This document shows positions 1 to 64,000 of a DNA stretch of 64,000 nucleotides, piece by piece. Where the stretch lies: positions 18,339 to 82,338 of the forward strand of contig JAKUPT010000003.1 of assembly GCA_022450595.1 (NCBI GenBank). Reading direction: 5' to 3'. A program made the translations under genes and the position numbers. The stretch is from Bdellovibrionales bacterium (GTDB lineage: Bacteria; Bdellovibrionota; Bdellovibrionia; Bdellovibrionales; UBA1609). The notes beneath the pieces are model-generated. The model saw only the letters and a program-made list of their open reading frames with translations, ran no database searches and was not told the DNA's origin. Position 1 is the stretch's first letter, and the number at the start of each line of letters is the position of its first letter.

Positions 1-1514
1 GGAGCAATTTCTACTTAATGAAAATGAGTAACTCTTGGGAACATATTTTAAGAGGACGCTTAATCAAACACGTACTAGCCCTTCCAATAGCCTTTTTTGA
101 TAAAAACTCTTCTGGTCGAACAACTACTAGAGTCACTAATGACGTTAGTAGTTTTAGTGATTTATTAAAGCAAGGTCTTGGAGAATTTGGATTTAGTATT
201 ATAAGCATTGCTTCTCTAATTGTGTCTTTATTACTTATATCTGTGCCGATCACTTTATGCGTTTTAGCGGTGATGCCAATCATTTTTATTGTTGCATATG
301 TAATTTCAAAAAAATTAAGGGTTATTTTTTTAGATGTAAAAAGGTATTTGTCAGACATTAACTCTTTTTCAGCGGAGAGCTTTAGTGGATACAAAGTTAT
401 ACACCTGTTTAATATTCACCCTAAAATTGAAAAAGATTTCAATTCAAAAACTAAAAAACATAAAGACTCACAACTTGAATCTGTAAAGTGGTTTGCTCTA
501 CTTTGGCCACTTTTAGATTTTATGAGCAATATCTATATCATTATTGCTTTGAGTGTGGGCTACTACCTACATACAGAGTTTAACTTCTCAGCTGGAGAAC
601 TGTCAGCCTATATTCTTTTGTTGCAGCAGTTTTTTAAACCCATCAGACAGCTTCTTGAAAAATACACTATACTACAATCAAGCTTTGCGAGTACCGAAAG
701 AATTATCTCTTTGCTAGATGAGCCTGAGGAAAAAAGTTTTGCAAAAACAAATTATGTAAAAATGAATAAAGAAATTCTTGTTAAAAATTTAAATTTTGCT
801 TATGGCACAGAAGCTGTATTAAAAAACGTAAATCTCAAGATTCCAAAAGGCAAAACCATTGCCTTAGTTGGACGAACAGGTAGTGGCAAATCAACATTAG
901 TTAAACTTTTACAAAAACAATACCCCGTCGAAGATGATTGCATTTTTATTGATCAAACGGACATTAATAGTATTGACTCTCGCAGTCTAAGAAAAAACAT
1001 TGTAATGATTCAACAAGATGCTTTTTTATTTAAAGATACTTTAAAAAATAATATCACGCTTAAATCTGGTAGCGAACCATCTTTGGATTTTTTAAAATCT
1101 ACACAAGTCACTGAACTTGAAGCTTACAAATCAAAAGCTTTAGATTTTGAAATCGATGAGTATGGACAAAACTTAAGCTCTGGCGAAAAACAAATTATTA
1201 ACCTTGCACGCTCCGTCTATCACAGCCCTGATATTTTAATATTAGATGAAGCCACAGCTCACATAGATGTATTAATGGAACAAAAACTTCAAAGGGCCAT
1301 ACAGAACTTACCATCACATGTTACAAAAATTTACATAGCTCACAGGCTATCAACAATTAAACATGCAGATATTATTTATGTGTTAAAAGATGGTCAAGTT
1401 ACAGGCCATGGAAATCATGAAAGCCTTATGACCGATAATAGCTATTATCGGCAACTTGTTGAATCAAACGAGTTTATTCAAAAAAATAATGGCTCAAATG
1501 AAATTAGAATTTAA
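1..1514 (+). CDS. ABC exporter, fused permease-ATPase (MsbA/ABCB-like); 5' end cut by window edge
   Basis: The frame of ORF 18..1514 stays open to nt 3. The N-terminal part is TM-rich, followed by Walker A GRTGSGKST, ABC signature LSSGEKQ, Walker B ILILDEAT and H-loop IAHRLS. About 90-100 aa of a typical TMD appear to be missing. Confidence 0.9.
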   Translation, partial: SNFYLMKMSNSWEHILRGRLIKHVLALPIAFFDKNSSGRTTTRVTNDVSSFSDLLKQGLGEFGFSIISIASLIVSLLLISVPITLCVLAVMPIIFIVAYVISKKLRVIFLDVKRYLSDINSFSAESFSGYKVIHLFNIHPKIEKDFNSKTKKHKDSQLESVKWFALLWPLLDFMSNIYIIIALSVGYYLHTEFNFSAGELSAYILLLQQFFKPIRQLLEKYTILQSSFASTERIISLLDEPEEKSFAKTNYVKMNKEILVKNLNFAYGTEAVLKNVNLKIPKGKTIALVGRTGSGKSTLVKLLQKQYPVEDDCIFIDQTDINSIDSRSLRKNIVMIQQDAFLFKDTLKNNITLKSGSEPSLDFLKSTQVTELEAYKSKALDFEIDEYGQNLSSGEKQIINLARSVYHSPDILILDEATAHIDVLMEQKLQRAIQNLPSHVTKIYIAHRLSTIKHADIIYVLKDGQVTGHGNHESLMTDNSYYRQLVESNEFIQKNNGSNEIRI

Positions 1515-1655
1515 CTACTCTGACCAACAACTACCAATCAACAATCCTGATTTATTTTTAACTTGTTGATTTAAGGTAGTTGTTAAGTTTTGAATTTCAT
1601 CAATAGGTGTAGCATATGCAAAGTTTAAAAATAGAATCAATAATAATTGAATCAT
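1515..1655 (-). CDS. Possible small secreted peptide (46 aa), below the ORF-track size cut-off
   Basis: Hand translation gives MIQLLLILFLNFAYATPIDEIQNLTTTLNQQVKNKSGLLIGSCWSE*. The N-terminus looks like a signal peptide with an AYA-T cleavage-like site. A strong SD (GGGGGAGGGG) ends about 4-5 nt upstream of the ATG at 1655. Confidence 0.3.
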   Translation of the reverse strand: MIQLLLILFLNFAYATPIDEIQNLTTTLNQQVKNKSGLLIGSCWSE

Positions 1656-1736
1656 AATCCCCTCCCCCGGTAATGCTTTTAATCATTACCGAAAGGGGGT
1701 TGTAAAGTAAAAAGTCGTATTCAAATCAATATCTCA

Positions 1737-2741
1737 TTAAAAAAAGCTTTTATTTTTAGTTTGAGGCAGTCTTGGCATGGTTTGCTCTGGAAACTCACCT
1801 GTAAGAGTGTTTAAAAAAACCACTATGTCTTCAATTTGCTTCTTTGTAAGCTCTTTATTTAATTGAAGTTTTGCCATGACTCTGACGGCCTCATCTAGGG
1901 TTTTAACAGCTCCGTTATGAAAATAGGGTGCAGTAACAGCAATGTTTCTTAATGTTGGGACTCTAAACATATACTTGTCACTATCTTGTTTTGTGACTTC
2001 AAAACGCCCTTTGTCTTTTTGAAAATTATATTGCTTTTCAATTTTGGCATCAGCAAAGGTAGGAAACTTCATATAAAAGCCTGTACCCTCTGGCAAATTA
2101 GGGCCAGCAAAGTTAACACCATTATGACAAGAGTTACACCCTACTTCTTTAAAGGTGTTAAAGCCTCGCTTTTCCTGAGCGTTAAATATTTTCTTATTCC
2201 CTTTTATATATTTATCAAACTTACTGTTTGGAGTGATTAAAGTTCTTTCGTAGGTGGCTATAGCCTTAGCTACATGATCAATATTAAAATTTTTAGTCTT
2301 AAAGACATTTTTAAACTGCTCAACATAACCAGGTATTTGTTTAATTCGACTAATAACAACTTTATGATTTTCCATGGCCATTTCCACAGGGTTGGTTAGT
2401 GGCCCCTTGGCTTGCTCTTCTAAACTTTTTGCTCGCCCATCCCAGAACTGCACACTTAAAAAAGCAGAGTTCCATACCGTCGGAGCACTTCTGCCTCCTA
2501 GTTTACCGCCAACACCGGCACTTAAGGGGCGCTGATCGTCCCCTCCAGCCATAACGTTGTGACAAGAGTTACAAGAGATGGTCCCATCTGTGGACAGTCT
2601 TGGATCAAAATACAGCTGTTTTCCAAGCTCAACTTTTTCCTTAGTCATTGGATTATCTTTGGGAACAGGAGCTTTCTCTGGAAGTGCTTCTTGAGCAGAA
2701 AGGCTTATTGAAAATATTAAATTCAAAAGTAAAGTAAACAT
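1737..2741 (-). CDS. ccp: Di-haem cytochrome c peroxidase (CCP/MauG family), periplasmic
   Basis: Signal peptide, two CxxCH haem motifs (both CNSCH), and conserved CCP blocks such as PTLRNIAVTAPYFHNG. Confidence 0.92.
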   Translation of the reverse strand: MFTLLLNLIFSISLSAQEALPEKAPVPKDNPMTKEKVELGKQLYFDPRLSTDGTISCNSCHNVMAGGDDQRPLSAGVGGKLGGRSAPTVWNSAFLSVQFWDGRAKSLEEQAKGPLTNPVEMAMENHKVVISRIKQIPGYVEQFKNVFKTKNFNIDHVAKAIATYERTLITPNSKFDKYIKGNKKIFNAQEKRGFNTFKEVGCNSCHNGVNFAGPNLPEGTGFYMKFPTFADAKIEKQYNFQKDKGRFEVTKQDSDKYMFRVPTLRNIAVTAPYFHNGAVKTLDEAVRVMAKLQLNKELTKKQIEDIVVFLNTLTGEFPEQTMPRLPQTKNKSFF

Positions 2742-2780
2742 AAATTCTCTCCATTAAACTGTTACTACTCTTATTTTCAC

Positions 2781-2810
2781 AAAAAAAGCCCTTGGTATCA
2801 ACCAAAGGCT
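2781..2810 (-). terminator. Rho-independent terminator after the last gene of the gliding operon
   Basis: Minus strand reads AGCCTTTGG-TTGATA-CCAAGGGCT (8/9 bp stem) followed by TTTTTTT. Confidence 0.6.
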
Positions 2811-2837
2811 TTTATGCTTAATGGGGATTTATAAAAA

Positions 2838-3482
2838 TTACTTTAAATTATCGTAACGCTCATAAAGAGCTTCAGCAGTTTTGTGCTCTTTTTTCCATTT
2901 TTCAGCTTGCTCTTTATATGAAGAGGTCTTTTTGTCCCATTCTTGCTTTTCTTTTTGTATTTGAGTGATTTTTTGATCGATTGTTTTATAAAGCTCATCT
3001 AAGTTTTTCATTTGATTAGCCCATTCCTGCTTTTCTTTCTCAATCTCATTGAGCTTTTTATCATAAGCCGCAATGTTCATTTCACGCTTTTTCTTGTTAT
3101 TTTCTAGCTGAAATAAAACATCTTTGAGTTTTTTAATTTCAGCTAAATCACTATTAAGTTTTTCTTGCTCATTTTTTTTATACTCAACAATTTTTAGGCG
3201 CATTTTTTCAATGGCCTCTTTGTTCTTATCAACATTTTGACTACTTTTACCAAGGTCTTTTTTCTGTTGTTTTAAGTTATCTATAGCCTTAGATGTTTGC
3301 TCTTTGTTGTCTTTTGCTATATCCAGATTTTTTTTATATTCATTATAGTTATGTAAGCTGTTATCAACATTTGTTTTTAACTGCTCCATATCTACATCAA
3401 TTTTTACTTCTTTTGCATTTAACTGCAAACAAGCAAAAACAATCGTAAGTGTGTAAATTATTAATTTCATTTTATCCCCCAT
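2838..3482 (-). CDS. Secreted coiled-coil protein, last gene of the Glt-like operon
   Basis: Signal peptide, then a Lys/Glu/Gln-rich heptad-like sequence throughout. Its start overlaps the upstream stop by 1 nt. Confidence 0.75.
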   Translation of the reverse strand: MGDKMKLIIYTLTIVFACLQLNAKEVKIDVDMEQLKTNVDNSLHNYNEYKKNLDIAKDNKEQTSKAIDNLKQQKKDLGKSSQNVDKNKEAIEKMRLKIVEYKKNEQEKLNSDLAEIKKLKDVLFQLENNKKKREMNIAAYDKKLNEIEKEKQEWANQMKNLDELYKTIDQKITQIQKEKQEWDKKTSSYKEQAEKWKKEHKTAEALYERYDNLK

Positions 3483-6016
3483 TAGTTTGCTCTTGTATTC
3501 TTAATTTGAAGCGGCACACTTTTATCTGTTTGTGGACAGTTATTTTTAAGCTGAGATCTATAATTGCCTATCTCATCTTCCCAATACTCACCTGTCACAC
3601 TCCAGCTAAGTGTTTTTTTAGGTTTATACGACGAAGGTAAACGCTTTTCAGTTTTTGTCGTGTCTCCTCCTGCAAGACGAAACCTAATGTTCTCACCACT
3701 ATTTGCAAGCACTTCATAACGAAGTAACTCATTATTATCTATAAGCTTAGCTAGTGTTTGCTTAATATCATTTAAATTGTTTTTAAGCGCTCTACCTGCA
3801 GCCACTCTGAACTGTGATTTTTCTTTTTCAAGCCTAGCAATACCCGACTTCTTCATACTTCTAAATGACTTTCTACCAGCTTTATAAACAGCAATTTGAT
3901 AACCAAGAACATCCGATAAGTGGTTTTCAAAATTTCGTTTTGCAATGTAAGTATTTAGGTTCTTTGCTAGAGATTTATCTTTTTTAGCCTTTTCAATTCT
4001 ATATGCGTACTGTTTAGCTCTTTTATTGGCTTGTTTTTGTCTCCAAATTAAAGAATTAATATCTTTTGAAATTAAACGCTCGATAAAAGCATATTGTTCG
4101 GCCTCATCCACTTTTTGATTAATAGCTTCTTGATGATTTAAAAAATTCCTTTTACGTGCAATTTCTCGAATCACTTGATATGGCAGCCCGTCAACATTAT
4201 TGGAGCTTTTACCTCTTAAGTAATTACTTAATGTCTTATAATAGCTTGTAAAGCTTTTAGTCTTATCCACATAGGATTTAACATCCTTATACCAAGGCTC
4301 ATAAAGCTGTTCCATTAAGTTCAATGTTTGATAAGCATCTCCATATTGGCAAATATTTAAATACCCTATTGTTCTGACCACATAGGACTCTGGCTTATAA
4401 ACAGATTTAAAATAAGGAGAATGCAGTGAGTACATGTTACCTATGGCACCCGATGGATCATCCATTAATAATTGACTCCAAGCTTGCTCAGTCAAACCTT
4501 CAACCCAAAACGGACTACTTTTGGAAACTTTTAAATACTCAACAGTTGAGTCTTTGTATTTCCCCATTTGGAATAACATTCTTCCTAAGTTTATAGAAAT
4601 TAATGATTCAAGCTCTTTATCAAAAACTTTGTTATTGGCAATATACTTTCTTAAGGATCTAAGTGTACTTATCGAAGATTTAAGATCATTAGAGGCATAT
4701 TCAGCAACAGATAATATAAACTGTGCTCTTGGATAGTGCTTAGATGATTTAGACACCTTTTTTGCATAGGTTTTAGCATAGCTAAAGGCTCTATCGGTAG
4801 ACATCCCCTTAGCAATCACATAGTGAGCATTATCTAAAGCTTTTTGTGGAATTAGTTCTCTGTTTTTTAAGTTTAATAAGGCTTTTGCCACTCGCTCTTC
4901 GTACTCAGCCGGTAAGTGTGAAACCACAACTTCAATGGCTTTTGGCGTAATTACTGGATCTTCTTTTTGAATAACCTTTATTAATCGGCTCACTGACTCA
5001 GAGTAAAAGCCCATTTCATGAGCACAGATACCTAATAAGTAGTTGGCTTGTTGAGAGTATTCTTTCACTGTTGAAAGATCATCAAAAAGACCTGCTACAA
5101 CATGACAAGTTTCACCTTTGGCATATATCATTAAAGCCGTTAACATTTTTAAGTGGTTACGATCAAACTCAACATATTGTTTCTCTTCGACTTTTTTATC
5201 TTCATTGTAGTTTGGCAATGCTTTATCAATTGTAGCAAAACTAACAATTTGATCTAAACCTATCTGTTGTCGTTTAACGTCTATGTGATCTTTAATAAAA
5301 TTAATTTTTTTATTTGTCCAATAAGTGATTTTAGAGGAATCCATTTTTTTAGGCTCTGGAAGTTTCTTTGCCGTTTTGTAAATAGCCTCCATTGTTTTTA
5401 TTTCTGCTATTTGAAAACTATTTGGACTTAATTTAGGCTCTCTACCTATATCAAGCTTTGGAAGATTTTTAACCTTCACTTTAACTGTTTTAGTCTTACC
5501 ATCTTTAGCTTTTTGTTGTTTTTCTTCATATAAGTCAGCAACAGGTACACCGGCTGTATCTTTTTTAAGATTAGGGTCAGCTTTTACACCTTGGTCCAGC
5601 ACTTTAAGGGCTTTTGCTGATTTAGCTGAATCTAGTGCTTTTTTAATCGAAGTACCCATCTCTTTTTGGGTAGTTGTATTGTATTCCGGTAAGTCCTTAG
5701 CAATGCTTTGAATTTGTTTTCTTGTTTCTTGAGCCTCTTTAATTTGCTGTTCTTCTTCTTTGGTTCTATTCACTATTTCACTAACTTTAGTGTTAGGTCT
5801 AATAGGCTCACCAGTCATTTCACTGACTTTTTCTTGTGTGTACTGCTTAGCTTTATTCCAAAAATTCAAGACAGCAGACTTAGCTTCTTCGACTTTTTGT
5901 TGTAATTGCTCTTGATTCACAATAGAGTTTTCAACACTTTGTGAATCTGGCACTGCCATTTTTGCAGATACATTTAAACTCAAAATTAAAATTGCTAATA
6001 GAGTTATGTATTTCAT
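3482..6016 (-). CDS. Periplasmic/secreted 844-aa protein with a charged N-terminal region and a TPR-like helical-repeat body; Glt-cluster associated (possible GltC-type analogue)
   Basis: Signal peptide MKYITLLAILILSLNVSA and a long uninterrupted ORF in operon context. Functional assignment rests on context only. Confidence 0.8.
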   Translation of the reverse strand: MKYITLLAILILSLNVSAKMAVPDSQSVENSIVNQEQLQQKVEEAKSAVLNFWNKAKQYTQEKVSEMTGEPIRPNTKVSEIVNRTKEEEQQIKEAQETRKQIQSIAKDLPEYNTTTQKEMGTSIKKALDSAKSAKALKVLDQGVKADPNLKKDTAGVPVADLYEEKQQKAKDGKTKTVKVKVKNLPKLDIGREPKLSPNSFQIAEIKTMEAIYKTAKKLPEPKKMDSSKITYWTNKKINFIKDHIDVKRQQIGLDQIVSFATIDKALPNYNEDKKVEEKQYVEFDRNHLKMLTALMIYAKGETCHVVAGLFDDLSTVKEYSQQANYLLGICAHEMGFYSESVSRLIKVIQKEDPVITPKAIEVVVSHLPAEYEERVAKALLNLKNRELIPQKALDNAHYVIAKGMSTDRAFSYAKTYAKKVSKSSKHYPRAQFILSVAEYASNDLKSSISTLRSLRKYIANNKVFDKELESLISINLGRMLFQMGKYKDSTVEYLKVSKSSPFWVEGLTEQAWSQLLMDDPSGAIGNMYSLHSPYFKSVYKPESYVVRTIGYLNICQYGDAYQTLNLMEQLYEPWYKDVKSYVDKTKSFTSYYKTLSNYLRGKSSNNVDGLPYQVIREIARKRNFLNHQEAINQKVDEAEQYAFIERLISKDINSLIWRQKQANKRAKQYAYRIEKAKKDKSLAKNLNTYIAKRNFENHLSDVLGYQIAVYKAGRKSFRSMKKSGIARLEKEKSQFRVAAGRALKNNLNDIKQTLAKLIDNNELLRYEVLANSGENIRFRLAGGDTTKTEKRLPSSYKPKKTLSWSVTGEYWEDEIGNYRSQLKNNCPQTDKSVPLQIKNTRAN

Positions 6017-6040
6017 AACTCCCCCCTTTATAATTGCTAG

Positions 6041-6862
6041 TTAGTCAAAAAACAGTGTTGCACCAACTAAAAATACTGTTGCTTGTGTTGTTTGATCTTT
6101 AATTTTTTCACCCGTACGGTAGTTAAGCAGCTCTTCACTATAAAATCTGTTTCTAATATCCGCTCGTAAAGCTAGGTATTTATTTAAAAACAAATACTGA
6201 GTGATATCTAAACCTAAAGTAATTGATGTCTTGGATTTAGTACTTCCCAACTCAGGACGTAATTGTTGGTCATATGAAACAACACCAATTGTTGGTGTAA
6301 TTGCCATATCAAAGTATAAAATTTTACGGTCTAAAAAGCTTACCTTTGCGTATATTGGAACAAAATTATAACCAATTCCAATATAACTCGTGGTTTTTCC
6401 ATGATCTGGCGTAATACCTGAGCCACTTGCTATGGTTTCTTTAAAGGCTGTAGTTGTTTGGTTGTCTTTCATATCAGAGTGAATATAAGTAAATTCCACA
6501 CCATGACGTTCTGAAAAGAAGTAGTTTGCAGTTAATGAAAGATCAATACCCTCACTAAAGTTATCATTAATTACAGGACCCGCTAATAATGAAATCCCAA
6601 TTTTTTTATCTTTAGTAAAAGTTCTATTTTGAACGACTGTAAAATCAGTGTCTTTAGGAGCCCAATACTTTTGCTCAAGTCCACTAATATCCAACTTTTC
6701 AGAGTCTTTCTTTTTTGTATCCTCTTTTTTGTTAGATGGAGCTGCTGGTTTTGCAACCTTTTTTTCTTGTCTTTGGTATTTAGATGATTGAGCCCAAGAC
6801 TCAAAACTAAACATTAATAATACCGTTAATAATAGTGGCTTCATGATTTCTCCCCTCATCAC
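6041..6862 (-). CDS. Outer-membrane beta-barrel protein (GltH-like position)
   Basis: Signal peptide (probable start at MKPLLL, about 6844), alternating amphipathic beta-strand pattern, and a C-terminal VGATLFFD. There is a 4-nt overlap with the upstream gene. Confidence 0.8.
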   Translation of the reverse strand: MMRGEIMKPLLLTVLLMFSFESWAQSSKYQRQEKKVAKPAAPSNKKEDTKKKDSEKLDISGLEQKYWAPKDTDFTVVQNRTFTKDKKIGISLLAGPVINDNFSEGIDLSLTANYFFSERHGVEFTYIHSDMKDNQTTTAFKETIASGSGITPDHGKTTSYIGIGYNFVPIYAKVSFLDRKILYFDMAITPTIGVVSYDQQLRPELGSTKSKTSITLGLDITQYLFLNKYLALRADIRNRFYSEELLNYRTGEKIKDQTTQATVFLVGATLFFD

Positions 6863-8358
6863 TGTAAACTCCTAAACATAAAAGGATATTTGACAACCAC
6901 TGACGTACCACCTTCTGGTGTAGGAAATCTCCAACCAGAAATTCTTCTTAAAATACAACCCTCCACCAAACTATTTTTTAGTGTTGTGGAAGAGATTTGT
7001 TGTGCACCGACTTTACCATTTCCAGAGATTGTGAAATTAACAATCACTTTACCGTACAAATCAGGCTGTGCACTTAACTGCCTTTCATAACAATATCTGA
7101 TTTGTCCTAAATAACCTTGAATGGTCTGAGCAATGACTTCCCTGGCTAAGCCACCTCTAACTTCAGTTTCTTCTTCAACTATACCGACATTAGCTGTACC
7201 AACTCCTCCAGCACTTAAAGAGCCTGAGCCTCTTAGACTCCCAGAAGCTCCAGTGCCTTTACCAACAGTTGCTACACCACCTATTTTAAACTGTTCACCT
7301 TTTTTGGCTTTAACATCACCCACAGATGCTTTTCCAACACTTGCAAGAGCACGACCCGAGGCTTTAGAACCAGCTTTATTTCCTAGTGCTTCGATGTTTA
7401 CCGAGTTTTTATTATTTCTTTTAGCAATTTTACCAATTAACTTACTAAGTCCTGCTTTTTTCAAGCTCTTAGAAACATTCACCATAGCTTTACTTTTTGG
7501 AATATTTTTAGAAACAGTAGTTTTACCACTGGCTTGAGAAGGCTTTGGTGTTGGTGAAGACTTCGCAATTTGTTTAATAATTTTATTAGCCTTAGCCTTT
7601 TGTTTTTTTGTAGATTGAGCATCATAGATTATTTTAGTGTATTTATTCATTTTTATTTCTGATTGCTCAAGTTTATTTTCTTCTACACCAGGCTTAAATA
7701 TTAATAATGCAAAAAGTAATGCCACCGCACCAAAGGATGACAATAGTGGAACTTTAAAGTTTGGGTCCCACAATGTTTGGACTTTTTCAGGTAATGAATC
7801 TTCTGTATTTTTACTTTTTATAATTCTTTGTTGTATAACAAACTCACCATAATCAGAATATACCCAGTTGTCGTTTTCTGGAGGATTTAAATAAATTTTG
7901 TCTTTACCAAAGTAAAATTGATACTTCTCTTTTGCTTTTAAAAGTTTTGTGTGGGTTACATATCCTTGCTTGCGAACAATGACTTGATGATACTTTTGGC
8001 CTTCATTAGTTAGAGGCTTAGTTTCATCGGTAAAAATCTCACTATGCGTGTCATGTGGATACATTTTTAGCGTATGTTGACCAATATGAATAGCTGATGG
8101 ACTTGAAACAGTATATTCAACAATATTGGATTTTTTAACCCATGTTCCAGTTTCACTTCCAAGATCAGACACAACCCAGCTATTCTCTCTACATTCAATG
8201 CTACAGTGTAAAGTATTTATTTCTTCACCAAGAAGACGAATAGATGCATTCCGAGCGGACCCAACTGTTATCAGCTCCTGCTCATGGGGTTTAAACTTAT
8301 GTCTTCCGACAAAGCGACCTCTATATAAATGTTCTACTTCTAGTTCTATCTTACGCAT
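6859..8358 (-). CDS. FHA-domain / single TM / low-complexity linker / TonB-C-like protein (GltG/PglI-like)
   Basis: N-terminal FHA-like segment (ITVGSARNASIRLLGEEINTLHCSIE...WVVSDLGSETGTWV), a TM helix (LLSSFGAVALLFALLIF), an Ala/Lys/Gly/Ser-rich linker, and a C-terminal TonB_C-like segment (GKVIVNFTISGNGKV...GGTSVVVKYPFMF). Confidence 0.85.
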   Translation of the reverse strand: MRKIELEVEHLYRGRFVGRHKFKPHEQELITVGSARNASIRLLGEEINTLHCSIECRENSWVVSDLGSETGTWVKKSNIVEYTVSSPSAIHIGQHTLKMYPHDTHSEIFTDETKPLTNEGQKYHQVIVRKQGYVTHTKLLKAKEKYQFYFGKDKIYLNPPENDNWVYSDYGEFVIQQRIIKSKNTEDSLPEKVQTLWDPNFKVPLLSSFGAVALLFALLIFKPGVEENKLEQSEIKMNKYTKIIYDAQSTKKQKAKANKIIKQIAKSSPTPKPSQASGKTTVSKNIPKSKAMVNVSKSLKKAGLSKLIGKIAKRNNKNSVNIEALGNKAGSKASGRALASVGKASVGDVKAKKGEQFKIGGVATVGKGTGASGSLRGSGSLSAGGVGTANVGIVEEETEVRGGLAREVIAQTIQGYLGQIRYCYERQLSAQPDLYGKVIVNFTISGNGKVGAQQISSTTLKNSLVEGCILRRISGWRFPTPEGGTSVVVKYPFMFRSLQ

Positions 8359-8361
8359 GTT

Positions 8362-8601
8362 CTACCTCAGGAAATCAACTGAACTTTTAATTTCATCATC
8401 AAATTTTTTACGCACTTTATATAAAGGCATAAACTTCATTCCTTTTTTTTGCATCAAGTATGCTCCGTCAGGATTTCTAGCAACACCATCAATACTAGAC
8501 TCATCAAAGCTAACTTCTTGCTTCTTACGATACTTAACCTTTTTAGCTTCAACTGATTGAACTCCAAATAAAATCGATAAAATTATTAATCGGACTATCA
8601 T
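8362..8601 (-). CDS. Small secreted protein (GltF-like position)
   Basis: 79 aa with a signal peptide. Both neighbours are translationally coupled (a 4-nt overlap upstream). Confidence 0.65.
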   Translation of the reverse strand: MIVRLIILSILFGVQSVEAKKVKYRKKQEVSFDESSIDGVARNPDGAYLMQKKGMKFMPLYKVRKKFDDEIKSSVDFLR

Positions 8602-9518
8602 TGCTGTCCTCCTTTATTATCAGTTGAGCTTACATCTCTTTTTGCAGCTTCAAGCTGAGCTATTTTTTTATCAAATTGATCAATTTTCATTTTGAAATGT
8701 TCTTTTTTATGGCTGTATTTAGTATTTGATTGAGACATTTTGTATAAGTCTTTATACATATTCAGAGCCTCTTTAACTGTATCTTCTGTAGCCTCTAAGG
8801 ACTCAGCATACATTAACATTAGATCAAAATTATTTTTTTTGACTGACAGTGATTTTTTAAGAAACGGCTGTGCCTGTTTCATTTTATTTAATCGGTATAA
8901 GGACTCTGCCATACCTAATACGACATTTTTATTTGAAATGCCTTTTTTATTTAAGTAGTCGTAGTGACTTAGAGCTTTGCTGTACTCAGATTCTGATAAG
9001 TAAATGTTTGCTAAAAAGAAGTGTGCACTTTTAATACGATTGTCTAACTCTAAAGATTTTTGTGTTAGACTAATAGCTTCAACCTTATTTCCTTGAGACC
9101 AGTGAATTCTAGCTTTTTGATAATAAAGCATGCCAAAATTAGGTGTCTTTTTTAAAGCGAGATCAATCAACCAATGAGCTTTATCAAAGTTACTTCTTTG
9201 CTCTTCATAAAGACTTAAATAGTATGGTCCCCACGGCGATAATGGAGCCATGATGGACAGCTTATCTGCTACCAAGTTTAATGTACTCCACGACCTGTCT
9301 TTGACACAGTCATTGGCCATTTCAAGCATTGTATTCCAATCTTTATCTTTTAAATCAGTTTTATTCTTAGGACAACTTGCAGAGAATAAACCTCCAGATT
9401 CCTCAATGGATTCTGCGTTAATATTTTTAACGTAGAACTCGGATTTTTCATTGGTCTTTGTACTTGTACTTACACAACCAACGAGGGGTAGTAATAGTAG
9501 TATAATTAAATATTTCAT
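8598..9518 (-). CDS. TPR-repeat lipoprotein (GltE/AglT-like position)
   Basis: Lipobox LPLVGC followed by TPR-like repeats (e.g. AHWLIDLALKKTPNFGMLYYQKARIHWSQGNKVEAISL). 4-nt overlaps on both sides. Confidence 0.8.
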   Translation of the reverse strand: MKYLIILLLLPLVGCVSTSTKTNEKSEFYVKNINAESIEESGGLFSASCPKNKTDLKDKDWNTMLEMANDCVKDRSWSTLNLVADKLSIMAPLSPWGPYYLSLYEEQRSNFDKAHWLIDLALKKTPNFGMLYYQKARIHWSQGNKVEAISLTQKSLELDNRIKSAHFFLANIYLSESEYSKALSHYDYLNKKGISNKNVVLGMAESLYRLNKMKQAQPFLKKSLSVKKNNFDLMLMYAESLEATEDTVKEALNMYKDLYKMSQSNTKYSHKKEHFKMKIDQFDKKIAQLEAAKRDVSSTDNKGGQQ

Positions 9519-12500
9519 TTGCTACCTCCTGTTGGAACTACAATTTGCGGTGATGTCACGGAAGCTAAGTGACGCACAGAAGATTTCATATTGAACTTGT
9601 CAATTTTTGATTGAATCGTAGAAAGTGTGCCATCATAAAAATTAAGCTTTTTGGCCACTTCCTTGGCTTCCGTTAAGCTTTCAATAATTTTATCTTCCAT
9701 CGGAAAGATTAAATTATTCATTTCAGAACGAAAACTTAGTGCATCCGCCTCGTTTAAACCATTTGGCAGAGGCATTTCTTTGATTTGTTTTACAAATACA
9801 GAATATAAGTCAGCAAGGGCCATCATTGATTTAACAGTCATTTCAGGGTCTTGATATCGAATGGTTGACTGATAAGCACTTTGTGCCTTTTCTAACTTCT
9901 CAGTTTTTATAGCTATAACCATGGCCACACGATCTATTTGTGACTTTAGACTTTGCTTTTCAAATTCATCAAACAATATTTGAGCTTGTATATAACGAGC
10001 CTTTGCTTTTGTTTCACTACTTGCATTTTTATACTTTAAAATATCCATTGCTGTACTAAAAGCTTTAGGATAGTTTTTATCATTAAATTGACTCTCTAAG
10101 GTTTTTAAATGAAGCTCACCCACAATTGGTTGAACTCCTTTTTGAAAAGCAAATTTGCGGTAATTTTTATTTAGATCCTCACCTTTGATTTTTGCTATAT
10201 GATAAACTCTCTCTAAAACCTTTTTTTGAAGCTTAATATCGTTTGTACTAAATAGCTCGTCCAATATATCTTGGGCTTTAGTGAAAGATCTATCTAATAT
10301 AAGAAAATCTGAAGCCAGTAATTTCCAATCATCTTTTTTAGATTTATCAGCATTTGTTTTATTATGAGCCAATTGTAATAATACTTCAGCTGCTTTATGT
10401 GTACGGCCTATATCTTCATAGGTTTTTGCGGCTTGTAATAAGGCTTCCTGCACATTGTCTTCTTTTGGAAACATCTTAGCATATATAAGACTGTCTTCTG
10501 CCCCTTCGCCAATTCTATCTAAGTCATAATAAATTTGAACACTATTCCACCATGCTTTGGGAGCAAGAGGCGAGTCAGTGTTTTCTTTAGCAAACTTTTG
10601 ATATCCAGCAATAGCTTTGTCGAATTCTTTTTTCTCTTCTAAGTTTTGAACTTGAAGAAAATAGGACTGTTCGTACAGAGATTTAAGCTTAGCTATTCTT
10701 TTTTTATTATTGGTTTTTGCCATCAATTTCTGTGTGTACTTTTTGATATCTTCAAACTTTTTGTCTTTATTTAGAATATCAAGATACAAGTCCTGAGCTT
10801 TTATACCCTTGTCTTTTGAATTAAAATTATCACCTAATGTGTAAAATATCTTTTGAGCATAATCATAGTTGGCTTTTTCAAAAGCAATTAAGCCCTCTTT
10901 ATATTTTAAATCTAAATGATGTTTACCCTTGGGATGAAACTCTAAGTACTTTGCTACAAGTTTTCTAAAAAGTGTTTCATCGGTCTCAGACCATTTTTTA
11001 TCACCTGACTTTTCAACGTCTTTTTCTAAACCAACGGCCGCTGCATAATGTGCATCATGTGACATTTTTTTGAATTTTTTAGGCACAAATTGAATATTTT
11101 TATCTTTAACTTTTTTACTATCAAGAGTTTCATTCATAACAATCTGGTATTGCTCACTGGCTTTTCTATATTTTTTTCTATTAAATAAAAGCTCTGCATA
11201 GACATAACGGGATTTAAAGTAATTATCAGTATTTAATGGACGGGATAAATAAACTCTAAAAGCGGCTTCTGAGCTATCAGCAAACACCGGGTATGTGGGG
11301 TTTTTCTTCCACATTCTTAACCACTTTGAAGCAAGTTTTAATGAGGTTTCAGAAATAAGCTCTGTACAACTGGCTAGTGTCTCTTTATCTGCTTGATGAG
11401 CTTTGCTCCAAGAACTATCGGGTTTACATGTGGAATCAAACTCCTGTAGAGCTTGAACGGACTTTTTTCTATCTCTTGAAGCTTCGTAGTTATAAACCAG
11501 CGAATTTCTTACCTCAGGTATAGATTTTGATTTTCCTAAATTATTAATAAAATCTTTTAAAACAGTTTCTTCATCTTTATATTTGCTGTGAGAATTATAA
11601 ATTCGACCAATCTTTATAAGATATGGTTCAACTGACAAATTCCCGGCCTGTTTCTTAAAATAACTATAGGCTTGTTTAGCTTCAAATATATCACTAAAAA
11701 ATAAGGCCATATCGGACAAAGCTTCTTTTCTTAAATCAAGCCTTGCATCTATTCCTTGTTCTTCAATCATTACACCATAGTCAACGACACTTTCCATCTC
11801 TTTCATGGCACTCATAGTGTCTCGTAAATTGTAATATGACCAACCTGCTTTATATAAAGCATATGGATAAGCCCTAGAATTAGGATATTTTTTAATAGAA
11901 TTAAATCTAGCCAAAGCTTTTTTAAATTTTTTGTTTTTAAAATCTATCTCACCAATTGCTAAATAGGCATCAGGAACTAGTAATGAGTTTTTATGACCAT
12001 TAATAAGCTTCCAGTATAGACCAACTGCCTTTTTATCATAACCTACTTGCTGGCAAGCCATGGCTTCATTAAATAAAACCATGTCCATTGATGCAAAGTT
12101 AGGAAATCGAGCCTGTATTTTATCATAAATACTTATGGCTTTTTTAACATAGGCCTTTGAAGATCGGTTTGTAACTTTTTTTGGCATTAAAGACACCATA
12201 TCTTCAGACTGACGATTAATTTCAAAAAACAATGCAGACTTAGCACGCCTCATATAAAGCTCTGCTAATCGAAGCAATAAATCAGCCTCCATATAAGAAC
12301 CACGATATTTTTTAATCAGTTTTTCTAACTGAGAAATCGCTTTTTTCTCAGTTTTACCAATTAAAATTTCAGCCTTTAGGGCGTTTACGTCATTTTGTTC
12401 TGGATTTTTGGAATTTAGCTTAAGTTTGTTTAAAACATCATCATTGGCAAAAGACACAACTGGGCTAACAGACACTATTATGACTGTAATTATTAATAAA

Positions 12501-12559
12501 TTTTTGATTAGCCCATTTCTTATCATCATACTGTCCTTACTCCATTGATATTGTCGCAA
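9515..12559 (-). CDS. Large periplasmic TPR-repeat protein (GltD/AgmU-like position)
   Basis: About 1000 aa with an N-terminal signal/anchor and TPR-like repeats throughout. The likely true start is at MMIRNG (about 12529), because the ORF start overlaps the upstream gene by 23 nt. Confidence 0.8.
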   Translation of the reverse strand: MRQYQWSKDSMMIRNGLIKNLLIITVIIVSVSPVVSFANDDVLNKLKLNSKNPEQNDVNALKAEILIGKTEKKAISQLEKLIKKYRGSYMEADLLLRLAELYMRRAKSALFFEINRQSEDMVSLMPKKVTNRSSKAYVKKAISIYDKIQARFPNFASMDMVLFNEAMACQQVGYDKKAVGLYWKLINGHKNSLLVPDAYLAIGEIDFKNKKFKKALARFNSIKKYPNSRAYPYALYKAGWSYYNLRDTMSAMKEMESVVDYGVMIEEQGIDARLDLRKEALSDMALFFSDIFEAKQAYSYFKKQAGNLSVEPYLIKIGRIYNSHSKYKDEETVLKDFINNLGKSKSIPEVRNSLVYNYEASRDRKKSVQALQEFDSTCKPDSSWSKAHQADKETLASCTELISETSLKLASKWLRMWKKNPTYPVFADSSEAAFRVYLSRPLNTDNYFKSRYVYAELLFNRKKYRKASEQYQIVMNETLDSKKVKDKNIQFVPKKFKKMSHDAHYAAAVGLEKDVEKSGDKKWSETDETLFRKLVAKYLEFHPKGKHHLDLKYKEGLIAFEKANYDYAQKIFYTLGDNFNSKDKGIKAQDLYLDILNKDKKFEDIKKYTQKLMAKTNNKKRIAKLKSLYEQSYFLQVQNLEEKKEFDKAIAGYQKFAKENTDSPLAPKAWWNSVQIYYDLDRIGEGAEDSLIYAKMFPKEDNVQEALLQAAKTYEDIGRTHKAAEVLLQLAHNKTNADKSKKDDWKLLASDFLILDRSFTKAQDILDELFSTNDIKLQKKVLERVYHIAKIKGEDLNKNYRKFAFQKGVQPIVGELHLKTLESQFNDKNYPKAFSTAMDILKYKNASSETKAKARYIQAQILFDEFEKQSLKSQIDRVAMVIAIKTEKLEKAQSAYQSTIRYQDPEMTVKSMMALADLYSVFVKQIKEMPLPNGLNEADALSFRSEMNNLIFPMEDKIIESLTEAKEVAKKLNFYDGTLSTIQSKIDKFNMKSSVRHLASVTSPQIVVPTGGSK

Positions 12560-13049
12560 ACTTCATCGCTGAATAACCAGCCATAGAAGATGTGTACATT
12601 ACCTTTTTTAAAACTCCGTAGTCTAAGCGTGAGTCAGCTTGCATGACCACTTCGCCTTTAAATTTAAACTCTGTATTTATTTCTTCAATTTTTTTACTTT
12701 TCTCTGCGTGCTTATCTAATTCTTTAAATAATTCAGTGATAAATTCACTGTCGTTGGCATCCAATGAGGAGGCTTTGATATTTCCCTCTTCTAAACTAAC
12801 AACTTTTTTATCATCAATATAGATACCATCTAATGAAACAATGAGCTTTAAGCCTTCAACCGGATCTTTAACAGATGTCGACTGCGGAAGTTTTAAATCT
12901 TCATTGGGTGTAATATTCACTGCACTTGTGGAATAGCTTTTTAATAAAAACACAATAATAATAGTGAACATGTCCACCATGGCTGTAAGTTGCAAAATAA
13001 ATGCAGCCTTCTTATTGTCTCTTTTCATTTTTTCAACAGCTCTTCTCAT
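12537..13049 (-). CDS. ExbD/TolR-family motor subunit (AglQ/AglS-like), TM aspartate present
   Basis: The N-terminal TM segment LQLTAMVDMFTIIIVFLL aligns by eye with the TolR/ExbD motif P-x-x-D-V-x-L-V-L-L. Confidence 0.85.
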   Translation of the reverse strand: MRRAVEKMKRDNKKAAFILQLTAMVDMFTIIIVFLLKSYSTSAVNITPNEDLKLPQSTSVKDPVEGLKLIVSLDGIYIDDKKVVSLEEGNIKASSLDANDSEFITELFKELDKHAEKSKKIEEINTEFKFKGEVVMQADSRLDYGVLKKVMYTSSMAGYSAMKFATISME

Positions 13050-13052
13050 TTT

Positions 13053-13616
13053 TTATCCTTCAATTACATTTCCAAAAACAACATCTGGAAACATGACATC
13101 AATTGCTACTTTTTTATTTTCTTCGTTTTCTAAATAAACTTTTGGATCATCTGATTTTAAGCTTCTAGCTTCATCAATAACCTTTATGATTTCATCGTAT
13201 TTAATGTCTGGAGCAGGTGTTAAATCTAATCTAAATATTTTAGGAAACTGTTGCTTCACCTGTACCAACTGTTGATGTAATGAATCTAGATCCCACTGCT
13301 CTTGTTTTTTGGGGATTGTTACATTTTTAGCAGACTTCCCATCAATAGTGACCTTTAGCTGAAAGCCTGTATCTTTCATCATCACCACTTTAATTAAAAT
13401 GTCGCGATCTTTTTTCTTACGATCTTCCTCAATGGCTTTTTCAACCACTTGAGGAATGTCTGTTTCTACAATTGTTACTTTTAAAAACACGGTGGCAAGT
13501 AACATGATTGGAATCAGACACACCATAAGTGAAAGCATTGGAGAAAGGTCTAGTTCGAAAGACGCCTCTCCGTCTGCTTGCATATGATCTTGAATTTGTC
13601 GTTTACGACGACTCAT
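13053..13616 (-). CDS. ExbD/TolR-family motor subunit paralog, TM aspartate replaced by Ser
   Basis: The TM segment ELDLSPMLSLMVCLIPIMLL has Ser at the position aligned with the TolR/ExbD Asp. The periplasmic domain resembles ExbD. Confidence 0.8.
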   Translation of the reverse strand: MSRRKRQIQDHMQADGEASFELDLSPMLSLMVCLIPIMLLATVFLKVTIVETDIPQVVEKAIEEDRKKKDRDILIKVVMMKDTGFQLKVTIDGKSAKNVTIPKKQEQWDLDSLHQQLVQVKQQFPKIFRLDLTPAPDIKYDEIIKVIDEARSLKSDDPKVYLENEENKKVAIDVMFPDVVFGNVIEG

Positions 13617-13627
13617 ACTCTCTACTC

Positions 13628-14356
13628 CTATGCCATCTTTTTAGATGGTGCAGGTGGTTCATCTTCTTTAGGCTCTTCCATTTTGTCTAAGCCTAGATCT
13701 TGTGGAAACGCATTGTTTGATGAAAAGGCCTGGTAATGTCTTGTTGTTAACAGGTCTACAACCTTTGAAGAGTGTTCAGAGATTTCTTCCATCAAATAGT
13801 TTTGTCTAGAATGTAAAAAGGCATAACTAATCATTACTGGAATGGCCACTGACAGTCCAAGTGCTGTTGTGTTCATCGCAAGTGATATACCTTGTGATAA
13901 CATCGTGTTCTTTTGTGCAGGATCTGCAACAGCAACCGCTTCAAAGGCTGCAATCAGACCAAGGATAGTACCAAGAAGACCTATAAGGGTTGCAACGTTT
14001 GCAATCATCGCAAGATAGCCTAAACGTTTACCGAGGTTTGGAATTACTTCTGATAAAGAAATGTCCAGTCCTGTGTAAATCCCTTCATCATCTCTGTCGG
14101 CTCGCTCCAAAACACCTTTTACGACGTGAGCAAGTGGTGCCTTCTTGTTAGCTGAACAAAAAGTGATCGCCTCTTCGACCTGATCTTTCATAACCAAACC
14201 TTTAAGTTGATTAGTAAAGTCATCAGCTTTAATGGCGTAATCAAAATACAGGGCTTTTGCTCTTTCTAAAATTAGAGCAAGTCCTATCACTCCCATTGTC
14301 ATAATGGCAAAGCCTGCAAATCCGCTATCTATTATCATCTGAATTAAGTTACTCAC
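13628..14356 (-). CDS. MotA/TolQ/ExbB-family proton channel (AglR-like)
   Basis: 242 aa with three predicted TM helices. The conserved C-terminal TolQ-like block is LGLLGTILGLIAAFEAV...GISLAMNTTALGLSVAIP. Confidence 0.9.
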   Translation of the reverse strand: MSNLIQMIIDSGFAGFAIMTMGVIGLALILERAKALYFDYAIKADDFTNQLKGLVMKDQVEEAITFCSANKKAPLAHVVKGVLERADRDDEGIYTGLDISLSEVIPNLGKRLGYLAMIANVATLIGLLGTILGLIAAFEAVAVADPAQKNTMLSQGISLAMNTTALGLSVAIPVMISYAFLHSRQNYLMEEISEHSSKVVDLLTTRHYQAFSSNNAFPQDLGLDKMEEPKEDEPPAPSKKMA

Positions 14357-14394
14357 CGTGTTTCCCCCTTAATAATATTCTTTAAAACCATAAA

Positions 14395-15270
14395 TTATGC
14401 GGCGTCCTCGCCAGTTTCTGCATATTCTTTCAGTCGCCCTTGAGCATCTTCACTAATATTTGTGAACTTCACTCCATAGAGAACTGAAGAGTTTTTTTCT
14501 TTCACATTTTCATCATATTTTTTACTGACCACTTCACATACGGCATTAAATGGAGGAACTCCATCGCCAGGCTTAAAGTGCAAATACAGTTTTTGCCCAG
14601 GAACAATCATGGCATTATCCATAATAATCCCAGCACCACCTTGAGATATTTCAACGCTTTTACCCTTCCATACAGATTGATTATCATGCACTAAAATGGT
14701 GGCTCCATATCTCACACGTCTATGTCTTCTTCTAAAAAAGATCTCTTGAATTTCTGGCATGAGGGTTTCTTGAAGCTTTTTGATGTTTTCAAATTGAAAG
14801 GCTGTCATATCAGCGATACGCACCCAGGCCTTCATTCCCTTTTTCCACACATAATCAAACTCAAATATAAGTTTTTGCTGAAGCATTTTAATCACATCAG
14901 TAAATGCAAACGGACCAAATTTGTTTTCACCCTTAAGGATGTACCATTCGGCCATTATGTTTTGTTGGTTTTCTTGAGTGCTAGTCACTTCACGGGCTTT
15001 TTTCTCAGCTTGCAGGAAAGCAACATTTTGCGCCGAGGTTTCATGAAGTTCATTGGACTCTTGTTGCTTAGGAGGCGCTTTAGGTTTTGCCTCTTTAATA
15101 TGTTGTAACAACTCTTGATGCTCAACAAAACCCACCCAGTCTTGTTTCGCCTCATCATACAAATAGTCCATAATGGTTAACGCGCCCTGATTGACCTTAG
15201 ACACAATCTCTTCAAAGCTGTAGGGGCCTAATTGTTCACCATTATGTGAGACATAAAATTTTTGACTCAT
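14395..15270 (-). CDS. Cytoplasmic GYF_2-GYF_2-PilZ protein (putative c-di-GMP receptor), first gene of the gliding operon
   Basis: Two GYF_2/DUF4339-like repeats (FYVSHNGEQLGPYSFEEIV...DWVGF and WYILKGENKFGPFAFTDVI...AWVRI). The C-terminal PilZ motifs are RRRHRRVR and EISQGGAG. The stop lies 38 nt upstream of the MotA-like gene. Confidence 0.85.
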   Translation of the reverse strand: MSQKFYVSHNGEQLGPYSFEEIVSKVNQGALTIMDYLYDEAKQDWVGFVEHQELLQHIKEAKPKAPPKQQESNELHETSAQNVAFLQAEKKAREVTSTQENQQNIMAEWYILKGENKFGPFAFTDVIKMLQQKLIFEFDYVWKKGMKAWVRIADMTAFQFENIKKLQETLMPEIQEIFFRRRHRRVRYGATILVHDNQSVWKGKSVEISQGGAGIIMDNAMIVPGQKLYLHFKPGDGVPPFNAVCEVVSKKYDENVKEKNSSVLYGVKFTNISEDAQGRLKEYAETGEDAA

Positions 15271-15490
15271 TTGCTTCCCCTTTAAGTTTTCAAAACCTTT
15301 TAATAACGGTTTACAAAGGCATCTTCGGCTTTTTTTATGAACGACTTTAAATATTGAGAAATATTAAGCTATTTAGACATTTGTCGGGGGGATTTTAGTC
15401 TTTTTTGTATAACTCTTTTACATGGACTTTTTAAAGTTAAATTTTTTGACCAACTTATGAACAAGTTCTTTGTGCTTGTGTCCTGGCCTT

Positions 15491-15618
15491 GAATCTAGCT
15501 CAAAGATTTAAATATATATGTCTTTCTGGACACGGCCTCCATGCCTCGCAGCTCGCGGTCCGTCCTGGACCGCTGAGATCCAGAAAGACATATATATTTA
15601 AATCTTTGAACTAGATTC
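15491..15618. repeat. Long hairpin, copy 1: 40-bp AT-rich arms (39/40 complementary) around a 48-nt loop carrying the 47-nt GC-rich core (15531-15577, forward orientation)
   Basis: Left arm GAATCTAGCTCAAAGATTTAAATATATATGTCTTTCTGGA (15491-15530). The right arm (15579-15618) is its reverse complement with one mismatch. Core: CACGGCCTCCATGCCTCGCAGCTCGCGGTCCGTCCTGGACCGCTGAG. Confidence 0.95.
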
Positions 15619-15840
15619 ACTTGCTAACCAGATGGGTGTGATTTGTGAATGGATAGGAAAACTAAACATTAGAAACAATTAATTATTAGAAAATTAAGCT
15701 CTCACTTTTTAAAGTAAATGGGTTTTATATATTTTTTTTATCGATACCAATTTTTTAATTTCAATTTGCGATTGTTTGTACAAATAGACTTTTACAATCT
15801 GAAAATAATTTTCCCAGGACACCATCATCGCATTTTTAAG

Positions 15841-15976
15841 TTTTCTTTTTATTTCAGCTTTTTACAAAACAGTCTTATGAAAGACCTCAGCGGTCCAGGA
15901 CGGACCGCGAGCTGCGAGGCATGGAGGCCGTGTCTTGAATAAGACTGTTTTGTAAAAAGCTGAAATAAAAAGAAAA
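15841..15976. repeat. Long hairpin, copy 2: perfect 38-bp AT-rich arms around a 60-nt loop carrying the same core in reverse orientation (15886-15932)
   Basis: Left arm TTTTCTTTTTATTTCAGCTTTTTACAAAACAGTCTTAT (15841-15878). The right arm (15939-15976) is its exact reverse complement. The reverse complement of the core is 47/47 identical to copy 1. Confidence 0.95.
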
Positions 15977-15994
15977 CCTACCACGAACCCACAA

Positions 15995-16025
15995 ATAAAA
16001 AAGGCCCCAGTAAAAACTGAGGCCT
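15995..16025 (-). terminator. Rho-independent terminator of the phn-like operon
   Basis: Minus strand reads AGGCCTCAG-TTTTTA-CTGGGGCCT followed by TTTTTAT, 27 nt downstream of the permease stop. Confidence 0.7.
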
Positions 16026-16051
16026 AATAATAAACTGAATTTTAGAAAGTA

Positions 16052-17089
16052 TTATTTAATCGCTTCACGGATGTAAGCAGAGGTCGTGTCCATCACCCAT
16101 ACCACAAAGGCAATGACGAAAACGAGGCAGCCCACTTCTTCCCACATGGCTTGACCTTGGTATTGCATGATCATGGTACCAATACCACCACCGCCGACAA
16201 GACCAATGATGGTCGCCATACGCACGTTGATATCCCATCTATAAATGGTAAAGGCCGTGTATGGTAAAATGATTTGAGGAACCACAGCAAACCAAACAAC
16301 TTGAAGGCTTGAAGCTCCCGTGGCCACAATGGCTTCAATAGGGCCTTCTTCAACACACTCAACAAGCTCAGAGTAGTTCTTAGCAAGTGATGCTACAGAA
16401 TGAAGTAGCAATGCCAGCATACCAGCAAATGGACCAATACCTACCCAAACGGAGAACACAATAGCCCAAATTAGTGGTTCAATAGAGCGAGTCACGTTTA
16501 AGATAGTTCTAAGGGTGGCGTAGATACCAAAACTTACAGGATTGCTTCCCATAATGTTTTTGGCGCATAGAAAACTTAAAACAAAAGCAACCGGTACGGC
16601 AAACACTGTGGCCATAAAAGCTATAAAGATGGTTTCAATTACAGCCAAGATAGCTTTTGGTAAAATGGTCCAATTCGGATCAAATAAGGCTCCAAAAACT
16701 TTCATGGCACCAACAAGGCCATCCTGATCGGTCAATTCATAGATACTGATATGAGCTACATTTAGTCCTGTAATAAAAGCCACAATAAAGGCAACAATAA
16801 GTTCAATGCCCCAAAAGCTCATAGTCCAATGTTTGTCAGGTTGAGCTGTGAGTGCTTGAGGTGGGTCAAAAAGAATATTTCCTAAAGTTTTAATTTTAGC
16901 TTTTTGTAAAATAAAAACTAAAACACCACCAAGTGCCCATAGGCCGAAAAATATCATTACATTATTACCCATCTTAAGCATGGTCTCTTCAGTGGGTTGA
17001 ATAGATACAACCAAAGCCACCAATGCAAGAAAAGTAAAAATAAAGCCATCAAGTAATATACATCTGATTAAAGTCTTTGCCTGTTTCAT
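16052..17089 (-). CDS. phnE: Phosphonate/phosphite-type ABC transporter permease (PhnE-like)
   Basis: Multi-TM protein of 345 aa with a BPD-transporter-like core. It overlaps the upstream PhnC-like gene by 1 nt. Confidence 0.8.
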   Translation of the reverse strand: MKQAKTLIRCILLDGFIFTFLALVALVVSIQPTEETMLKMGNNVMIFFGLWALGGVLVFILQKAKIKTLGNILFDPPQALTAQPDKHWTMSFWGIELIVAFIVAFITGLNVAHISIYELTDQDGLVGAMKVFGALFDPNWTILPKAILAVIETIFIAFMATVFAVPVAFVLSFLCAKNIMGSNPVSFGIYATLRTILNVTRSIEPLIWAIVFSVWVGIGPFAGMLALLLHSVASLAKNYSELVECVEEGPIEAIVATGASSLQVVWFAVVPQIILPYTAFTIYRWDINVRMATIIGLVGGGGIGTMIMQYQGQAMWEEVGCLVFVIAFVVWVMDTTSAYIREAIK

Positions 17090-17859
17090 TAGTTTACATG
17101 TACCTCTTTTGCGGATTCACCATAAATTTCTTCAAACCAACTTTGATCAATATTTTTAGGGTCGCCTTCATAAACAAGCTTTCCCTCTTTTAAAGCAATC
17201 ACACGATCTGCGTACTGCCTGACCAAACTTAAAAAATGAAGGTTACAAATAATTGTAAGCCCAAGCTCACGATTTACTTTTTTGAGATAGTCCATAACGG
17301 TGTGGCAGGTAGCTGGGTCAAGACTCGCCACAGGTTCATCAGCTAATAAAATTTGAGGTCCTTGAGTCAGTGCTCTTGCAATAGACACCCTTTGCTGTTG
17401 GCCGCCTGATAATTGATCTGCTCTAACATGGGCTTTTTCTTTAATGCCTACGAGGTCTAAATAATTAAGAGCCTTATCTTTGTCCTCTTGGCTAAAAAAG
17501 CCAAATAAACTAGATAAAATTGGAGTTCTGTAAAGAGCTCCCGTTAAAGCGTTTTTTAAAACTGAGTATCTTGGAATTAGATTGAAATGTTGAAAGATCA
17601 TTCCAATCTCACTTCTTAGCGTTCTGGAGTCCTTTTTATTTAATCGAGTGATATTTCGATCTTTAAAAAGAATTTGGCCACCAGTAGGCTCATGAAGGTT
17701 ATTAATACATCTAAGCAGTGTGGACTTTCCAGAACCAGACAACCCAATAATGACTAAAAACTCACCCTCTTTAACATCAAAACTAACCCCTTTAAGGGCC
17801 TTAACTCCATTTTCGTAGGTTTTTTCTAGGTCCTTAACCTGAAGAATCGTCTTACTCAT
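17089..17859 (-). CDS. phnC: Phosphonate-type ABC transporter ATP-binding protein (PhnC-like)
   Basis: Walker A GLSGSGKST, signature LSGGQQQR, Walker B ILLADEP. Size and N-terminal block are typical of PhnC. Confidence 0.85.
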   Translation of the reverse strand: MSKTILQVKDLEKTYENGVKALKGVSFDVKEGEFLVIIGLSGSGKSTLLRCINNLHEPTGGQILFKDRNITRLNKKDSRTLRSEIGMIFQHFNLIPRYSVLKNALTGALYRTPILSSLFGFFSQEDKDKALNYLDLVGIKEKAHVRADQLSGGQQQRVSIARALTQGPQILLADEPVASLDPATCHTVMDYLKKVNRELGLTIICNLHFLSLVRQYADRVIALKEGKLVYEGDPKNIDQSWFEEIYGESAKEVHVN

Positions 17860-17873
17860 ATTTATCCTATTGA

Positions 17874-18866
17874 TTAGTTCATTAAGTCGCTTGCTGATTT
17901 ACCCATTTTAGAAAGAATGTCTCGGACCCCATCGTAAACAGAGTCAGTAGCTTCTACTAAATTTGTCACACCATATAGTTCATGAAAAAGTTTTTTGCCT
18001 TCTTCAGTATTAACAAATTTAATTAAAGCTTGTTGGACATCTTTTTTTACTTTTTCAGGTAAGTCTTTACGAAAGACAATAGGATCATTTGGAATGGCAT
18101 CTGTCAGAGCAATAATCTTAATTTTTTCTTCAACATCAGGAAACTGAGTTTTCACCAAGCGTCTGGCATCCTGAACCTTGCCTTCTTCTGGCGGAGAATA
18201 AAAAGTCGCCCCAGCATCCACTTGCTTTTGATAGACCATGGTCACTACGTTGTCGTGACGGAGCGCAAACATATGCTCTTTGGGCTCGATCTCTTTATCT
18301 TTAAGCATTTTGGCTGGGAGTAAATATCCTGAAGTGCTTGATGGGTCTACATAGGCAAACTTTTTGCCCTCAATATCTTTAAGCTCTTTAATGTCTGAGT
18401 CTGCTCGAGCAATAATTTGACCTTTGTAATCTTTGTGACCAAATCGCTCAACAGTAAGAAGAGCCTCGGCTCCATACTTTTGGTAGGCTAAAATGTAGCC
18501 AAAGGTATTTAAGGAGGCGATGTCGACTCGTTTTGTTCCAAAGGCTTCAACAACCGCAATGTAACTTGTTGGAACCTGAATTTTGAATTCATATTCAGTG
18601 TTTTTTTCCAAGTACTCTTCAACTTCTTTAGCCTTTTCCGTCAATACTCTTGCATCGACCGACGGAACAAAAAAGAATTTAATAGGATTATCTTTACTAC
18701 CAATTTCTGCTTTTTCGCGCGTACAACCTGCTACCGCAAGACATAAACTAAGTACACACCCCAAGTACCGTAACAAAACAGCCTCCCATTTTGAAAAGTT
18801 AGCTACGGAGATATCATTAATCTTGCGGTGTTTCAAATTTAAATCGAAAAAACTCGAATGGGACAA
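17874..18866 (-). CDS. phnD: Phosphonate/phosphite ABC transporter substrate-binding lipoprotein (PhnD-like)
   Basis: Lipobox LAVAGC and PhnD-like blocks (FVPS...; YVDPSSTSGYLLP). The real start may lie downstream of the annotated Met. Confidence 0.8.
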   Translation of the reverse strand: MSHSSFFDLNLKHRKINDISVANFSKWEAVLLRYLGCVLSLCLAVAGCTREKAEIGSKDNPIKFFFVPSVDARVLTEKAKEVEEYLEKNTEYEFKIQVPTSYIAVVEAFGTKRVDIASLNTFGYILAYQKYGAEALLTVERFGHKDYKGQIIARADSDIKELKDIEGKKFAYVDPSSTSGYLLPAKMLKDKEIEPKEHMFALRHDNVVTMVYQKQVDAGATFYSPPEEGKVQDARRLVKTQFPDVEEKIKIIALTDAIPNDPIVFRKDLPEKVKKDVQQALIKFVNTEEGKKLFHELYGVTNLVEATDSVYDGVRDILSKMGKSASDLMN

Positions 18867-18934
18867 CAGCTATGACGCGGGTTTTTAAACACTACTGCAT
18901 TGCCTCATTTCTGCCTTGTTGATACCTTTTATAT

Positions 18935-19660
18935 ATGTCAGTGTTAAACACCATTTTATCTCATGCTGAAAAATATAAAGAAAAAGGCCAATTGGTGGCC
19001 ATTTTTGATCTGGACTCTACGGTATTTAATGTCAGCCCCAGAACTCAAAAAATATTACAAGATTTTGCACAAAGTAAAAGCTATAAGTCTAAGTTCCCGA
19101 AAACACTACTTGAAAATCTCTCTCAAGTACAAGTTCGCACTCAAGATTGGGGCATTAAAGAGGCCCTGATTCGAAGTAAAATTGAAGCTCCGTTGGAGTT
19201 TTTTGAAAGCCTTCGAGATTATTGGTTTGAGCATTTTTTTAGCAATTCCTACTTGTTTCACGATGAGCCCTACCCTGGCGCAATTGAGTTTATTAAAACT
19301 CTGCACAAAAAAGGCGCGCGAATTGTCTACTTAACAGGCAGAGACAAGCATCGCATGGGCGAAGGTACTCATAATGTTTTAAAGCACTGGGGTCTTCCTT
19401 TAGACACCTATAATAAGCTTATTTTAAAGCCTAAAAAGGGAATGAGTGATTCTCTGTATAAGCTGGATATGATTGATCAGCTGTCGAAAGAACATCCCGA
19501 AACATGGGCCTTTGAAAACGAGCCTGTAAATATTAATCTTATTGCCAAAGAGCTCAAACAGGTCAATGTGGTCTTTTTTGAAAGCACCCACTCAAGACGT
19601 GAAGAGCTCATGCATGAAATGCCGATTCTTAAAGCCGAATTTCCGTTTTTAGCGGATTAA
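18935..19660 (+). CDS. HAD-superfamily hydrolase
   Basis: Motif I is FDLDSTVF (DxDxT), with a later YLTGR block. Confidence 0.7.
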   Translation: MSVLNTILSHAEKYKEKGQLVAIFDLDSTVFNVSPRTQKILQDFAQSKSYKSKFPKTLLENLSQVQVRTQDWGIKEALIRSKIEAPLEFFESLRDYWFEHFFSNSYLFHDEPYPGAIEFIKTLHKKGARIVYLTGRDKHRMGEGTHNVLKHWGLPLDTYNKLILKPKKGMSDSLYKLDMIDQLSKEHPETWAFENEPVNINLIAKELKQVNVVFFESTHSRREELMHEMPILKAEFPFLAD

Positions 19661-20200
19661 ATCTAGTTTTGCTCGAACTAAGTTTAAGCCAGCAGCCATT
19701 AAACTGTGCTTAATTTCACCTTTTTCAAGGGCTTTAAAAACTAAGTCGATATCCCAAAGCTCCACTTCAAGATCCTCGAAAGGATCTAAATTTAGCTCAC
19801 TGGATTTTTTACAGCTATGTGCCAAAAAAATATGATTTTTATTACTTTGAAGAGCTGGGTTTGGATAAAAATGCCCTAGATACTCAACGTTTTCACTGGT
19901 GTAGCCGGTCTCTTCTTCTAACTCTCTTAAAGCAGCCACTTGTATCGACTCCTCAGCCCCAGGTTCAACGCTCCCCCCTGGAAGCTCCAAAAAGAATTCG
20001 CCAGCGGCATGTCTATATTGCTTTACCATAACAAGTTTGTTGTCAGTAGTTATTGCAGCCGTTTGAACCCAGTCTGGAAAGTCCACAACATAGTATTTTG
20101 GCATAATTCTTTGATCGGGCAATTCACATCGATCCGCCCTTAATTTCATAAAAGGGGTTTTAAATAAAACTTCTGAATCTAAAACTTTCCAGTGGCTCAT
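19649..20200 (-). CDS. NUDIX hydrolase (ADP-ribose pyrophosphatase-like)
   Basis: Nudix box GGSVEPGAEESIQVAALRELEEETG. Confidence 0.88.
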   Translation of the reverse strand: MSHWKVLDSEVLFKTPFMKLRADRCELPDQRIMPKYYVVDFPDWVQTAAITTDNKLVMVKQYRHAAGEFFLELPGGSVEPGAEESIQVAALRELEEETGYTSENVEYLGHFYPNPALQSNKNHIFLAHSCKKSSELNLDPFEDLEVELWDIDLVFKALEKGEIKHSLMAAGLNLVRAKLDLIR

Positions 20201-20868
20201 TTTTTTCCTTTTTTGGGAAGTAACATTAAAACAAACTCAGCTTTTTTTACTTTAACTTGGTTTATAAGTTTTTTGGGTGTTCCAAATAAAAATTTCTCTT
20301 CAGGCATCGTCAATGACAACCCTAACACACAGGTTGTTGATGGAGTAATGTTCTCCAATTCACTGAGCAATTTTTCAAGACGATAAGGAGTGTCCATAAT
20401 CACAGTTGGAACTTTTATATTTTTTAACTGCTGAAGAGTGCTTTTTCTTAAATCTGGTTTACCTGGAATAAAACCAAAGAAATAAAATTGATCCACTTTT
20501 AAACCACAACCAGATAAGAAAACCATCAAACTAGATGCACCAGGTATGGTTTTCACCTCAATATTTTGTTTTCTACAAGCTTTTACTAAATCAGCGCCTG
20601 GGTCACAAAATGCAGGAGTCCCACAATCAGAAACAAGGGCTACATTTAACTGTTTGCATTGTGACAGTAAAAATTCTAAATCTTCTCTATCACTGTGCTC
20701 ATTTAATAGTTCAATTTTTTTTTGCCCAATTTTATGAGTCTTTAAAATTAAAGCTGTTATTTTTCTCTCTTCACCAATAATTAGGTCCGCCTGCTTCATA
20801 GCCTCAATGGCACGAAGTGAAATATCAAGTGGATTCCCGATGGGGGTAGCTACAACAGATAAAGCCAT
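20197..20868 (-). CDS. rsmI: 16S rRNA (cytidine1402-2'-O)-methyltransferase RsmI-like (tetrapyrrole methylase fold)
   Basis: The N-terminal segment VVATPIGNPLDISLRAIEAMKQADLIIGE matches the RsmI hallmark. Confidence 0.8.
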   Translation of the reverse strand: MALSVVATPIGNPLDISLRAIEAMKQADLIIGEERKITALILKTHKIGQKKIELLNEHSDREDLEFLLSQCKQLNVALVSDCGTPAFCDPGADLVKACRKQNIEVKTIPGASSLMVFLSGCGLKVDQFYFFGFIPGKPDLRKSTLQQLKNIKVPTVIMDTPYRLEKLLSELENITPSTTCVLGLSLTMPEEKFLFGTPKKLINQVKVKKAEFVLMLLPKKGKK

Positions 20869-20871
20869 AAC

Positions 20872-21840
20872 CTACTCTTCGGTGGTAGTTTGTTTTTTAT
20901 AAATTTCAGTATAAAGATATCGCTCAAACTGAGAGTTGTAGCGAGTCCAACTGCTCTCAACCTCTTCCTGTAAAAGCCCTTGCATAGAGTTTACTTTACT
21001 ATCTAGGTCATCAATCATAGCAACTATTTGTGCCTCAATAAATTTTGGTCTTTTAGGTGACCCATACTCCAAACGCCCATGGTGACTTAAAATAATGTGT
21101 TTAAGTATGTCTTTAAGCTCTTGTGGAAAACCAAGTATTAAAGCCGCTTGCTCATCAACCATTTCACAGGCAATTTGCATATGTCCTACTAAGCGTCCAC
21201 GGTCTGTGTACTGAAAACCTTTTTCTATACTCAGCTCCCACAGCTTTCCAATATCGTGGTAAATAGCTCCAAATATTAACAGATCTCTTTTTACAAAGGG
21301 ATAGTGCTTAGCCATAAACTCCATGATCTTACAAATTGAAAGTGTATGCTCTAATAAGCCTCCAATATAAGCATGGTGAATGGACTTCGCCGCTGGAAAT
21401 TTTAAAAGCCGCTTTTGTACCTCTTTGGTGTTTAAAGTGTTTTGTATTAACTGCTTGATGTAGTCATCTGTGAGTGTCGCAACAATATCTTGCAGTTCTG
21501 CAAACATGACTTCTGTTGAGCTTGCAGAAGACTTAATATAGTCTTGCATATCAATACTGTCTTTCGAGATCTCTTTGATGTTATGAATAACGGCTTGTAG
21601 TTTATTTTGATAGTTTTGTATATGGCCTTTAATGAAAACAACGTCTCCCACTTCAAAGCTAGAAGAAACCGTTTCCACATTATCCCACATCATAGCATTT
21701 AAGCTTCCAGACTTGTCAGAGATTGATAAAGACAAAAAAGCTTTGCCGTTTTTATCATGATTCCTGGACAACTGACTCAACATAAATGGTGTTGAGAAAG
21801 TGTCTTTTTCTTTTAATTGATTAACAAAGACTTTGTTCAT
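20872..21840 (-). CDS. OB-fold + HD-domain 3'-5' exoribonuclease (YhaM-like)
   Basis: N-terminal OB-fold-like segment, then HD-domain motifs (HHAYIGGLLEHT, YHDIGK, LSHHG). Confidence 0.8.
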   Translation of the reverse strand: MNKVFVNQLKEKDTFSTPFMLSQLSRNHDKNGKAFLSLSISDKSGSLNAMMWDNVETVSSSFEVGDVVFIKGHIQNYQNKLQAVIHNIKEISKDSIDMQDYIKSSASSTEVMFAELQDIVATLTDDYIKQLIQNTLNTKEVQKRLLKFPAAKSIHHAYIGGLLEHTLSICKIMEFMAKHYPFVKRDLLIFGAIYHDIGKLWELSIEKGFQYTDRGRLVGHMQIACEMVDEQAALILGFPQELKDILKHIILSHHGRLEYGSPKRPKFIEAQIVAMIDDLDSKVNSMQGLLQEEVESSWTRYNSQFERYLYTEIYKKQTTTEE

Positions 21841-21849
21841 AATTCACCT

Positions 21850-22560
21850 TTAAAACTTCAGCAGATCACATTGTAAATCAGCATAGCGTGAATCGTAAAC
21901 ACCTAAACTACCTAAATATAAGTTTTCTGCCTGTGTATAAGCAAAAATAAAGGCTCCCCCAGCTACAGATATGTATTTTTGGTCTGCAAAAGGTAAAACC
22001 ATCCCCTTATTTGCAATAATTTGTTTAAAATAAGATGTAATATCAACATACTTATTACAACCCATTCCATACTCTTTATAATCTACATTTCTTTTTTTCT
22101 GATTACTCACAAAAAATACTTTAAAGTGTTTTGAAGAAATAATCTTTTCATCTGTGTCTTTTAATGAAAGCTCAATTTTTAACCGAAACCAAAGCTTTTC
22201 AATTTGTGGAAGAACTTGCTTTAAATCCACAACCCCTCCCCCCCTGGGCATAACAAGCCTGGTTGAAGATATCAGCTGCCCTTGAACATCATCAAAAAGA
22301 TAGGCCTTTACTTCTAAAAACTTGCGCTTTAATTGCTTTACAACTTCTTGCTTAGTGGACGCTTCTGTTCTAACGGGGTCATAACTGAGCATTTGCTGGT
22401 AATACAGATCATGAATTTCATTCATTAGTGATTTGGGAATCTTAATTCCTTTTTCTGAATCAATAATTTTTCCATCAATAAATTTATCTTGGGATTTGTT
22501 CTCACTAGCGAATGCCAGATTCAACTGTAAAATCAAAATTGTGAGAAATATTTTTAGCAT
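21850..22560 (-). CDS. Secreted hypothetical protein
   Basis: Signal peptide and 236 aa. Its start lies 2 nt downstream of the upstream gene's stop. Confidence 0.65.
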   Translation of the reverse strand: MLKIFLTILILQLNLAFASENKSQDKFIDGKIIDSEKGIKIPKSLMNEIHDLYYQQMLSYDPVRTEASTKQEVVKQLKRKFLEVKAYLFDDVQGQLISSTRLVMPRGGGVVDLKQVLPQIEKLWFRLKIELSLKDTDEKIISSKHFKVFFVSNQKKRNVDYKEYGMGCNKYVDITSYFKQIIANKGMVLPFADQKYISVAGGAFIFAYTQAENLYLGSLGVYDSRYADLQCDLLKF

Positions 22561-22561
22561 A

Positions 22562-24328
22562 TTAATTCATCTTTTTTTTAAGTTTTAACAACGGCTTGTA
22601 CTGTGATGAAATTTTATTGGCTTTATTATAATACTCTTTGGCAGAGACTTTTTCATTTTTATAAAATAAGACCTCGGCCATACCCGCTAAGGCACCAAGG
22701 TTGTTGGCATTAATATCTAAGGCCTTTTGAAATTGTTCTACCGCACAATCATAGTCTTTTGACTCAAGACAAAACCGCCCTTGCATTATATGAGGTATAA
22801 TATATTGCCTCTCGCTATTCTGCCTTAAGGCTGCTGACAAAGTTGTTGAGGCGTCTAGGTTCATTTTTAGCTCTTTTAAGATTTTTGAATAATAAGATAA
22901 AATCGCAGGATGAGTTGGATTCTGGTTTACTGCATTTTCAGCTAAAGCTTTTGCTTTATTTAACTGCGAGTTTTTATAGTGACATATAGATTCAAAGGTT
23001 TTTACCTCTTCTGTATCATCAACCTGGCTTACTATGGCTTGACACCAAAACTCTAGAGAGGACCAGCTCAAAAATCTTTGGTCGATAAAAATATTTTGTC
23101 TATGATCTTCTGTCATATCAAGATCCATATCTATAGCTTTTTTAATACTCTCTGTGGCCTTTGAAAATTTATAGCCCAATGAATGTATATATGCTTCAAC
23201 AACCTGAGCCTCTAATGAGTAGTTAATTTGTGAATCAGAGCTATAATCAACGTGCTGTAAAGCACTTTCAAGCAATTCTGGAGTTTTATCATCCGACCAC
23301 TTTTTGGCATAAGATCTAGCTAATAAAAGCGATGCAATAGGGTTATTAGACTCTATTGATAGGGCTCTTTTAAAATCAGCAATGGCAGCATCAATGTTAT
23401 TTTCTTGAAATTTTGAAACACCCAAATTTATTACAGCCGGCAAGTAGCTGCTGTCCATGCTTAATGCTTTATTAAATTCTTCGCGTGCTTTTCTTGTGTC
23501 ATTTTCAATTAAGTAAGATAATCCAATTCCCGTATGAGCTAGTTTTTGATGCTCTAGATTATTAGTAATAACTTTTTGCAAAATGCTTCTACCAGCAAAA
23601 GTCTGTCTTTCTACCTGAATTAATAAAGCTCCATAATAAATATAAATGTCTTTATTTTCTGGATTAGATTCATAAGCCTTTTTAAAATATGTTAGTGCCT
23701 GTTCATAATCCCCAACATCAAAAGCCGCTAAGCCTTTTTCAATGGCAGCCTTTCCAGCTTGGCTTTTAACAATTGGTGATTTTAAAAAAGTTTTATATGA
23801 ATAAAAGCCAATAAAACTAACTAACAATATGGCCACCGCCCCCCACATAATAAAACTGGTGCGTTTCCCCTCACCTTGAACTTCAGAACTGTATTCTGAG
23901 GCAAAGCGTGGAGCTTTGTTGGCCTTTGATGAATTTGTTTTAGCGCTTTTTTCTTCAACAATATCGTTATAAACGATTTCTTGATTATTGTTTTGAACAT
24001 TTATCTCTTCAGTCAAATCAGAGTTAAAGTCTTGATCAATGTTTTCCGTCACACTCAATGTCATAGAGTCATCTATGGCATTAGTAGTTGTTGAGGTGTC
24101 GGTGTCTGTAGAGCTATCCAAAGATTGAATGCGAACTTCCTCTACAATTTTAGCAAACTGAGCAAGCTCATTAATGGGACGCCAGATTTTAAATGGTCTG
24201 CAGGCTTCATCCAACACCATGATCTCGCGCTCTCTTAAAAGCTCTTCTACTTTTTTTTGTGTAAATGGTCCTAAAATATGCCCATTGCTACGAATAAGCC
24301 ATATTTCATCATTACGCTGAGATCCCAA
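22562..24328 (-). CDS. GYF_2-like N-domain / acidic linker / one TM / periplasmic TPR-repeat protein
   Basis: N-terminal IWLIRSNGHILGPFTQKKVEELL...WRPINEL (GYF_2-like), TM helix FIMWGAVAILLVSFIGFY, then multiple TPR-like repeats. Confidence 0.8.
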   Translation of the reverse strand: MGSQRNDEIWLIRSNGHILGPFTQKKVEELLREREIMVLDEACRPFKIWRPINELAQFAKIVEEVRIQSLDSSTDTDTSTTTNAIDDSMTLSVTENIDQDFNSDLTEEINVQNNNQEIVYNDIVEEKSAKTNSSKANKAPRFASEYSSEVQGEGKRTSFIMWGAVAILLVSFIGFYSYKTFLKSPIVKSQAGKAAIEKGLAAFDVGDYEQALTYFKKAYESNPENKDIYIYYGALLIQVERQTFAGRSILQKVITNNLEHQKLAHTGIGLSYLIENDTRKAREEFNKALSMDSSYLPAVINLGVSKFQENNIDAAIADFKRALSIESNNPIASLLLARSYAKKWSDDKTPELLESALQHVDYSSDSQINYSLEAQVVEAYIHSLGYKFSKATESIKKAIDMDLDMTEDHRQNIFIDQRFLSWSSLEFWCQAIVSQVDDTEEVKTFESICHYKNSQLNKAKALAENAVNQNPTHPAILSYYSKILKELKMNLDASTTLSAALRQNSERQYIIPHIMQGRFCLESKDYDCAVEQFQKALDINANNLGALAGMAEVLFYKNEKVSAKEYYNKANKISSQYKPLLKLKKKMN

Positions 24329-24388
24329 GCTGAAGCTCCTAAATGATTTTTAAAAAGTGTACACGGCTTATATAATAGCACTGTATGA

Positions 24389-25918
24389 CTAATGTTGAAA
24401 ATGTCTTTGGCCTGTTAAGATAAGATTAACACCAAGGTCGTTAGCCATAGAAATAACCTCTTTATCTCTAATAGAGCCCCCTGGTTGAATCACCCACTTA
24501 ATACCCGCTTCAGCTATAGGTTCTATAGAATCCGCAAAAGGAAAAAAGGCATCACTGGCAAGCACTGGACTTTGGACTTTGGGGTGGAAGTGCTTCATTC
24601 TATCGATGGCTTGAGCCACAGCATCAACACGATTTACTTGCCCCATTCCTAAGCCTAGACTTTGGCCTGATTTAACAATGGATATTGCGTTGCTTTTTAA
24701 GCTACTTACAATTCTCCAAGCTGTTAACAAATCTTGCTTTACTGCATCTGAGGGCTTATCTCCTAGAACATTCCACTGGTCATTCCAATGGTAAGGCCCT
24801 AAGTCTGCTGTTTGTTTTAAATACCCCCCAATAACAGTTCTGATCTTAGCACTATTAAGTTGAACCTGATTGATTCCTGGCCAGTTCATCACTCTAACAT
24901 TTGGTTTTTTAGAAAAAACAGCCTGAGCCTCTTTAGATATTTCAGGGGCAATAATGCATTCAACAAAAAGCTGAGAAAGCCTCTCTGCGTGTTTTTTAGA
25001 AACCGGAAAATTTAGAGCAATAATGCCACCAAAAACACTTTTAGGATCTGCACTTAAACACTTTTCAAGTGCTTGATCAGGATCAGAGTCTGAGCCCACA
25101 CCGCAAGGGTTGAGATGTTTAACAGCCACAGCTGTGGTTTGTTGCTCAAACAGTGATAGTGTTGATATAGCAGCATCTAGATCAAGAATATTATTATATG
25201 AAAGCTCTTTACCTTGAAGAATAGATGCTGAGTGTATTCCTTCTATACTTGCTCTGTCACGATACCAATTAGCTTGCTGTTGTGGGTTTTCACCATAGCG
25301 CAAGGTTTTAAAATGTTCTGCAGCTATACAAAGCTGATCTTCATTCAAGTCTGCAGTATCAAGTGTAGAAGCTATAAGAGCATCGTAGCTTGAGACATGA
25401 CGAAATACTTTAGCTGCCATTTTTTGACGAAAAGATTCATCTAGGCTTTCCAAATTTAAAACCCTGTTATAATCCCCTGGATCACAAAGAGTTGTAATAG
25501 ATTGATAGTTTTTAGCCGCTGCTCGAAGAAAGCTTGGGCCACCTATATCAATGTACTCGGTTAAGTCTTTTTCACTATTTCGCAAAGCCTGTTCAAATGG
25601 ATAAAGGTTTCCAACAATAAGATCAAAGGGCTCAAGCTCATAGCTTGCCAAAGTCGCTAAGTCTTGATCGTTATTAACCCTTGCAAGAATGGCCATATGG
25701 ATATTTGGGTGCAAGGTTTTAACTCTTCCATCCATCACTTCCTCAAAACCAGTTTGCTCACTCACATCAATAACTTTTAAACCATTTTCTTTAAGATGTT
25801 TAGCTGTGCCACCAGTTGAGACTATTCGCAGCCCCTGCTGCTGTAGAGGTTTTAAAAATTCAACCAGGCCAGTTTTATCACTGACACTCACTAATGCATT
25901 TTTAAATTTTGTATTCAT
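24389..25918 (-). CDS. purH: Bifunctional AICAR formyltransferase / IMP cyclohydrolase
   Basis: Full-length similarity to PurH (ALVSVSDKTGLVEF, STGGTAK, VKTLHP, C-terminal RHFQH). Confidence 0.95.
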   Translation of the reverse strand: MNTKFKNALVSVSDKTGLVEFLKPLQQQGLRIVSTGGTAKHLKENGLKVIDVSEQTGFEEVMDGRVKTLHPNIHMAILARVNNDQDLATLASYELEPFDLIVGNLYPFEQALRNSEKDLTEYIDIGGPSFLRAAAKNYQSITTLCDPGDYNRVLNLESLDESFRQKMAAKVFRHVSSYDALIASTLDTADLNEDQLCIAAEHFKTLRYGENPQQQANWYRDRASIEGIHSASILQGKELSYNNILDLDAAISTLSLFEQQTTAVAVKHLNPCGVGSDSDPDQALEKCLSADPKSVFGGIIALNFPVSKKHAERLSQLFVECIIAPEISKEAQAVFSKKPNVRVMNWPGINQVQLNSAKIRTVIGGYLKQTADLGPYHWNDQWNVLGDKPSDAVKQDLLTAWRIVSSLKSNAISIVKSGQSLGLGMGQVNRVDAVAQAIDRMKHFHPKVQSPVLASDAFFPFADSIEPIAEAGIKWVIQPGGSIRDKEVISMANDLGVNLILTGQRHFQH

Positions 25919-27297
25919 TAAAAAGAAACCTTTGAAGCAAAAAGTTTTAAATCATCGTTAGTGATAAAAATACCCGCTCCCACAAAAGAGCTGACCATAT
26001 CGGAATTCACTAAATTATCGCCACCACCAACAACATAAAAGCCTTTATAAAACTCATACTTCACATAGGATTTTACATTCAAATCATCAAAGCCAAAAAA
26101 CTCTACTGCAAGGTTTAATCGATTACCGAGCATATTATAGTACAAACCCGCACCACCAGTACTTTCCATCAAGCCGGCTTTTACTGTAAAATTATAAAAG
26201 TTTTTTGCAAACAGAGCTGAAATTTTAATTTCATTTTTAAATGTTTTCACCTCGTCGGTCTCTGTGGTGGAGCCGCCAGTAGTGATTTTAGTATTAGTGA
26301 CCGAAGTTACTCCCCTTGGATCATCTACAATGGAGATTTCATAAAAACGATCAAGCCCTGGTTGAATTTTAACTCCCAAATAAGATTTTGTTAACCCCGG
26401 TCCTGACAAATACTCAGAATGAAAATCAAAGCTGGTTTCTAGTTTTTCTGCACCACCTAAAAATTCATTCACATTATCAATGGCCAAATTAACTTTATCT
26501 AGGGTTTCGTCTTCATTAATTAAACGACCAATAGTACCTTGACCATTATTAATTTTATAGGTGGCTTCTTCAATATTTCTTAAACTGCTATCTATTCGGT
26601 TTAAGCTACTGACCGCATCTCCCCAGGCAGATTTAAAACCCTGTCTGGATTCGTCGTTTATTAACTCATCTAAAGTTTGAGTAACTGCAGCCACACGATC
26701 AACAATGTCGTTAACTTTGGCTTTGTTACCATTAGTTACATCAGCTAAATCACTTGTTACCGTTTCTAAATTTTTAACAATGCGTCCAATCACGGAATTA
26801 TCATCACCATTGCCTTCAACAGCTTTTTGCAATGTTTCAGCAAGACTTGATAATGAGTTAGCTACACCGCTGATTTGCTCAACCACTTTATCTAAAGAGC
26901 CTGTGGAGGCCACATTAGTGATTTCACTTCCATCGGGAAGTTCAGCGTCAGTGTATTCTCCTTGGTTAAGCTCAATGTGCTTATCACCTAAAATTCCATC
27001 AGTGCGAACTTCAACTTCTGAACTTTTTGTTAGTTTTACTTTTTCACCATTAACGAAAATTGTTAAATGTGCTTTACCATCTATAAGCTCAATGCTTTCA
27101 ATATGACCCACTCGAATACCGGCCATCTTCACAGCTGACTTAGGAATCAACCCACTCGCATCATCAAGTGTGAAGGTGTACTCCTTGGTAGAGTCAAATA
27201 GACCCGGACCATCTTGAACTTTTAAAGTCAGCCCACCAATCACTGTGGTTAGCAGCACAACAAGCAGCCCAACTTTAAATTCCGGTGTATTAATCAT
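25918..27297 (-). CDS. MCE/MlaD-family periplasmic lipid-transport protein (extended C-terminus)
   Basis: N-terminal TM anchor, an MCE domain (VKMAGIRVGHIESIEL), and operon context with MlaF/MlaE-like genes. Confidence 0.85.
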   Translation of the reverse strand: MINTPEFKVGLLVVLLTTVIGGLTLKVQDGPGLFDSTKEYTFTLDDASGLIPKSAVKMAGIRVGHIESIELIDGKAHLTIFVNGEKVKLTKSSEVEVRTDGILGDKHIELNQGEYTDAELPDGSEITNVASTGSLDKVVEQISGVANSLSSLAETLQKAVEGNGDDNSVIGRIVKNLETVTSDLADVTNGNKAKVNDIVDRVAAVTQTLDELINDESRQGFKSAWGDAVSSLNRIDSSLRNIEEATYKINNGQGTIGRLINEDETLDKVNLAIDNVNEFLGGAEKLETSFDFHSEYLSGPGLTKSYLGVKIQPGLDRFYEISIVDDPRGVTSVTNTKITTGGSTTETDEVKTFKNEIKISALFAKNFYNFTVKAGLMESTGGAGLYYNMLGNRLNLAVEFFGFDDLNVKSYVKYEFYKGFYVVGGGDNLVNSDMVSSFVGAGIFITNDDLKLFASKVSF

Positions 27298-28061
27298 TCT
27301 TTCCGCCTGATTCCTTTATTCACAAATCTTCTCACAAATTCATTATCGGTATTTATAAAATCCTCTGGAGTCCCTTCCATTTTCACTAAACCTTTGTCAA
27401 GCATCACTATATGATCACCCAGTCTAAAGGCTGCGTGCAAATCATGCGAGATCACCACTGAGGTTGTCCCCTTATGAGACCTATGTGTGGAGTACATTAA
27501 ATCATCCACCATCTCTGTTAAAATTGGGTCCAAACCCGTTGTTGGCTCATCATAAAGCAAAACTTCAGGGTCAAGGGCCAAAGCTCTTGCAAGCCCTACA
27601 CGTTTGCGCATTCCACCACTTAATTCCGCCGGCAGTTTATGATAATGAATTTCGTCCAGTCCAGAGATTTTAAGCTTATGACGTGCTATCTCTTCTCTTT
27701 GTTCCTTTTTTAACTCTCTTCTGTGCTCTTTTAATGGAAATGCAGCATTCTCTAGCGCTGTCATATCATCAAATAAAGCTGCGTGTTGAAACAAAACACC
27801 CATTTTAATTCTTAATTTAATAATTTCTTCATTACTCATATCGCTTAATTGACGCCCAAAAACTTTTATAGATCCCGAAGTTGGCTGATGAAGGCCTAAA
27901 ATATGTTTCATTAGCACACTTTTACCAGTTCCAGAAAAACCAATAATAACGGTAATTTTTCCCTTAGGAATTTTTAGATTCATACCTTTTAGAATAAAAG
28001 TTTTTCCACCATCAAAAGACTTTTTTAAATCTTTAATATCTATTGCAATTTCTTGACTCAT
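27294..28061 (-). CDS. mlaF: MlaF-like ABC ATP-binding protein
   Basis: Walker A GFSGTGKS, signature LSGGMRKR, Walker B LLYDEPT. Confidence 0.88.
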   Translation of the reverse strand: MSQEIAIDIKDLKKSFDGGKTFILKGMNLKIPKGKITVIIGFSGTGKSVLMKHILGLHQPTSGSIKVFGRQLSDMSNEEIIKLRIKMGVLFQHAALFDDMTALENAAFPLKEHRRELKKEQREEIARHKLKISGLDEIHYHKLPAELSGGMRKRVGLARALALDPEVLLYDEPTTGLDPILTEMVDDLMYSTHRSHKGTTSVVISHDLHAAFRLGDHIVMLDKGLVKMEGTPEDFINTDNEFVRRFVNKGIRRKE

Positions 28062-28900
28062 AACGACTCCATAATTGAGTGATAGAGTCTTATTAGATTG
28101 GATGTAAAAAAGTTAAGAACAATAATCATAACCATACTATAAACAACACCCTTATTTGTAGCATCCCCAACTCCTTTTGCTCCACCTTTTGTGTAAAAAC
28201 CCGTTTTGGTGCAAATAGCTGAAAAAGTCATACCAAATATTCCTGCCTTTATCAGCCCTTCATTAATAGCATCCGTATCCGTCCACATTTGGATTTTGTT
28301 CCAGAAAATCGCACTATCTAAACCTAAAAGGTTCACACACAAAAGCTCAGCACTATAAATAGCAACAGCATCGAACACACCACATAAAAGTGGCATTGTT
28401 AAAATAGCAGCCATGAGCCTTGGAGCGACTAAGTACTGCAAAGGATTGACACCCATCACCTCTAAGGCATCTATTTGCTCACTCACTCTCATTGTTCCAA
28501 GTTGTGCGGCCATAGCACCACCGGCTCGAGCAGCCACAATTAAACCTGTAAGCACTGGGGCCAATTCTTTAAAAATACCTAAGGCCACAGTGGGTCCTAC
28601 TAAGTTAGTGGCATTGACTAAATTAAAGCCGATGTAAATTTGATAAGACAATGCAAGGCCTGTAAAAGCCCCAGTTAATAAAATAATTAATACCGATTGG
28701 TTGCCAACAAACTCCATATGAATAAGTAGGTCTTTGAACCTTGAAGGTTTAGTAAATAATAATTTAATGGATTGAGAAAAAAATAAAACAGTTCTTCCTG
28801 CTTCAAAAAAAAATGAAGAAAGATTTTGAACAATCTGTTCAAAAAAGGAATTGATAGAAGAGTTTAAATGGTGTCTTTTTGATAACCACCAACTGATCAT
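28058..28900 (-). CDS. mlaE: MlaE-like ABC permease
   Basis: Multi-TM MlaE-like protein. I place the start at MISWWL (ATG at 28900), which forms an ATGA overlap with the alr stop. The ORF track extends to 28939. Confidence 0.82.
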   Translation of the reverse strand: MISWWLSKRHHLNSSINSFFEQIVQNLSSFFFEAGRTVLFFSQSIKLLFTKPSRFKDLLIHMEFVGNQSVLIILLTGAFTGLALSYQIYIGFNLVNATNLVGPTVALGIFKELAPVLTGLIVAARAGGAMAAQLGTMRVSEQIDALEVMGVNPLQYLVAPRLMAAILTMPLLCGVFDAVAIYSAELLCVNLLGLDSAIFWNKIQMWTDTDAINEGLIKAGIFGMTFSAICTKTGFYTKGGAKGVGDATNKGVVYSMVMIIVLNFFTSNLIRLYHSIMESL

Positions 28901-30045
28901 GTTTCTCCAATATATGTTCTTTGCAAGCGACCACCCCATCCTGTCATGATTTCGTAGGGAATGGAATGGCTTGCCTTAGCCATCTTCTTTATAGATAAAA
29001 TTTTCAGCTTATCTGGGCTAAAAAACAACACATCGGAACCAATACCCTCCTTTTGACTGAGCTCTGTCAAATCAACCATACAATAGTCCATACATATAGT
29101 GCCCACAAGCGGCACCTCAACATCATTAATCCAAACCGAGTATTTATTCGACAAAGATCTTTTTAATCCATCAGCATAACCTAAAGGAATCACACCAATT
29201 CGAGACTCACGTTCTGCCACCCAGCTCCAGCCGTAAGAAGTGCCCTCATTTTTTTGTAAATGATGAGTACGAATTATTTTAGATCGACACTGGAACACTG
29301 GTTTTAAATTTTCCTCTGCAAACTGAGTCAGTTTTGAATTTATAAAATCAGGAGCCACTCCATAAAGCGAGAGTCCCACTCGAGCGCCAACTTTTAGTGG
29401 GGACTGTTTCTGTGATTCGCCAATCAATCCTGCAGAATTGAAAAGATGAAAAAAAATGTTTTTATTATAGGAAGACCATAGCTTTTTGATAGTCCCAAAA
29501 TTTTCAATAGCTCTATCATAATTATTAGAATTTTCTGATAATGCATATTCAGCATGAGACATATGAGAGCAAACAGACTCTAGGTTTAGCTTTGGAGAGT
29601 TTTTGAGTATTTCAATAATAGCTTCTGTGTCTGATGGTTTTAGAGAGCTTAACCTATTAATGCCTAAGTTGTATTTTATATGAAAAGGTAGAGACCAATT
29701 ATATTTTTTTAAAAACTTTAACTCCTCAAAGCAAGAAACAACTGGTGTGAGGTTGTACTTTTCGTAAAGTGCTAAATCACCGGACTTAAAATTACTAAAT
29801 ACTAATATTTGAAAATCACCTGCAACATGATTTCGAAGAGAGATTCCCTCTTTGATCAAAGCCACACCAAAACTATGACACTGTTCTTTTTGGTAAAGAC
29901 ACTTTACAACGGCATTAGCTCCCATACCATAGGCATCAGCTTTCACCATAGGACAATAAAAAGCATCTTTGTATAACAATGATTTTAAAAATTGATAGTT
30001 ATGCCTTAAGGCATTTAGATCAACAACGAGTTCAGATTCTCTCAT
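28897..30045 (-). CDS. alr: Alanine racemase
   Basis: PLP-lysine block PMVKADAYGMG, with typical length and C-terminal domain. Confidence 0.88.
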   Translation of the reverse strand: MRESELVVDLNALRHNYQFLKSLLYKDAFYCPMVKADAYGMGANAVVKCLYQKEQCHSFGVALIKEGISLRNHVAGDFQILVFSNFKSGDLALYEKYNLTPVVSCFEELKFLKKYNWSLPFHIKYNLGINRLSSLKPSDTEAIIEILKNSPKLNLESVCSHMSHAEYALSENSNNYDRAIENFGTIKKLWSSYNKNIFFHLFNSAGLIGESQKQSPLKVGARVGLSLYGVAPDFINSKLTQFAEENLKPVFQCRSKIIRTHHLQKNEGTSYGWSWVAERESRIGVIPLGYADGLKRSLSNKYSVWINDVEVPLVGTICMDYCMVDLTELSQKEGIGSDVLFFSPDKLKILSIKKMAKASHSIPYEIMTGWGGRLQRTYIGET

Positions 30046-30047
30046 AT

Positions 30048-31091
30048 TTAGCTTTCGTGTATAAAGTCGGGTATATGATTATTACCGGCGGTAGCCAAGC
30101 ATACTTTATTCCCTGTGGATTTATAAATATCATATAAAGCGCTATCAGCACTATCAAATAGCTCATTCACATCGCTACAAAGACTTGGGTACTCACTCAC
30201 TCCAACACTTACGGTTACCAAATTCAAATTTTTAATAGATTGTGAAAAATCTAAATTTTCAATAATTTGACGAAGCCTTTCTGCTTTTATACATGCACCC
30301 TTTTTGGAAGTGTGTGGTAAAATAAGCGACAGCTCATATTCACCCACGCGACCCACCACATCTGTTTTTCTAGAGTTGTCCATAACAGATTTTGCTAAGA
30401 GTTTCATAAAAAGTTTTTTATCGTAATCATCCTTGTCTTTAAAAAGCTCGTCGGACTGATCCACTTTAAGAATAAGCAAAGACATCGGAAGCTTTAATCT
30501 ACGGCTTCTGGAAATCTCTTCGCTCATTCTTTGAACAAAGTACTGCCGATTTAAAACATCAATATCATCATCAAATATATTTACTTCATAGAGTCGTTTT
30601 TTTAACAAGTGGTTTTCAACGGCTAAATTTAAAATCGACCAGTAGAGTTTAAACTCTGGTTCTTGATCAGGAGGGACACCAATAAAACAAAATATACCAA
30701 CAACTTGGTTGCCTTGAATCAAAGGAATAAATTGATAATTTTCAACTTTAAAAACTTTTTGAATAAGGGCGTTTAATGATGCAATGTTTTCCGGTGTTTT
30801 TAAGCTAGAAGCAGAAAAAAACTCCCCCTCTTCTGCCTTTAAATCGATACCTAAATGAATATTTTTTTTAACATCTAAACCTATAGATTGAGATAAAATC
30901 AAAGTTTTATGTGGAGCTAAATATTTAAAATAAGCTACCCCCAGAACGCCCTCTAAATGACCATTCCAGTTTAAATAGTGTTCAACAATAGATTCTAGGC
31001 TTGTTGAACTAGAGATTTCACCTATTCTTTTTTGTAATAGATTTTGATCCATTTGCTTACTACTAAGATTTACCTTTCTTAGCCTCCTCAA
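30048..31091 (-). CDS. GAF-like N-domain + degenerate GGDEF domain protein (A-site GEYEL, I-site RKTD intact)
   Basis: The GGDEF-fold blocks LNRQYF, LLILKVD, RKTDVVGRVGEYELSLILP, VSVGVSEY and ADSALYDIYKSTGNKV are all present. The catalytic GG(D/E)EF is replaced by GEYEL. Confidence 0.8.
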   Translation of the reverse strand: MRRLRKVNLSSKQMDQNLLQKRIGEISSSTSLESIVEHYLNWNGHLEGVLGVAYFKYLAPHKTLILSQSIGLDVKKNIHLGIDLKAEEGEFFSASSLKTPENIASLNALIQKVFKVENYQFIPLIQGNQVVGIFCFIGVPPDQEPEFKLYWSILNLAVENHLLKKRLYEVNIFDDDIDVLNRQYFVQRMSEEISRSRRLKLPMSLLILKVDQSDELFKDKDDYDKKLFMKLLAKSVMDNSRKTDVVGRVGEYELSLILPHTSKKGACIKAERLRQIIENLDFSQSIKNLNLVTVSVGVSEYPSLCSDVNELFDSADSALYDIYKSTGNKVCLATAGNNHIPDFIHES

Positions 31092-33156
31092 TTTGCTTTC
31101 TTATTTCTTGCATCTCTTCATCAGAAAAAAGTGGAGCCTGCCCAATCTCAGTTCCACTCACAAAACTGTCATGCTCACCTGGCTGCTGAGCTTTGATTGG
31201 CTGTTTATTGGTTTGTGTGGGTATAACTTTAAAGCTATCTAGATCAATATCCTCTTCAGTGATCTCATAAATATCAGTTTTAGCGCTCTCTGGCTCTGGA
31301 GCTTTAGGGGGCTTAGGCTCATTCGATGGCTCTGCCTTATGACTTGCCTCCATAACTGAGGTCTCAACATTTTGCAGTTTTTCAGCCAAGGCAAAGTTTG
31401 CAACTTTGTGATTAGGTATTAACAGTTTTAATTCTGTAATCTCAGCTTGCATATTAATGTTAAAACCCAAATTCATACGCATTAAAGACTGACCGATAAG
31501 CTTCCATGTAGGGTTGTTCATATTTGAAAAATCTGACTCATTAATGCTTTGAATATCTACAGGGTTCAAACTGCAACCCGAGAGTTTAAAAACTAGAGCT
31601 GGCTGATCGCCTTCCACCAAAAAATTAATCTGAATTTTTTTATTCGTGGAAAGTTCAACCCAATCATATAATTCTAGTAAAATTTGACTTAAAACAGCCA
31701 TCCATCTGGACTTCACATCTGTGAGGCTTAATCTCTCTGAAATATGTGGTTCAAGCTGAACCCCTAAACGATCAATAAGATCTTTTTGAGTTTGTATACA
31801 CTCAGAAAGCACTTCAGAAAGAAAAAACTCAGAGCTTGTACTTTCTGAATTCACTGACATGTCTACACGCTCTTTTAATGACCTTAAAGTTTGTTCTACT
31901 TGTAAAAACTCTTCAGTTTGAGCAAAGGCTTTATTTTTTTGCTTTAAAACCTGTAAAGAGCCAAGACTGAGCATAATAGGACGCTTAAGACTTTGCAGTA
32001 AATTTTGATCTTGAACACTAGATGTTTCTTTTAAGTTTTTTAGTTCTTGTTGCAGCCCATAGTTTTCAGTTTGTAAATCTTGGTGTTGCTCTTGAATCCA
32101 ATGCTTTAGTTGCTTTACATCCGGCTCTAAAACACCAAGCTGAGAGAATTCTTTTGCCTCAGCTTGTAGGTTTTTATTCGCGTTCCATTTTTTAAACAAC
32201 TTTTTAACATCAGTAACCCATTTTTCAGACTGATTTTGAAAAAATATAAAAAAGGCAACAACTGCTAAAACCACCAAAGCCCAAATAAATATATGTAAAG
32301 ATAAAGTTTTATTTGAAAACACCAAAGGTGTTGGCGCAGGAACACCGTAGTATAAAAATAAATTTGTATTAGCTAAAGGCCTCTTAGTGCCTATATAAGC
32401 CATCCCCTCAGTGTTGGTAAACTCTTGTAATGTAGCACTTGCATTCTCTAACTCTTTATATTGCGGTAAACTTTCACCGAGATAATTAAGATCAGAATGA
32501 TAGAGAGTTTGATTATAATTATCTACAACGTAAACCTCGTTTGATGTGTCTTGTATTGATGAAGACATTTCAGCAAGTATAGCTTCTGGCAAAAACCCCA
32601 CTAAAATAGCAGGCTTTGCCTGATTATCATCACCTTTTTCAGGCAACTCAGTTGTTGGAATTTTTACTTTTTGTATTAAGGCCCAAGAAAAGCCCGAGTC
32701 TTTATTGGGAACTTTGTACCAAAAACTACTCACATCATCGAGCCTAGAGTATGGAAGCTGTCCCCAAACTTGAGTTAAAAAAATCTTAGACCATTTATCA
32801 TGAATTTCAGAATTCAAAGACACCCACATTGGTGTCCAGGTTGGGTCTGGTGTTAATAAAGCCATACCTAAAAAAGGACTATCAATAAGTTGACTGCTCA
32901 TAGCCTTTTCATCGCCTTGAGGCTTAGTCATTCTTTCGTAGCCTTCTGTTTGCCCAATTTCAATAAATTGTTTTTGTAGATTAGCCAGATTGTAGTTGAT
33001 TTTGTCTGCCGCAAGCTCAGCTTGAATAGACAGCTCCGACTTTAGCATATCTTGTGATTGAGAAATAAATAGCTCTTTAAGTTGTAAGTGATAGCTAATG
33101 GCAACAATCGATATGGCTACAACGGATATGGCGATAGAAACGTACTTTGCTCTCAT
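31063..33156 (-). CDS. Membrane sensor-like protein: periplasmic (Cache-like) domain, second TM, coiled coil, degenerate HisKA/HATPase-like C-terminus
   Basis: Two TM helices bracket about 260 aa. An H-box-like segment LLQSLKRPIMLSLGSL has Gln/Ser where SHELRTPL carries His. No N/G1/G2 boxes are recognisable. Its 3' end overlaps the GGDEF-like gene by 29 nt. Confidence 0.7.
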   Translation of the reverse strand: MRAKYVSIAISVVAISIVAISYHLQLKELFISQSQDMLKSELSIQAELAADKINYNLANLQKQFIEIGQTEGYERMTKPQGDEKAMSSQLIDSPFLGMALLTPDPTWTPMWVSLNSEIHDKWSKIFLTQVWGQLPYSRLDDVSSFWYKVPNKDSGFSWALIQKVKIPTTELPEKGDDNQAKPAILVGFLPEAILAEMSSSIQDTSNEVYVVDNYNQTLYHSDLNYLGESLPQYKELENASATLQEFTNTEGMAYIGTKRPLANTNLFLYYGVPAPTPLVFSNKTLSLHIFIWALVVLAVVAFFIFFQNQSEKWVTDVKKLFKKWNANKNLQAEAKEFSQLGVLEPDVKQLKHWIQEQHQDLQTENYGLQQELKNLKETSSVQDQNLLQSLKRPIMLSLGSLQVLKQKNKAFAQTEEFLQVEQTLRSLKERVDMSVNSESTSSEFFLSEVLSECIQTQKDLIDRLGVQLEPHISERLSLTDVKSRWMAVLSQILLELYDWVELSTNKKIQINFLVEGDQPALVFKLSGCSLNPVDIQSINESDFSNMNNPTWKLIGQSLMRMNLGFNINMQAEITELKLLIPNHKVANFALAEKLQNVETSVMEASHKAEPSNEPKPPKAPEPESAKTDIYEITEEDIDLDSFKVIPTQTNKQPIKAQQPGEHDSFVSGTEIGQAPLFSDEEMQEIRKQIEEAKKGKS

Positions 33157-33343
33157 GTAGGACCCTACTTTATAGTATTTGCAGTGATTTTAGGTTTTTA
33201 GAGGGTTTATGGCAACCGTTGGCTGGTCCGTGGCCTGATACGTCACGACCAGATTCTGAAACAAATACCATTAGACTTCATATTTCAAAAAAATTGCTTG
33301 ATTAGTTCTTATGTCTGTCTAAATTGTGTGCATAGGATAGGTT

Positions 33344-34963
33344 ATGACAACAAAAAATTACCAATATGACTTCTTAATTATCGGCTCGGGCTTGGCCGGT
33401 TTAAGTCTCGCGCTGAAAGTAGCTGAACTGGGGCGAGTCTGTATAGTCACCAAAGATCAAATTAGCGCTACAAATAGTGCTATGGCTCAAGGCGGAATTG
33501 CCGCTGTCATGTCTGATGAAGATGACTTTGAAAAGCATGTGGATGACACCCTCACAGCGGGTGCTGGGCTTTGCCATAAAGATGTGGTGGAGCAAGTGGT
33601 TTCCCAAGGGCCAGAACGAATTAAAGATCTGGTTGAGTGGGGAATTAAATTTGATATTTCAGATAAAACCGGTCAGCAGTTTTCACTCACTCGTGAGGGA
33701 GGACATTCTCAAAGGCGAATATTACATATAGGCGACCACACTGGCCGCGATATGCACCAAGCTATTTTAAATCGAGTGCTTGAAAACAAAAATATTGATT
33801 TTATGGATGGTCACTTAGCCATTGATCTGGTGACCTCAAGACAAGTGGCTCCTTACAGTTTTTCTCCTTACAAAGTGGTTGGTGCCTATTTACTAGAAAA
33901 AAACACTGGGAAAATCTGTGCTATTAAAGCCAAGTCTACCATTTTGGCCTCTGGCGGAGCTGGTAAGGTGTATCTTTATACCTCAAACTGGGAAGGCGCT
34001 ACCGGTGACGGAATTGCTATGGCTTTTCGCGCCGGAGCCCGTGTAGCTAACCTTGAGTTTATGCAATTTCACCCGACCTGCCTATATCACCCACACACTC
34101 GAAACTTTTTAATTACAGAAGCCATTCGTGGTGAAGGTGGAGAACTTATTAATCATAAAGGCGAAGCTTTTATGAAAAAGTACCACAAACTGGGCAGTCT
34201 TGCGCCAAGGGATATTGTGGCCAGGTCTATTGATGCAGAGATGAAAAAACACGGTATAGACTGTGTGTACTTAGATATTAGCCAAAAAGATTCTGATTTC
34301 TTGAAATCGCGCTTTCCAAATATTTACAAAAAATGTTTAGAATTTAATATTGATATCACCCAACAGCCTATACCGGTTGTTCCTGCCGCTCACTACATGT
34401 GTGGAGGAGTGATGACAGATATGAATGGCAGAACCGATGTGGAGGGCCTCTTTGCTGTGGGAGAAACGGCTTGTACTGGCTTGCATGGTGCCAACCGCTT
34501 AGCTTCAAACTCATTGTTGGAATGTCTTGTGTTTTCCCACAATGCGGCTGAGTGGATAAAAAAACACTATCAAGACATGAAGTTTGTGGATGGGTCTATC
34601 CCTGAATGGCACTTGCACAAAAAAAATATTGCCGATGAATTGATTGTTGTGTCTCATATGTGGGACGAGATACGAAGACTTATGTGGAACTATGTGGGAA
34701 TTGTTCGCTCAAACAGACGCCTGGAAAGAGCCCACCACCGGATTGAAATCATCAAAAAAGAAATTGTAGATTATTACTCTAACTTTAAAACCCATGCAGA
34801 CATTGTGGAGTTAAGAAATATTGCACTGATTGCTGATCTTACCATTAAGTGTGCCTTAAAGCGCAAAGAGTCTAGAGGGATTCATTATAATATTGATTTT
34901 CCATCTCCCAACCCATCAACGGCTGAAGATAGCATCATCACTTTAGAAAGTTCCATGCGATAA
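33344..34963 (+). CDS. nadB: L-aspartate oxidase
   Basis: FAD-binding DFLIIGSGLAGLS, with NadB/succinate-dehydrogenase-flavoprotein-like blocks (HPTC, RGEGG, GLHGANRLASNSLLE). Confidence 0.93.
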   Translation: MTTKNYQYDFLIIGSGLAGLSLALKVAELGRVCIVTKDQISATNSAMAQGGIAAVMSDEDDFEKHVDDTLTAGAGLCHKDVVEQVVSQGPERIKDLVEWGIKFDISDKTGQQFSLTREGGHSQRRILHIGDHTGRDMHQAILNRVLENKNIDFMDGHLAIDLVTSRQVAPYSFSPYKVVGAYLLEKNTGKICAIKAKSTILASGGAGKVYLYTSNWEGATGDGIAMAFRAGARVANLEFMQFHPTCLYHPHTRNFLITEAIRGEGGELINHKGEAFMKKYHKLGSLAPRDIVARSIDAEMKKHGIDCVYLDISQKDSDFLKSRFPNIYKKCLEFNIDITQQPIPVVPAAHYMCGGVMTDMNGRTDVEGLFAVGETACTGLHGANRLASNSLLECLVFSHNAAEWIKKHYQDMKFVDGSIPEWHLHKKNIADELIVVSHMWDEIRRLMWNYVGIVRSNRRLERAHHRIEIIKKEIVDYYSNFKTHADIVELRNIALIADLTIKCALKRKESRGIHYNIDFPSPNPSTAEDSIITLESSMR

Positions 34964-34964
34964 A

Positions 34965-35453
34965 TTAAAAGTGAAACTGTAGCCCTCCGGCTATATATAA
35001 AGATGTGGCAGGTTTGATATTAAACTTCATATCTAAACGAAGTTGTACATACTTTCCAAGATCCGCCAAAAGACCACCTCCGACATGATTGCCTCCAACA
35101 AAGTGGCTCTCTCCATCCGTCCCGGTATACTTTGTGCCATCAAAGCCCAGGTAAACTGTGCCTGTCAGATCTTGAATATCCATATTGGTCCTAAAACTTA
35201 AATAAAAATTATTCCAAGTGACACCCTCTTCATCACCTGAAGCATTGCCGGCCTCAAGTATAAAATTTGTACCAAAGTCATAACCAATTCTTGCTCCCCA
35301 TAAAGGCAATATCTCTGAAGCGCCATCTACTTTATTGGGTAATAATCTTCCAATTTGAGCACCAATTTGCCATCCAGACTCACCACTATTGTTTTGTTGT
35401 GCCCATATACTGGACGTAGATAAGATAAAAATTAAAAATACAATAAATCGCAT
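34965..35453 (-). CDS. Small outer-membrane beta-barrel protein
   Basis: Signal peptide, alternating strand pattern, and C-terminal GGLQFHF. Confidence 0.75.
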   Translation of the reverse strand: MRFIVFLIFILSTSSIWAQQNNSGESGWQIGAQIGRLLPNKVDGASEILPLWGARIGYDFGTNFILEAGNASGDEEGVTWNNFYLSFRTNMDIQDLTGTVYLGFDGTKYTGTDGESHFVGGNHVGGGLLADLGKYVQLRLDMKFNIKPATSLYIAGGLQFHF

Positions 35454-35513
35454 GGTAGTCCTCTACTATTAGTCATTGCCCAGCTACATATAATAGCATA
35501 ATATAAATTGCAT

Positions 35514-36350
35514 ATGAGTCAAAGATTTGAAAGCCATATTAATGGTTATGATGGTACAGAATTATTCTATCAAGGTTGGTTTGTGGATGAGCCCCACGGG
35601 TTAATAATTGTCACCCACGGATTAGGTGAGCACTCTGAAAGCTACAACAACTTTGCACACGAACTCAATTCAAAGGGTTGGAACGTTATTGGCTGGGACT
35701 TAAGAGGCCATGGACGCAGTGAAGGACAACGAGGTTACGTGGACTCCTTCAATGAGTTTGAAAAAGACTTAAAAAGTCTTACTGACCACATTAAAACTAA
35801 GTATTCACATAAAAACCTAGTGCTTTTTGGTCACTCCATGGGGGGACTCATAAGTTTAAAATACCTCGTGGCCTTTGGTTCACAAGGATTTAAAGCTGTT
35901 GTTTTAAGTTCACCAGCTCTAGGGGTGAATGTAAAAGTCAGTGAATTAAAATCTAAAATGGCGGACTTTGCAAACGACTGGCTACCAAGAGTGACCATGG
36001 GTAACGAAATCAATGATACAGACTTACACAGAGACCCCGAGCTTCTGGCCTTTTACCCAAAAGACCCTTTAAGACATAATAAAATATCACCTAGACTTTA
36101 TAAGGGCATGTTGCAGGCTTTTGATCAAATCCCCCAGTATGCTAAAGAGATTCAAATTCCAATTCTTATCCAGGCCTCAGGTCTAGATTCAATTGTAAAC
36201 ACTGATGCTGCAAAAAGTTTTTATGAGTCTTTAACAGTTTCAAATAAAAAAATAATCATTTATCCGAACTCTCTGCATGAGATATTTAATGATTTAGAAA
36301 AACAAACCTGTTTTGATGATTTAGTGAGTTTTTTAAACCAGATTAAGTAA
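35514..36350 (+). CDS. Alpha/beta hydrolase (lysophospholipase / monoacylglycerol-lipase-like)
   Basis: HGLGEHS oxyanion block and nucleophile elbow GHSMGG. The ATG at 35514 is preferred over the TTG at 35508. Confidence 0.85.
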   Translation: MSQRFESHINGYDGTELFYQGWFVDEPHGLIIVTHGLGEHSESYNNFAHELNSKGWNVIGWDLRGHGRSEGQRGYVDSFNEFEKDLKSLTDHIKTKYSHKNLVLFGHSMGGLISLKYLVAFGSQGFKAVVLSSPALGVNVKVSELKSKMADFANDWLPRVTMGNEINDTDLHRDPELLAFYPKDPLRHNKISPRLYKGMLQAFDQIPQYAKEIQIPILIQASGLDSIVNTDAAKSFYESLTVSNKKIIIYPNSLHEIFNDLEKQTCFDDLVSFLNQIK

Positions 36351-36359
36351 GGATATATA

Positions 36360-36962
36360 ATGCACTTAAAACTTGTAATGGCTTTATTTTTTGTATTGTC
36401 CTCTGTTGCCTGTACAAGTATGAAAAAAAACAGTCTTGGCTTTAAACCAAAGCTAAGTCCTTCAGAATATTCGCATCTTATTAAAAACAATACTTTTAAC
36501 AAAAAAGAATACAAAGGCTTTTATAATCAATTTGATGTTTCTGTGACCTTTTTGACCACCGAAGTTTACAGCGCTAATCTTGAGCGTATGCGCTATTACC
36601 ATCAATGGGATGAAATCAAATATCAGCAAAAGCGTGAAGAAATGTTTCAAACGCTTTCAAACACATCAAAGGTGTTTTTAAGTTTCTACACTCCTGAACC
36701 CGACTTACGTAACCCTCAGCGCCCAAACTCTTTATGGGAAGTTTATCTTGAGGTTGATGGACAAAGGTATGAGGGAGAAATAAAATCACACAATGAAGCT
36801 CATTATCTATTGCAAGAACTTTACCCGCATCATACTCGCTGGAGCAATGGCTATATGATGACATTTAACATACCTATGTCTGTAGTTGAGTCCCAGAATT
36901 CTAAACTCGTCTTGACCTCACCTGCCGGAAAGGCGATATTTAATAAAAGCCCAAACAAATGA
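36360..36962 (+). CDS. Probable lipoprotein, function unknown
   Basis: Signal peptide ending SSVAC; 200 aa. Confidence 0.65.
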   Translation: MHLKLVMALFFVLSSVACTSMKKNSLGFKPKLSPSEYSHLIKNNTFNKKEYKGFYNQFDVSVTFLTTEVYSANLERMRYYHQWDEIKYQQKREEMFQTLSNTSKVFLSFYTPEPDLRNPQRPNSLWEVYLEVDGQRYEGEIKSHNEAHYLLQELYPHHTRWSNGYMMTFNIPMSVVESQNSKLVLTSPAGKAIFNKSPNK

Positions 36963-36994
36963 TGTTGTGCCAATGAGAAAATGCTGGAGCTGAC

Positions 36995-37336
36995 GTGAGC
37001 CAATATGTGAATACTAGAAAACACCCTAGGTTTAACCTGGATCATCAAATTTTAATTATAAAGCCTTATACAGAAACAAGTCCTGTAGAGGCAAAAACTT
37101 TTAATATCAGCTTAGGTGGCGTGGGTGTTGAGCTCGAATCATCAGTTTCTTTCATTAAAGGCGAAACTGTTCATATACAATGCTTAGGCACCCAAAGCGT
37201 TAAAGGGCTTTCTTTAATGGCGTCAGTTGCGAGACAAGAAAACAACATTGTTGGCCTTGAGTTTATTGAAAACACCCCCGAACAAACTCAAGCTTTAAAA
37301 GAATTTATTCTGATGCGCTCTGATCTAACAAGCTAA
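36995..37336 (+). CDS. Stand-alone PilZ-domain protein
   Basis: RKHPR (RxxxR) at the N-terminus and NISLGGVG ((D/N)xSxxG) about 30 aa later; 113 aa. Confidence 0.85.
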   Translation: MSQYVNTRKHPRFNLDHQILIIKPYTETSPVEAKTFNISLGGVGVELESSVSFIKGETVHIQCLGTQSVKGLSLMASVARQENNIVGLEFIENTPEQTQALKEFILMRSDLTS

Positions 37337-40322
37337 TAAGCTGCTGCTCCAGTTCATCAGGATTATCAAACTCTTCTATAAAAAGCTTTTCTTCAAAAGG
37401 ATATGCTGCAGCTAACTTTATTTTTCTAGGCCTTAAATGTTTATAAATAGCCAGAGCATATACTTTTAATTGCCTTAAAGACTTCTGATAACTCTTAGAA
37501 CTCCCCGTTTTGTAATCCACCACCCAAAGTGTGTCATCCACAACTCCCCATAAATCCACCTGACCCTCGACCACATGAGTACCTACTTGCATCTGAAATC
37601 CCCATTCCACAAAACCATTTTGGCAAATTTGATGAAAGGGAATTTCTTGTTGTGAATTAAGGTGCTGTAAAGCTTTATAAATTTTAGGATGATGATCTTT
37701 TAATGAATTTAAAGTTTTTTCTGGGTTGTATTTATAGCTTTCAAGCCAACCATGAAACTCAATTCCAAACAGCACAGGCTCAAGCTTTGACTCCCAAGTG
37801 CCTTGAAAGCTGGGTTTTGCTTGAATCTCACTCTCTAAAGCTATGACGTCACTGACTGAGAAGCGACGAGATAACTTTTTTTCAGTAACAGTAGCTGCAC
37901 TCTTTAAGGGTTTATAATTTTGATCGTCTGAAGCTGAAAGTGGCACCGCCTCAGGCACCTGCTGAAGGACTGTGTAGTTATAATTAGGAGTGGATTTATC
38001 AGACACAAATAACTCTTGTAAATGTTGCGCCCAAGAATTGGACTCCACTTTTGACCAACTTAATATCACTTGTTTTTTTGCTCTAGTTAAAGCCACATAA
38101 AAAACTCTTAAAAACTCTTCCGACTCTCTTTGTTTTTGCTCGGCAACAACAATATCCTCAAGTGGTGATCCAAAACGTTCTAGCTCCATAATACCAGAGA
38201 CGGCAAAGCTAAAAACCTTTGAATATTTATCAAATAAGACTCCTGACTTCTTTGGTGCCAGGGGTTTTGAGCCCAAAAATGGCATCAAAACATATCCAAA
38301 TTGTAAGCCCTTGGAGGCATGAACTGTCATAAGCTGAACTCTTGATGGCTCAATTGAGGAGGTGGCATTTGAGTTAGAGCTTGTCTCCTCAACGCTTTCT
38401 TTTTTTGAAAAATTATTTAAAAACTCTAAAATGTTAAAGCTTGGCTGCCTTTCCGCCATTTTGAGTTGATAAAGAAATTTAAATATATTTGCCTCTTTAA
38501 GGCCTGAACTGTCTTGATAATAAGACCAATCAACCATTGTAGACAACTGCTCTTCAAGTATTTGCACATAGCCTTTATCTTTTAATCCCTCAAGACAGAG
38601 CTTAAGACGATGAATAGCGGCTTGAGTTTGACTGTCATCAACATTTAAGTCTTTTAAGGACTGCCAGTAGCTTTTTTGTTTTTTTAACTGTTTTAAGATC
38701 TCAATTAAAGCTTGGTCAGAGGCTTTGAACCAAGGGGATCTTAAAACACAAAGTAAGTTATGGTTGTCATGGGGGTTAATAAAAAACTTCAGGATGTTTG
38801 TTAGATCAATAATTTCACGACGAGAATTAAAGCCTCCAGACTGATGCAGGTGATATGGCACTTTTAAACTCTCTAAAAAACCCGCAAGCTTTAAAAGATC
38901 ATCATTTTTTCTAGCCAGTATACAAATATCTTCAAAGGCAACCCCCTCGTTGTAAAGCCTTACAACTTCACTACCCATGGCCTCTAATTCTTGATCTTTA
39001 TCTTCTAATTGATAAATCTTTGATACTATTTTTTTATTTTCAAAACTATCAAGCTTAGGAGCCATACGAATAAACTGAGAAGATAGCTTTGTAAAAGTGT
39101 CGTTAAAAAACTCTAACAACTCAGGATCTGAGCGATAGTTTTTAATCAACTCCTCTGTCTTTCCTCCTGAGCTTTTCACAAACTGTTGTTTTTGCTCAAA
39201 CACTGAGACATCGGCGCCTCGAAATAAGTAAATGCTTTGCTGAGGATCACCCACAGTAAAGTGGGGACGATCTGAAATAAAGTGTTTTAAGATTTCAACC
39301 TGTATAGGAGAGGTGTCTTGGTATTCATCTACTAACCAATAATCCCACTCCTTAGCAAATTCGGCGGCAACTTCAGGTTCTTTGTTGATGATTCTCAATG
39401 TTAATAGTTCAAGATCTTGCATTTCTAAACTAGAAGTTTTTATTTTTTCCACCATCACAGACTCACAGACTTCTCTAGCCTGTTCATAAAACTTCATATA
39501 AATTTCAACCATTGTTGGCCAATGAGAGGGGTTATAACTTTCAGAGGCAAACATTTTTTTGGCCTCTTTCAGCGCTTTAGAAAGCTGATCTTTGGTTTGC
39601 TGATCTACGGTTTTGTTTTTTCTCTCAACCGGAGCTCTTGGCAGGTTTGAAAGAGCAGAAGCCACATCTTCTACTTTAAGCCCTAACACTTTCTTAATTG
39701 TATCTACATACTGAATCCACTTTTCATTGTCGGATTGAGACTCAATATCAGATATGGATTTTAATATTTCTGTTTTAAAACCACTCCACCTTTTTTGTAG
39801 GCACTGCTTTAAAAAGTCAACAGTGGGTGGCTTCACATCTTCATACTCAAAATAAATGGGGTAAAAATCTTTTATATTTTGTAAAAGCTCTTTAAAACTA
39901 AAGTACTCTAAAAGCTCGGATTGAGTTTTTAAACTTTCACGCAATTGATTTTTAAAAATTGCGTTTGCAATGTCTGAATTTATAAGCTGAAAATTATTAT
40001 CTAACTCAAATAAGTGCCCATACCTTCTTAAAAATAAAGACAAAACTCCATGAATGGTAGAGATATGAATTCTTTGTTGAGATGAAAAATACTCTAAAAG
40101 CTCTAATTTTTGCTCTTCGCAGGCTTTAAGAAGAAGCCTCTCTTTAAGCTCTTGCGTGGCTTTGCGAGTAAAAGTGGTGACCACAATGTTTGGATAGCGT
40201 TCGTGTTGTTTTAAAAACCCCTCTGCCACATCAACGACCTGTTGAGTGAGTTTAGTGGTTTTTCCGGCTCCAGCACCAGCTTTGTAAATTTCGTTCTTCA
40301 ATTCAAATGTGGGGCTCGACAA
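37305..40322 (-). CDS. addA: AddA-type helicase-nuclease (UvrD/PcrA-like SF1 helicase + C-terminal PD-(D/E)XK nuclease)
   Basis: Walker A AGAGAGKTT, DEYQDTSP, KNYRS, VHASKGLQF, VALTRAKK, and the nuclease motif GQVDLWG...VVDYKTG. Confidence 0.88.
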   Translation of the reverse strand: MSSPTFELKNEIYKAGAGAGKTTKLTQQVVDVAEGFLKQHERYPNIVVTTFTRKATQELKERLLLKACEEQKLELLEYFSSQQRIHISTIHGVLSLFLRRYGHLFELDNNFQLINSDIANAIFKNQLRESLKTQSELLEYFSFKELLQNIKDFYPIYFEYEDVKPPTVDFLKQCLQKRWSGFKTEILKSISDIESQSDNEKWIQYVDTIKKVLGLKVEDVASALSNLPRAPVERKNKTVDQQTKDQLSKALKEAKKMFASESYNPSHWPTMVEIYMKFYEQAREVCESVMVEKIKTSSLEMQDLELLTLRIINKEPEVAAEFAKEWDYWLVDEYQDTSPIQVEILKHFISDRPHFTVGDPQQSIYLFRGADVSVFEQKQQFVKSSGGKTEELIKNYRSDPELLEFFNDTFTKLSSQFIRMAPKLDSFENKKIVSKIYQLEDKDQELEAMGSEVVRLYNEGVAFEDICILARKNDDLLKLAGFLESLKVPYHLHQSGGFNSRREIIDLTNILKFFINPHDNHNLLCVLRSPWFKASDQALIEILKQLKKQKSYWQSLKDLNVDDSQTQAAIHRLKLCLEGLKDKGYVQILEEQLSTMVDWSYYQDSSGLKEANIFKFLYQLKMAERQPSFNILEFLNNFSKKESVEETSSNSNATSSIEPSRVQLMTVHASKGLQFGYVLMPFLGSKPLAPKKSGVLFDKYSKVFSFAVSGIMELERFGSPLEDIVVAEQKQRESEEFLRVFYVALTRAKKQVILSWSKVESNSWAQHLQELFVSDKSTPNYNYTVLQQVPEAVPLSASDDQNYKPLKSAATVTEKKLSRRFSVSDVIALESEIQAKPSFQGTWESKLEPVLFGIEFHGWLESYKYNPEKTLNSLKDHHPKIYKALQHLNSQQEIPFHQICQNGFVEWGFQMQVGTHVVEGQVDLWGVVDDTLWVVDYKTGSSKSYQKSLRQLKVYALAIYKHLRPRKIKLAAAYPFEEKLFIEEFDNPDELEQQLISLLDQSASE

Positions 40323-43012
40323 AGCTCACTCCAATCACATGTATTACACTCTTTTATGTCTTCAGGATTTGCATGAATCAAACCGGACTTTAAGTCTTCA
40401 ACAGCTGAGTTAAATAATTCAGAGATCTCATTATAGAGCTGTTGTTTTTGCTCCGTGGTGACAGAAATGTATCGACTAGGTTCGGGAAGCAAGGACTGTG
40501 ATTGATCAACCACCTGAAAGCCCTTATCTCTTTTCATTTCTTTAACGTTAAAATAAAAAGCACCAACAACAGGCCCCTTTGGCAAAGATGTCGCTCCTGC
40601 CTCTATGGCCATTGCGTACAGAGCTAATTGTAATTTTTTGTTTTTCACCCAACTGCTATGGTTAGTTTGCCCAATGCCTGAAGACTTATAATCAATAATG
40701 ACATAATTGCCCTGTGGGTCTTGATCCACTCGGTCGATAGAACCAAAAAAAGCCTGACCGTTTTCAAGATTAAAATTTTTATCATTTGTGTTCCAAAAAC
40801 TTTTAATTCTCAACTCGGTGCCAACAGTTTGTGTTTCAGGGTAGTCTTTACGCCACTGAGACTCGAACAAAATAAAGTTTTCCGCCATATTTTGATAACG
40901 ACTAAAAAAATTATTTTTCAAAAATTGTTCAAAAAATACAACTTGATACTCATCACAGATTTGATTGAGATAAGCTTCTATTACTTCTACTTGATAATTG
41001 AAAGTTTTGTTCTGAACAATTTTTTCAAACAAAGCATGCATGACCCGACCTGTGGTTAAATGATCTAAGTCTAAATCCAAATCTGGCAGGCTTTGTAATG
41101 AAAATAACTTTTCGCTGGTAAAGATAAATGGGCATTTAAGATAGCTCTCCATTTTTGACACGGATAAGCTGACTTCGGTTAAATCATTCTGAGTCTTTAT
41201 GGGTAACTCCTCACCCATGTCTTGCAATAAAGCATGATACTGAACACTAAAAGGACGACTATCAATGCCTCGATAGTTTTGAATACTTTCGGGAGTTTGT
41301 CTTTGAATTTGATCCCAAGTGCAAAATTTTGGAGTTTTTATTTTTTGTATATCCTCGCCTTGCTCTAAGGCTTTTAAAATCCAAAGTTTGGCCGGAGCTT
41401 GAAGTTCGCCTTGTAGATCAGCCTCGGCAAAGCTTAAAAACAATTTTGCTGAATCACATTGATGAATCAGTTGATGCAGTTTTATCTCTAAACTCTTTGT
41501 TTCAGGCCTTTTAAAGTAAAAACCAGTCGACTGGCCAATACTTGAAACTTCATAATGGTTAATGGCACACAAAGACTGCTGCCCTTTTATGTTTTCATCA
41601 GTCAATCCCAGCACAAATATATAGTCTTGTCCCCAAGGATGAAAGGCCTCGAGGTTTTCACAAATAATCCCGTCAGCAAGCTTTCGTTCACTGACTTCAA
41701 TTTTTGCTGTTAAGGATTTTAAATATTTAAGCCATTGGCTGTAAGGCAAAATAACTTCGGGTTGTAGGTCCAAATAGGCACGACTTAAAATAGTCACTAA
41801 AGAATCTGTGTCGGAGCTTGTGTATAACTCTGTGGCAAACTCGACAAACTCAGTGAAAGAGCCTTGTTTTTCTTGAAGGCTTGAGTGCTTGAGATCGTTT
41901 TTTTCAGCCAGCTGGGCAAAGTCTTGGTCTGAATGAATGTTTACAAATTGCTGCTTGAGCTCACTATAAGACAATGAATAGTCCTCAATATGGGCTGAAA
42001 AATCTGTCTCAAGCTCAAAAAACTCTGGCCGCTCAATGTGCTTATGGAGCTTTGCAAACCATGACATAATGTGTGGCAAAGAGTGCAGGTGAAGACTTTG
42101 GCGCTTTTGCACTTGCAAACCTTCTTCACGAAAGAAGGAATACATAAGAGCCCAATAGTCCTCAATTTGAGGAGCTAGCACAGCAATTTTTTGTGCTGGA
42201 ACCCCGGAGTGAATCAATTCTTTTAAATGGGCACAGAGATTTTTAAGCTCCCCGAGCTGTGAAGAAAACCTTTGGTACTCGCACTCAGCTTTTGTGGTTA
42301 AAGCCTTGGGTTTGAGCTCTGTGTTCAGCTTTTCAAACAATAGTTGGTAGCTTAAAAAGTCATCTTTATAAATTTCAATTAAGGCTTCATTTTCGACCAG
42401 TAATTTTTTTTCACAATTGATCTTAAAAAACACCTCGGCCTCTAAGGGAGAAAGGTCATAATTTAGATCAATAATAAGATTATAATTATAATCAATTTCA
42501 TCAAGCTGGTTTAAAAATGCGGGGGCCCATTCTGCCAACAGCATTTTTTGTTCCGTGATAAAGTTCCAGGCCTGAAAACTTAATTGGGCCCAGTGCCCCC
42601 AACGAATAAAGGCCGATGGGTTTTCCTGAAACCATTCCGACATCAGCTCTTGACCATTTGGAGTCGAGAGAGCTGGAAGCATGTGTTGCAAGTACTGGAG
42701 TAAAATGTTGCCTGCCCCTTTAGACCTAGCCACAGACCAGGTTTGGTTTTCCAACCAGTGATCAAGCCTGGTTTGCATCCATGCTTTCGAGACAATTTTA
42801 AGCTCAGGGCAGTTTTGCTTCAGTAATAATTGCCAAAATTCATTCACCCGAAAAAAAGCTCTCTCAGGTAAAACACCAAATTTTGGCAATATATGTTGTT
42901 GTAGTACTAATTTTTGTTGAAGTGTAGGAACCAACCATGTTGTGTTCTCGGGCTCAAAGGTTTCAAGCCATTGCTGTCTAGAAAAGTCATTGTTCACATC
43001 AAGTTGATTCAT
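40298..43012 (-). CDS. addB: AddB-type subunit with C-terminal PD-(D/E)XK nuclease and Fe-S cysteine set
   Basis: GSIDRVD...IIDYKSS nuclease motif. YLKCPFIF plus a terminal CNTCDWSELC give the 1+3 Cys pattern of AddB. The gene overlaps addA by 25 nt. Confidence 0.85.
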   Translation of the reverse strand: MNQLDVNNDFSRQQWLETFEPENTTWLVPTLQQKLVLQQHILPKFGVLPERAFFRVNEFWQLLLKQNCPELKIVSKAWMQTRLDHWLENQTWSVARSKGAGNILLQYLQHMLPALSTPNGQELMSEWFQENPSAFIRWGHWAQLSFQAWNFITEQKMLLAEWAPAFLNQLDEIDYNYNLIIDLNYDLSPLEAEVFFKINCEKKLLVENEALIEIYKDDFLSYQLLFEKLNTELKPKALTTKAECEYQRFSSQLGELKNLCAHLKELIHSGVPAQKIAVLAPQIEDYWALMYSFFREEGLQVQKRQSLHLHSLPHIMSWFAKLHKHIERPEFFELETDFSAHIEDYSLSYSELKQQFVNIHSDQDFAQLAEKNDLKHSSLQEKQGSFTEFVEFATELYTSSDTDSLVTILSRAYLDLQPEVILPYSQWLKYLKSLTAKIEVSERKLADGIICENLEAFHPWGQDYIFVLGLTDENIKGQQSLCAINHYEVSSIGQSTGFYFKRPETKSLEIKLHQLIHQCDSAKLFLSFAEADLQGELQAPAKLWILKALEQGEDIQKIKTPKFCTWDQIQRQTPESIQNYRGIDSRPFSVQYHALLQDMGEELPIKTQNDLTEVSLSVSKMESYLKCPFIFTSEKLFSLQSLPDLDLDLDHLTTGRVMHALFEKIVQNKTFNYQVEVIEAYLNQICDEYQVVFFEQFLKNNFFSRYQNMAENFILFESQWRKDYPETQTVGTELRIKSFWNTNDKNFNLENGQAFFGSIDRVDQDPQGNYVIIDYKSSGIGQTNHSSWVKNKKLQLALYAMAIEAGATSLPKGPVVGAFYFNVKEMKRDKGFQVVDQSQSLLPEPSRYISVTTEQKQQLYNEISELFNSAVEDLKSGLIHANPEDIKECNTCDWSELCRAPHLN

Positions 43013-43350
43013 AACTTTAAAACATACTATTTGTTGCCCTAAAAAGGGCTTAGAAACTCTTTAATTTCGCAAGGCATCAAGATAGATTTACAAATAAAAA
43101 TTAGCGACTACAGCAGCACACAAGTAAAAAACATTTGTTTATTGATCGGCTAGATAAGGCTTTAATAGTAAGATTTGAAAGATGAATTTTTGTTAACTTT
43201 TTTAGAGCAAAAAATCATGAGTAAAACTTCATATATCCCATGCAATTTATAAGGATTTTCTCATTCAAATTTCTTTGCCTGTATAAAAAATTCACGTTCT
43301 AATATTAAGCATTGTTAACATAACAATAATAACAACAGGAGAGTGTACCC

Positions 43351-43587
43351 ATGAAAAAATGGATTTTAGCGCTTGTAGTACTGGGTTTTGTGGGCTCAGC
43401 ACATGCAGGAAAAGTGGACGACCTAATCACGGCCGTCAAAAATACTTGCGGTAAAGACATCGACCGCCCAACAGCGATCTCAAACACACAAAAAGCCTTT
43501 TTGTGCAACCCGGGGTCAAAAGTAGATGTAGATGGATGTCAAATCGATTGTTTAAAAGATAACGCTGGTGCCGTAATCGGTAACTAA
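43351..43587 (+). CDS. Small secreted four-Cys protein
   Basis: Signal peptide ...GSAHA, a GGAGAG SD upstream, and four Cys in the mature 58 aa. It sits 16 nt upstream of the porin gene. Confidence 0.7.
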   Translation: MKKWILALVVLGFVGSAHAGKVDDLITAVKNTCGKDIDRPTAISNTQKAFLCNPGSKVDVDGCQIDCLKDNAGAVIGN

Positions 43588-43603
43588 TTTAGGGGGAATA
43601 GAA

Positions 43604-45034
43604 ATGAAATTAATGACATTACTTAAAGCAACACTAGCCACTACATTTGTAGCTGGTATGGTTAACGCAGCCACTTTAGAAGAAAGAGTTGAAGAATTAG
43701 AAATCAACAACGCACTTAATACGTTTAAGTTTTCTGGTGACTTAACAATGTTTTATGACGGAACAGAAAAAGAAGCAAACTCTGTTACAACAACTAATAA
43801 CTGGACTCGTTTAAAGTTTGGAATAAATTTTAATGCAAAGCCTAGCTCAGATATCCAATTTTTTGGTCGCTTAGCTGCTTCTAAGCATCTAAATGCCATT
43901 GGGAATGACTACACAAGCAATGATGATTTTGGTAGTTCAAGATCTTACGGTGGCTCTGATGTATTTGTTGAAAAAGCATATTTTGACTACACAATGACTG
44001 ATTGGATGATTTTCTCAGCTGGCCGCCTACCAACATTTGACGGGGTTCCTTATAACTACTCTTATGGTAAGGCAAAAATGGGAACTTATCCAAAGCTTGC
44101 ATACTCTGCAATCTTAGATGGTTTTGCTTTTACATTTAAACCAGGAAACTTTTTTTTAGATCAAGGCTCTCTTGATTTTAGAGTTATTTACACTCCGTTT
44201 AACTTACCAACGCAAAGACAAGGGGCAAGTAATCAAAAGTTTGGAAATGGCCAAGTAGCAGCTTCACATGTAGATATGTTAACTTTAATGTTAGATTATC
44301 AATCAGGAAAACTTAGCTGGGCTGACAACTTAGGCTTTATTGCTCAATGGATAAAAGCTAATCAGTTTGGTTTAAGTAAAATATATGCTGGCGAAGGTAT
44401 AGACGTTGATGCAAATCAGAATGGTGCTGACAATGGGAATGCTCAAGCCCCAGTATCAAATGGTATTGCCGTTTATTTACCTTCAACTCTTAAAATGGGG
44501 TTAGACTTACTTACTCTTCATTTAGAATTGGATAATATCTTAGAATCAGGTGTTAATTTTTCAGTAACTAATTACTCTAATACTATTACTGAAACTGGTG
44601 GAATCTGTTTTGATGCTAGCAACCCTTGTACTGCAGCAAATAACTCACTAGGGTATTTCACTAACTCTACGTATGCCAACACAAATGAAATGAAAGCTGA
44701 AGGAAGTGCAACTCTTGCAGCCCTTGCCTGGAACTCAAATATGCCAATGCTTATGAATGCTATAATTGGTGCTGAGTATATGACCAGTGACAAAGACTAT
44801 GGTTTCTTTGACTTTACAGCAGATAATGTTACAGGTTTTTATACAAATGCTGGTAAGGGAACTCATGCTTACATCACGTTACTTCCTAAAAATAACTTAA
44901 GTTTCACTCTTGGATATAGATTACAAGAAATTGAATATAGTAATACTGGGACTAAAGGGTTTGGTGCTCGTAAAGAAGTTACAACTGATGACACTGTATC
45001 AACTACTTATGCAAGACTTCGTTTAGACTTCTAA
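43604..45034 (+). CDS. Putative porin / large outer-membrane beta-barrel with a short N-terminal coiled-coil (DUF3373-like, low certainty)
   Basis: Signal peptide, an LEERVEELE helix, Gly/Tyr/Asn-rich strand pattern, C-terminal YARLRLDF, and an SD GGGGGA. Confidence 0.8.
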   Translation: MKLMTLLKATLATTFVAGMVNAATLEERVEELEINNALNTFKFSGDLTMFYDGTEKEANSVTTTNNWTRLKFGINFNAKPSSDIQFFGRLAASKHLNAIGNDYTSNDDFGSSRSYGGSDVFVEKAYFDYTMTDWMIFSAGRLPTFDGVPYNYSYGKAKMGTYPKLAYSAILDGFAFTFKPGNFFLDQGSLDFRVIYTPFNLPTQRQGASNQKFGNGQVAASHVDMLTLMLDYQSGKLSWADNLGFIAQWIKANQFGLSKIYAGEGIDVDANQNGADNGNAQAPVSNGIAVYLPSTLKMGLDLLTLHLELDNILESGVNFSVTNYSNTITETGGICFDASNPCTAANNSLGYFTNSTYANTNEMKAEGSATLAALAWNSNMPMLMNAIIGAEYMTSDKDYGFFDFTADNVTGFYTNAGKGTHAYITLLPKNNLSFTLGYRLQEIEYSNTGTKGFGARKEVTTDDTVSTTYARLRLDF

Positions 45035-45060
45035 TAGAGTTTAGATAATTAATGCAATTT

Positions 45061-45090
45061 AAAGGCAGACTTCTTAGTCTGCCTTTTTTT
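45061..45090 (+). terminator. Rho-independent terminator after the porin gene
   Basis: GGCAGACT-TCTT-AGTCTGCC followed by TTTTTTT. Confidence 0.8.
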
Positions 45091-45298
45091 ATGAGATAAG
45101 TTTATTTTTTGTACCAAGTTACTTTTCGGACCACGCCGTTGCAAAAAATTAATTCTAATATTTAAAAGATTATTAAATAGTATTACAAACTTTTGAAAAT
45201 TAATACTAAGCAAATGTTGCTCTGTGGCCCTAAAAGTAACTTTAGTACCTAATCGATGAAAGTTAACAAAAAATAATGGCTTCTTGGTTAACTAAGAA

Positions 45299-45706
45299 CT
45301 AATCGTGGATTTTGATGGGCTTTCTGTTTTCATTAATAGCAACCATCGTAAACTTACTATGAATCGCAAGCTCTCTTTCTTCGGAGTACATTTCTTCGCG
45401 GTAAACATCCACATCGACAATCATGCTGGAGCCTCCGACATGAGTAACCGTTCCCACAAGTTCTACAATTGATCCTGAAGGGATTGGGTTTTTAAAGTCA
45501 ATTTTATCGCTCGATATTGTGACCATCTTTTTTCGAGAGTATCTAGTGGCTGTGATAAAAGCGACTTCATCCATCCATTGCAAGGCTGTGCCTCCAAACA
45601 GGGTTTGGTAGTGGTTGGTGCTGCCGGGGAAAATGGCTTTTACAATGATTGTTTTTGCCTTTTCAGCGCGCTTGGGATCAAGATTATTTTTAGCTTCAGT
45701 GGACAT
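45299..45706 (-). CDS. Hotdog-fold acyl-CoA thioesterase (YciA-like)
   Basis: 135 aa with blocks NHYQTLFGGTALQWMDEVAF and VGGSSMIVDVDV. Confidence 0.8.
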   Translation of the reverse strand: MSTEAKNNLDPKRAEKAKTIIVKAIFPGSTNHYQTLFGGTALQWMDEVAFITATRYSRKKMVTISSDKIDFKNPIPSGSIVELVGTVTHVGGSSMIVDVDVYREEMYSEERELAIHSKFTMVAINENRKPIKIHD

Positions 45707-46087
45707 AGTAACTCCTTAATGGCGCTCAGATAAACAAATGTCTTTGAAAAAGTATATGGCCTGAGCACTATTTTATAAATGTTATAAGCTCTGTTTAACG
45801 AAAAGTTCATAAAAATTGAAAAAATGAGCCCTATTACTCTGAAATAATACTTTCCAAGATTGATAACTAGCTTTGTTAAAGTATCATCTCAAAAAGTAAG
45901 GTTTTATAAAAGAGCCATTTTTTTTATTAAGCATTAGTAGTACTTAAAATTTATCTTTTCACAAAAAATTCTATACGTAAGTTACTCCCCCTCATTAGGA
46001 TTTAAAATAGATATCCCGCGTTAGAGGCTACTAATCTTTGTAAACTCAACTATGATGTTTGAGTACAAATTTTAAGAGAGGTCTAAT

Positions 46088-46981
46088 ATGAAGATATTTT
46101 TAATTGTAATGTTTTTTTCTTTAAATAGTTTTGCTAGCAGCTACTATGTGGCTAAACCAAAATCTAAAGGCACAACACCAGCTACGATTGAAGCTGTTTT
46201 TGAGCTTTTCAAATCATCTATTGCAGGCTCTAATGATCATAGCCTTAGCAACTCGCCTGGTGCCTCCGACTACACAGTTCAACCTAAGATCTTACAGATG
46301 GGTGGCACTGTTTTAGTGATTGCTGATAAAATTCAAAACAACAAAGTGATTTTCTCTACAAGAATGAAGTCAGAAGATTTGTCAGACTTAGACACTGTTG
46401 TGAATAGACTTTTTGCTTCCCTTGAAAAAGAAGAAAACATTAAGACCACAGCAAAAGTAAATAATGTCACAGAGGCTGAGGAATACCAAAGCACTCGTAG
46501 GTTTCAAGCCACCAATCAGTGGCAGTTTGCTTTTGGACCGGCTTGGGGGAATAAGTTGAACACTTCAAAAGCTGGAACTTTTTTTGGTTTTGGTTATATT
46601 TGGGGTTTAGATCCACACTTTGATTTAAAATTGAATCTTTCTATATTAAATCCTGATGACTCTGAAGACAGTGCTTACTTTAGGTCTACCATGTTGGGTA
46701 TGAATTACTTTTTTGATCTAAACAAGCACAGCCCTTTTATCACAGGCAGTGTTGGTTATATAAGTGCTGCGGCTGACGATGGCAGTGACGGAAGTATTAT
46801 CAATGACTCTGATGACGACGCTAGTGGCTGGGGTGTTGATGTTGGTATAGGTTATAAGTTTTTTAGAACATCCAGTGTTAACATTGCAACAAGCATTAAT
46901 TACTCTTACCTGTTTGAGAAAACAAAGTTCAGCCAAGAAAACCCAGGGCTGACAAGGTTTATTATTTCTGTGTATTTCTAA
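46088..46981 (+). CDS. Two-part outer-membrane protein: about 130-aa N-domain + small C-terminal beta-barrel with an acidic loop
   Basis: Signal peptide, barrel-like strands from about residue 140, loop AAADDGSDGSIINDSDDDASG, and C-terminal FIISVYF. Confidence 0.72.
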   Translation: MKIFLIVMFFSLNSFASSYYVAKPKSKGTTPATIEAVFELFKSSIAGSNDHSLSNSPGASDYTVQPKILQMGGTVLVIADKIQNNKVIFSTRMKSEDLSDLDTVVNRLFASLEKEENIKTTAKVNNVTEAEEYQSTRRFQATNQWQFAFGPAWGNKLNTSKAGTFFGFGYIWGLDPHFDLKLNLSILNPDDSEDSAYFRSTMLGMNYFFDLNKHSPFITGSVGYISAAADDGSDGSIINDSDDDASGWGVDVGIGYKFFRTSSVNIATSINYSYLFEKTKFSQENPGLTRFIISVYF

Positions 46982-48186
46982 CGACGAACTTTGAGTTTAC
47001 GAAATCTAGACGAGCTGGCGGGGGGCGACGCTCCCGGCCCAGCTTTTGAATCATCAAACAGATTAAAACCAATACCTACGCCAATATCAATGGCTAACTG
47101 AAACACATAACGACGATCTTCATGTTGCCCGGGGTAAGCTCCTCGTTCTACAGCATAAGTGGCCAGATCTAAGTTCAAAGGGCCCATGCCAAGACCAAGT
47201 CCTGCCGTGTAGTAGCCTTGGTAAAAGCCTCCCCTAACTGCAATTAAGGGTAAGTCTAACTCAAGACCCATATGAATTTTTTTTCCAATCTGTTCAGAAG
47301 TTTTATTTAAGCCTCTAAACTCTATACTAGGAGTCACAGTCACTAAGGGCACATCCACTTCAACTGCTGCCGCAAGAATCATATCCTCTTCGTCTGAAGG
47401 AGGGGAAATAGATGCGTCTTCAGATCTGTAACTTGTGGTACCAACGTTTTTCCAAACAAATGAAAAAATGGGTTTCACAAACGGAGCTGGAATCACCATA
47501 TTAAATCCAAGATCTACCCCGTAACCAAGTGACTTGTTTTGAATTTGATTAATTATGGCGTCCGCATCTAAGTTTGATAAGGTAGAGCCTGTAAAGCTTG
47601 TGTCAGCTCCCATTCTGGAAACCCGCCTTACATTCATACCTCCATAAACAAAGCCTGGCACCACCGGAAAGGCAAAGCCTAAAACAACAGCTTTGTCCCA
47701 ATAGACTTTGACGTTTAAGTTAGGGTACACCGGATTATCAAGTAAAAGCTCAAAATTGATTTGTTGATAGTAAGCGGCTCCAAAAAAAGGAAAAACAATG
47801 GCAGTTTTTGCTCCCCCACCAAACCATACGGGCTCGCCATAAATTCCACTTAAGGTGTCGGCAAAGCTTCCTGAAGTCGACCCGCTTGAGTCCGCTAACT
47901 CTTGTAATGCGGTGGCATTTCCAATACCAAGATTAGGATCAGCAATGGTCCAATACACTCCCCCAGTTCGGGACAAACCAGCTGGGTTGTAAAACAAAGC
48001 GTCGGCATTGTTCACAACAGCCGTATAAGCACCGCCCATTCCAACACCACGTACGGAAAGTGTGGAATCAAACACATCAGCTTTTAAGTCTGAGAGAAAT
48101 ATCCCAATAATACCTGCAATAAATAACATATAACGAAGTGGTTTTTTAATTACGGACAAAGACATGTAGACACATCCCCCGTACAT
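46978..48186 (-). CDS. FadL/TodX/PorV-like outer-membrane barrel, paralog 1 (with basic C-terminal tail)
   Basis: N-terminal hatch-like motif RGVGMGGAYTAVVNNADALFYNPAGL and a late motif EDRRYVFQL. The likely start is MSLSVIKK (about 48165). Confidence 0.75.
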   Translation of the reverse strand: MYGGCVYMSLSVIKKPLRYMLFIAGIIGIFLSDLKADVFDSTLSVRGVGMGGAYTAVVNNADALFYNPAGLSRTGGVYWTIADPNLGIGNATALQELADSSGSTSGSFADTLSGIYGEPVWFGGGAKTAIVFPFFGAAYYQQINFELLLDNPVYPNLNVKVYWDKAVVLGFAFPVVPGFVYGGMNVRRVSRMGADTSFTGSTLSNLDADAIINQIQNKSLGYGVDLGFNMVIPAPFVKPIFSFVWKNVGTTSYRSEDASISPPSDEEDMILAAAVEVDVPLVTVTPSIEFRGLNKTSEQIGKKIHMGLELDLPLIAVRGGFYQGYYTAGLGLGMGPLNLDLATYAVERGAYPGQHEDRRYVFQLAIDIGVGIGFNLFDDSKAGPGASPPASSSRFRKLKVRR

Positions 48187-48962
48187 TCAGCAATTCCAAT
48201 GGCAGAGCTTTCTCTTATTACCGTTCTAATTCCACGCTGTTGATCAGCGGTAAGTGTTGAAGGGTCTGTCACCGTACAAAAGTTGGCAGATCCAGGAAGA
48301 GACGAACAAACAGAATTTAAGTCTGCTAAACTACCACTACCCACACCAATTTCAGAAGCCACTTGGTTCATACTATCAATAAAATTTCTAAGACCTGTAG
48401 CCACATGCCCGGCCTCTAAATCAGCAAGTGAGCCCGTGGTGCAAGCGGCAAAACTTCCATCAACGGTGTCATTGTTATCAGTGTCGGCATAAAAATTTAA
48501 AGAGCTTCCAATTTTAGCAAAACTTGTATACACCATTAATACATTTTCATCGGTGGTTCTATTGGCCGCATCGGGGTCAATATTTATTAAAGTGGTTTCG
48601 GCAGATTTACAATTGGCTAGTTGTGTGGCCGTTGCCCCAGTAAAGGTGGCCATTAAAAACTGTAAAAAATTAGTTGTACCAATATTTCCAAACTCAGTGG
48701 TTAGTGATAAAAAATCTAAACCACAAATTCCTAAATAAATAGTGGCTAATAAAAATTGATTGTCTCGCTTTGCTTGCGTTGTAGACTTTAAAGTTTGAAA
48801 AGCTGTTAATGCGTCTGCGTACTCTTTTTTGGCTTGGTGTCGATAGACTGTATACAAAATTGCATCTTCATCTTCTTTGTCGGCAAATTCCCTTAAGACG
48901 TTGCCAGAGCAAGAAAGTTGAAAAGATATTATTAGTAAAAAAAATATACGAAACAAAGCCAT
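48150..48962 (-). CDS. Cys-rich probable lipoprotein, immediately upstream of barrel paralog 1
   Basis: Signal peptide ending FQLSC, 10 Cys in total, and C-terminus ...ECTGDVSTCLCP. Confidence 0.7.
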   Translation of the reverse strand: MALFRIFFLLIISFQLSCSGNVLREFADKEDEDAILYTVYRHQAKKEYADALTAFQTLKSTTQAKRDNQFLLATIYLGICGLDFLSLTTEFGNIGTTNFLQFLMATFTGATATQLANCKSAETTLINIDPDAANRTTDENVLMVYTSFAKIGSSLNFYADTDNNDTVDGSFAACTTGSLADLEAGHVATGLRNFIDSMNQVASEIGVGSGSLADLNSVCSSLPGSANFCTVTDPSTLTADQQRGIRTVIRESSAIGIAECTGDVSTCLCP

Positions 48963-49097
48963 CTCTATTAGTATACAAACACACAGCCATTTAATAAGGT
49001 CCAGAAAAAGAAATTAGACATAAGTGCAAAAAAGGTCTTTGGTCTAGATTGAAACTCTGACTGTAAACCTTCACTGTCACATTCCGATACACCTTGT

Positions 49098-50168
49098 ATG
49101 AAACCAATATTGATTATTTTTAGTATTATCACTTTTCATCTTCCACTTAAAGCCCAAGAGGTGCGTGAGTTCTACAATGGCGTCAGGTCACTCGGAATGG
49201 GAGGGGCCACCATTGCAGTCACCAACGATGAAACTGCACTGTTAAATAACCCTGCCGGCCTTGGTAAGTTACGTGATTACTTTTTCACAGTGGCAGACCC
49301 TGAGCTTGATTTGAGTGAACGCAACTACCCAATACACGGCTTAGATCTCATGGGAATGATTGATCCCGATGCCACATTGGGAGAGTTAAGATCTCGCCCC
49401 GGCGCCTCTGTTTACTCTAAAGCACAAATATTTCCCTCTATTGTTCTTCCAAATTTTGGAATGGGATTGTTTACAAAGTATGAAATGTTCGCCCAAGTGG
49501 CCAGCGACAGTAGCACGTACAAAGTTAACTACCAAAATGACATGGCTTTTGTTTTTGGTTTTAACTTTAGACTTTTTGATGGACGTTTAAAATTAGGGTT
49601 TAATACCAAGCTTATCAACCGTGTGGAAATCCTTAGAGATGACTTAGACCCAACAGCTTCTACCAATACAGTATCAAACCTTGGTAAACACGGCTTTGGT
49701 GTAGGCTCAGATGTTGGAATGATTCTTACGGCGCCATGGAAGTATTTACCCACTCTTGCCATTCGTGCCCGTGATGTTGGAAATACAAAATTTGATTTTA
49801 AAGACGGACTCTTTAAAACCACTGCTGAGTACCCGGAAGTGGACACTCAAAAAGTAGATGCCGCTTTTGCTTTGTTTCCAATTCTTGGAAGAGGCAAGCG
49901 CATGGTTTTTACTTTAGAAGTACGTGATGTTTTAAATATGAGCGATTATGAAGATCAAAATAAACTTTACCACGGTGGAGTAGAATTTAACTTTCATGAC
50001 GCCTTCTTTTTTAGAGCCGGTTACAACCAACGCTACTGGACCTCTGGTGTAGAGCTAGCTGTAATGAACTATCAACTCCAACTGGCCACCTACGGCGAAG
50101 AGATCGGCACCGCCACCCAACCCCAAGAAGATCGCCGCTACGTCTTAAAATTCGCCTACCGCTTCTAA
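49098..50168 (+). CDS. FadL/TodX/PorV-like outer-membrane barrel, paralog 2
   Basis: RSLGMGGATIAVTNDETALLNNPAGL near the N-terminus and C-terminal EDRRYVLKFAYRF. Confidence 0.78.
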   Translation: MKPILIIFSIITFHLPLKAQEVREFYNGVRSLGMGGATIAVTNDETALLNNPAGLGKLRDYFFTVADPELDLSERNYPIHGLDLMGMIDPDATLGELRSRPGASVYSKAQIFPSIVLPNFGMGLFTKYEMFAQVASDSSTYKVNYQNDMAFVFGFNFRLFDGRLKLGFNTKLINRVEILRDDLDPTASTNTVSNLGKHGFGVGSDVGMILTAPWKYLPTLAIRARDVGNTKFDFKDGLFKTTAEYPEVDTQKVDAAFALFPILGRGKRMVFTLEVRDVLNMSDYEDQNKLYHGGVEFNFHDAFFFRAGYNQRYWTSGVELAVMNYQLQLATYGEEIGTATQPQEDRRYVLKFAYRF

Positions 50169-50175
50169 CCCGCGT

Positions 50176-50230
50176 CAAAAGGTACGGACTACCTTTTGGA
50201 ACCTCGCGCGAAAAGGTAGTCCGTACCTTT
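50176..50230. repeat. Perfect 21-bp inverted repeat (hairpin) with a 13-nt GC-rich loop
   Basis: AAAAGGTACGGACTACCTTTT (50176-50196), loop GGAACCTCGCGCG, then AAAAGGTAGTCCGTACCTTTT (50210-50230). CCTTTTGGAAC occurs twice as a direct repeat. Confidence 0.9.
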
Positions 50231-50242
50231 TGGAACACAGTA

Positions 50243-50273
50243 TAAAAAAAAGCCATGTTTCCATGGCTTTTTT
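50243..50273. terminator. Bidirectional Rho-independent terminator between convergent genes
   Basis: AAAAAAAA-GCCATG-TTTC-CATGGC-TTTTTTT. Confidence 0.8.
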
Positions 50274-50300
50274 TGAATTTATAAAATTAAAAATGAGATC

Positions 50301-51044
50301 TTAAGGGTTGGCTAGTAGGTTTAAAAGTTGCTCTCCGATTGTGGAGGAGTTGCCGCCGCCGGCAGTGATAGCAGCTTCAATGTCTACGCAGATATCTTCT
50401 TCGGCTTTATCTCCTGTGCAGTAGGCATCGCTGATGGCAACAGCGGCTTGACCAATAGACTCTGGCTCACAGCTTCCAGATTGACAATCACTTACTATTT
50501 GATCTGCTTGAGTAATTAATTCATCTTCAGAACATTCATCTAAACTAGCATTCGGATTACCATTGCAATTAAGTGTTACTGTGTTTGTCATAACTGTACC
50601 TGTTAAGCTAAGACCCGCAATATATACAAGACCAGGAACGCCTGAGTTCGTACAAGCATTGAACATGCTTTTTGCTAAGTCCTTGGCATCTGTTTGTTTA
50701 TCAGCGGTACTGCTGCCAATACCTTTAAGAGATAATACTGAAATTAAAGCTGCTTCATTTGAGGCGCCATCCATTTGGTCAGCGGCTTTTGCAAATCTAT
50801 TGGCCGTCATGCCGCCCATTAAAAGTCTTGCTGAACATCTAATGGTGTTGGCCTCTTGAGTGGTCACCGTGCCTAGTTTGTTTTGACAGGCATCTGCAGC
50901 TGTTCTTAAGTCAGTGTAAGGCACTGTTTCATCAAGGTTATCAAGACAAGCTTGAGCATCATAAATTTTTGATTTGGCTTCATCTTCACAACCAGTGGCG
51001 AAGGCTAAAAGAGCTAAGAGTAAAATTGCGATTTTTAGTTTCAT
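50301..51044 (-). CDS. Cys-rich lipoprotein, downstream of barrel paralog 3
   Basis: Lipobox FATGC and 12 Cys in total. It is acidic and Ala/Thr/Gly-rich. Confidence 0.75.
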   Translation of the reverse strand: MKLKIAILLLALLAFATGCEDEAKSKIYDAQACLDNLDETVPYTDLRTAADACQNKLGTVTTQEANTIRCSARLLMGGMTANRFAKAADQMDGASNEAALISVLSLKGIGSSTADKQTDAKDLAKSMFNACTNSGVPGLVYIAGLSLTGTVMTNTVTLNCNGNPNASLDECSEDELITQADQIVSDCQSGSCEPESIGQAAVAISDAYCTGDKAEEDICVDIEAAITAGGGNSSTIGEQLLNLLANP

Positions 51045-51113
51045 AGGGTTCTCCTAATAAGTATTGTATCTAAAAAATTAATTAATCAATAGTGGTCGTC
51101 TCAATATAGGTCA

Positions 51114-52298
51114 TTAAAAGTCCATACTAAGTTCTACCATGTATCTTCGGTTCTCCTCAGGGCTTGACTCTGTTCCAACCTCATCGGCATATGTCACAAG
51201 ATCTATTTGAAACCAAGCAAAACGAGCTCCAAAACCAGCCGTAGGGTACCCTTGATTCAAACCAATGGTCCAAGTCCCTTTCCACCAGTCGTACATCTTC
51301 CAGTAAAGTTCAGCCCCGACATGAACACCTTTTTTAACCGACCAGTTGTCATGAAGAATGTCTCTAATGTCTACAGCCAAGTGAGGATCAAAAACCCAAA
51401 AATCAGGCAGGTCCCACTTTGATCCTAAATCAATTCGACGTTGCAATTTAGGTGGCTCTTTAGAGTTTTCATCTAAAATATGAAAGTTTGTATTAAAGCC
51501 GTAATCAAAAAGGTTTCTGACTACAAAGGCAAAACTAGGTTTTGCAAGACTCCACCAGCTCTCACCAGACACATCAGGAGTGAATAAAAAACCAACATCT
51601 GCATCTAAAGTAAACCCTTCTGCTGCGTCACTTGGTTTAAAAATCTCACTGTCATTCACAAGGTCTAAAGCATTCACCGAATCGCTGGCAAAAATTCTAT
51701 GGATACCTTTAACTGTAACACCAGCAGAAAGAGTTCCAATCTTGTCAATTCCAAACCAATCCACGTTGCGTCCGTATCCATAGGCAAAGGTGGTGTCTAA
51801 ATAAGCGTTTAAATTAATCGCTGGCGCCCCTTGACGGTGCACACTCAGGTCAGTTGTTAAATCAGCAGGTAGAATTGCAATTCCCCAATTTGGGCGCATC
51901 CAATAAAAGCCAAGTGTTGGAATACGGCTATAAAAATTTTCACCGTAATACTTATTTAATACTTCATTTAATCTTTCAGCTTCAGTTTTACCTGAGCCAT
52001 CGTCCTCAGAGGCTTTACTGATCTCGTCAACAAAATCAAGATAGTTGCCGGAGATACCTCCACGAAGCTGCATATGGATGTTTCCATCTTTTCTTCTTGC
52101 AAGAGCTGCTGGGTTATAAAACAAAGCACTGTGATCGTCCACTACCGCAGAGAATGCGTTTCCCATCCCCATAGCACGCGTACTTATGTAATCTTGGTGG
52201 ATCGAAAAATCTAAGTTTTTACTAGCGACCTCTGACCAAAGCATAGGTGTGGCAAGCATTGTTAACAAAAAACCAGCGACATTGAGTTGTAGCTTCAT
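51114..52298 (-). CDS. FadL/TodX/PorV-like outer-membrane barrel, paralog 3
   Basis: RAMGMGNAFSAVVDDHSALFYNPAAL near the N-terminus and C-terminal EENRRYMVELSMDF. Confidence 0.78.
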   Translation of the reverse strand: MKLQLNVAGFLLTMLATPMLWSEVASKNLDFSIHQDYISTRAMGMGNAFSAVVDDHSALFYNPAALARRKDGNIHMQLRGGISGNYLDFVDEISKASEDDGSGKTEAERLNEVLNKYYGENFYSRIPTLGFYWMRPNWGIAILPADLTTDLSVHRQGAPAINLNAYLDTTFAYGYGRNVDWFGIDKIGTLSAGVTVKGIHRIFASDSVNALDLVNDSEIFKPSDAAEGFTLDADVGFLFTPDVSGESWWSLAKPSFAFVVRNLFDYGFNTNFHILDENSKEPPKLQRRIDLGSKWDLPDFWVFDPHLAVDIRDILHDNWSVKKGVHVGAELYWKMYDWWKGTWTIGLNQGYPTAGFGARFAWFQIDLVTYADEVGTESSPEENRRYMVELSMDF

Positions 52299-52373
52299 AA
52301 CTTTTCCCCTAACTTGTATGATGTACTGAACAAAAGCTTAAAAAAAATAACCCAATTAGTTAATGAGAAATCT

Positions 52374-52940
52374 ATGAAAGCAGTAAACTTCGTACTTTTT
52401 TTGACCTTAGTCTTATTCACATTTACCGGTTTTGCGCAAGATGAAGACCTTATTATTGACACTAAGGATTTAAACCTAAATTCTCGGCAAGAGTTAACTG
52501 CTTCAGAGGGAAGTCGTATATTCCTATACGATCAATCAATGTCACCTAGACTCATTTTATCCTTCGACTTAAAAGATCTGACTAATATTGATTATGGATT
52601 TGGCATCAACTACATGTTTGCCAGTCAAAGCTCAAAACATATTGAAATTGGAGCTGATTTTTTAACCAAAGATATTGGTTTTTTTAGAGTGGGACAAAAA
52701 AATATATTTTATAAAAAACAAAGCTTTCGCCCTTTTATAAAATACGGAGTTGCTCTTTCCACTCATGCTGGTGAACAGTTAGCTGGCATTGTAAATTATG
52801 AAAATTACTTTTTAAACTTTACAGTGGGACTAGAGGATTTATTAAAAATTCCTATGAGTGTGCGCATTGAAACAGAAGTTTATATCTCCTCGAACCAAAG
52901 CTATTGGTTCAATGTGCTAAGCTACTCCTGGGCCTGGTAG
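52374..52940 (+). CDS. Small outer-membrane beta-barrel protein
   Basis: Signal peptide from the ATG at 52374 (MKAVNFVLFL...FAQ). The ORF-track start at 52314 is a TTG. C-terminal YSWAW. Confidence 0.7.
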   Translation: MKAVNFVLFLTLVLFTFTGFAQDEDLIIDTKDLNLNSRQELTASEGSRIFLYDQSMSPRLILSFDLKDLTNIDYGFGINYMFASQSSKHIEIGADFLTKDIGFFRVGQKNIFYKKQSFRPFIKYGVALSTHAGEQLAGIVNYENYFLNFTVGLEDLLKIPMSVRIETEVYISSNQSYWFNVLSYSWAW

Positions 52941-54409
52941 GTGTGTTCAGATAAAAAGCTCTCAGCTGCTTTAAAGATTCGTTGTTTTTTCTCAGCAGAG
53001 AGTTTTTCAAGCATCCTTGTCATCATCGAAAGCCTGTGGTTGGAATTAAAAAAGTCTTTGTGCTTATCAATAAAACGCCAATACAAACCATCCACCACAT
53101 CTGTCCACTCCCCTTTCGGGAAATCACTCATCTTTAGTAGATAGTTAGAGCCACAGATATAAGGCTTTGTAGCAAAAATGCCTCCGTCACTAAATTGGCC
53201 CATGCCATAAACATTAGGAGTCATCACCCAGTCGGCTGAATCTACAAAAAAGCACATAAACCAGTTGTAAACTTCTTTAGGATGAATCTCACATAAAAGC
53301 ATCAAGTTACTGAGCACCATAAGCCGCTCTATATGATGAGCGTATCCATAATCTAAAGCTTTTTTAATACTGTGATCTAAGATAGGAATTCCGGTGTCCC
53401 CAGTGTACCAGCTAGGTGCCATTTGATTTTTATGGTTAAAGAAGTTTGTATTGTTTTGTTTTTCATCATATTGATCATAAATTCCTTTAATAAACTCTCT
53501 CCACCCAATAATTTGACGAACAAACCCCTCAAGACTGTTCATTGGGATTTTATTTTTTTGAGCATAAACAAGAGCCTTATCAATAACCTCTTGAGGTGTT
53601 AAAAGACCCAAGTTCATTATTGGGCTTAATACGGAATGATAAACAAAATCAGAATCTGCAGAAATCGCATCTTCATAATCACCAAATAACTGAAATCTGT
53701 TTTTAAAAAACTCATTCAACCATTTTAAGGCCTCATCTCTTGTTGTGGGATAGAAAAAATAATCTATATGACCTGGATGATCGCCAAAATGATTTTCAAT
53801 AAGTTGAGCCACATCTTGGTTGATGTGAGATGATTTTTTTAGCTCCGGTGGCAGATGTTTTTTAGGTAATTTTTTTCGATTGTCTTCATCAAAAGACCAT
53901 TTTCCACCTTTGGGATTATTTTGTGCATCCACTAAAATCTTATGACGTATTCTTTGTTGTTTATAAAAGCTCTTCATAAAGGGTGACTTATGGGCCTTAC
54001 AGTATTCCTGAAAGACTTTTTTTGAGGTCATAAATCCAGGAGATTCAAGCATTTCAAGCTTTAAATCATAATCTTCACAAAACTGTCGGACTTGTTCATA
54101 AAAAAAATGATCTGAGATTTCATAGCTTTGAATTTTTTTAACATTATGTTGATCAACTGTAGATTTTAAAACTGAAAAGTAACTCTTCGAAGAGTCTAAA
54201 AAATTGTAGGACAATTTGGCTTTTAAGGGCCACGCCTTTTTAAACTCACGCATGGCAGATAAAAAAAGCATTATTTTTTGTTTATGATACTTATGATGGG
54301 TGCAAAGTGACATATCTTCCATCATAAAAAAAATATCTGCTTTTAAAGGCTGGTAAAATTTTTTCTGATCAAAAAGCTGATCTCCTAAAATAAGATGCAA
54401 TGTTTTCAT
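52922..54409 (-). CDS. Cryptochrome/photolyase-family protein of the photolyase-related (COG3046, PhrB/CryB-like) type
   Basis: N-terminal MKTLHLILGDQLF is typical of this family, as is the FAD-binding C-terminal half (GWREFI, HIERLM, WFMCFFVDSADWV, NVYGM). Confidence 0.8.
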   Translation of the reverse strand: MKTLHLILGDQLFDQKKFYQPLKADIFFMMEDMSLCTHHKYHKQKIMLFLSAMREFKKAWPLKAKLSYNFLDSSKSYFSVLKSTVDQHNVKKIQSYEISDHFFYEQVRQFCEDYDLKLEMLESPGFMTSKKVFQEYCKAHKSPFMKSFYKQQRIRHKILVDAQNNPKGGKWSFDEDNRKKLPKKHLPPELKKSSHINQDVAQLIENHFGDHPGHIDYFFYPTTRDEALKWLNEFFKNRFQLFGDYEDAISADSDFVYHSVLSPIMNLGLLTPQEVIDKALVYAQKNKIPMNSLEGFVRQIIGWREFIKGIYDQYDEKQNNTNFFNHKNQMAPSWYTGDTGIPILDHSIKKALDYGYAHHIERLMVLSNLMLLCEIHPKEVYNWFMCFFVDSADWVMTPNVYGMGQFSDGGIFATKPYICGSNYLLKMSDFPKGEWTDVVDGLYWRFIDKHKDFFNSNHRLSMMTRMLEKLSAEKKQRIFKAAESFLSEHTYQAQE

Positions 54410-54605
54410 AAGGCCATTTTACACAATTTCTAATTTTTAAAAGCAAAAGATTATAAAAACCATCAAACTTCACAACTTGTACAAGTGAATCTCAAGCCAT
54501 TCACGAGGAGAATATTTTCAGATCCCAACAAGCAAAACAACTAGGTGTGGTTTTCAAAAAGAAGCGTGATTATCTTTCTATGAGTTCAGATATCCGTGTT
54601 CATTT

Positions 54606-55205
54606 TTATGATTGATCATTGAGATCTTCAAGAAGTTTAGTAATCTGATTCTCAAGATTTTCATGATCTGAAGTATTATCCACCACAAAATCACATTTTT
54701 TGATTTTATCATCCATTGAGACTTGGTTTAAAATTCTATTCACAGCCTGCTCTTTGGACATATTGTTTCTAGATTTTAAGCGCTCAATTTGTTGATCCAT
54801 ACGACTATAAACAACAACAATTTTATCAAACATCGATTCCATGTTTTTTTCAAACAACAAAGGCACATCATAAAAGGCCATCTTATAGCCCTGACTTTTT
54901 AAGGAGTCTTTTAGCTTTTTAGTCTGTTCTCGAACAATAGGATGAATAATACTTTCTAACTTCTCAAGTTGAGACTTATCTGTAAAAACAATTTCAGCTA
55001 AAGATTCTCTGTTTAATGTGCCGTCTTTATTTAAGACATCCATACCAAAGGCCTTAACCACATTTTTGTAGCCCTCTGAACCATGGATGATGGCATCACG
55101 AGCCAACTCGTCGGCATCGACCACAGGAAGACCTCTTTGTCTCAATATCTGACTTACTGTTGATTTCCCAGAGGCAATGCCTCCAGTGAGTCCTATCCAA
55201 ATCAT
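54606..55205 (-). CDS. coaE: Dephospho-CoA kinase
   Basis: IGLTGGIASGKST P-loop at the N-terminus; 199 aa. Confidence 0.9.
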   Translation of the reverse strand: MIWIGLTGGIASGKSTVSQILRQRGLPVVDADELARDAIIHGSEGYKNVVKAFGMDVLNKDGTLNRESLAEIVFTDKSQLEKLESIIHPIVREQTKKLKDSLKSQGYKMAFYDVPLLFEKNMESMFDKIVVVYSRMDQQIERLKSRNNMSKEQAVNRILNQVSMDDKIKKCDFVVDNTSDHENLENQITKLLEDLNDQS

Positions 55206-55282
55206 ACACGACCTTCATCTAGTAGATGAATAAAGTTTAAACGTTTGCATTTATTATACCGATGATTTGTTTATAAAAATAG

Positions 55283-57295
55283 GTGTTTTTTGTGGCAAAA
55301 GAATTTGAACGCTTCGGCAAATACATTTTACTAGAAAAACTCGCTGCTGGCGGTATGGCAGAGGTGTTTTTAGCGCGCTCAACCGGTGCCAGTGGTATCG
55401 GTAAGTTTGTGGCTATTAAACGCATTCTTCCGCAATTTACCGACAACAAAGAGTTTATTCGAATGTTTAAAGATGAAGCCAAAATCGCCATGAACCTGTC
55501 TCATGGTAATATTGTTTCAATTTATGAGTTTGGTGTAGAGAACCAGCAGTTCTTTCTTGTTATGGAATATGTGGAAGGTAGAAACCTTCGTCAAATTCTA
55601 AACAAGATGAAAAAGAAGTCCTCAAAGTTCAGCGTTGAACAAATTGTTTATATTATTAATCAAATTTCTGCAGGGCTTGACCACGCCCACAGATGCTTAG
55701 ATGGCTCCACTGGAAAGCCATTAAATATCACTCATCGTGACATGAGTCCTCAAAACGTAATGCTTACCTTTGAAGGTGAAATTAAAGTGGTGGATTTTGG
55801 AATAGCAAAAGCAGAAAGCCAAATAGAAAGCACCAGAGCTGGAACCTTAAAAGGTAAGTTTGGATACATGAGTCCTGAACAGGCCGAAGGTCATGAAGTT
55901 GATTTAAGGACTGATATTTTTTCTTTAGGTATTATTTTATGGGAACTTCTCACTAATGAGCGTTTGTTTGTATCAAACAACGAGATTAACACTTTAAGAA
56001 AAATCAGAGAATGTAACATTCCAAGCTTAAAAAAATACAACCCAAACATTCACCCGGAGCTTGAGCGCATTACAATGAAAGCGCTTTCAAGAGATAAAAA
56101 TTTACGTTATCAAACTTCTGCGGCACTCAACCGTGATTTAACACGATTTTTAAACCGTCAGTTTCCAGATTTTTCACCTCAAGATTTTGCGATTTCTATT
56201 AAAACCTTATTTGCTGACGAAATCTTAAAAATCAGAAAACGTATGGTCTCTTATGCTAAAAAAACAGAGATCACTGAAGAAGAAGACCATGACTTTGATG
56301 AATTTCAAGAAAGCATGGCCGAGCCAGAGAAAGAAAATATTTTAAGTCGTGCTGAAGCCTTTGGGCAATTTGAACCAGCAACTAAAACAGATTCTGATGA
56401 AGACAGTGATGAAGAGAAAAACATTTTAGACACTGGGGCTCTTAGCACTCAACTTCGCACTTTAAGTGACGTTCGTGGTGCTAAACCTATCAGTTTAGAA
56501 AATCAAGGCACAAACTCCAGTATTCCCCGTGGAACTCGTTACACTATCACAAACCACAGTACTCGTAGTCGTTCAGGTAAGTCAGATCGTGTGGGCACCA
56601 TATTCAGTGGGCTATTAACTGTGGCAGCCGTCTTAATGATTATATACTACTTTTATAGTTCGCAAAACGGTCAACACAACAATGCCTCTGTCGCTCCACA
56701 GCCTCAATTGACTCAACAACAAGCACCCACACCGGAGCCTTCACCGCCAACTTATAACCAACAGGAGTCTGTAGAAATCACACGTCCAGCAGTCAGTGAA
56801 ACGACTCCAACGGAGGCTCCTCAGACCTACTCAAGACTCCCTATTCAAAGTGTCCCGTCTGGTGCTGAGATTTTTATAAATGGTAAAAGTACAGGACAAA
56901 CAACTCCATATGCTGTGAGTGTTCCAGCCAACAAAGCTTTTACTTTAGGCTTAAGAAAACGAGGCTACGTTGAATACGTTAAAGAGAGTTTTGAAGTTAA
57001 AAACTTAAATCAACCTATATTAAAAGCCACTCTTATTGAAGAACAAATTGGCTATGTCAGTATTGATGTAAGCCCTCCATATAATGCCAGAGTGTTTATT
57101 AATGGCAAACAGCTTAATGAGAGCTTACCAATTCGTAATTACAAGGTTCCAGCGGGAACAACTATAAAAATTAAAGCGGAAAACCCTTTTTCAAAAAAGG
57201 TGAAATATGAACAAATCACATTAAAGCAAAATGAGCACAAAAATCTTATTTTAAAACTATCCGATAAAAACAAAAAGTCTTACAATCAAAAGTAA
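55283..57295 (+). CDS. Ser/Thr protein kinase with TM segment and C-terminal PEGA-like repeats
   Basis: Hanks motifs GGMAEVFLA, VAIKR, HRDMSPQN, DFGIA, YMSPEQ. TM helix TIFSGLLTVAAVLMIIYY. Two IQSVPSGAEIFINGK / VSPPYNARVFINGK repeats. The start is a GTG at 55283 or 55292. Confidence 0.88.
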   Translation: MFFVAKEFERFGKYILLEKLAAGGMAEVFLARSTGASGIGKFVAIKRILPQFTDNKEFIRMFKDEAKIAMNLSHGNIVSIYEFGVENQQFFLVMEYVEGRNLRQILNKMKKKSSKFSVEQIVYIINQISAGLDHAHRCLDGSTGKPLNITHRDMSPQNVMLTFEGEIKVVDFGIAKAESQIESTRAGTLKGKFGYMSPEQAEGHEVDLRTDIFSLGIILWELLTNERLFVSNNEINTLRKIRECNIPSLKKYNPNIHPELERITMKALSRDKNLRYQTSAALNRDLTRFLNRQFPDFSPQDFAISIKTLFADEILKIRKRMVSYAKKTEITEEEDHDFDEFQESMAEPEKENILSRAEAFGQFEPATKTDSDEDSDEEKNILDTGALSTQLRTLSDVRGAKPISLENQGTNSSIPRGTRYTITNHSTRSRSGKSDRVGTIFSGLLTVAAVLMIIYYFYSSQNGQHNNASVAPQPQLTQQQAPTPEPSPPTYNQQESVEITRPAVSETTPTEAPQTYSRLPIQSVPSGAEIFINGKSTGQTTPYAVSVPANKAFTLGLRKRGYVEYVKESFEVKNLNQPILKATLIEEQIGYVSIDVSPPYNARVFINGKQLNESLPIRNYKVPAGTTIKIKAENPFSKKVKYEQITLKQNEHKNLILKLSDKNKKSYNQK

Positions 57296-57299
57296 ATTT

Positions 57300-59078
57300 A
57301 TGGAAAACACAATTTGTTCTAATTTTTTAAATAGAAGAAACCAACACTCAACAGCCTATGCCTTTAAAGCACAAAAAAAATGGCAAAAAGTGAGTTGGAG
57401 TGATTTATTCAAAAGTACAGAACTTATTGCCTGTGGATTAAAAAAATTAGGACTCAAAGAACAGGATAAGGTTATTATTTTGTCCGACACCCGGCCAGAA
57501 TGGTTAATTACAGACATGGCCATTATGGGATTAAAGGCGGTTACAGTCCCCGTTTATCAGAGCAGTCGGCATGAAGATCTGGAGTACATTGCCAACCATT
57601 CAGAGGCTTGTTTTCTCTTTTGTGAAAATAAAAAACAATACAAAAAATGGCAAAAGGTTTCTAAAAACTGCCCTACCGTAAAACAAGTTGTAGTGTTTGA
57701 CTCTAGAAACATAGAAGCTGCAGACAATGTGGTCTGCTACCATGAGCTTCAAAACATCGGACAAGACTACTTTCAAGATCATCCCAATGAATTTCATCAA
57801 AGCTGTAACCAAGTAAAACTAAAAGACCCAGCCAGCATCATCTACACTTCTGGCACAACCGGTCTCCCTAAAGGAGTGCTTCTCACTCATGAACAGTTTA
57901 TGAACGAAATGCAAACCACCTTTGGAGAGTTTGAGGTTGGGAGCCAGGACCGCTCTTTGATCTTTCTCCCCATGGCTCATGTGTTAGGACGAGTGGAAGC
58001 TCTAGGGGCTATATATACTGGGTTTAGTTTGTACTTTGCCACGAGCATTGAGAGAATTCCTGAGAATTTATTGGAAGTTAAACCCACAGTTATGGTGGCC
58101 GTACCTAGAATTTTTGAAAAAATTTATCAAAAAATGCAGTCAAAGCTTGCAAGCAATTCAGCATTAAAGCTGATGTTTAAACAGGCTAAATCCACAGCCT
58201 ACAGTTGGTCAAAAGCCAAAATGAATAATAAGCCTGTAGATGCAAAAACAAAAATCATGTACAAAGTTTTTTACCAAATGATATTTAAAAAAGTGAACAA
58301 AGCTTTTGGTGGTAATATTCGTTTTGTGATTTCAGGTGGAGCTCCCTTTTCTGAGGAGCTCGGTTATTTCTTTTTGGCCTGTAAAATTTTAGTTCTTGAA
58401 GGCTATGGGCTCACGGAAACCACAGCGGGAGTCTGTGTGAATCGACCAGAGGACTTTCGCTTTGGCTCTGTGGGAAAACCCATCACCAATGCTATATTTA
58501 AAATTGCCGATGATGGTGAAATATTAATTAAATCTAAAAATGTGATGAAAGAGTATTATAAAAACCCTGAAGAGACTCAAAAAGCCTTTCAGGGAGATTT
58601 TTTTTGCACCGGAGACATCGGGCACCTAGATGACCAAGGCTACCTAGTGATTACTGACAGAAAAAAAGACTTAATAAAAACATCTGGTGGTAAATATGTG
58701 GCCCCCCAAAAACTTGAAAATCTATTAAAACTGAGTCCTTATATTTCACAAGTGCATGTTTACGGAGACAAGCAAAAGTATATTGTTTGCCTTGTCACAC
58801 TTAATGAAGACAACGTGCTTCAGTTTGCAAAAAGCATTGGACTCAACACTCATGAGCTTGAAGAGCTTAAACAACACAGTGAAATAAAAAAACTCATTAA
58901 CTCTGAAATCAAAGCAGTAAATAAGAAACTTGCCAGCTATGAGACAATTAAAAGACACTCTATTTTAGCAAAAGACTTCACAGTGGAGTCCGGTGAACTT
59001 ACACCTAGTTTAAAAATTAAAAGAAAAGTCATTAACGAAAAGTACAAAGAGGAGCTTCATAAGCTCTATGCCAGTTAA
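57300..59078 (+). CDS. Long-chain acyl-CoA synthetase (AMP-forming)
   Basis: AMP-binding motif IYTSGTTGLPKGV, then YGLTET, GDIG and KDLIKTSGGKY. Confidence 0.9.
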   Translation: MENTICSNFLNRRNQHSTAYAFKAQKKWQKVSWSDLFKSTELIACGLKKLGLKEQDKVIILSDTRPEWLITDMAIMGLKAVTVPVYQSSRHEDLEYIANHSEACFLFCENKKQYKKWQKVSKNCPTVKQVVVFDSRNIEAADNVVCYHELQNIGQDYFQDHPNEFHQSCNQVKLKDPASIIYTSGTTGLPKGVLLTHEQFMNEMQTTFGEFEVGSQDRSLIFLPMAHVLGRVEALGAIYTGFSLYFATSIERIPENLLEVKPTVMVAVPRIFEKIYQKMQSKLASNSALKLMFKQAKSTAYSWSKAKMNNKPVDAKTKIMYKVFYQMIFKKVNKAFGGNIRFVISGGAPFSEELGYFFLACKILVLEGYGLTETTAGVCVNRPEDFRFGSVGKPITNAIFKIADDGEILIKSKNVMKEYYKNPEETQKAFQGDFFCTGDIGHLDDQGYLVITDRKKDLIKTSGGKYVAPQKLENLLKLSPYISQVHVYGDKQKYIVCLVTLNEDNVLQFAKSIGLNTHELEELKQHSEIKKLINSEIKAVNKKLASYETIKRHSILAKDFTVESGELTPSLKIKRKVINEKYKEELHKLYAS

Positions 59079-59842
59079 GGCCTGGACATATAAAATCTAA
59101 AAGCAATACCTAAAAATAAACTGCTCATATCTAAAGTTCTGTCTGTGCCATCATTAAACTTTGCACGAGCGCCCTTGGTGGTGCTGCCTTGAAAACTCGT
59201 CACCGCCGTATCATATTCTAAACTGTCAAATTCCATCACTCTATAACCCAAATTGTATAAAAAGGTTACGTTGTCAGTAAAATGCATCTCTTGGCCAAAA
59301 TGTATTGAGTAGGAAATGGTAGAACCGCCAGTTTCATCTATATAATTAGACACTGGTGAATAGGCCGTTGTTCCCGCCGAGGTGAGTTCATAGGTGTTAT
59401 CAACGTCCACTTCAGCTAAGCCAATCCCAAACCCTATAAAGCTTCTAGATTGTGGGCCTTGCATCAAATCCACCTCAACCACCATATTAGGATTGAACAC
59501 AAACACTTTGCTATCAAGCTTCATTAACTCAGCACCTGAAGAGTTCTTACCCGAGACATCTGTTAGAGAGTTTGTTTGTAAAATCTCGGCTCCAAATTTA
59601 AAGGTCACCGTTCGAATTTTTAATGAAGCTCCCAACTCAAAACTTTGATTGTAAGTCACGCCCTCAGAAAAACTAGTGGTTTGACTGCCACTGCTATTTT
59701 TAAAAGCGCCTTGATATAGATCTGAATAGCCAGCACTTCCGCCAAAAAATACCGACAGACTTTCATCGCCAAAATCGAAAACACGAGCATTGGCTGACAA
59801 AGCAGAACTTAAAACTAAAATTGCAGATAAAATTTTAAACAT
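59075..59842 (-). CDS. Outer-membrane beta-barrel protein
   Basis: Signal peptide ...SANA, strand pattern, and a C-terminal GIAFRFY. Confidence 0.72.
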   Translation of the reverse strand: MFKILSAILVLSSALSANARVFDFGDESLSVFFGGSAGYSDLYQGAFKNSSGSQTTSFSEGVTYNQSFELGASLKIRTVTFKFGAEILQTNSLTDVSGKNSSGAELMKLDSKVFVFNPNMVVEVDLMQGPQSRSFIGFGIGLAEVDVDNTYELTSAGTTAYSPVSNYIDETGGSTISYSIHFGQEMHFTDNVTFLYNLGYRVMEFDSLEYDTAVTSFQGSTTKGARAKFNDGTDRTLDMSSLFLGIAFRFYMSRP

Positions 59843-59926
59843 AAATATATTGTAACTAAGAGTTTTGGGTTTTTATCTTTGAAGCTTTTTTTTTGGACCA
59901 AAGCTTGGGTTTTTTGTAGAAAACCC

Positions 59927-60037
59927 GCAATTTTAGAGTTTAGAGTGTCGATTCAGACACGGCCTCCTTGCCTCGCTGCTCTACGGTCCGTCCTGGACCG
60001 CAGAGGTCTTCATCGACACTCTAAACTCTAAAATTGC
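59927..60037. repeat. Long hairpin, copy 3: perfect 26-bp arms around a 59-nt loop carrying a diverged core (59958-60005, forward orientation)
   Basis: Left arm GCAATTTTAGAGTTTAGAGTGTCGAT (59927-59952). The right arm (60012-60037) is its exact reverse complement. The core CACGGCCTCCTTGCCTCGCTGCTCTACGGTCCGTCCTGGACCGCAGAG matches copy 1 in 43 of 48 aligned columns. Confidence 0.95.
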
Positions 60038-60392
60038 TGGTATTCATGTGAGACAAAAATAAGAGGTAAGAGCTTGTTTTTAATTTTTGTTTTTATGGTT
60101 TAGCTCATTTTTCTAATTAAAATACTGAAGGCATTTAGATCATTTCAGCAGGGACGGACACCTGCTAGCTATGGGAAAAAAGAGACTCAACTCTTCCCCT
60201 TCCCCCTAAAGAAATTTGAAAAAATTAGAGTGACGGACTCTGGTTTATGGTGAGTAAAGCCACTATTTGAAGGCTTTAGCTCTTAGTCTTTGAAGAAATT
60301 ATAATATATGTAAGTGATTGTCAGATTTTTTTGCATAGCGCGTTATTCTAAGCTATAAATGCAGCGCATAAAACATATAGGGAGTTTATTCT

Positions 60393-60887
60393 ATGTTTAA
60401 AAAGCTTGTAGGTCTTTTTCTTTTAGCAAGTGTTTGTGTGGCCACAGTAGGCTGTAGCGACAACGACACTCAACAGCACCCAAATTACGGATACGGACAC
60501 GGCTATGCCGACTATGACCCGTACTCTTCTCGTTACTATCGTCAAGACCGCTACTGGGACTATCGTTCTGAGCGTCACCAAGTACACTGCGTTTACGATG
60601 ATAGTCACAGCCGATACTTGATGAGAAAGTATCGCGATTACAGATATCAAAACGAATCTTGTAGCAACGTAAATAACTTTATAACTACTTATAATAATTA
60701 TGGTTTTTCACCATATTACATTTCAAGTGGATGCCCTACTGGCTACAATGCGGTTTACTATGGATATTCTTTGTTTTGTGCACCCTGGAACTACTACAAT
60801 GCTTGGAACACCTATAATTACAACAACTCTTACTTGGGTTTTTATTCCTGGTGGTTAGGTGTAGGCTTATACCTCGCTTTTAATTAA
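60393..60887 (+). CDS. Tyr/Asn-rich lipoprotein, function unknown
   Basis: Lipobox ATVGC and an SD GGGAG upstream. I count 29 Tyr in 164 aa. The C-terminus is hydrophobic (WWLGVGLYLAFN). Confidence 0.7.
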   Translation: MFKKLVGLFLLASVCVATVGCSDNDTQQHPNYGYGHGYADYDPYSSRYYRQDRYWDYRSERHQVHCVYDDSHSRYLMRKYRDYRYQNESCSNVNNFITTYNNYGFSPYYISSGCPTGYNAVYYGYSLFCAPWNYYNAWNTYNYNNSYLGFYSWWLGVGLYLAFN

Positions 60888-60983
60888 ATATTCGCTGCAA
60901 TGTATCTGTGAGGCTCTTTGTAGCCTCACCCCTTATCCCGTGTTAAAAATAGTACAAATTAACACTAACGGGATAGGGAGATT

Positions 60984-63005
60984 ATGAATCCATTACTTAA
61001 AATATCTGAGCTACCACATCGAGCTGTTCCCTTTGATAAAATCAAAACTGAACATTACTTACCGGCCCTGAATGAGGCCATACAAATAGCCAAAGCCAAC
61101 ATTGAGCAAATAAAAGCTCAAAAAGACCCAAACTTTTCCAATGTGATTGAGGCTCTAGAAACCGCCTCGGACGAGGTCAACTATGGGGCCGGGATTTATT
61201 TTAACCTGTTGAGTGCTGAGGCTTCTGAAGAACATCAGGCTTTAGCCAAAGAAATAAGCCCGCTGCTGTCTAATTTTTCAAGCGACATCAACTTAGATGA
61301 AGAATTGTTTTCTCAAGTCAAAAAGGTTTACGACAATAAAGCTGAGCTGAAACTTTCAGAGGAACAGCAAAAACTTTTACAAGAAACCTATGAAGGCTTT
61401 GAGCGCAATGGTGCTTTGCTGGACAAAGACAAAAAACAGCAATTACGAAAAATCAGCGAGCGTCTTTCGCAACTCAGCCCTCAATTTAGTGAAAACATTC
61501 TTAAATCTACCAATGCCTTTACTTTGCACCTCGCAGACAAGGCCGACTTAGAGGGCTTGCCAGAATCTATTGTTGAATCAGCCGCTCATGAAGCTGAGAC
61601 AAAAGGTAAAGAGGGCTATGTTTTTACTCTTCAAGCCCCAAGCTTTATTCCTTTTATGACTTACAATAAAAACCGAGCTTTAAGAGAAAAGATGTGGAGA
61701 GCTTATACGAGTCGTTCTTTTAATGATGATTTTGACAACCAAGAGAACATCCTCGAAATCATTAAACTTCGCTCTGAAAAGGCTAAGCTTTTAGGTTATG
61801 ACACTCATGCTGATTTTGTACTTTCAAAAAGAATGGCTGAGAGTAAAAAAACAGTGATGGATTTTTTAAACAAATTATTAAAATCTGCAAAACCTGCTGC
61901 AGAAAAAGAAGTTCAAGAGCTGTCAGAACTTGCAAAAAAAGATGACATTGAACAACTTATGCCTTGGGATGTGGCTTACTACACAGAAAAATTAAAGCAC
62001 ATAAAATTTGATTTGGAAGAAGAACAACTTCGCCTCTACTTTAAATTGGAAAATGTAATTAACGGAGTTTTTGCTCATGCCGAAAAACTTTATGACCTAA
62101 CCTTTGAAGAAAAAGACATTTATCCCAAGTACCACAAAGATGTAAAAGTCTTTGAGGTGTATAAAAAAACCTCCAAAGATTTTATTGGTCTTTTTTATGC
62201 CGACTTTTTTCCAAGAGACACCAAAAAAGCTGGCGCTTGGATGACCAACTATTACGAGCAAGGCTTGTTTCAAGGCAAAGTTATGCGCCCGCATGTAAGC
62301 ATTGTGTGTAACTTTTCAAAACCCACATCAACAAAGCCCTCGCTTTTAACTTTAAACGAAGTGCAAACCCTATTTCATGAGTTTGGACACTCACTTCATA
62401 GTTTACTGTCTCAGTGCACTTATAGATCACTGTCGGGGACTAATGTGTATTGGGACTTTGTGGAACTCCCCTCGCAACTGATGGAAAACTGGACCTTAAA
62501 AAAAGAGGGTTTAGACTTGTTTGCAAAACACTATCAGACCCAAGAGCCCATGCCCCAAGAGCTTGCTGATAAAATTAAAAAAAGCTCTCAGTTTATGGCG
62601 GGATACCAATATGTGCGTCAGTTAAGTTTTGGCTTAATGGATATGGCTTGGCACACAGCCGATCCGAATTCTATCACTTCTGTTTCGGAGTTCGAACAAA
62701 AAGCTCTTGAACCCACAAAACTATTACCAACCGTTGATGGCGCAGTTATTTCATGTGGTTTTTCACATATATTTGCTGGTGGCTATTCTGCAGGTTACTA
62801 CTCTTATAAATGGGCTGAAGTTTTAGAGGCTGATGCCTTTGAAGCTTTTGAAGAAAAAGGAGTGTTTGATAAATCTGTGGCCACTTTATTTGAAGAAAAT
62901 ATTCTTTCTCGTGGAGGAACCGAGCACCCAATGACACTTTATAAAAACTTTAGAGGACGCGAGCCAGACCCTAACGCTCTACTTAGACGTGATGGCTTAA
63001 TTTAA
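60984..63005 (+). CDS. dcp: M3-family zinc metallopeptidase (peptidyl-dipeptidase Dcp / oligopeptidase A-like)
   Basis: HEFGH zinc motif with a downstream Glu (FVELPSQ); 673 aa, typical of M3A. Confidence 0.9.
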   Translation: MNPLLKISELPHRAVPFDKIKTEHYLPALNEAIQIAKANIEQIKAQKDPNFSNVIEALETASDEVNYGAGIYFNLLSAEASEEHQALAKEISPLLSNFSSDINLDEELFSQVKKVYDNKAELKLSEEQQKLLQETYEGFERNGALLDKDKKQQLRKISERLSQLSPQFSENILKSTNAFTLHLADKADLEGLPESIVESAAHEAETKGKEGYVFTLQAPSFIPFMTYNKNRALREKMWRAYTSRSFNDDFDNQENILEIIKLRSEKAKLLGYDTHADFVLSKRMAESKKTVMDFLNKLLKSAKPAAEKEVQELSELAKKDDIEQLMPWDVAYYTEKLKHIKFDLEEEQLRLYFKLENVINGVFAHAEKLYDLTFEEKDIYPKYHKDVKVFEVYKKTSKDFIGLFYADFFPRDTKKAGAWMTNYYEQGLFQGKVMRPHVSIVCNFSKPTSTKPSLLTLNEVQTLFHEFGHSLHSLLSQCTYRSLSGTNVYWDFVELPSQLMENWTLKKEGLDLFAKHYQTQEPMPQELADKIKKSSQFMAGYQYVRQLSFGLMDMAWHTADPNSITSVSEFEQKALEPTKLLPTVDGAVISCGFSHIFAGGYSAGYYSYKWAEVLEADAFEAFEEKGVFDKSVATLFEENILSRGGTEHPMTLYKNFRGREPDPNALLRRDGLI

Positions 63006-63018
63006 AAAGGTAAATGAA

Positions 63019-63903
63019 ATGCATAAAAAGTCCACGTTATTAAAAAAGCCCATCAAAAAAGTCGCTGTTGTTTACAGACCTGGTAGAAAAGCCACCTCTA
63101 AAATTGCCAGCGAGGTGGCCGAATGGCTTATGGAGAGAAAGATCAAAGTCTATTCTCATCCTAAACGAAAATTTAAAGTAAACTCCAAACAGATTCCTGT
63201 TTGTAACAAACCCAAAGAGCTCGACTTAATTGTTGTGCTTGGAGGGGATGGAACATACTTAGAAGCTGTAAGACTCATTGAGGGCTCCAAGGTTCCTATC
63301 CTTGGAATCAACATGGGCTCATTAGGGTTTTTAACTGAAAACCGTTTAGAAAACCTGTACCCATCACTTGAGATGACTCTCAATGGAAAGATGGAGGCCT
63401 GCCCTCGTTCCATGTTAAAAGTAAAAGTTAAAAATGGGAAAAGTAGTAAAGAGTTTTTAGCTTTAAATGATGTGGTGATTGAAAGAGGGGCTCGCAGTCA
63501 CCTGATAGACCTTGAAGTGTTTAGTGAAAAAAACTTTGTGTGCAACGTAAAGTCCGATGGTTTGATTATTTCAAGCCCCACCGGATCAACGGCTTACAAC
63601 TTAGCAGCCGGAGGACCGATACTGCATCCCGAGGTCGACGCCGTGGTAGTGACCCCCATCTGCCCACACAGTTTAACCAATAGACCTTTAATTTTTCCAG
63701 ATGACAGACTGCTTTGTTTCCAGTTAAAACCAGGCAAACAAACAGCAAGCCTTACTATTGATGGATTAAATTGCGGCGAAATTAATGATAAAAAACATGT
63801 CAGCATTGAACGAGCAAAACAAGATCATTACGTTTTAAAAAAACCGTCTCACAATTATTTTACACTCCTCACAGAGAAACTCCGTTTTGGAGAAAGGGAC
63901 TAA
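63019..63903 (+). CDS. nadK: NAD kinase
   Basis: GGDGTYL motif, NMGSLGFL and SPTGSTAYNLAAGGP blocks. Confidence 0.92.
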   Translation: MHKKSTLLKKPIKKVAVVYRPGRKATSKIASEVAEWLMERKIKVYSHPKRKFKVNSKQIPVCNKPKELDLIVVLGGDGTYLEAVRLIEGSKVPILGINMGSLGFLTENRLENLYPSLEMTLNGKMEACPRSMLKVKVKNGKSSKEFLALNDVVIERGARSHLIDLEVFSEKNFVCNVKSDGLIISSPTGSTAYNLAAGGPILHPEVDAVVVTPICPHSLTNRPLIFPDDRLLCFQLKPGKQTASLTIDGLNCGEINDKKHVSIERAKQDHYVLKKPSHNYFTLLTEKLRFGERD

Positions 63904-63906
63904 CAC

Positions 63907-64000
63907 ATGTTACTTGAACTTAAGGTCAACCATTTTGCAATCATCAACAATGTTCATATCCAGTTTGAACCGGGGTTTAATATTCTCTCTGGAGAAACTG
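63907..64000 (+). CDS. recN: DNA repair protein RecN, N-terminal 31 codons (runs off window)
   Basis: MLLELKVNHFAIINNVHIQFEPGFNILSGET matches the RecN N-terminus up to the P-loop lead-in. nadK-recN adjacency is common. Confidence 0.75.
   Translation, partial: MLLELKVNHFAIINNVHIQFEPGFNILSGET

Follow-up and report, generated by a model that had tools for sequence, protein, structure and literature searches.

Which protein passes the cyclic dinucleotide signal to the gliding machinery of Bdellovibrionota? In Bdellovibrio, the switch between swimming and gliding is under the control of cyclic dinucleotides, gliding is required for leaving dead prey, and the literature names no receptor through which the signal reaches the Agl/Glt machine. 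The question is raised anew by a gene of the 64-kb stretch of DNA analysed here (the window), which encodes two GYF domains followed by a PilZ domain and stands at the head of a cluster of gliding genes. The initial annotation took it for an input of c-di-GMP, relying on the view that this nucleotide controls gliding in Bdellovibrio. That view is outdated: the S214D mutant of Bd0367 still makes c-di-GMP and cannot glide, from which it follows that the gliding signal is 3',3'-cGAMP (Lowry 2022). The family to which the gene belongs is nevertheless a concrete candidate, being phylum-wide, with its PilZ motifs kept and its genes accompanied by those of stators, Glt proteins or adhesins, and we regard it as the best current candidate for connecting second-messenger signals with the machinery of gliding.

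Domain composition of the GYF-GYF-PilZ protein

The open reading frame begins with an ATG codon preceded by GGGGA 7 nt upstream, and no earlier in-frame start codon exists. Its stop codon (14395-14397) is separated by 38 nt from the following gene, which begins with GTG at position 14356. Pfam searches identified GYF_2 (PF14237, E-value 3.3e-17, 62.4 bits, in two stretches) and PilZ (PF07238, E-value 7.3e-16, 58.8 bits), scores that are far above chance for the 291-aa protein (gathering scores 25.8 and 22.5 bits, respectively). There is no hydrophobic segment over the 291 aa and the protein is therefore assigned to the cytoplasm. The two GYF_2 repeats and the PilZ domain with its RRRHRR and EISQGG motifs, which the initial annotation had read from the letters, were confirmed by Pfam, by the sequence and by the AlphaFold2 model. 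The gene is thus real, and it encodes a soluble protein in which two GYF docking modules are joined to a PilZ domain of the type that recognizes cyclic dinucleotides.

The AlphaFold2 model (mean pLDDT 75.5) comprises three folded modules (residues 1-60, 108-160 and 186-290). Both GYF modules (residues 5-60 and 108-160) adopt a small beta-beta-alpha-beta-beta fold; the second is the most conserved, with the signature EWxxLKGxNKFGPF. The PilZ module (residues 186-290, pLDDT 75-89) is a six-stranded beta-barrel with a C-terminal helix, and residues 170-180 ahead of it are modeled with pLDDT below 50; N-terminal arms of PilZ domains are disordered without ligand. In the second PilZ motif (E207-I-S209-Q-G-G212) the serine and the glycine are kept, while a glutamate replaces the canonical D/N as the first residue. 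In the linker between the GYF domains, the KPKAPPK motif has an invariant P63, with K62, P66 and P67 conserved in at least 90% of 23 sequences. Foldseek matched the model to more than 20 PilZ structures at a probability of 1.00, with c-di-GMP-bound ones on top (the YcgR PilZ domain 5Y6G, MotI 5VX6, Alg44 and MapZ), a ranking that, among PilZ folds, does not discriminate function; the GYF modules matched 7Z3C and the GYF domain of GIGYF2.

The gliding cluster and its transcription unit

Downstream of the GYF-GYF-PilZ gene the genes that mark an Agl/Glt-type machine are all present and co-directional, encoding a TolQ-like protein, two TolR-like proteins, GltD- and GltE-like TPR proteins, a GltG homologue, an outer-membrane barrel and a GltC homologue (Table 1). 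The initial annotation had placed the gene 38 nt upstream of a MotA-like gene, at the head of such a cluster, and this holds (one MotA_ExbB match, two ExbD matches and the Glt homologues). The AglR-like protein contains three hydrophobic segments and scores below the TolQ/ExbB equivalog cut-offs. The GltG-like protein, which includes a Pfam FHA domain, passes the myxo_SS_tail model (110 bits, cut-off 40), while it reaches only 165 bits against the GltG cut-off of 650; the GltC-like protein reaches 115 bits against 450. As these scores lie below the equivalog cut-offs, both proteins should be considered homologues of the myxobacterial proteins and not equivalogs, and gliding of this organism is predicted from its genes.

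Table 1. Annotated features of the 64-kb window, listed in the direction of transcription
Feature	Position	Strand	Description and basis
Intrinsic terminator	16002..16025	(-)	Ends phosphonate-type ABC importer operon; 10-bp stem, 6 GC pairs, T-run
GYF-GYF-PilZ gene	14395..15270	(-)	291 aa, cytoplasmic; ORF, Pfam; Bd3100 orthologue
GYF_2 domain 1	15097..15261	(-)	About residues 4-58; Pfam stretch, AlphaFold2 strands and helix, pLDDT 82-89
Linker motif KPKAPPK	15067..15087	(-)	Residues 62-68; proline-rich
GYF_2 domain 2	14791..14949	(-)	About residues 108-160; best Pfam stretch 109-156, invariant columns, AlphaFold2
PilZ domain	14419..14733	(-)	Residues 180-284, beta-barrel and C-terminal helix; PF07238
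PilZ motif 1, RRRHRR (RRxxxR)	14716..14733	(-)	Residues 180-185, flexible linker
PilZ motif 2, EISQGG (ExSxxG)	14635..14652	(-)	Residues 207-212
AglR-like MotA/TolQ/ExbB stator channel protein	13628..14356	(-)	242 aa; Pfam MotA_ExbB, 1.4e-25
AglR-like cytoplasmic C-terminal proline tail	13631..13672	(-)	…PKEDEPPAPSKKMA; as peptide …MEEPKEDEPPAPSKKMA; candidate GYF ligand
ExbD/TolR-family protein, AglQ/AglS position	13053..13616	(-)	Pfam ExbD, 1.8e-10
ExbD/TolR-family protein, AglQ/AglS position	12537..13049	(-)	Pfam ExbD, 4.7e-12
Secreted TPR protein, GltD position	9515..12559	(-)	1014 aa; TPR matches
TPR lipoprotein, GltE position	8598..9518	(-)	306 aa; TPR matches
GltG-like protein: FHA, TM, AgmX/PglI (TonB_C-like) C-terminal domain	6859..8358	(-)	NCBIfam GltG, 2e-48
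Outer-membrane beta-barrel, GltA/B/H-like	6041..6862	(-)	TIGR04565 OMP_myx_plus, 75.4 bits, cut-off 60
GltC-like protein	3482..6016	(-)	NCBIfam GltC, 3.7e-33, 115 bits, cut-off 450
Secreted coiled-coil protein, cluster end	2838..3482	(-)	214 aa; SMC-like coiled-coil matches only, hydrophobic N-terminus

A new transcription unit begins between the terminator of the upstream operon and position 15270, and the GYF-GYF-PilZ gene is the first of the agl-glt transcription unit in the window; no convincing terminator was found in the 38-nt gap between it and the stator gene. In the 780-nt upstream region no sigma-70-like promoter was detected, and no riboswitch or other known RNA reached threshold (a TwoAYGGAY match was sub-threshold). 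The cluster contains no GltJ-like protein, in agreement with the initial annotation, and no second GYF module occurs anywhere in the 64-kb window. A search for homologues of the MIDAS lipoprotein in the 64-kb window was likewise negative, as was the search for polarity genes at the GYF-PilZ locus.

The family, its ancestral locus and a candidate ligand

The GYF_2-GYF_2-PilZ family comprises more than 680 proteins of Bdellovibrionota, and its architecture is old and uniform, even where no motor adjoins; a search of the literature for the combination of GYF and PilZ returned no relevant paper. The RRxxxR motif is kept in 76/81 members and ExSxxG in 80/81; a subclade of four (L037, L055, L065 and L070) has lost the two arginines, yet Glt genes are still adjacent. 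AglRQS and/or Glt genes were found at 35 of the 80 GYF-PilZ loci from species genomes, in three arrangements (patterns A, B and C). The most constant Glt neighbour is the counterpart of the 1014-aa TPR protein, encoded downstream of the GYF-PilZ gene in every Agl/Glt-linked locus, and in loci with the order motor>GYF-PilZ>Glt the GYF-PilZ gene stays within the block despite the rearrangement. The commonest immediate neighbour is the gene of a MIDAS/VWA lipoprotein, a published marker of gliding clusters, which lies immediately downstream in 41/80 loci, commonly with an overlap of 4 nt with the GYF-PilZ gene or at a distance of no more than 40 nt from it; in three loci (L018, L021 and L029) it is found between GYF-PilZ and AglR. 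The window, 13 other pattern-A loci and the loci of patterns B and C possess the GYF-PilZ gene with Agl/Glt genes and lack the MIDAS gene in the block. At least one of the two, Agl/Glt or MIDAS/VWA, is present in 69 of the 78 evaluable loci, and in the other 9 a gliding neighbour is absent altogether. Linkage in related genomes, on which the initial annotation had made its proposal depend, is thus largely favourable.

These loci do not count as independent events, because the HAD gene and the ABC transporter flanks are common to them: 15 loci share with the window the HAD hydrolase as upstream neighbour, a HAD homologue is present in 57/80, and both an ABC importer and an ABC exporter recur. 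Independent recurrence of the block was rejected on these grounds, and all GYF-PilZ loci represent one ancestral locus with insertions and deletions.

The orthologue in B. bacteriovorus HD100 is Bd3100 (CAE80862.1, UniProt Q6MIQ1; 37% identity over the full length, E-value 1e-80), which aligns collinearly over residues 1-284. The locus was verified by the L079 protein, 100% identical to CAE80862.1, and by the published bd3099 primers, which land in the adjacent MIDAS ORF. Bd3100 shares with the window protein the order GYF_2-GYF_2-PilZ, as well as the flanking genes (an ABC importer of the phosphonate type upstream, ABC exporters downstream); it differs in the inter-GYF linker, which is shorter by about 25 residues and does not contain KPKAPPK, and in that the MIDAS lipoprotein gene bd3099 follows instead of aglRQS-glt. 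Bdellovibrio proper has its motor genes at another place, and the MIDAS gene is the only gliding-related neighbour. In the literature Bd3100 figures only as a regulated 'pilZ gene' whose expression falls when cells leave attack phase. [quoted passage not shown]

The notion of a PilZ gene heading a gliding operon as signal receiver is not new, having been published in 2012 for Bd1482, proposed as the gliding receiver of the DgcA signal. Bd1482, compared here by locus and description only, heads the aglR-aglQ-aglS-glt operon (Bd1481-1473, with aglR as Bd1481), in the same position relative to the motor as the window gene, and adjoins a MIDAS lipoprotein gene (Bd1483, UniProt Q6MMY6), like the GYF-PilZ family. 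It is not the orthologue of the window protein, and the identification of the two was rejected in favour of Bd3100. A match of the bd1480 primers in metagenomes turned out to be a chance one, in the alaS gene of an unrelated organism.

What might the GYF domains bind? Among eight proteins of the window cluster that were examined, only the AglR-like protein contains a PPxP motif, in its cytoplasmic C-terminal tail. Two consecutive prolines occur within the last 14 residues of 23/23 AglR proteins adjacent to a GYF-PilZ gene, of 8/13 closest representatives and of 7/137 more distant ones (background 0.01). That all 23 AglR-like proteins encoded beside a GYF-PilZ gene end in a proline motif is a new observation made at the level of sequence, and it points to the PPAP/PPxP tail as the best candidate ligand. 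A second candidate would be the protein's own linker motif, KPKAPPK: its PxxPP pattern is present in 24/36 Glt-linked members (the window counted) vs 1/45 others. Three loci (L019, L026 and L028) that have the tail and lack the linker motif weaken the idea that the linker necessarily pairs, as a pseudo-ligand, with the AglR tail.

Proposed role and comparison with known systems

We propose, with a probability of about 0.5, that the GYF-GYF-PilZ protein, soluble and cytoplasmic, acts as an adaptor through which a cyclic dinucleotide signal is coupled to Agl/Glt gliding in Bdellovibrionota. The PilZ domain would bind c-di-GMP or, less likely, 3',3'-cGAMP, and binding would order the linker with RRxxxR that separates the barrel from the second GYF domain. 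A proline-rich segment of the machinery, exposed to the cytoplasm, would serve as docking site for one GYF domain or for both, the PPxP tail of AglR being the best candidate, and the nucleotide level would be transmitted to stator engagement or assembly, by analogy with YcgR, MotI and FlgX acting on MotA-family stators and with the contact of the GltJ GYF domain with AglZ. The output may be activation or braking. Several observations speak against such an adaptor: the second PilZ motif starts with E instead of D/N, genetics ties Bdellovibrio gliding to cGAMP, all the linkage derives from a single ancestral locus with 9 evaluable loci devoid of a gliding neighbour, and the KPxAPP linker and the AglR tail do not co-vary strictly.

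It is tempting to regard Bd3100 and the window protein as the missing receptor that turns the Bd0367 signal into gliding, in which a PilZ domain with ExSxxG would bind 3',3'-cGAMP or discriminate it from c-di-GMP, the GYF domains would dock on the AglR tail, and the complex would license motor assembly. We consider this more specific version a long shot. To our knowledge no PilZ receptor for cGAMP has been described, and if correct, the prediction would reveal the first PilZ sensor of cGAMP and the first GYF-stator interaction.

Could the PilZ domain do without a nucleotide? PilZ motifs do not guarantee binding, as is seen from the precedent of M. xanthus PlpA, which has intact motifs, does not bind c-di-GMP, shows no effect of motif mutations and regulates the reversals of gliding and T4P motility. 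A polarity or reversal regulator of this kind, with the GYF domains on a proline-rich polarity protein (for example RomR or a partner of the MglA module) in place of the motor and the PilZ domain serving only as an interaction surface, is an unlikely explanation. RomR has a proline-rich linker, the family persists at loci without an adjacent motor, and the subclade that lost the two arginines is still found beside Glt genes. The retention of both PilZ motifs across proteins only 37% identical suggests, to the contrary, selection on ligand binding, and the locus is devoid of polarity genes. Should binding be absent, the protein would be the second 'silent' PilZ domain in gliding control.

The neighbourhood itself suggests two other readings. 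The frequency and closeness of the MIDAS gene, its status as the only gliding-related neighbour in Bdellovibrio proper and the presence of Bd1483 beside Bd1482 are what one would expect of a regulator dedicated to the MIDAS/VWA lipoprotein (bd3099 family), exerting second-messenger control over production, export or deployment of a gliding or surface adhesin, with the adjacency to AglRQS being secondary. We find such dedication rather improbable, as the many loci that keep GYF-PilZ with Agl/Glt genes and without MIDAS, including the window with no MIDAS homologue in its 64 kb, speak against it, and a cytoplasmic protein cannot directly touch an outer-membrane lipoprotein. Alternatively, the adjacency may carry no function, and the protein may be a general PilZ effector (one of 15-18 in Bdellovibrio) in a conserved neighbourhood that gains and loses gliding genes; the single ancestral locus with its common HAD and ABC-transporter flanks, and a gliding content that is variable and sometimes absent around a constant GYF-PilZ gene, agree with this. 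It appears distinctly improbable given the retention of the gene inside the rearranged block, the overlap with the MIDAS gene, which suggests translational coupling, the mere 38 nt up to the stator gene, in which no convincing terminator was found, the proline tail of GYF-ligand type on the adjacent AglR proteins and the co-regulation of bd3099 with gliding.

Apart from Bd3100 and Bd1482, the closest known systems are of three kinds. PlpA (MXAN_2528 of M. xanthus) is also a PilZ protein regulating Agl/Glt-dependent gliding, and reportedly acts directly on the gliding motor; compared by description only, it differs in being a stand-alone PilZ protein without GYF domains, not adjacent to aglRQS. 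GltJ (AgmX, M. xanthus) contributes a domain of the GYF_2 type to the cytoplasmic side of the Agl/Glt machine, and the structure of this domain (7Z3C) is the only solved one matched by the family sequence profile (E-value 7.5e-4, at GYF_2 domain 1), although 7Z3C may be the sole bacterial GYF_2 structure available. GltJ is, however, membrane-bound: it combines a single GYF domain with a zinc ribbon, a TM segment and a TonB_C-like domain, and has no PilZ. Pfam finds neither the zinc ribbon nor TonB_C in the window protein, and the GltJ model (NF033761) gives it 23 bits against a cut-off of 450, in the GYF region only. The suggestion of the initial annotation that a GYF module was detached from GltJ and fused to a sensor is therefore unsupported, the match being generic GYF_2 similarity and the architecture being old and uniform across the family.

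YcgR, MotI (DgrA) and FlgX resemble the window protein in that they act on, or are encoded beside, a proton channel of the MotA/TolQ/ExbB family, and FlgX binds the cytoplasmic part of flagellar stator units. The best Foldseek matches of the PilZ barrel of the window protein are of this stator-binding kind (5Y6G and 5VX6, with E-values of 3e-5 and 5e-5, respectively), at a sequence identity of 15-17%. The N-terminal PilZN domain of YcgR is replaced in the window protein by two GYF_2 domains, with no Pfam match to the PilZN/YcgR family that would mark a YcgR-type flagellar brake, and the presumed target is the gliding stator AglR in place of a flagellar one. In M. xanthus the GYF domain of GltJ binds a proline-rich segment of AglZ; the proposed docking of GYF on AglR would parallel both this contact and the action of PilZ proteins on stators in flagellar brakes.

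Domain architecture and gene neighborhood of the GYF-PilZ protein

The GYF-PilZ ORF starts at an ATG with a Shine-Dalgarno sequence (GGGGA) 7 nt on its 5' side and no earlier in-frame start codon upstream. Both domain types proposed in the initial annotation scored above the Pfam cut-offs: two stretches of GYF_2 (PF14237; 62.4 bits, cut-off 25.8) and a PilZ domain (PF07238; aa 180–284, 58.8 bits, cut-off 22.5), and the proposed RRxxxR and ExSxxG motifs were located as RRRHRR (aa 180–185) and EISQGG (aa 207–212). The AlphaFold2 model, calculated from a 23-sequence family alignment (mean pLDDT 75.5), comprises confident modules GYF1 (aa 1–60), GYF2 (aa 108–160) and a PilZ barrel with a helix (aa 186–290); confidence is low in the linkers, and the placement of the domains relative to one another is unreliable (pTM 0.39). 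The top Foldseek matches in the PDB are c-di-GMP-bound PilZ domains (YcgR, 5Y6G; MotI, 5VX6; Alg44; MapZ), and the GltJ GYF structure is also among the matches. The protein has no hydrophobic segment and is therefore cytoplasmic.

As the initial annotation stated and the coordinates bear out, 38 nt separate the stop codon from the GTG with which a gene of the MotA/TolQ/ExbB family begins. This gene encodes an AglR-like channel protein and is followed, in the same direction, by two genes for ExbD/TolR-like proteins. Next come genes for a secreted TPR protein of 1014 aa, a lipoprotein with TPR repeats, a GltG-like protein with FHA and TonB_C domains, an OMP_myx_plus barrel, a GltC-like protein and a secreted coiled-coil protein. 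The homology of the Glt matches is clear, yet their scores lie under the NCBIfam equivalog cut-offs. Upstream lies a phosphonate-type ABC importer operon; its strong terminator and the 780-nt intergenic region that follows indicate that the GYF-PilZ gene heads a transcription unit. Neither a second GYF module nor a GltJ-like protein was found anywhere in the 64-kb window, which extends the absence of GltJ noted earlier for the cluster.

Two long hairpins of extreme stability lie in the intergenic region (-81.5 and -82.3 kcal/mol, z about -15); in both, AT-rich arms of 41–49 nt enclose a GC-rich loop. Their cores are mutual reverse complements 302 nt apart, and an alternative reading is that of inverted repeats bordering a 302-bp segment, in an inverton-like arrangement; no further copy was found in the rest of the window or among the 84 related loci. 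An Rfam match to TwoAYGGAY in this region is below threshold (37.4 bits vs 43). Elsewhere in the window, a stand-alone PilZ protein is encoded in a context unrelated to the gliding cluster, and a peroxidase gene with no evident gliding link lies 96 nt downstream of the last gene of the cluster.

Coordinates of the features in the window and, where a locus is named, in related loci
Feature	Position	Strand	Remarks
GYF-PilZ ORF	14395-15270	-	291 codons, ATG start
Intergenic region	15271-16051		780 nt
Terminator of the ABC importer operon	16025-16002
Upstream hairpin	15490-15619
Upstream hairpin	15837-15980
GC-rich hairpin core	15524-15580		57 nt
GC-rich hairpin core	15883-15939		57 nt
Region of the ABC importer operon and HAD-family hydrolase gene	16052-19660		HAD gene divergent, conserved upstream of GYF-PilZ across the family
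Second PilZ gene	36977-37333	+	119 aa, Pfam PilZ 41 bits
MbnH/MauG-family di-haem cytochrome c peroxidase gene	1737-2741	-	co-directional with gliding cluster
MsbA-like ABC exporter gene	18-1514	+	convergent with peroxidase gene
MIDAS/VWA gene, L078	8818-9807		lipobox
MIDAS/VWA gene, L079	8819-9805		lipobox
GYF-PilZ gene with linker insertion, L069	8001-9116
GYF-PilZ gene with linker insertion, L077	7899-9179

The GYF-PilZ family and its locus

A search of 5.8 billion proteins returned 683 matches; both Pfam domains are present in all of the best 120, and the named organisms among the best matches are Bdellovibrionales. The PilZ half is strikingly conserved: among 81 members (80 species genomes and the window), 76 retain RRxxxR and 80 retain ExSxxG; the second motif always begins with E, vs the canonical D/N. 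The two leading arginines are lost in a small subclade (L037, L055, L065, L070), which exhibits VFVERQHKRKK and similar sequences at the first motif and a K in ExSKGG; its members may be ligand-blind variants, and their genes still lie directly upstream of Glt genes, without an adjacent motor. In two further members the stretch between the GYF domains is enlarged by insertions of ~80–130 residues with a high content of P, S, V and Q, making this linker a hot spot of length variation.

Agl and/or Glt genes lie beside the GYF-PilZ gene in 35 of 80 related loci. The window's own order, GYF-PilZ > motor > Glt, occurs in 14 loci, motor > GYF-PilZ > Glt in 5, and GYF-PilZ > Glt without an adjacent motor in 9; in two mixed arrangements an extra gene, encoding a MIDAS lipoprotein, follows GYF-PilZ and precedes either motor and Glt (3 loci) or Glt (4 loci). 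This gene (~325 aa product) is directly downstream in 41/80 loci, often overlapping GYF-PilZ by 4 nt. Its product has a DxSxS motif of the MIDAS type, matches both the MIDAS-adhesin model of Bdellovibrio (1e-19) and the VWA portion of CglD, a gliding lipoprotein (1e-10), and may be a CglB/CglD-like adhesin of Bdellovibrionota gliding. Across the related loci it is the most constant partner of GYF-PilZ. Loci without Agl/Glt, mostly from Bdellovibrio proper, were considered as unlinked, which was rejected, as many have the MIDAS gene adjacent. The initial annotation let the operon-level argument depend on linkage to agl/glt clusters in related genomes; with either Agl/Glt or the MIDAS gene counted as a linked neighbor, 69 of the 78 evaluable loci are linked.

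A HAD hydrolase homolog is found in the flank of 57/80 loci, and the ABC importer and ABC exporters are also common flanks; the importer operon between the HAD gene and GYF-PilZ is present or absent, depending on the locus. These common flanks point to one ancestral locus, in which GYF-PilZ stays constant while the gliding cargo varies, rather than to many independent associations.

Counterparts in B. bacteriovorus HD100

The gene order in the window mirrors that of HD100 Bd1482-Bd1473. Of these genes, Bd1481 is aglR and Bd1480 is aglQ; the adjacent Bd1483 encodes a lipobox MIDAS protein. Hobley et al. (2012) noted that this gliding operon has a PilZ gene, Bd1482, at its 5' end and proposed it as receiver of the DgcA signal. 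Bd1482 was nevertheless rejected as the ortholog of the window protein, which is Bd3100 (full-length alignment, 37% identity, E 1e-80). In HD100-type genomes a GYF_2+PilZ gene lies between the ABC importer and ABC exporters and adjoins a MIDAS lipoprotein gene, the HD100 pair being CAE80862.1 (Q6MIQ1) and CAE80861.1. The GYF-PilZ protein of L079 is 100% identical to CAE80862.1, the primers that Lowry et al. used for RT-PCR of bd3099 have exact matches within the L079 MIDAS ORF, and Bd3100 is listed as a pilZ gene, down-regulated on leaving attack phase (Lambert et al. 2010); therefore the MIDAS gene is bd3099 and the GYF-GYF-PilZ protein is Bd3100. The bd3099 family is paralogous to two adhesins, Bd0875 and Bd1483. 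Published expression data name bd3099 and one other gene as 'gliding genes'; both are induced after 4 h of surface contact and less expressed in delta-bd0367 and S214D strains.

Candidate signal and docking partner

The sole PDB sequence match of the family profile is the GltJ GYF domain (7Z3C, E 7.5e-4). Since the GltJ model gives only 23 bits against a cut-off of 450, this reflects generic GYF_2 similarity, and the earlier suggestion that the GYF module was detached from GltJ finds no support. The eight cluster proteins examined contain a single PPxP motif; it lies at the C-terminus of the AglR-like protein, in a tail (…EPKEDEPPAPSKKMA) that we take to be cytoplasmic by TolQ/ExbB topology. 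PP occurs in the last 14 residues of all 23 AglR-like proteins encoded beside a GYF-PilZ gene, spanning both gene orders and identities down to 47% (background 0.01 per 14-residue window); in a 1.8-billion-protein library, 8/13 of the closest AglR representatives have such a tail vs 7/137 of more distant ones. The inter-GYF linker motif KPKAPPK resembles the tail motif and is found in 24/36 Glt-linked members vs 1/45 others, a contrast confounded by phylogeny; linker motif and tail do not co-vary strictly.

PilZ domains are c-di-GMP receptors, and we know of no PilZ domain that binds cGAMP. Bd0367 (DgcA) belongs to the Hypr GGDEF enzymes, and its S214D variant still makes c-di-GMP and cannot glide; gliding therefore depends on 3',3'-cGAMP (Lowry et al. 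2022), for which that work names no receptor, and the premise of c-di-GMP control in the initial annotation is outdated.

We infer that the protein is a cytoplasmic adaptor linking a cyclic-dinucleotide-sensing PilZ domain to the gliding machine, and give this general statement a probability of about 0.5. The details are less probable: the GYF domains would dock on the cytoplasmic side of the machine at a proline-rich element, for which the AglR tail is the leading candidate, and docking would make stator engagement or assembly signal-dependent. Domain architecture, motif conservation, operon position, synteny of the family, identity with Bd3100/bd3099 and the AglR tail are results of the analysis; ligand binding, the docking partner and the direction of the effect are inferred. 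A nucleotide-independent polarity factor stays in contention, as exemplified by PlpA, the PilZ gliding regulator of M. xanthus, which has intact motifs and does not bind c-di-GMP; the main argument for a bound ligand is the family-wide conservation of both motifs. So does a regulator specific to the MIDAS adhesin, whose gene is a frequent neighbor in related loci and was not found in the window. The third rival is adjacency to gliding genes without function; in nine loci (six of them from Bdellovibrio sp. HCB genomes) convergent ABC exporters directly follow GYF-PilZ.

PilZ proteins regulating motility machines are already known; attention was drawn in 2012 to a PilZ gene at a gliding operon of Bdellovibrio, and published work lists Bd3100 among the pilZ genes. 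As our literature search retrieved no relevant paper combining GYF and PilZ, four results appear to be new: a family with tandem GYF domains and a PilZ domain that is conserved throughout the phylum, the constant GYF-PilZ locus with variable gliding cargo, the orthology to Bd3100, directly upstream of the cGAMP-responsive bd3099, and the proline-tailed AglR as candidate GYF ligand. They overturn nothing and render the question of the gliding-signal receptor directly testable. The proposed action of the adaptor on the gliding stator would parallel that of YcgR, MotI and FlgX on flagellar MotA-family stators, and the proposed docking of its GYF domains would parallel the GltJ-AglZ contact, in which the GltJ GYF domain binds a proline-rich segment of AglZ and aids focal-adhesion assembly.

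Follow-up and report, generated by a model that had tools for sequence, protein, structure and literature searches.

Multi-copy hairpin elements with two conserved GGA loops in a marine Bdellovibrionales-like lineage: candidate CsrA-binding RNAs resembling TwoAYGGAY

The window, that is, the whole 64-kb stretch of Bdellovibrionales DNA analysed here, contains a phosphonate-type ABC transporter (phn-like) operon together with a PilZ/GYF gene that precedes a MotA/ExbB-ExbD gliding-type operon, a gene context that agrees with a preliminary description of the locus. The intergenic region between them carries two long AT-rich hairpins, whose tips are formed by the same 47-mer in opposite orientations (15531-15577 on the plus strand and 15886-15932 on the minus strand), with 0 mismatches (47/47); none of 100 shuffles gave such a match. 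The GC content of the 47-mer is 34/47, or 72% by direct count, and the 7-bp GC hairpin noticed earlier within this ‘core’ is real. The arms are long and almost perfect, as had also been described: those of copy 1 (15490-15530 and 15579-15619) span 41 nt with 1 mismatch, and those of copy 2 (15840-15878 and 15939-15977) are perfect over 39 nt and reach 49 nt at 94% when a 4-nt symmetric mismatch is crossed. An additional, diverged copy 3 is located at 59927-60037, with 5 differences in the core and, again, distinct arms. In the 64-kb window, about 1e-8 perfect inverted repeats of 26 bp or more are expected; copies 1, 2 and 3 are its three longest palindromes, and the next-best one has 22-bp arms and another design. 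The claim that the arms share no similarity holds for their outer ~25 bp, for which no alignment between copies is possible, but not for the inner 12-14 bp adjoining the core, which are homologous among the copies (GUCUUAUGAAAGAC / GUGUCGAUGAAGAC / GUCUUUCUGGAC).

Read on the strand opposite to the ‘core’ orientation, each element is a putative hairpin RNA gene, composed of a conserved GC-rich apical module of ~50 nt on an AT-rich basal stem of 26-41 bp. The apical module consists of two hairpins, H1 (CUC(A)GCGGUCC-AGGAC-GGACCGCGAG) and H2 (CGAGGC-A(U/A/C)GGAG-GCCGUG). GGA is invariant in the loops of both (C-AGGAC-G in H1 and C-A-N-GGAG-G in H2), as are all other loop positions save the N of A-N-GGAG (U, A or C), and the two GGA loops are 26 nt apart. 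The gene of copy 1 (15490..15619, minus strand; 100.7 bits with covariance model R1) has a 41-bp AT-rich basal stem with one G·U and an apical module (15531..15578, minus strand) in which H2 lies at plus-strand positions 15531-15548 (loop 15537-15542, AUGGAG on the RNA) and H1 at 15552-15577 (loop 15562-15566, AGGAC on the RNA). It folds with an MFE of -81.5 kcal/mol (z -13.7) and has the same orientation as the PilZ gene, with 220 nt separating its 3' end from the downstream PilZ start (15270). Copy 2 (15840..15977, plus strand; 98.1 bits with R1) faces the 3' end of the phn operon. Its outer stem is perfect over 39 bp and is followed by a tandem G·A, an inner stem of 4 bp and the apical module (15886..15932), with H1 at 15886-15911 (loop AGGAC at 15897-15901), the linker CUG at 15912-15914 and H2 at 15915-15932 (loop AUGGAG at 15921-15926). 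The tandem G·A of copy 2 is part of the basal stem, where 5'-UGAA-3' at 15878..15881 (plus strand) pairs with 5'-UGAA-3' at 15936-15939, with U·A pairs on either side. Copies 1 and 2 diverge, and the spacer of about 217 bp between them (15620..15839) is 5' of both. In copy 3 (59927..60037, minus strand; 90.7 bits with R1), the outer stem is perfect over 26 bp, 59952-59955 and 60009-60012 form a tandem G·A, and the apical module (59958..60005) is made up of H2 at 59958-59975 (loop AAGGAG on the RNA) and H1 at 59979-60005 (11-bp helix, loop AGGAC); the 3' end of the element is 85 nt upstream of a co-oriented ORF (59075-59842).

RNAfold predictions for the GGA strand give the basal stem and two hairpins with unpaired GGA loops in copies 1 and 3; in copy 2, H1 is formed with an exposed AGGAC loop, whereas H2 is paired otherwise in the MFE structure and the second GGA is partly exposed. 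The same architecture was obtained independently as the RNAalifold consensus. In this structure 95.7% of cells are paired, versus 31-45% in slid controls, and 8 pairs show double-sided changes; the observed paired percentage or covariation score was reached by 0/500 shuffles, and the count of double-changed pairs by 6/500. As the apical hairpins are near-invariant, covariation within them is thin, amounting to 1 compensated pair, 1 half-step and 2 changes from G·C to G·U.

The two strands differ in their wobble pairs. All 16 wobble cells (16/16), which go back to at least 6 independent one-sided changes and one fixed G·U, are G·U on the GGA strand and A·C on the opposite strand, which has 0 G·U; since every one-sided change is a G·U on the GGA strand, selection would appear to act on RNA. 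In addition, the UGAA/UGAA motif of copies 2 and 3, which is absent from copy 1, forms a tandem G·A on the GGA strand only and is kept in all alleles of these copies (in the case of copy 2, those of the window, L116 and L120), and the GGA strand folds more stably than the opposite one by 1.8-6.1 kcal/mol. Taken together, G·U pairing confined to one strand and a tandem G·A that has been kept speak for selection acting on a single-stranded transcript, and the orientation in which the core was first described is probably that of the antisense strand. A consensus scan of 15280-16060 found no sigma-70-like promoter, and no U-tract terminator follows the stems.

The strains compared are about 26-30% diverged at silent sites, and their tips are 98-100% conserved. 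Between the window and the TARA strains, identity is 70-74% at third codon positions and 62-70% in the spacer, and the apical modules match at 73/74, 50/51 and 53/53 positions; that of copy 3 is identical (53/53) in the 92% strains L128-L134. The stems vary yet pair: in 9 alleles, the arms form 326 Watson-Crick pairs, 3 G·U pairs and 1 mismatch, and orthologous stems have accumulated at least 16 substitutions and several indels that are mirrored on both arms, as are nearly all changes. Together with the restriction of wobbles to one strand, this bears out the earlier suggestion of a structured RNA or ssDNA whose sequence is constrained at the apex. All three sites are filled in every close strain, and the doublet formed by copies 1 and 2 is older than the split from the 89% relative, with an (AACTACT)n array present in the spacer of the TARA strains; as judged from these sequences, the sites are vertically inherited. 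Copy 3 is missing, along with its surroundings, from the 68-74% relatives, and a look for empty palindromes at orthologous sites, as had been proposed, found none, the distant relatives being without a region of about 330-370 bp and not the element alone. In the 66% and 57% PilZ relatives, no copy was detected with the covariance model built here; the 66% relative has a different long hairpin at the equivalent place upstream of PilZ, within two distinct upstream contexts. The elements are frequent break points in metagenome assemblies, and L118-L125 begin just beside copy 1.

In L117/L120-type strains, the cores of copies 1 and 2 differ at 3-4 sites while the arms of copy 1 are unchanged; the 47/47 identity in the window is probably due to gene conversion between inverted neighbours. 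A further variant, L127, has a core of which part looks mirrored about the small hairpin. Its left flank is orthologous to the outer arm of copy 2 and its right flank to that of copy 1, and the flanks lack complementarity to each other (z 6.1, 5.8, 2.0). Since the flanks belong to different copies and do not pair, L127 is, on its sequence, a collapsed doublet, produced by deletion between the directly repeated halves of two H1 hairpins, and not a templated mirror. Copy 2 also exists with two arm alleles, A and B, which differ by 8-9 substitutions and 2 indel columns in 39 bp and whose distribution disagrees with the flanking-gene phylogeny. The central 27-nt block of these alleles shows no direct or strand-flipped relation (z 0.5 and 1.5), and a gapped alignment gives 74% identity, which fits ordinary divergence plus recombination.

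Searches of other collections returned chance-level matches or none. The 18-mer CGGTCCGTCCTGGACCGC had at least 113 chance matches in genome contigs, from GC-rich genomes, and none of those listed was accompanied by the rest of the core; JGI metagenomes gave 0 matches with a strict pattern and 0 with a relaxed pattern covering all known variants; and two scans of viral contigs gave a single chance match in 68% GC DNA and 0 matches, respectively. The whole copy 1 element had no match in a phage collection, and copy 2 had only a chance-level match in a plasmid collection (E 0.4). Several other ideas were considered and dropped. Guide-like arms were rejected, as the arms recur outside their own elements only as 10-14-mers in ~250 kb of the lineage, plus one likely-chance 18/19 match. 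TTCA...TTCA, which could be taken for a target-site duplication of 4 bp next to inverted GAC/GTC ends, is located within the stem, does not occur in copy 1 and corresponds to the tandem G·A on the RNA. An invertible promoter segment bounded by the inverted cores is at odds with a spacer orientation that is the same in all strains and with the lack of an invertase. Finally, template switching at a quasipalindrome as the source of the perfect arms is not needed, and is disfavoured by the persistence of the tandem mismatch and the G·U pairs.

The preliminary description had proposed that a match of the core to a described Rfam family would speak against a mobile cassette, and a match of this kind was found in part. 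TwoAYGGAY (RF01731) is the top Rfam match on the GGA strand, with 37.4 bits for copy 2 of the window (15842-15975, plus strand) and, for its sister allele in L120/L123, 46.7 bits in an alignment that skips hairpin 2 of the model; the gathering cut-off is 43 bits, and cmscan scores are inflated by long hairpins, an unrelated 187-nt hairpin reaching 47.5 bits on a miRNA model. H1 is aligned to the CAuGGAUG hairpin of the model. No TwoAYGGAY match was found for copies 1 and 3 in the Rfam scan or for the apical module alone, and membership in the Rfam family is borderline and depends on the outer stem. Neither loop matches the AYGGAY consensus in full (AGGAC in H1; AUGGAG, AAGGAG or ACGGAG in H2). 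Rfam places TwoAYGGAY in the Csr/Rsm clan, which also includes CsrB and CsrC, and assigns it the type Cis-reg. The family has been described as having two CsrA-motif matches, a poorly conserved outer stem and tandem-GAs (PMC4333381), and that source cites Cruz & Westhof 2011 for tandem G·A pairs in a stem; two tandem-GAs are mentioned in the literature. TwoAYGGAY RNAs have been reported to be multi-copy, to form doublets of which 68% are divergent (median distance, 249 bp) and to have short-repeat arrays upstream (10.64898/2026.09.22.753630). In the window there are 3 copies in 64 kb, and in the divergent doublet of copy 1 (minus strand) and copy 2 (plus strand), the stems are 217 bp and the cores 302 bp apart.

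We favour, with a probability of roughly 0.6, the reading that the elements are a small multi-copy structured RNA, TwoAYGGAY-like and a probable CsrA-binding decoy, encoded on the strand opposite to the ‘core’. CsrA exists and is active in Bdellovibrionota (PMC13443453), and no csrA gene was present in the ~100 kb of lineage sequence examined. In the predicted fold, two A(N)GGA motifs are displayed in hairpin loops at dimer-bridging spacing, as befits a decoy. The loop spacing of 26 nt is one that we take to suit a single CsrA dimer, and Mercante et al. reportedly gave a range of site spacings for the dimer in 2009. In the proposed model, in which we infer that the elements are transcribed and bind CsrA, one CsrA dimer would clamp both GGA loops, and the RNA would titrate CsrA or, in the case of copies 1 and 3, bring it to the leader of the downstream gene. 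The long perfect helix might provide nuclease resistance or act as an RNase III processing signal. Selection would act on every nucleotide of the tip, but in the stem on pairing alone, so that the stems of the paralogues would have drifted apart through compensated changes.

Among the other explanations, it is unlikely that the elements are foldback MITE-like DNA palindromes with a conserved centre, in which the cruciform or ssDNA matters and the GGA loops are incidental. Their multi-copy, intergenic occurrence, the frequent assembly breaks and the lack of copy 3 with its surroundings in the 68-74% relatives would be in keeping with such a DNA-level element, and a mobile-element-like expansion has been suggested for TwoAYGGAY (10.64898/2026.09.22.753630). 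However, terminal inverted repeats are not conserved among the copies, which share the inner 12-14 bp and the centre and not the outer arms; no target-site duplication or other direct repeat is found at their outer ends; and no locus has a gene for a transposase, recombinase or reverse transcriptase closer than about 10 kb, as had been noted for the window, nor is a RAYT or Y1 transposase present among the neighbouring genes. Filled sites across 26-30% silent divergence, a doublet that predates the 89% relative, and the failure to find the elements in phage or plasmid collections or JGI metagenomes also speak against a foldback MITE, as do the one-strand G·U pattern and the kept tandem G·A, although a G·T-tolerant ssDNA hairpin on the GGA strand may be involved. 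Still further from the evidence, and most improbable in our judgement, is the cassette of ~47 nt that would insert at the apex of palindromes, or whose insertion would trigger an inverted duplication of the flank and so make the arms, both of which the preliminary description had offered. Arms that are unique to each copy and the partly mirrored core of L127 would be expected from such events. Long palindromes without a core are, however, absent from the window, where the next best is of the different 22-bp design, and none was found at orthologous sites, which are filled in close strains; the flanks of L127, belonging to copies 2 and 1, are explained by a simple deletion, so that an inverted duplication is not needed; and copying of arms would erase the conserved tandem mismatch (TTCA/TTCA in DNA), which persists across lineages.

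The remaining alternatives accept an RNA but differ in its strand, its target or its inheritance. An sRNA transcribed from the ‘core’ strand, whose C/U-rich loops GUCCU and CUCCAU (including CCUCC) would pair with Shine-Dalgarno regions, seems very unlikely. A long stem with two small hairpins is predicted on this strand, too, and the loop CCUCC(A/U)U has what we take to be a resemblance to the anti-SD sequence. Yet on it every one-sided change becomes an A·C mismatch, with no G·U, UGAA/UGAA turns into tandem U·C/C·U mismatches, the fold loses 1.8-6.1 kcal/mol in stability, and both Rfam matches fall on the other strand. That the GGA-strand RNA acts in cis, its hairpins being operators for CsrA or another protein in the leaders of the PilZ-gliding operon and of ORF 59075-59842, is quite unlikely: the co-orientation of copies 1 and 3 with genes 220 and 85 nt downstream, the Cis-reg type given by Rfam and the other long hairpin upstream of PilZ in the 66% relative are set against a copy 2 that faces no gene start and points to the 3' end of the convergent phn operon, GGA sites that are distant from ribosome-binding sites, and the judgement of Weinberg et al. 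2010 that TwoAYGGAY is not cis-regulatory (PMC2864571). It is also highly improbable that an apical unit of ~75 nt, comprising the two GGA hairpins and the inner stem of 12-14 bp, is the sole heritable or mobile part, with the outer stem remade locally by a dedicated or replication-linked process and serving as a functional, strain-specific dsRNA, for example, a hairpin that RNase III processes to small RNAs and for which the CsrA-type module is a handle. If true, this would explain why each paralogue has a different stem, and why copy 2 has two barely alignable alleles at odds with the phylogeny of the flanking genes.

Under the preferred reading of a CsrA-type GGA-loop RNA, the elements are most likely a known kind of element in a new form, found in a Bdellovibrio-like bacterium of marine origin. 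[quoted passage not shown] The orthologous alleles provide a natural experiment, in which sequence is constrained in the GGA loops and short stems alone, and the basal helix is constrained by pairing alone. The divergent doublet, for its part, is inherited vertically and can collapse through deletion. From this pattern of constraint, the vertical inheritance and the collapse by deletion, we argue that the family here behaves like a regulatory RNA that is resident in the genome, as opposed to an actively mobile element. In addition, the doublet is a candidate for CsrA control adjoining a c-di-GMP (PilZ) and gliding-motor operon.

Like REP/REPIN sequences and foldback MITEs, the elements are short, multi-copy, intergenic hairpin repeats that cause assembly breaks. 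In those repeats, the arms or ends are conserved, the middle is variable and mobility depends on a RAYT or transposase, whereas here the loop is conserved, the arms vary, in a reversal of the usual pattern that the preliminary description had rightly pointed out, and the sites are stably inherited. With the ncRNA arrays of UG27 reverse transcriptases, the elements share hairpin units that are conserved in structure and diverse in sequence, but the UG27 arrays are tandem and adjoin a reverse transcriptase in prophages (10.64898/2026.09.22.753630), and neither a reverse transcriptase nor a prophage context is found here. GGA motifs presented in hairpin loops are common to the elements and to the Csr/Rsm sRNAs (CsrB/CsrC and RsmX/Y/Z), and H2 (C-ANGGAG-G) is of the A(N)GGA hexaloop type that occurs in the latter. 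CAGGACG of H1 presumably equals the CsrB repeat CAGGA(U/C/A)G. Unlike CsrB and RsmZ, the elements have a long perfect basal helix, they combine two sites per RNA with many gene copies, and sequence homology to CsrB is absent (5 bits for the apical module).

The closest parallel is TwoAYGGAY itself, despite several differences: the loops are AGGAC and A-N-GGAG instead of AYGGAY, with H2 ending in G; H2 has 3-6 bp, whereas its counterpart in the model has about 15 bp; at 26-41 bp, the basal stem is unusually long, and it is AT-rich and almost perfectly paired; and the host belongs to a marine Bdellovibrionales-like lineage, which is absent from the TwoAYGGAY reports cited above. In both cases, a poorly conserved common basal stem bears two successive hairpins with GGA terminal loops, and the elements are multi-copy and intergenic. 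The one tandem G·A in the basal stem of copies 2 and 3 may correspond to the tandem-GAs described for TwoAYGGAY. TwoAYGGAY and the present elements also both occur as divergent doublets, here about 220-300 bp apart and, in some strains, with a short tandem-repeat array in between. The elongated, simple basal stem brings the elements nearer to the Bacillota, or original, form of TwoAYGGAY than to the extended form of Pseudomonas.

The two identical 47-nt GC-rich cores of the preliminary description, at 15531-15577 (+) and 15886-15932 (-), were recovered without a mismatch, with none expected by chance, as were the long arms beside them: 41 nt with one mismatch in copy 1 (hairpin 15490-15619) and a perfect 39 nt in copy 2 (15840-15977), where they reach 49 nt when a symmetric 4-nt mismatch is spanned. 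K-mer and GC-island scanning of the window added a third copy at 59927-60037, whose core has five differences and whose arms are again unlike those of the other copies. No other palindrome in the 64-kb window (GC ~36%) is as long as any of these three, chance would be expected to give ~1e-8 perfect inverted repeats of 26 bp or more, and R1, a covariance model built from the element alleles, finds copies 1-3 only, at 91-101 bits, the next best match scoring 13 bits. The source population is marine, Bdellovibrionales-like and known from metagenome assemblies only. Its elements form one divergent doublet (copies 1 and 2, on the - and + strands of the inferred RNAs, respectively, with 217 bp from stem to stem) and one singleton (copy 3). 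The doublet has phosphonate-type ABC transporter genes on one flank and a PilZ/GYF gene, then a MotA/ExbB-ExbD gliding-type operon, on the other; copies 1 and 3 each precede a co-oriented gene, by 220 nt and 85 nt, respectively. A distinct 22-bp perfect palindrome with a 13-nt spacer (50176-50232) sits after the stop of an ORF (49098-50168) and before a terminator-like hairpin (~50244-50272); each arm is a mini-hairpin, AAAAGGTA-CGGAC-TACCTTTT, on either strand one of the arms presents an ACGGAC (AYGGAY-type) loop, and the palindrome scores only 13 bits against R1.

Across orthologous loci, which were recovered via flanking proteins and not via the core, the apical two-GGA-hairpin module is conserved under purifying selection and the basal helix is constrained in pairing alone. 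Third codon positions diverge by 26-30% between the window and the TARA strains, and the intergenic spacer by 30-38%; the apical modules of the two are identical at 73/74, 50/51 and 53/53 positions. Orthologous arms are 80-94% identical, and all their differences are mirrored on the partner arm (4-5 substitutions and a 2-nt indel in copy 1; two substitutions, or 8-9 and two indel columns, in copy 2; two substitutions and three indel columns in copy 3). Nine distinct alleles contain 326 Watson-Crick arm pairs, three G·U and one mismatch. This supports an earlier suggestion, that of a structured RNA or ssDNA family in which only the apical module is sequence-constrained.

The tip, read on the inferred RNA strand as 5'-CUCAGCGGUCC-AGGAC-GGACCGCGAG-CUG-CGAGGC-AUGGAG-GCCGUG-3', folds into two neighbouring hairpins (H1 and H2) with a GGA in each loop and a shared basal stem. 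RNAfold and RNAalifold agree on this fold, except that the MFE structure of copy 2 pairs H2 another way. In a formal structure count, 95.7% of cells are paired and eight pairs have both sides changed; none of 500 shuffles is as high in paired percentage or in covariation score. H1 carries CAGGACG, a CsrB-type repeat, and H2 has an A(N)GGA hexaloop, the only variable loop position being the N of A-N-GGAG (U, A or C). All 16 wobble cells are G·U on the GGA strand and A·C if read from the core strand, where no G·U occurs; they represent at least six independent changes and one fixed pair. A TTCA/TTCA pair beside the core, kept in copies 2 and 3, gives a tandem G·A (5'-UGAA/3'-AAGU) on the GGA strand only, and this strand folds better than the core strand by 1.8-6.1 kcal/mol. 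Together, these asymmetries fix the strand as the one opposite to the core as originally described and show RNA-like selection on a single strand; an sRNA from the core strand itself is unlikely, because one-sided changes give A·C there.

The elements are also vertically inherited. R1 picks up the same sites in the TARA strains over some 40 kb of shared sequence. An 89% relative (L127) carries just one element, of unusual make-up (3338-3408): its left flank is orthologous to the copy 2 outer arm, its right flank is orthologous to the copy 1 outer arm, and between these mutually non-complementary flanks lies a fused palindromic core whose only loop is AGGAU. It is the remnant of a doublet that collapsed when a deletion joined directly repeated halves of the two H1 GC hairpins, and the doublet is therefore old. 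Relatives at 57-74% have no copy at these loci and lack the entire surrounding segment; no empty hairpin was seen there. Two models proposed at the outset, a cassette inserting at the apex of palindromes and a process generating inverted duplications of the flanks, are not supported: neither an empty palindrome nor a single-arm site was found, and L127 is explained by the collapse. A DNA-level foldback element is disfavoured by the stability of the sites, by strand-asymmetric selection and by the absence of target-site duplications, conserved ends and a nearby transposase.

The copy 2 arms exist as two alleles, A (window and L116) and B (L117, L120 and L123), whose distribution is at odds with the flanking genes (the alleles were compared at 15840-15878/15939-15977 in the window and 2954-2992/3053-3091 in L120). 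PilZ is 100% identical between L116 and L120, whose copy 2 arms share about 60% identity; between the window and L116, identity is 89% for the permease gene and 94% for these arms. L116 is a recombinant with its breakpoint just right of copy 2, and the conflict implies a breakpoint beside the element together with an old or imported allele. A central 27-nt block of the two alleles has no significant similarity; a gapped alignment gives 74% identity, so compensated ordinary divergence and recombination are enough for the difference. Between the divergent RNAs, 5' of both, the sister strains L116, L117, L120 and L123 carry an (AACTACT)n microsatellite (L116 9529-9583, 7.9 copies; longer and with N-gaps in L117 and L123), which is absent from the window spacer (15620-15839).

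Searches with an 18-mer against reference genomes gave, among the matches listed, chance matches in GC-rich genomes only; core patterns found nothing relevant in JGI metagenomes and viral contigs, and phage and plasmid collections showed no match to the element. Many independent TARA and Logan assemblies stop at the elements or right next to them, which is to be expected of palindromic repeats (the contig ends of L118, L119, L121, L122, L124 and L125 lie 73-216 nt short of the copy 1 core), and copy numbers from MAGs will hence be underestimates. An 18/19 match to a copy 1 arm in an SMC/RecN-like gene of a distant relative (L136 5085-5103; E 0.007, small database) is probably chance, since the sequence is AT-rich and a closer strain, L128, shares only 14 nt. 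Upstream of PilZ in the 66% PilZ relative lies a different, 187-nt imperfect hairpin (L139 8172-8358 and L138 9497-9683), which occurs in two different upstream gene contexts and has a 25-bp perfect, GC-richer outer stem, 91-nt arms that are 77-80% complementary and no GGA loops; the PilZ operon may thus repeatedly have a long hairpin upstream.

CsrA is present and active in Bdellovibrionota (PMC13443453). We propose that the elements are transcribed as RNAs, in each of which one CsrA dimer would bridge the two GGA loops, 26 nt apart; such an RNA could be a CsrA decoy or, for copies 1 and 3, a leader operator, and the long helix may confer stability or be an RNase III substrate. That the two neighbouring cores are identical beside unrelated stems is explained by selection at each site of the tip and, probably, by gene conversion between these inverted copies. 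In L117/L120-type strains, the cores of copies 1 and 2 differ at 3-4 sites and the copy 1 arms match those of L116.

In a sensitive Rfam scan, the top match was TwoAYGGAY (RF01731; its clan also contains CsrB and CsrC), again on the strand opposite to the original core. Whether the core belongs to a described family has a divided answer: the L120/L123 allele passes the cut-off of 43 bits (46.7, in an alignment that skips the model's second hairpin), window copy 2 falls below it (37.4), copies 1 and 3 have the same tip and no TwoAYGGAY match, and the tip with inner stem alone gives only 5 bits to CsrB and no TwoAYGGAY. The unrelated 187-nt hairpin, which has generic miRNA-model matches only, reaches 47.5 bits (E 6e-9) with a plant miRNA model, so cmscan gives inflated statistics with long hairpins. 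As the loops here also deviate from strict AYGGAY, we class the elements as a TwoAYGGAY-like variant on the basis of their architecture, loop motif and genomic habit, and do not claim homology as proven.

[quoted passage not shown] According to a preprint of September 2026 (10.64898/2026.09.22.753630), it is multi-copy with varying copy number, has an elongated basal stem in Bacillota, often lies downstream of short tandem repeats and is over-represented as doublets in divergent orientation (68%, with a median distance of 249 bp); how it works and how it spreads are described there as unresolved. Copies 1 and 2 are likewise divergent at 217 bp, and the (AACTACT)n array between the two RNAs of the sister strains recalls the upstream short-repeat arrays reported for Pseudomonas TwoAYGGAY loci.

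Follow-up and report, generated by a model that had tools for sequence, protein, structure and literature searches.

The A(N)GGA sequence is the type of site to which Csr/Rsm proteins (CsrA) bind. In palindromic repeats such as REP/REPIN, Correia, RPE and MITEs, the palindromic arms are conserved and the loop is variable. TwoAYGGAY, which is RF01731 in Rfam and belongs to the Csr/Rsm clan CL00106, has been an orphan RNA family since 2010 (PMC2864571); a partner has been proposed but is unproven, and the genomic spread of the family is puzzling. The proposed partner is a dimeric Csr/Rsm-like protein (Gardner & Eldai 2015; PMC4333381). One stem of the family contains a tandem G.A, and the outer stem is poorly conserved (PMC4333381). 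Its doublets are divergent in 68% of cases, with a median gap of 249 bp, and in Pseudomonas short repeat arrays with the motif GMTBT(T) lie upstream (10.64898/2026.09.22.753630).

The window analysed here, a whole stretch of 64,000 nucleotides from a Bdellovibrionales bacterium, holds three intergenic elements that resemble this family in their fold. Copies 1 (minus strand) and 2 (plus strand) form a divergent doublet, with 222 bp between the elements, and copy 3 stands alone. The element is probably a structured RNA, a divergent and miniaturised variant of TwoAYGGAY in a marine Bdellovibrionales-like lineage, a reading to which we assign a probability of about 0.6.

Sequence and fold of the three elements

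The features of the three copies are as follows.

59927..60037, minus strand (RNA): copy 3, whole element of 111 nt, with a basal stem, a three-way junction and two GGA-loop hairpins
60006..60037, minus strand: copy 3, 5' strand of the basal stem (RNA sense), partner 59927-59958
59927..59958, minus strand: copy 3, 3' strand of the basal stem, partner 60006..60037
59979..60005, minus strand: copy 3, hairpin 1, CUCUGCGGUCC-AGGAC-GGACCGUAGAG, 11 bp including one G.U, from folding, the Rfam alignment and pair counts
59990-59994, minus strand: copy 3, pentaloop AGGAC of hairpin 1
59961..59972, minus strand: copy 3, hairpin 2, GGC-AAGGAG-GCC, with the loop ANGGAG at 59964-59969
15490..15619, minus strand: copy 1, 42-bp basal stem 15490-15531/15578-15619 and 46-nt core 15532-15577
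15840..15977, plus strand: copy 2, 46-position basal stem 15840-15885/15932-15977 with a tandem G.A, and core 15886-15931

On the plus strand, copy 3 reads, in order, GCAATTTTAGAGTTTAGAGTGTCGAT, TCAGAC, the GC-rich core, GTCTTC and ATCGACACTCTAAACTCTAAAATTGC. The preliminary description of this DNA had reported perfect 26-bp arms around a core, and the sequence at 59927-60037 bears this out: the arm GCAATTTTAGAGTTTAGAGTGTCGAT at 59927-59952 is perfectly complementary to 60012-60037 over 26 nt. When the AGAC/GTCT closing stem is included, the helix has 32 positions, 30 of which are Watson-Crick pairs, with a tandem G.A/A.G as the sole interruption. The repeat search extends the inverted repeat to 40 nt at 90% complementarity. 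Since the G+C content of the window is 33-41%, the 47-nt, GC-rich core is a GC island within AT-rich arms. It differs from the cores at 15529-15577 (plus strand) and 15883-15934 (minus strand) by four substitutions and one single-base indel, and realignment gives the same count as that first reported against copy 1. A 17-mer of the core occurs three times in the window and never in 100 shuffles. The three palindromes that carry a core are also the three longest inverted repeats of the whole 64 kb, the next best having arms of 22 nt.

Identical sequences of copy 3 are present in three other assemblies (ENA ERZ23495652, ENA ERZ27259039 and Logan SRR36300919). Its core is identical (53/53) in seven TARA contigs of a related lineage, where it is located at the orthologous site. 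Both sets were reached by exact-protein look-ups with the neighbouring OM-barrel gene, which has 92% amino-acid identity in the related TARA Oceans lineage; look-ups of the same kind with the genes at the two ends of the window gave no record. Homologues with about 55% identity carry the name Bdellovibrionales in their source records, and the host is accordingly treated here as a marine Bdellovibrionales-like bacterium. These matches rule out assembly errors as the source of the differences in copy 3. The proposal that one core and one palindrome make up the unit also holds, since copy 3 is solitary and is kept so at the orthologous site of the related lineage. A small conserved ORF at 59879..60031 was considered and rejected, its frame not being kept across the copies, and peptides translated from the core in six frames matched no protein at E values up to 10.

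On the RNA strand the core has the form CUC(A)GCGGUCC-AGGAC-GGACCGC-GAG CUGCGA GGC-AUGGAG-GCC GU, closed by GAC...GUC. RNAfold gives the same arrangement for all three full elements, with a basal stem, a three-way junction and two hairpins that carry GGA in their loops. The basal helix, which is 32-46 bp long, is AT-rich and almost perfect; in copy 1 it consists of 40 Watson-Crick and two G.U pairs. Hairpin 1 has 10-11 bp and the pentaloop AGGAC, and hairpin 2 has a GGC/GCC stem and the hexaloop A-N-GGA-G. The two GGA loops are about 27 nt apart. The tandem G.A/A.G, 4-5 bp below the junction, is found in copies 2 and 3 and in all their alleles, and is absent from copy 1. The short closing stem AGAC/GTCT that had been suggested for copies 2 and 3 is also supported, its GAC/GUC closing pairs being invariant in 9/9 alleles.

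Folded individually, each copy forms a stable structure of -76 to -82 kcal/mol. The minimum free energy of copy 3 is -76.1 kcal/mol, compared with -69.6 for its complement (z -12.0), and that of copy 1 is -81.5 kcal/mol, compared with -75.6 (z -15.7). For copy 2 the difference between the strands is marginal (-82.1 and -81.5 kcal/mol). Hairpins as stable as these in intergenic DNA might act as bidirectional intrinsic terminators or transcriptional insulators, in which the GC-rich core would merely strengthen the hairpin tip, and the stem of copy 3 is followed on the RNA strand by GGGUUUUC. Such a role is very improbable, because copy 3 is flanked by the starts of two divergent genes and a terminator there would be superfluous, no U-tract accompanies copy 1 or copy 2, and a terminator would not need an asymmetric 46-nt core that is invariant over 28-57% synonymous divergence. 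A scan reported no terminator-like site at any of the three copies and found only the terminator of phnE itself (16002-16025), which is separate from copy 2.

Probable relation to the TwoAYGGAY family

At the Rfam gathering thresholds nothing is reported in the window, all three copies (30.4-37.4 bits) lying below the 43 bits that are set for RF01731. The E-values of 2e-4 to 3e-3 given here come from E-value-mode searches of short regions.

59920-60044, minus strand: copy 3, RF01731 match over the full model, 35.3 bits, E 2e-4
15842-15975, plus strand: copy 2, RF01731 match, 37.4 bits, E 2.3e-4
15490-15619, minus strand: copy 1, RF01731 match, 30.4 bits, E 0.0028

All three matches cover the full model and lie on the strand complementary to the core as it was first written, and RF01731 is not listed on the opposite strand of any copy at E values up to 10. 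At every copy, RF01731 leads the second-ranked family by 10-20 bits. In an E-value scan of the whole window, the match of copy 2 is the best among all 4227 families (E 0.027). The Rfam alignments place the AT-rich arms on the long outer stem of the model and the core on its two hairpins, with GGA in both loops. Hairpin 2, however, has only 3 bp here, compared with about 15 in the model. The family is named for the motif AYGGAY, and the loops here read AGGAC and A(U/A/C)GGAG, with GGA in both; the sequence ACGGAC is found directly after the loop, in the 3' strand of hairpin 1. In a relative in which the doublet appears to have collapsed (L185, described below), the loops are AGGAU and the canonical AUGGAU.

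Long hairpins draw spurious sub-threshold matches to covariance models. The palindrome of L185, for example, scores 30-37 bits with plant and animal miRNA families. With a covariance model of our own, copy 3 scores 103.8 bits, and the wrong strand 37-48 bits from the stem alone. Even though the scores are below threshold, homology to TwoAYGGAY is probable, as far as sequence and predicted fold can tell. The preliminary description had missed this relation; the core is better regarded as a probable sub-threshold relative of a described Rfam family than as an unknown class. The results suggest that, in AT-rich genomes, divergent members go unreported at the present Rfam thresholds.

Conservation of the core and compensation in the stems

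The comparison draws on nine distinct alleles at the orthologous sites of marine relatives, of which locus 1 contributes four, locus 2 three and locus 3 two. In all 46+46+47 (139) core nucleotides, the window and TARA type A are the same, while four-fold sites in the flanking genes are 28-41% diverged for loci 1 and 2 and 46-57% diverged for locus 3. Judging from these comparisons, the core is under strong purifying selection. Since the five private differences of copy 3 are kept in both lineages, the identity of the core reflects selection, not homogenisation between the copies.

In the 107-column alignment of the nine alleles, which represents three loci and few independent events, 97.2% of the cells pair, compared with 32-45% in slid controls, and 24 of the 44 pairs have changed on both sides. 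Of the 30 innermost basal-stem pairs counted, 23 have changed in both partners. Covariation scores 0.635, compared with 0.18 in shuffles, and none of 500 shuffles reaches the observed values. The double-sided changes, every one of which leaves a standard pair, are distributed over the loci as follows.

Locus 1, window and allele A: four double-sided substitutions, two paired indels and two U.G-to-C-G changes
Locus 2, window and allele A: two double-sided substitutions
Locus 2, window and allele B: ten double-sided substitutions
Locus 2, alleles A and B: eight double-sided substitutions
Locus 3, copy 3 and its ortholog L117: two double-sided substitutions and paired indels

Changes are found at 6-26% of the stem positions, compared with 28-57% at four-fold sites. 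Since the stems change at less than the synonymous rate, the arms are not hyper-variable, and hyper-mutation of the arms was rejected as an explanation. Within the core, the TARA alleles contain a compensatory series in hairpin 1, G-C to G.A to U-A, in which GCGGUCC/GGACCGC is followed by a form with GGACAGC and then by GCUGUCC/GGACAGC. No double-sided covariation is present in hairpin 2 among the nine alleles, the core varying too little for such a test.

On the RNA strand, the stems of all alleles together comprise 463 Watson-Crick cells, nine G.U cells and no A.C cells. Apart from the G.U cells, only the conserved tandem G.A, a transient G.A and a single A.A depart from Watson-Crick pairing. 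The nine G.U cells correspond to six independent events, for which a strand-symmetric constraint on DNA predicts a 50:50 distribution (p ~0.016). This pattern argues that the object of selection is an RNA on the predicted strand, not a DNA palindrome. Of the RNA or ssDNA structure that was first proposed, the single-strand structure stands, with 97% of the cells paired, but the ssDNA form is disfavoured by the strand-specific G.U pattern. This pattern and the RF01731 matches also point to the reverse complement of the strand on which the core was originally written.

The same evidence bears on a DNA-level palindromic repeat, which could be a mobile element of the REP/REPIN or MITE type, or a cruciform or ssDNA hairpin site for a transposase, nuclease or replication protein. 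The core would then be a protein-binding site, and template switching would have made or corrected the arms, unless these were palindromes already present that served as targets. Several features fit such a repeat: the arms are long, nearly perfect Watson-Crick palindromes with indels mirrored in both arms, the element is present in several copies with an inverted doublet, the collapse of the doublet in L185 would indicate palindrome dynamics at the DNA level, and the TwoAYGGAY family has been called 'mobile-element-like' in the literature. However, the one-sided transitions are 6/6 G.U on one strand, with none A.C, and the core is asymmetric. Variants of the core that are private to a copy have been retained in separate lineages, at fixed orthologous sites, which indicates long residence and not recent mobility. 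The window contains no empty long palindromes, the phage, plasmid and viral collections contain no match to the core, and a search that was not thorough found no association with a transposase. A repeat of this kind is therefore unlikely, and a structured RNA related to TwoAYGGAY is the preferred reading.

The loop of hairpin 2 has one position that varies. The U of AUGGAG, which is A in copy 3, has changed to A a second time, independently, in TARA alleles B and C of locus 1, and the same base is C in allele B of locus 2. The recurrence of U, A and C indicates that this position is free, giving the consensus A-N-GGA-G. The variable base agrees with the A(N)GGA type of Csr/Rsm site, a reading that also leans on PMC4333381.

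The preliminary description had also noted a reciprocal A/T exchange between copy 3 and the other two copies and had suggested covariation of a base pair. On the RNA strand, the helix proposed there would change from CAGC/GCUG in copies 1 and 2 to CUGC/GCAG in copy 3. The two positions do remain paired (AU in seven alleles, UA in two), but the exchange represents one evolutionary event and a rival pairing is equally good. RNAfold and the Rfam alignment give the more stable hairpin 1, with which the proposed helix conflicts. In hairpin 1, copies 1 and 2 carry this A as a bulge. The change from A to U in copy 3 creates a new U-A pair with the inserted A, and an adjacent change from C to U gives a G.U pair, so that the helix becomes an uninterrupted 11 bp. 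Hairpin 1 explains three of the four nearby changes and the proposed helix two of the four; both are compatible with the data. The G-C/G.A/U-A series of the TARA alleles is independent covariation, and it falls in the part of the helix that is common to the two models.

Arms, gene neighbourhood and comparison with known systems

The arms of the different loci are unrelated, as had been claimed: outside the 3-9 nt or so that adjoin the core, they are not significantly similar. The favoured origin is divergence from an ancestral hairpin in which the stem only has to pair, since orthologous stems are seen drifting by compensation, the stem composition matches that of the genome, the outer stem of the family is poorly conserved and empty long palindromes are absent from the window. 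Insertion into existing palindromes, or generation of the arms at insertion, would be possible alternative origins, the first of which was rejected because no empty long palindrome is found within the window. In the relatives that lack the element (L126, L128, L129 and L140), the intergenic DNA is unalignable at the relevant point.

In L185, whose GYF/PilZ protein is 89% identical, the spacer between phnE and the GYF/PilZ gene has one giant imperfect palindrome and no doublet. Two inverted half-cores with one hairpin 1 in common make up this palindrome. Its whole length aligns with the doublet of the window or TARA sequences once the DNA between the hairpin-1 stems is removed, and its AT-rich flanks are not significantly complementary. 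It may be read as an older doublet that collapsed by deletion between the directly repeated halves of the hairpin-1 stems. The doublet would then predate the split from L185, and palindromes at these loci would have been subject to dynamics at the DNA level, a mobile or template-switching component staying a minority hypothesis. In its strongest form, the element would be a self-propagating hairpin, and fold-back synthesis or intrastrand template switching at the GC-rich core would re-template its arms from one another. Such copying would account for the collapse in L185, for indels that are mirrored between the arms, for doublets in inverted orientation and for stems with hardly any mismatch. 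We regard this as decidedly unlikely; if true, it would be an RNA-gene cassette of an undescribed kind that moves or regenerates itself, and in predatory bacteria it might link mobility with Csr-type regulation.

Searches for further copies gave none. A genome scan with the 18-mer CGGTCCGTCCTGGACCGC returned 113 loci, all of them chance matches in high-GC genomes and none with the rest of the core. A metagenome scan with TGCCTCGCN{6,10}GGTCCGTCCTGGACC gave 0 matches, as did the left half of the core in a scan of viral sequences, and the plasmid and phage collections held no meaningful match to the core. Our covariance model (R1) found no new copies in 44 metagenome loci of more distant GYF/PilZ relatives (~470 kb), nor in the four relatives without the element.

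The genes around the three copies differ. The OM-barrel gene (59842..59075) begins 85 nt downstream of copy 3 and the GYF/PilZ gene (15270..14395) 220 nt downstream of copy 1, each in the same orientation as the element, while copy 2 is directed towards phnE, a convergent gene, and faces its 3' end. A scan for sigma-70-like promoters found none near the three copies. In the TARA relatives, the spacer of the doublet holds a tandem array, (AACTACT)x7.9 followed by CTAGTTTT x4.4. Other hairpins with GGA or ACGGAC loops are present in the sense leader of the neighbouring lipoprotein gene and elsewhere, an arrangement that fits, without proving, a regulon of such sites.

The positions of copies 1 and 3 would suggest a leader element, but that of copy 2 would not. 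If the element were a cis-acting leader or attenuator in a 5' untranslated region and not a free sRNA, the hairpin would control read-through, the stability of the mRNA (as an RNase III site) or the translation of the OM-barrel and GYF/PilZ genes. Besides the co-oriented genes 85 and 220 nt downstream, the typing of RF01731 as Cis-reg in Rfam and the similar hairpins in the leader of the lipoprotein gene are in line with this. Copy 2, however, points at the 3' end of phnE and has no gene to regulate, the same core lies upstream of unrelated genes, and the motif was scored as not cis-regulatory by Weinberg et al. 2010 (PMC2864571). An exclusively cis-acting role is rather unlikely, even though it is the least improbable of the alternatives to the structured TwoAYGGAY-like RNA.

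For that RNA, each unit would be the gene for, or a leader segment of, a transcript of ~110-140 nt, read from the minus strand at copies 1 and 3 and from the plus strand at copy 2. The long basal helix, free in sequence, would close on the three-way junction through the invariant GAC/GUC pairs; it would provide stability or a processing site and would only have to stay paired. By analogy, the two GGA loops are putative binding sites for a dimeric RNA-binding protein of the Csr/Rsm type, or a similar one. The RNA might then titrate the protein as a sponge or control the gene downstream; of the possible biological roles, we favour that of a sponge or leader for a Csr/Rsm-type protein. A tblastn search with three CsrA/RsmE sequences found no csrA in ~270 kb (the window and L114-L140, many of them overlapping), which is too little DNA to be informative.

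Like TwoAYGGAY, the elements carry two successive hairpins on one long basal stem, with GGA in the terminal loops, and have an outer stem that is conserved in pairing and not in sequence. Both have a tandem G.A in a stem, perhaps not the same one, and both have several intergenic copies per genome (here three in 64 kb) and divergent doublets about 250 bp apart (222 bp here). Short upstream repeats are found here in relatives only, and their motif (AACTACT) differs from GMTBT(T). The elements are distinguished by their loops, AGGAC (5 nt) and ANGGAG, by a hairpin 2 that is cut to 3 bp, and by an AT-rich basal stem that is unusually long and perfect (32-46 bp). The three extra hairpins and the pseudoknot of the Pseudomonas members are absent. 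The reported hosts of TwoAYGGAY are from the human gut, the Gammaproteobacteria/Pseudomonadota and the Clostridiales/Bacillota, whereas the host here belongs to a marine Bdellovibrionales-like lineage, so that a TwoAYGGAY-like RNA would be extended at the phylum level. The copies here are also old and fixed at orthologous sites, not recently expanded.

The sponge sRNAs of the Csr/Rsm system (CsrB, CsrC and RsmX/Y/Z; CL00106) likewise have GGA in hairpin loops spaced for a dimeric protein, and the loop sequence AAGGAGG/AUGGAGG here resembles a Shine-Dalgarno sequence, as it does in these RNAs. However, each RNA here has two sites, compared with 5-22 in the sponges, which have no equivalent of the long closing helix and are not similar in sequence. 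REP/REPIN-type repeats are also short, intergenic, multi-copy palindromes, often in inverted pairs (REPIN doublets). In the elements described here, in contrast, conservation lies in the core that forms the loop, each locus has arms of its own, the strand-specific G.U pairs point to RNA, and no RAYT or transposase was seen in a limited search.

What selection holds fixed is a compact form of ~50 nt, comprising the two GGA loops, the linker between them and the GAC/GUC closure. The frozen cores, the freely compensating stems and the strand-specific G.U pairs make these loci a clean natural experiment that informs the design of binding and deletion studies. The element most likely extends the known puzzle of TwoAYGGAY, and does not represent a new class of system.

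Small hairpins around copy 3 and elsewhere in the window

The RNA-like element at locus 3 (copy 3) lies between an OM-barrel gene and the Tyr-rich lipoprotein gene, and is not the only compact structure in its neighborhood. Two more small hairpins, which are kept in the orthologous locus (L117), separate it from the OM-barrel start codon and possibly belong to the same leader as copy 3. The motif GACGGAC is found in excess, with six occurrences against 1.1 expected, and it forms part of the loop in small, isolated hairpins.

Hairpin features and GACGGAC sites
Window 59880-59926, minus strand: small hairpins GGGUUUUCUACAAAAAACCC and AAGCUUUGGUCCAAAAAAAAAGCUU, on the OM-barrel side of copy 3
Window 60146-60167: GACGGAC site/hairpin
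Window 60222-60246: GACGGAC site/hairpin
Window 49795-49818: GACGGAC site/hairpin
Window 50176-50232: GACGGAC site/hairpin
L128 (relative without the element), ~1550-1740: GACGGAC site/hairpin
L140 (relative without the element), start of the intergenic region: GACGGAC site/hairpin

The Tyr-rich lipoprotein gene has two GACGGAC-loop hairpins in its sense leader, the ORF at 49098-50168 is followed after its stop codon by an inverted pair of 22-nt hairpins, and L128 has four occurrences of GGGACGGAC in its orthologous intergenic region. All of these may be additional targets of the RNA- or DNA-binding factor proposed for the element.

The NAD-kinase ORF (window 63019-63903) encodes 294 aa, while the gene called at 1627-2301 of the otherwise near-identical ENA contig (L114) encodes 224 aa; the window therefore derives from an assembly or strain that differs slightly. 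No database record exists for the exact product of this ORF.

Forms of the divergent doublet in relatives

In a relative whose GYF/PilZ protein is 89% identical, one structure stands in place of the divergent doublet.

L185 (Logan SRR21824762), 3339-3411: single giant imperfect palindrome

This palindrome (fold z = -11) consists of two inverted half-cores, identical at 28 of 33 positions, with one hairpin 1 common to both, and is equivalent to the window doublet minus all DNA between its two hairpin-1 stems. Its hairpin-2 loop has the canonical form, AUGGAU.

In a 97% relative (L186 1-100; Logan SRR25180566), the contig start falls within element 1, and the 3'-arm region (~40 nt, ...TTCAAAATCTTTTAG.TGG.TTCAAGAC.AGGAA) is present twice in tandem. 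This duplication is genuine or else arose during assembly.

Probable recombination and a repeat array in the TARA relatives

The TARA strains L130 and L131/L134 have identical GYF, ExbB and PhnC coding sequences, with no four-fold differences. Their phnE genes nevertheless show changes at 13% of four-fold sites, and eight paired positions of the locus 2 stem are altered. This pattern indicates a mosaic formed by recombination, with a breakpoint inside or close to the intergenic region. A tandem array lies in the spacer of the divergent doublet in TARA relatives.

L130 9529-9621, also L131, L134 and L137: (AACTACT)x7.9 + CTAGTTTT x4.4

The array, whose length varies or is hidden by scaffold gaps, is absent from the corresponding region of the window (~15620-15840). 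It lies upstream of both predicted RNAs and is reminiscent of the arrays of short repeats that have been reported ahead of TwoAYGGAY in Pseudomonas.
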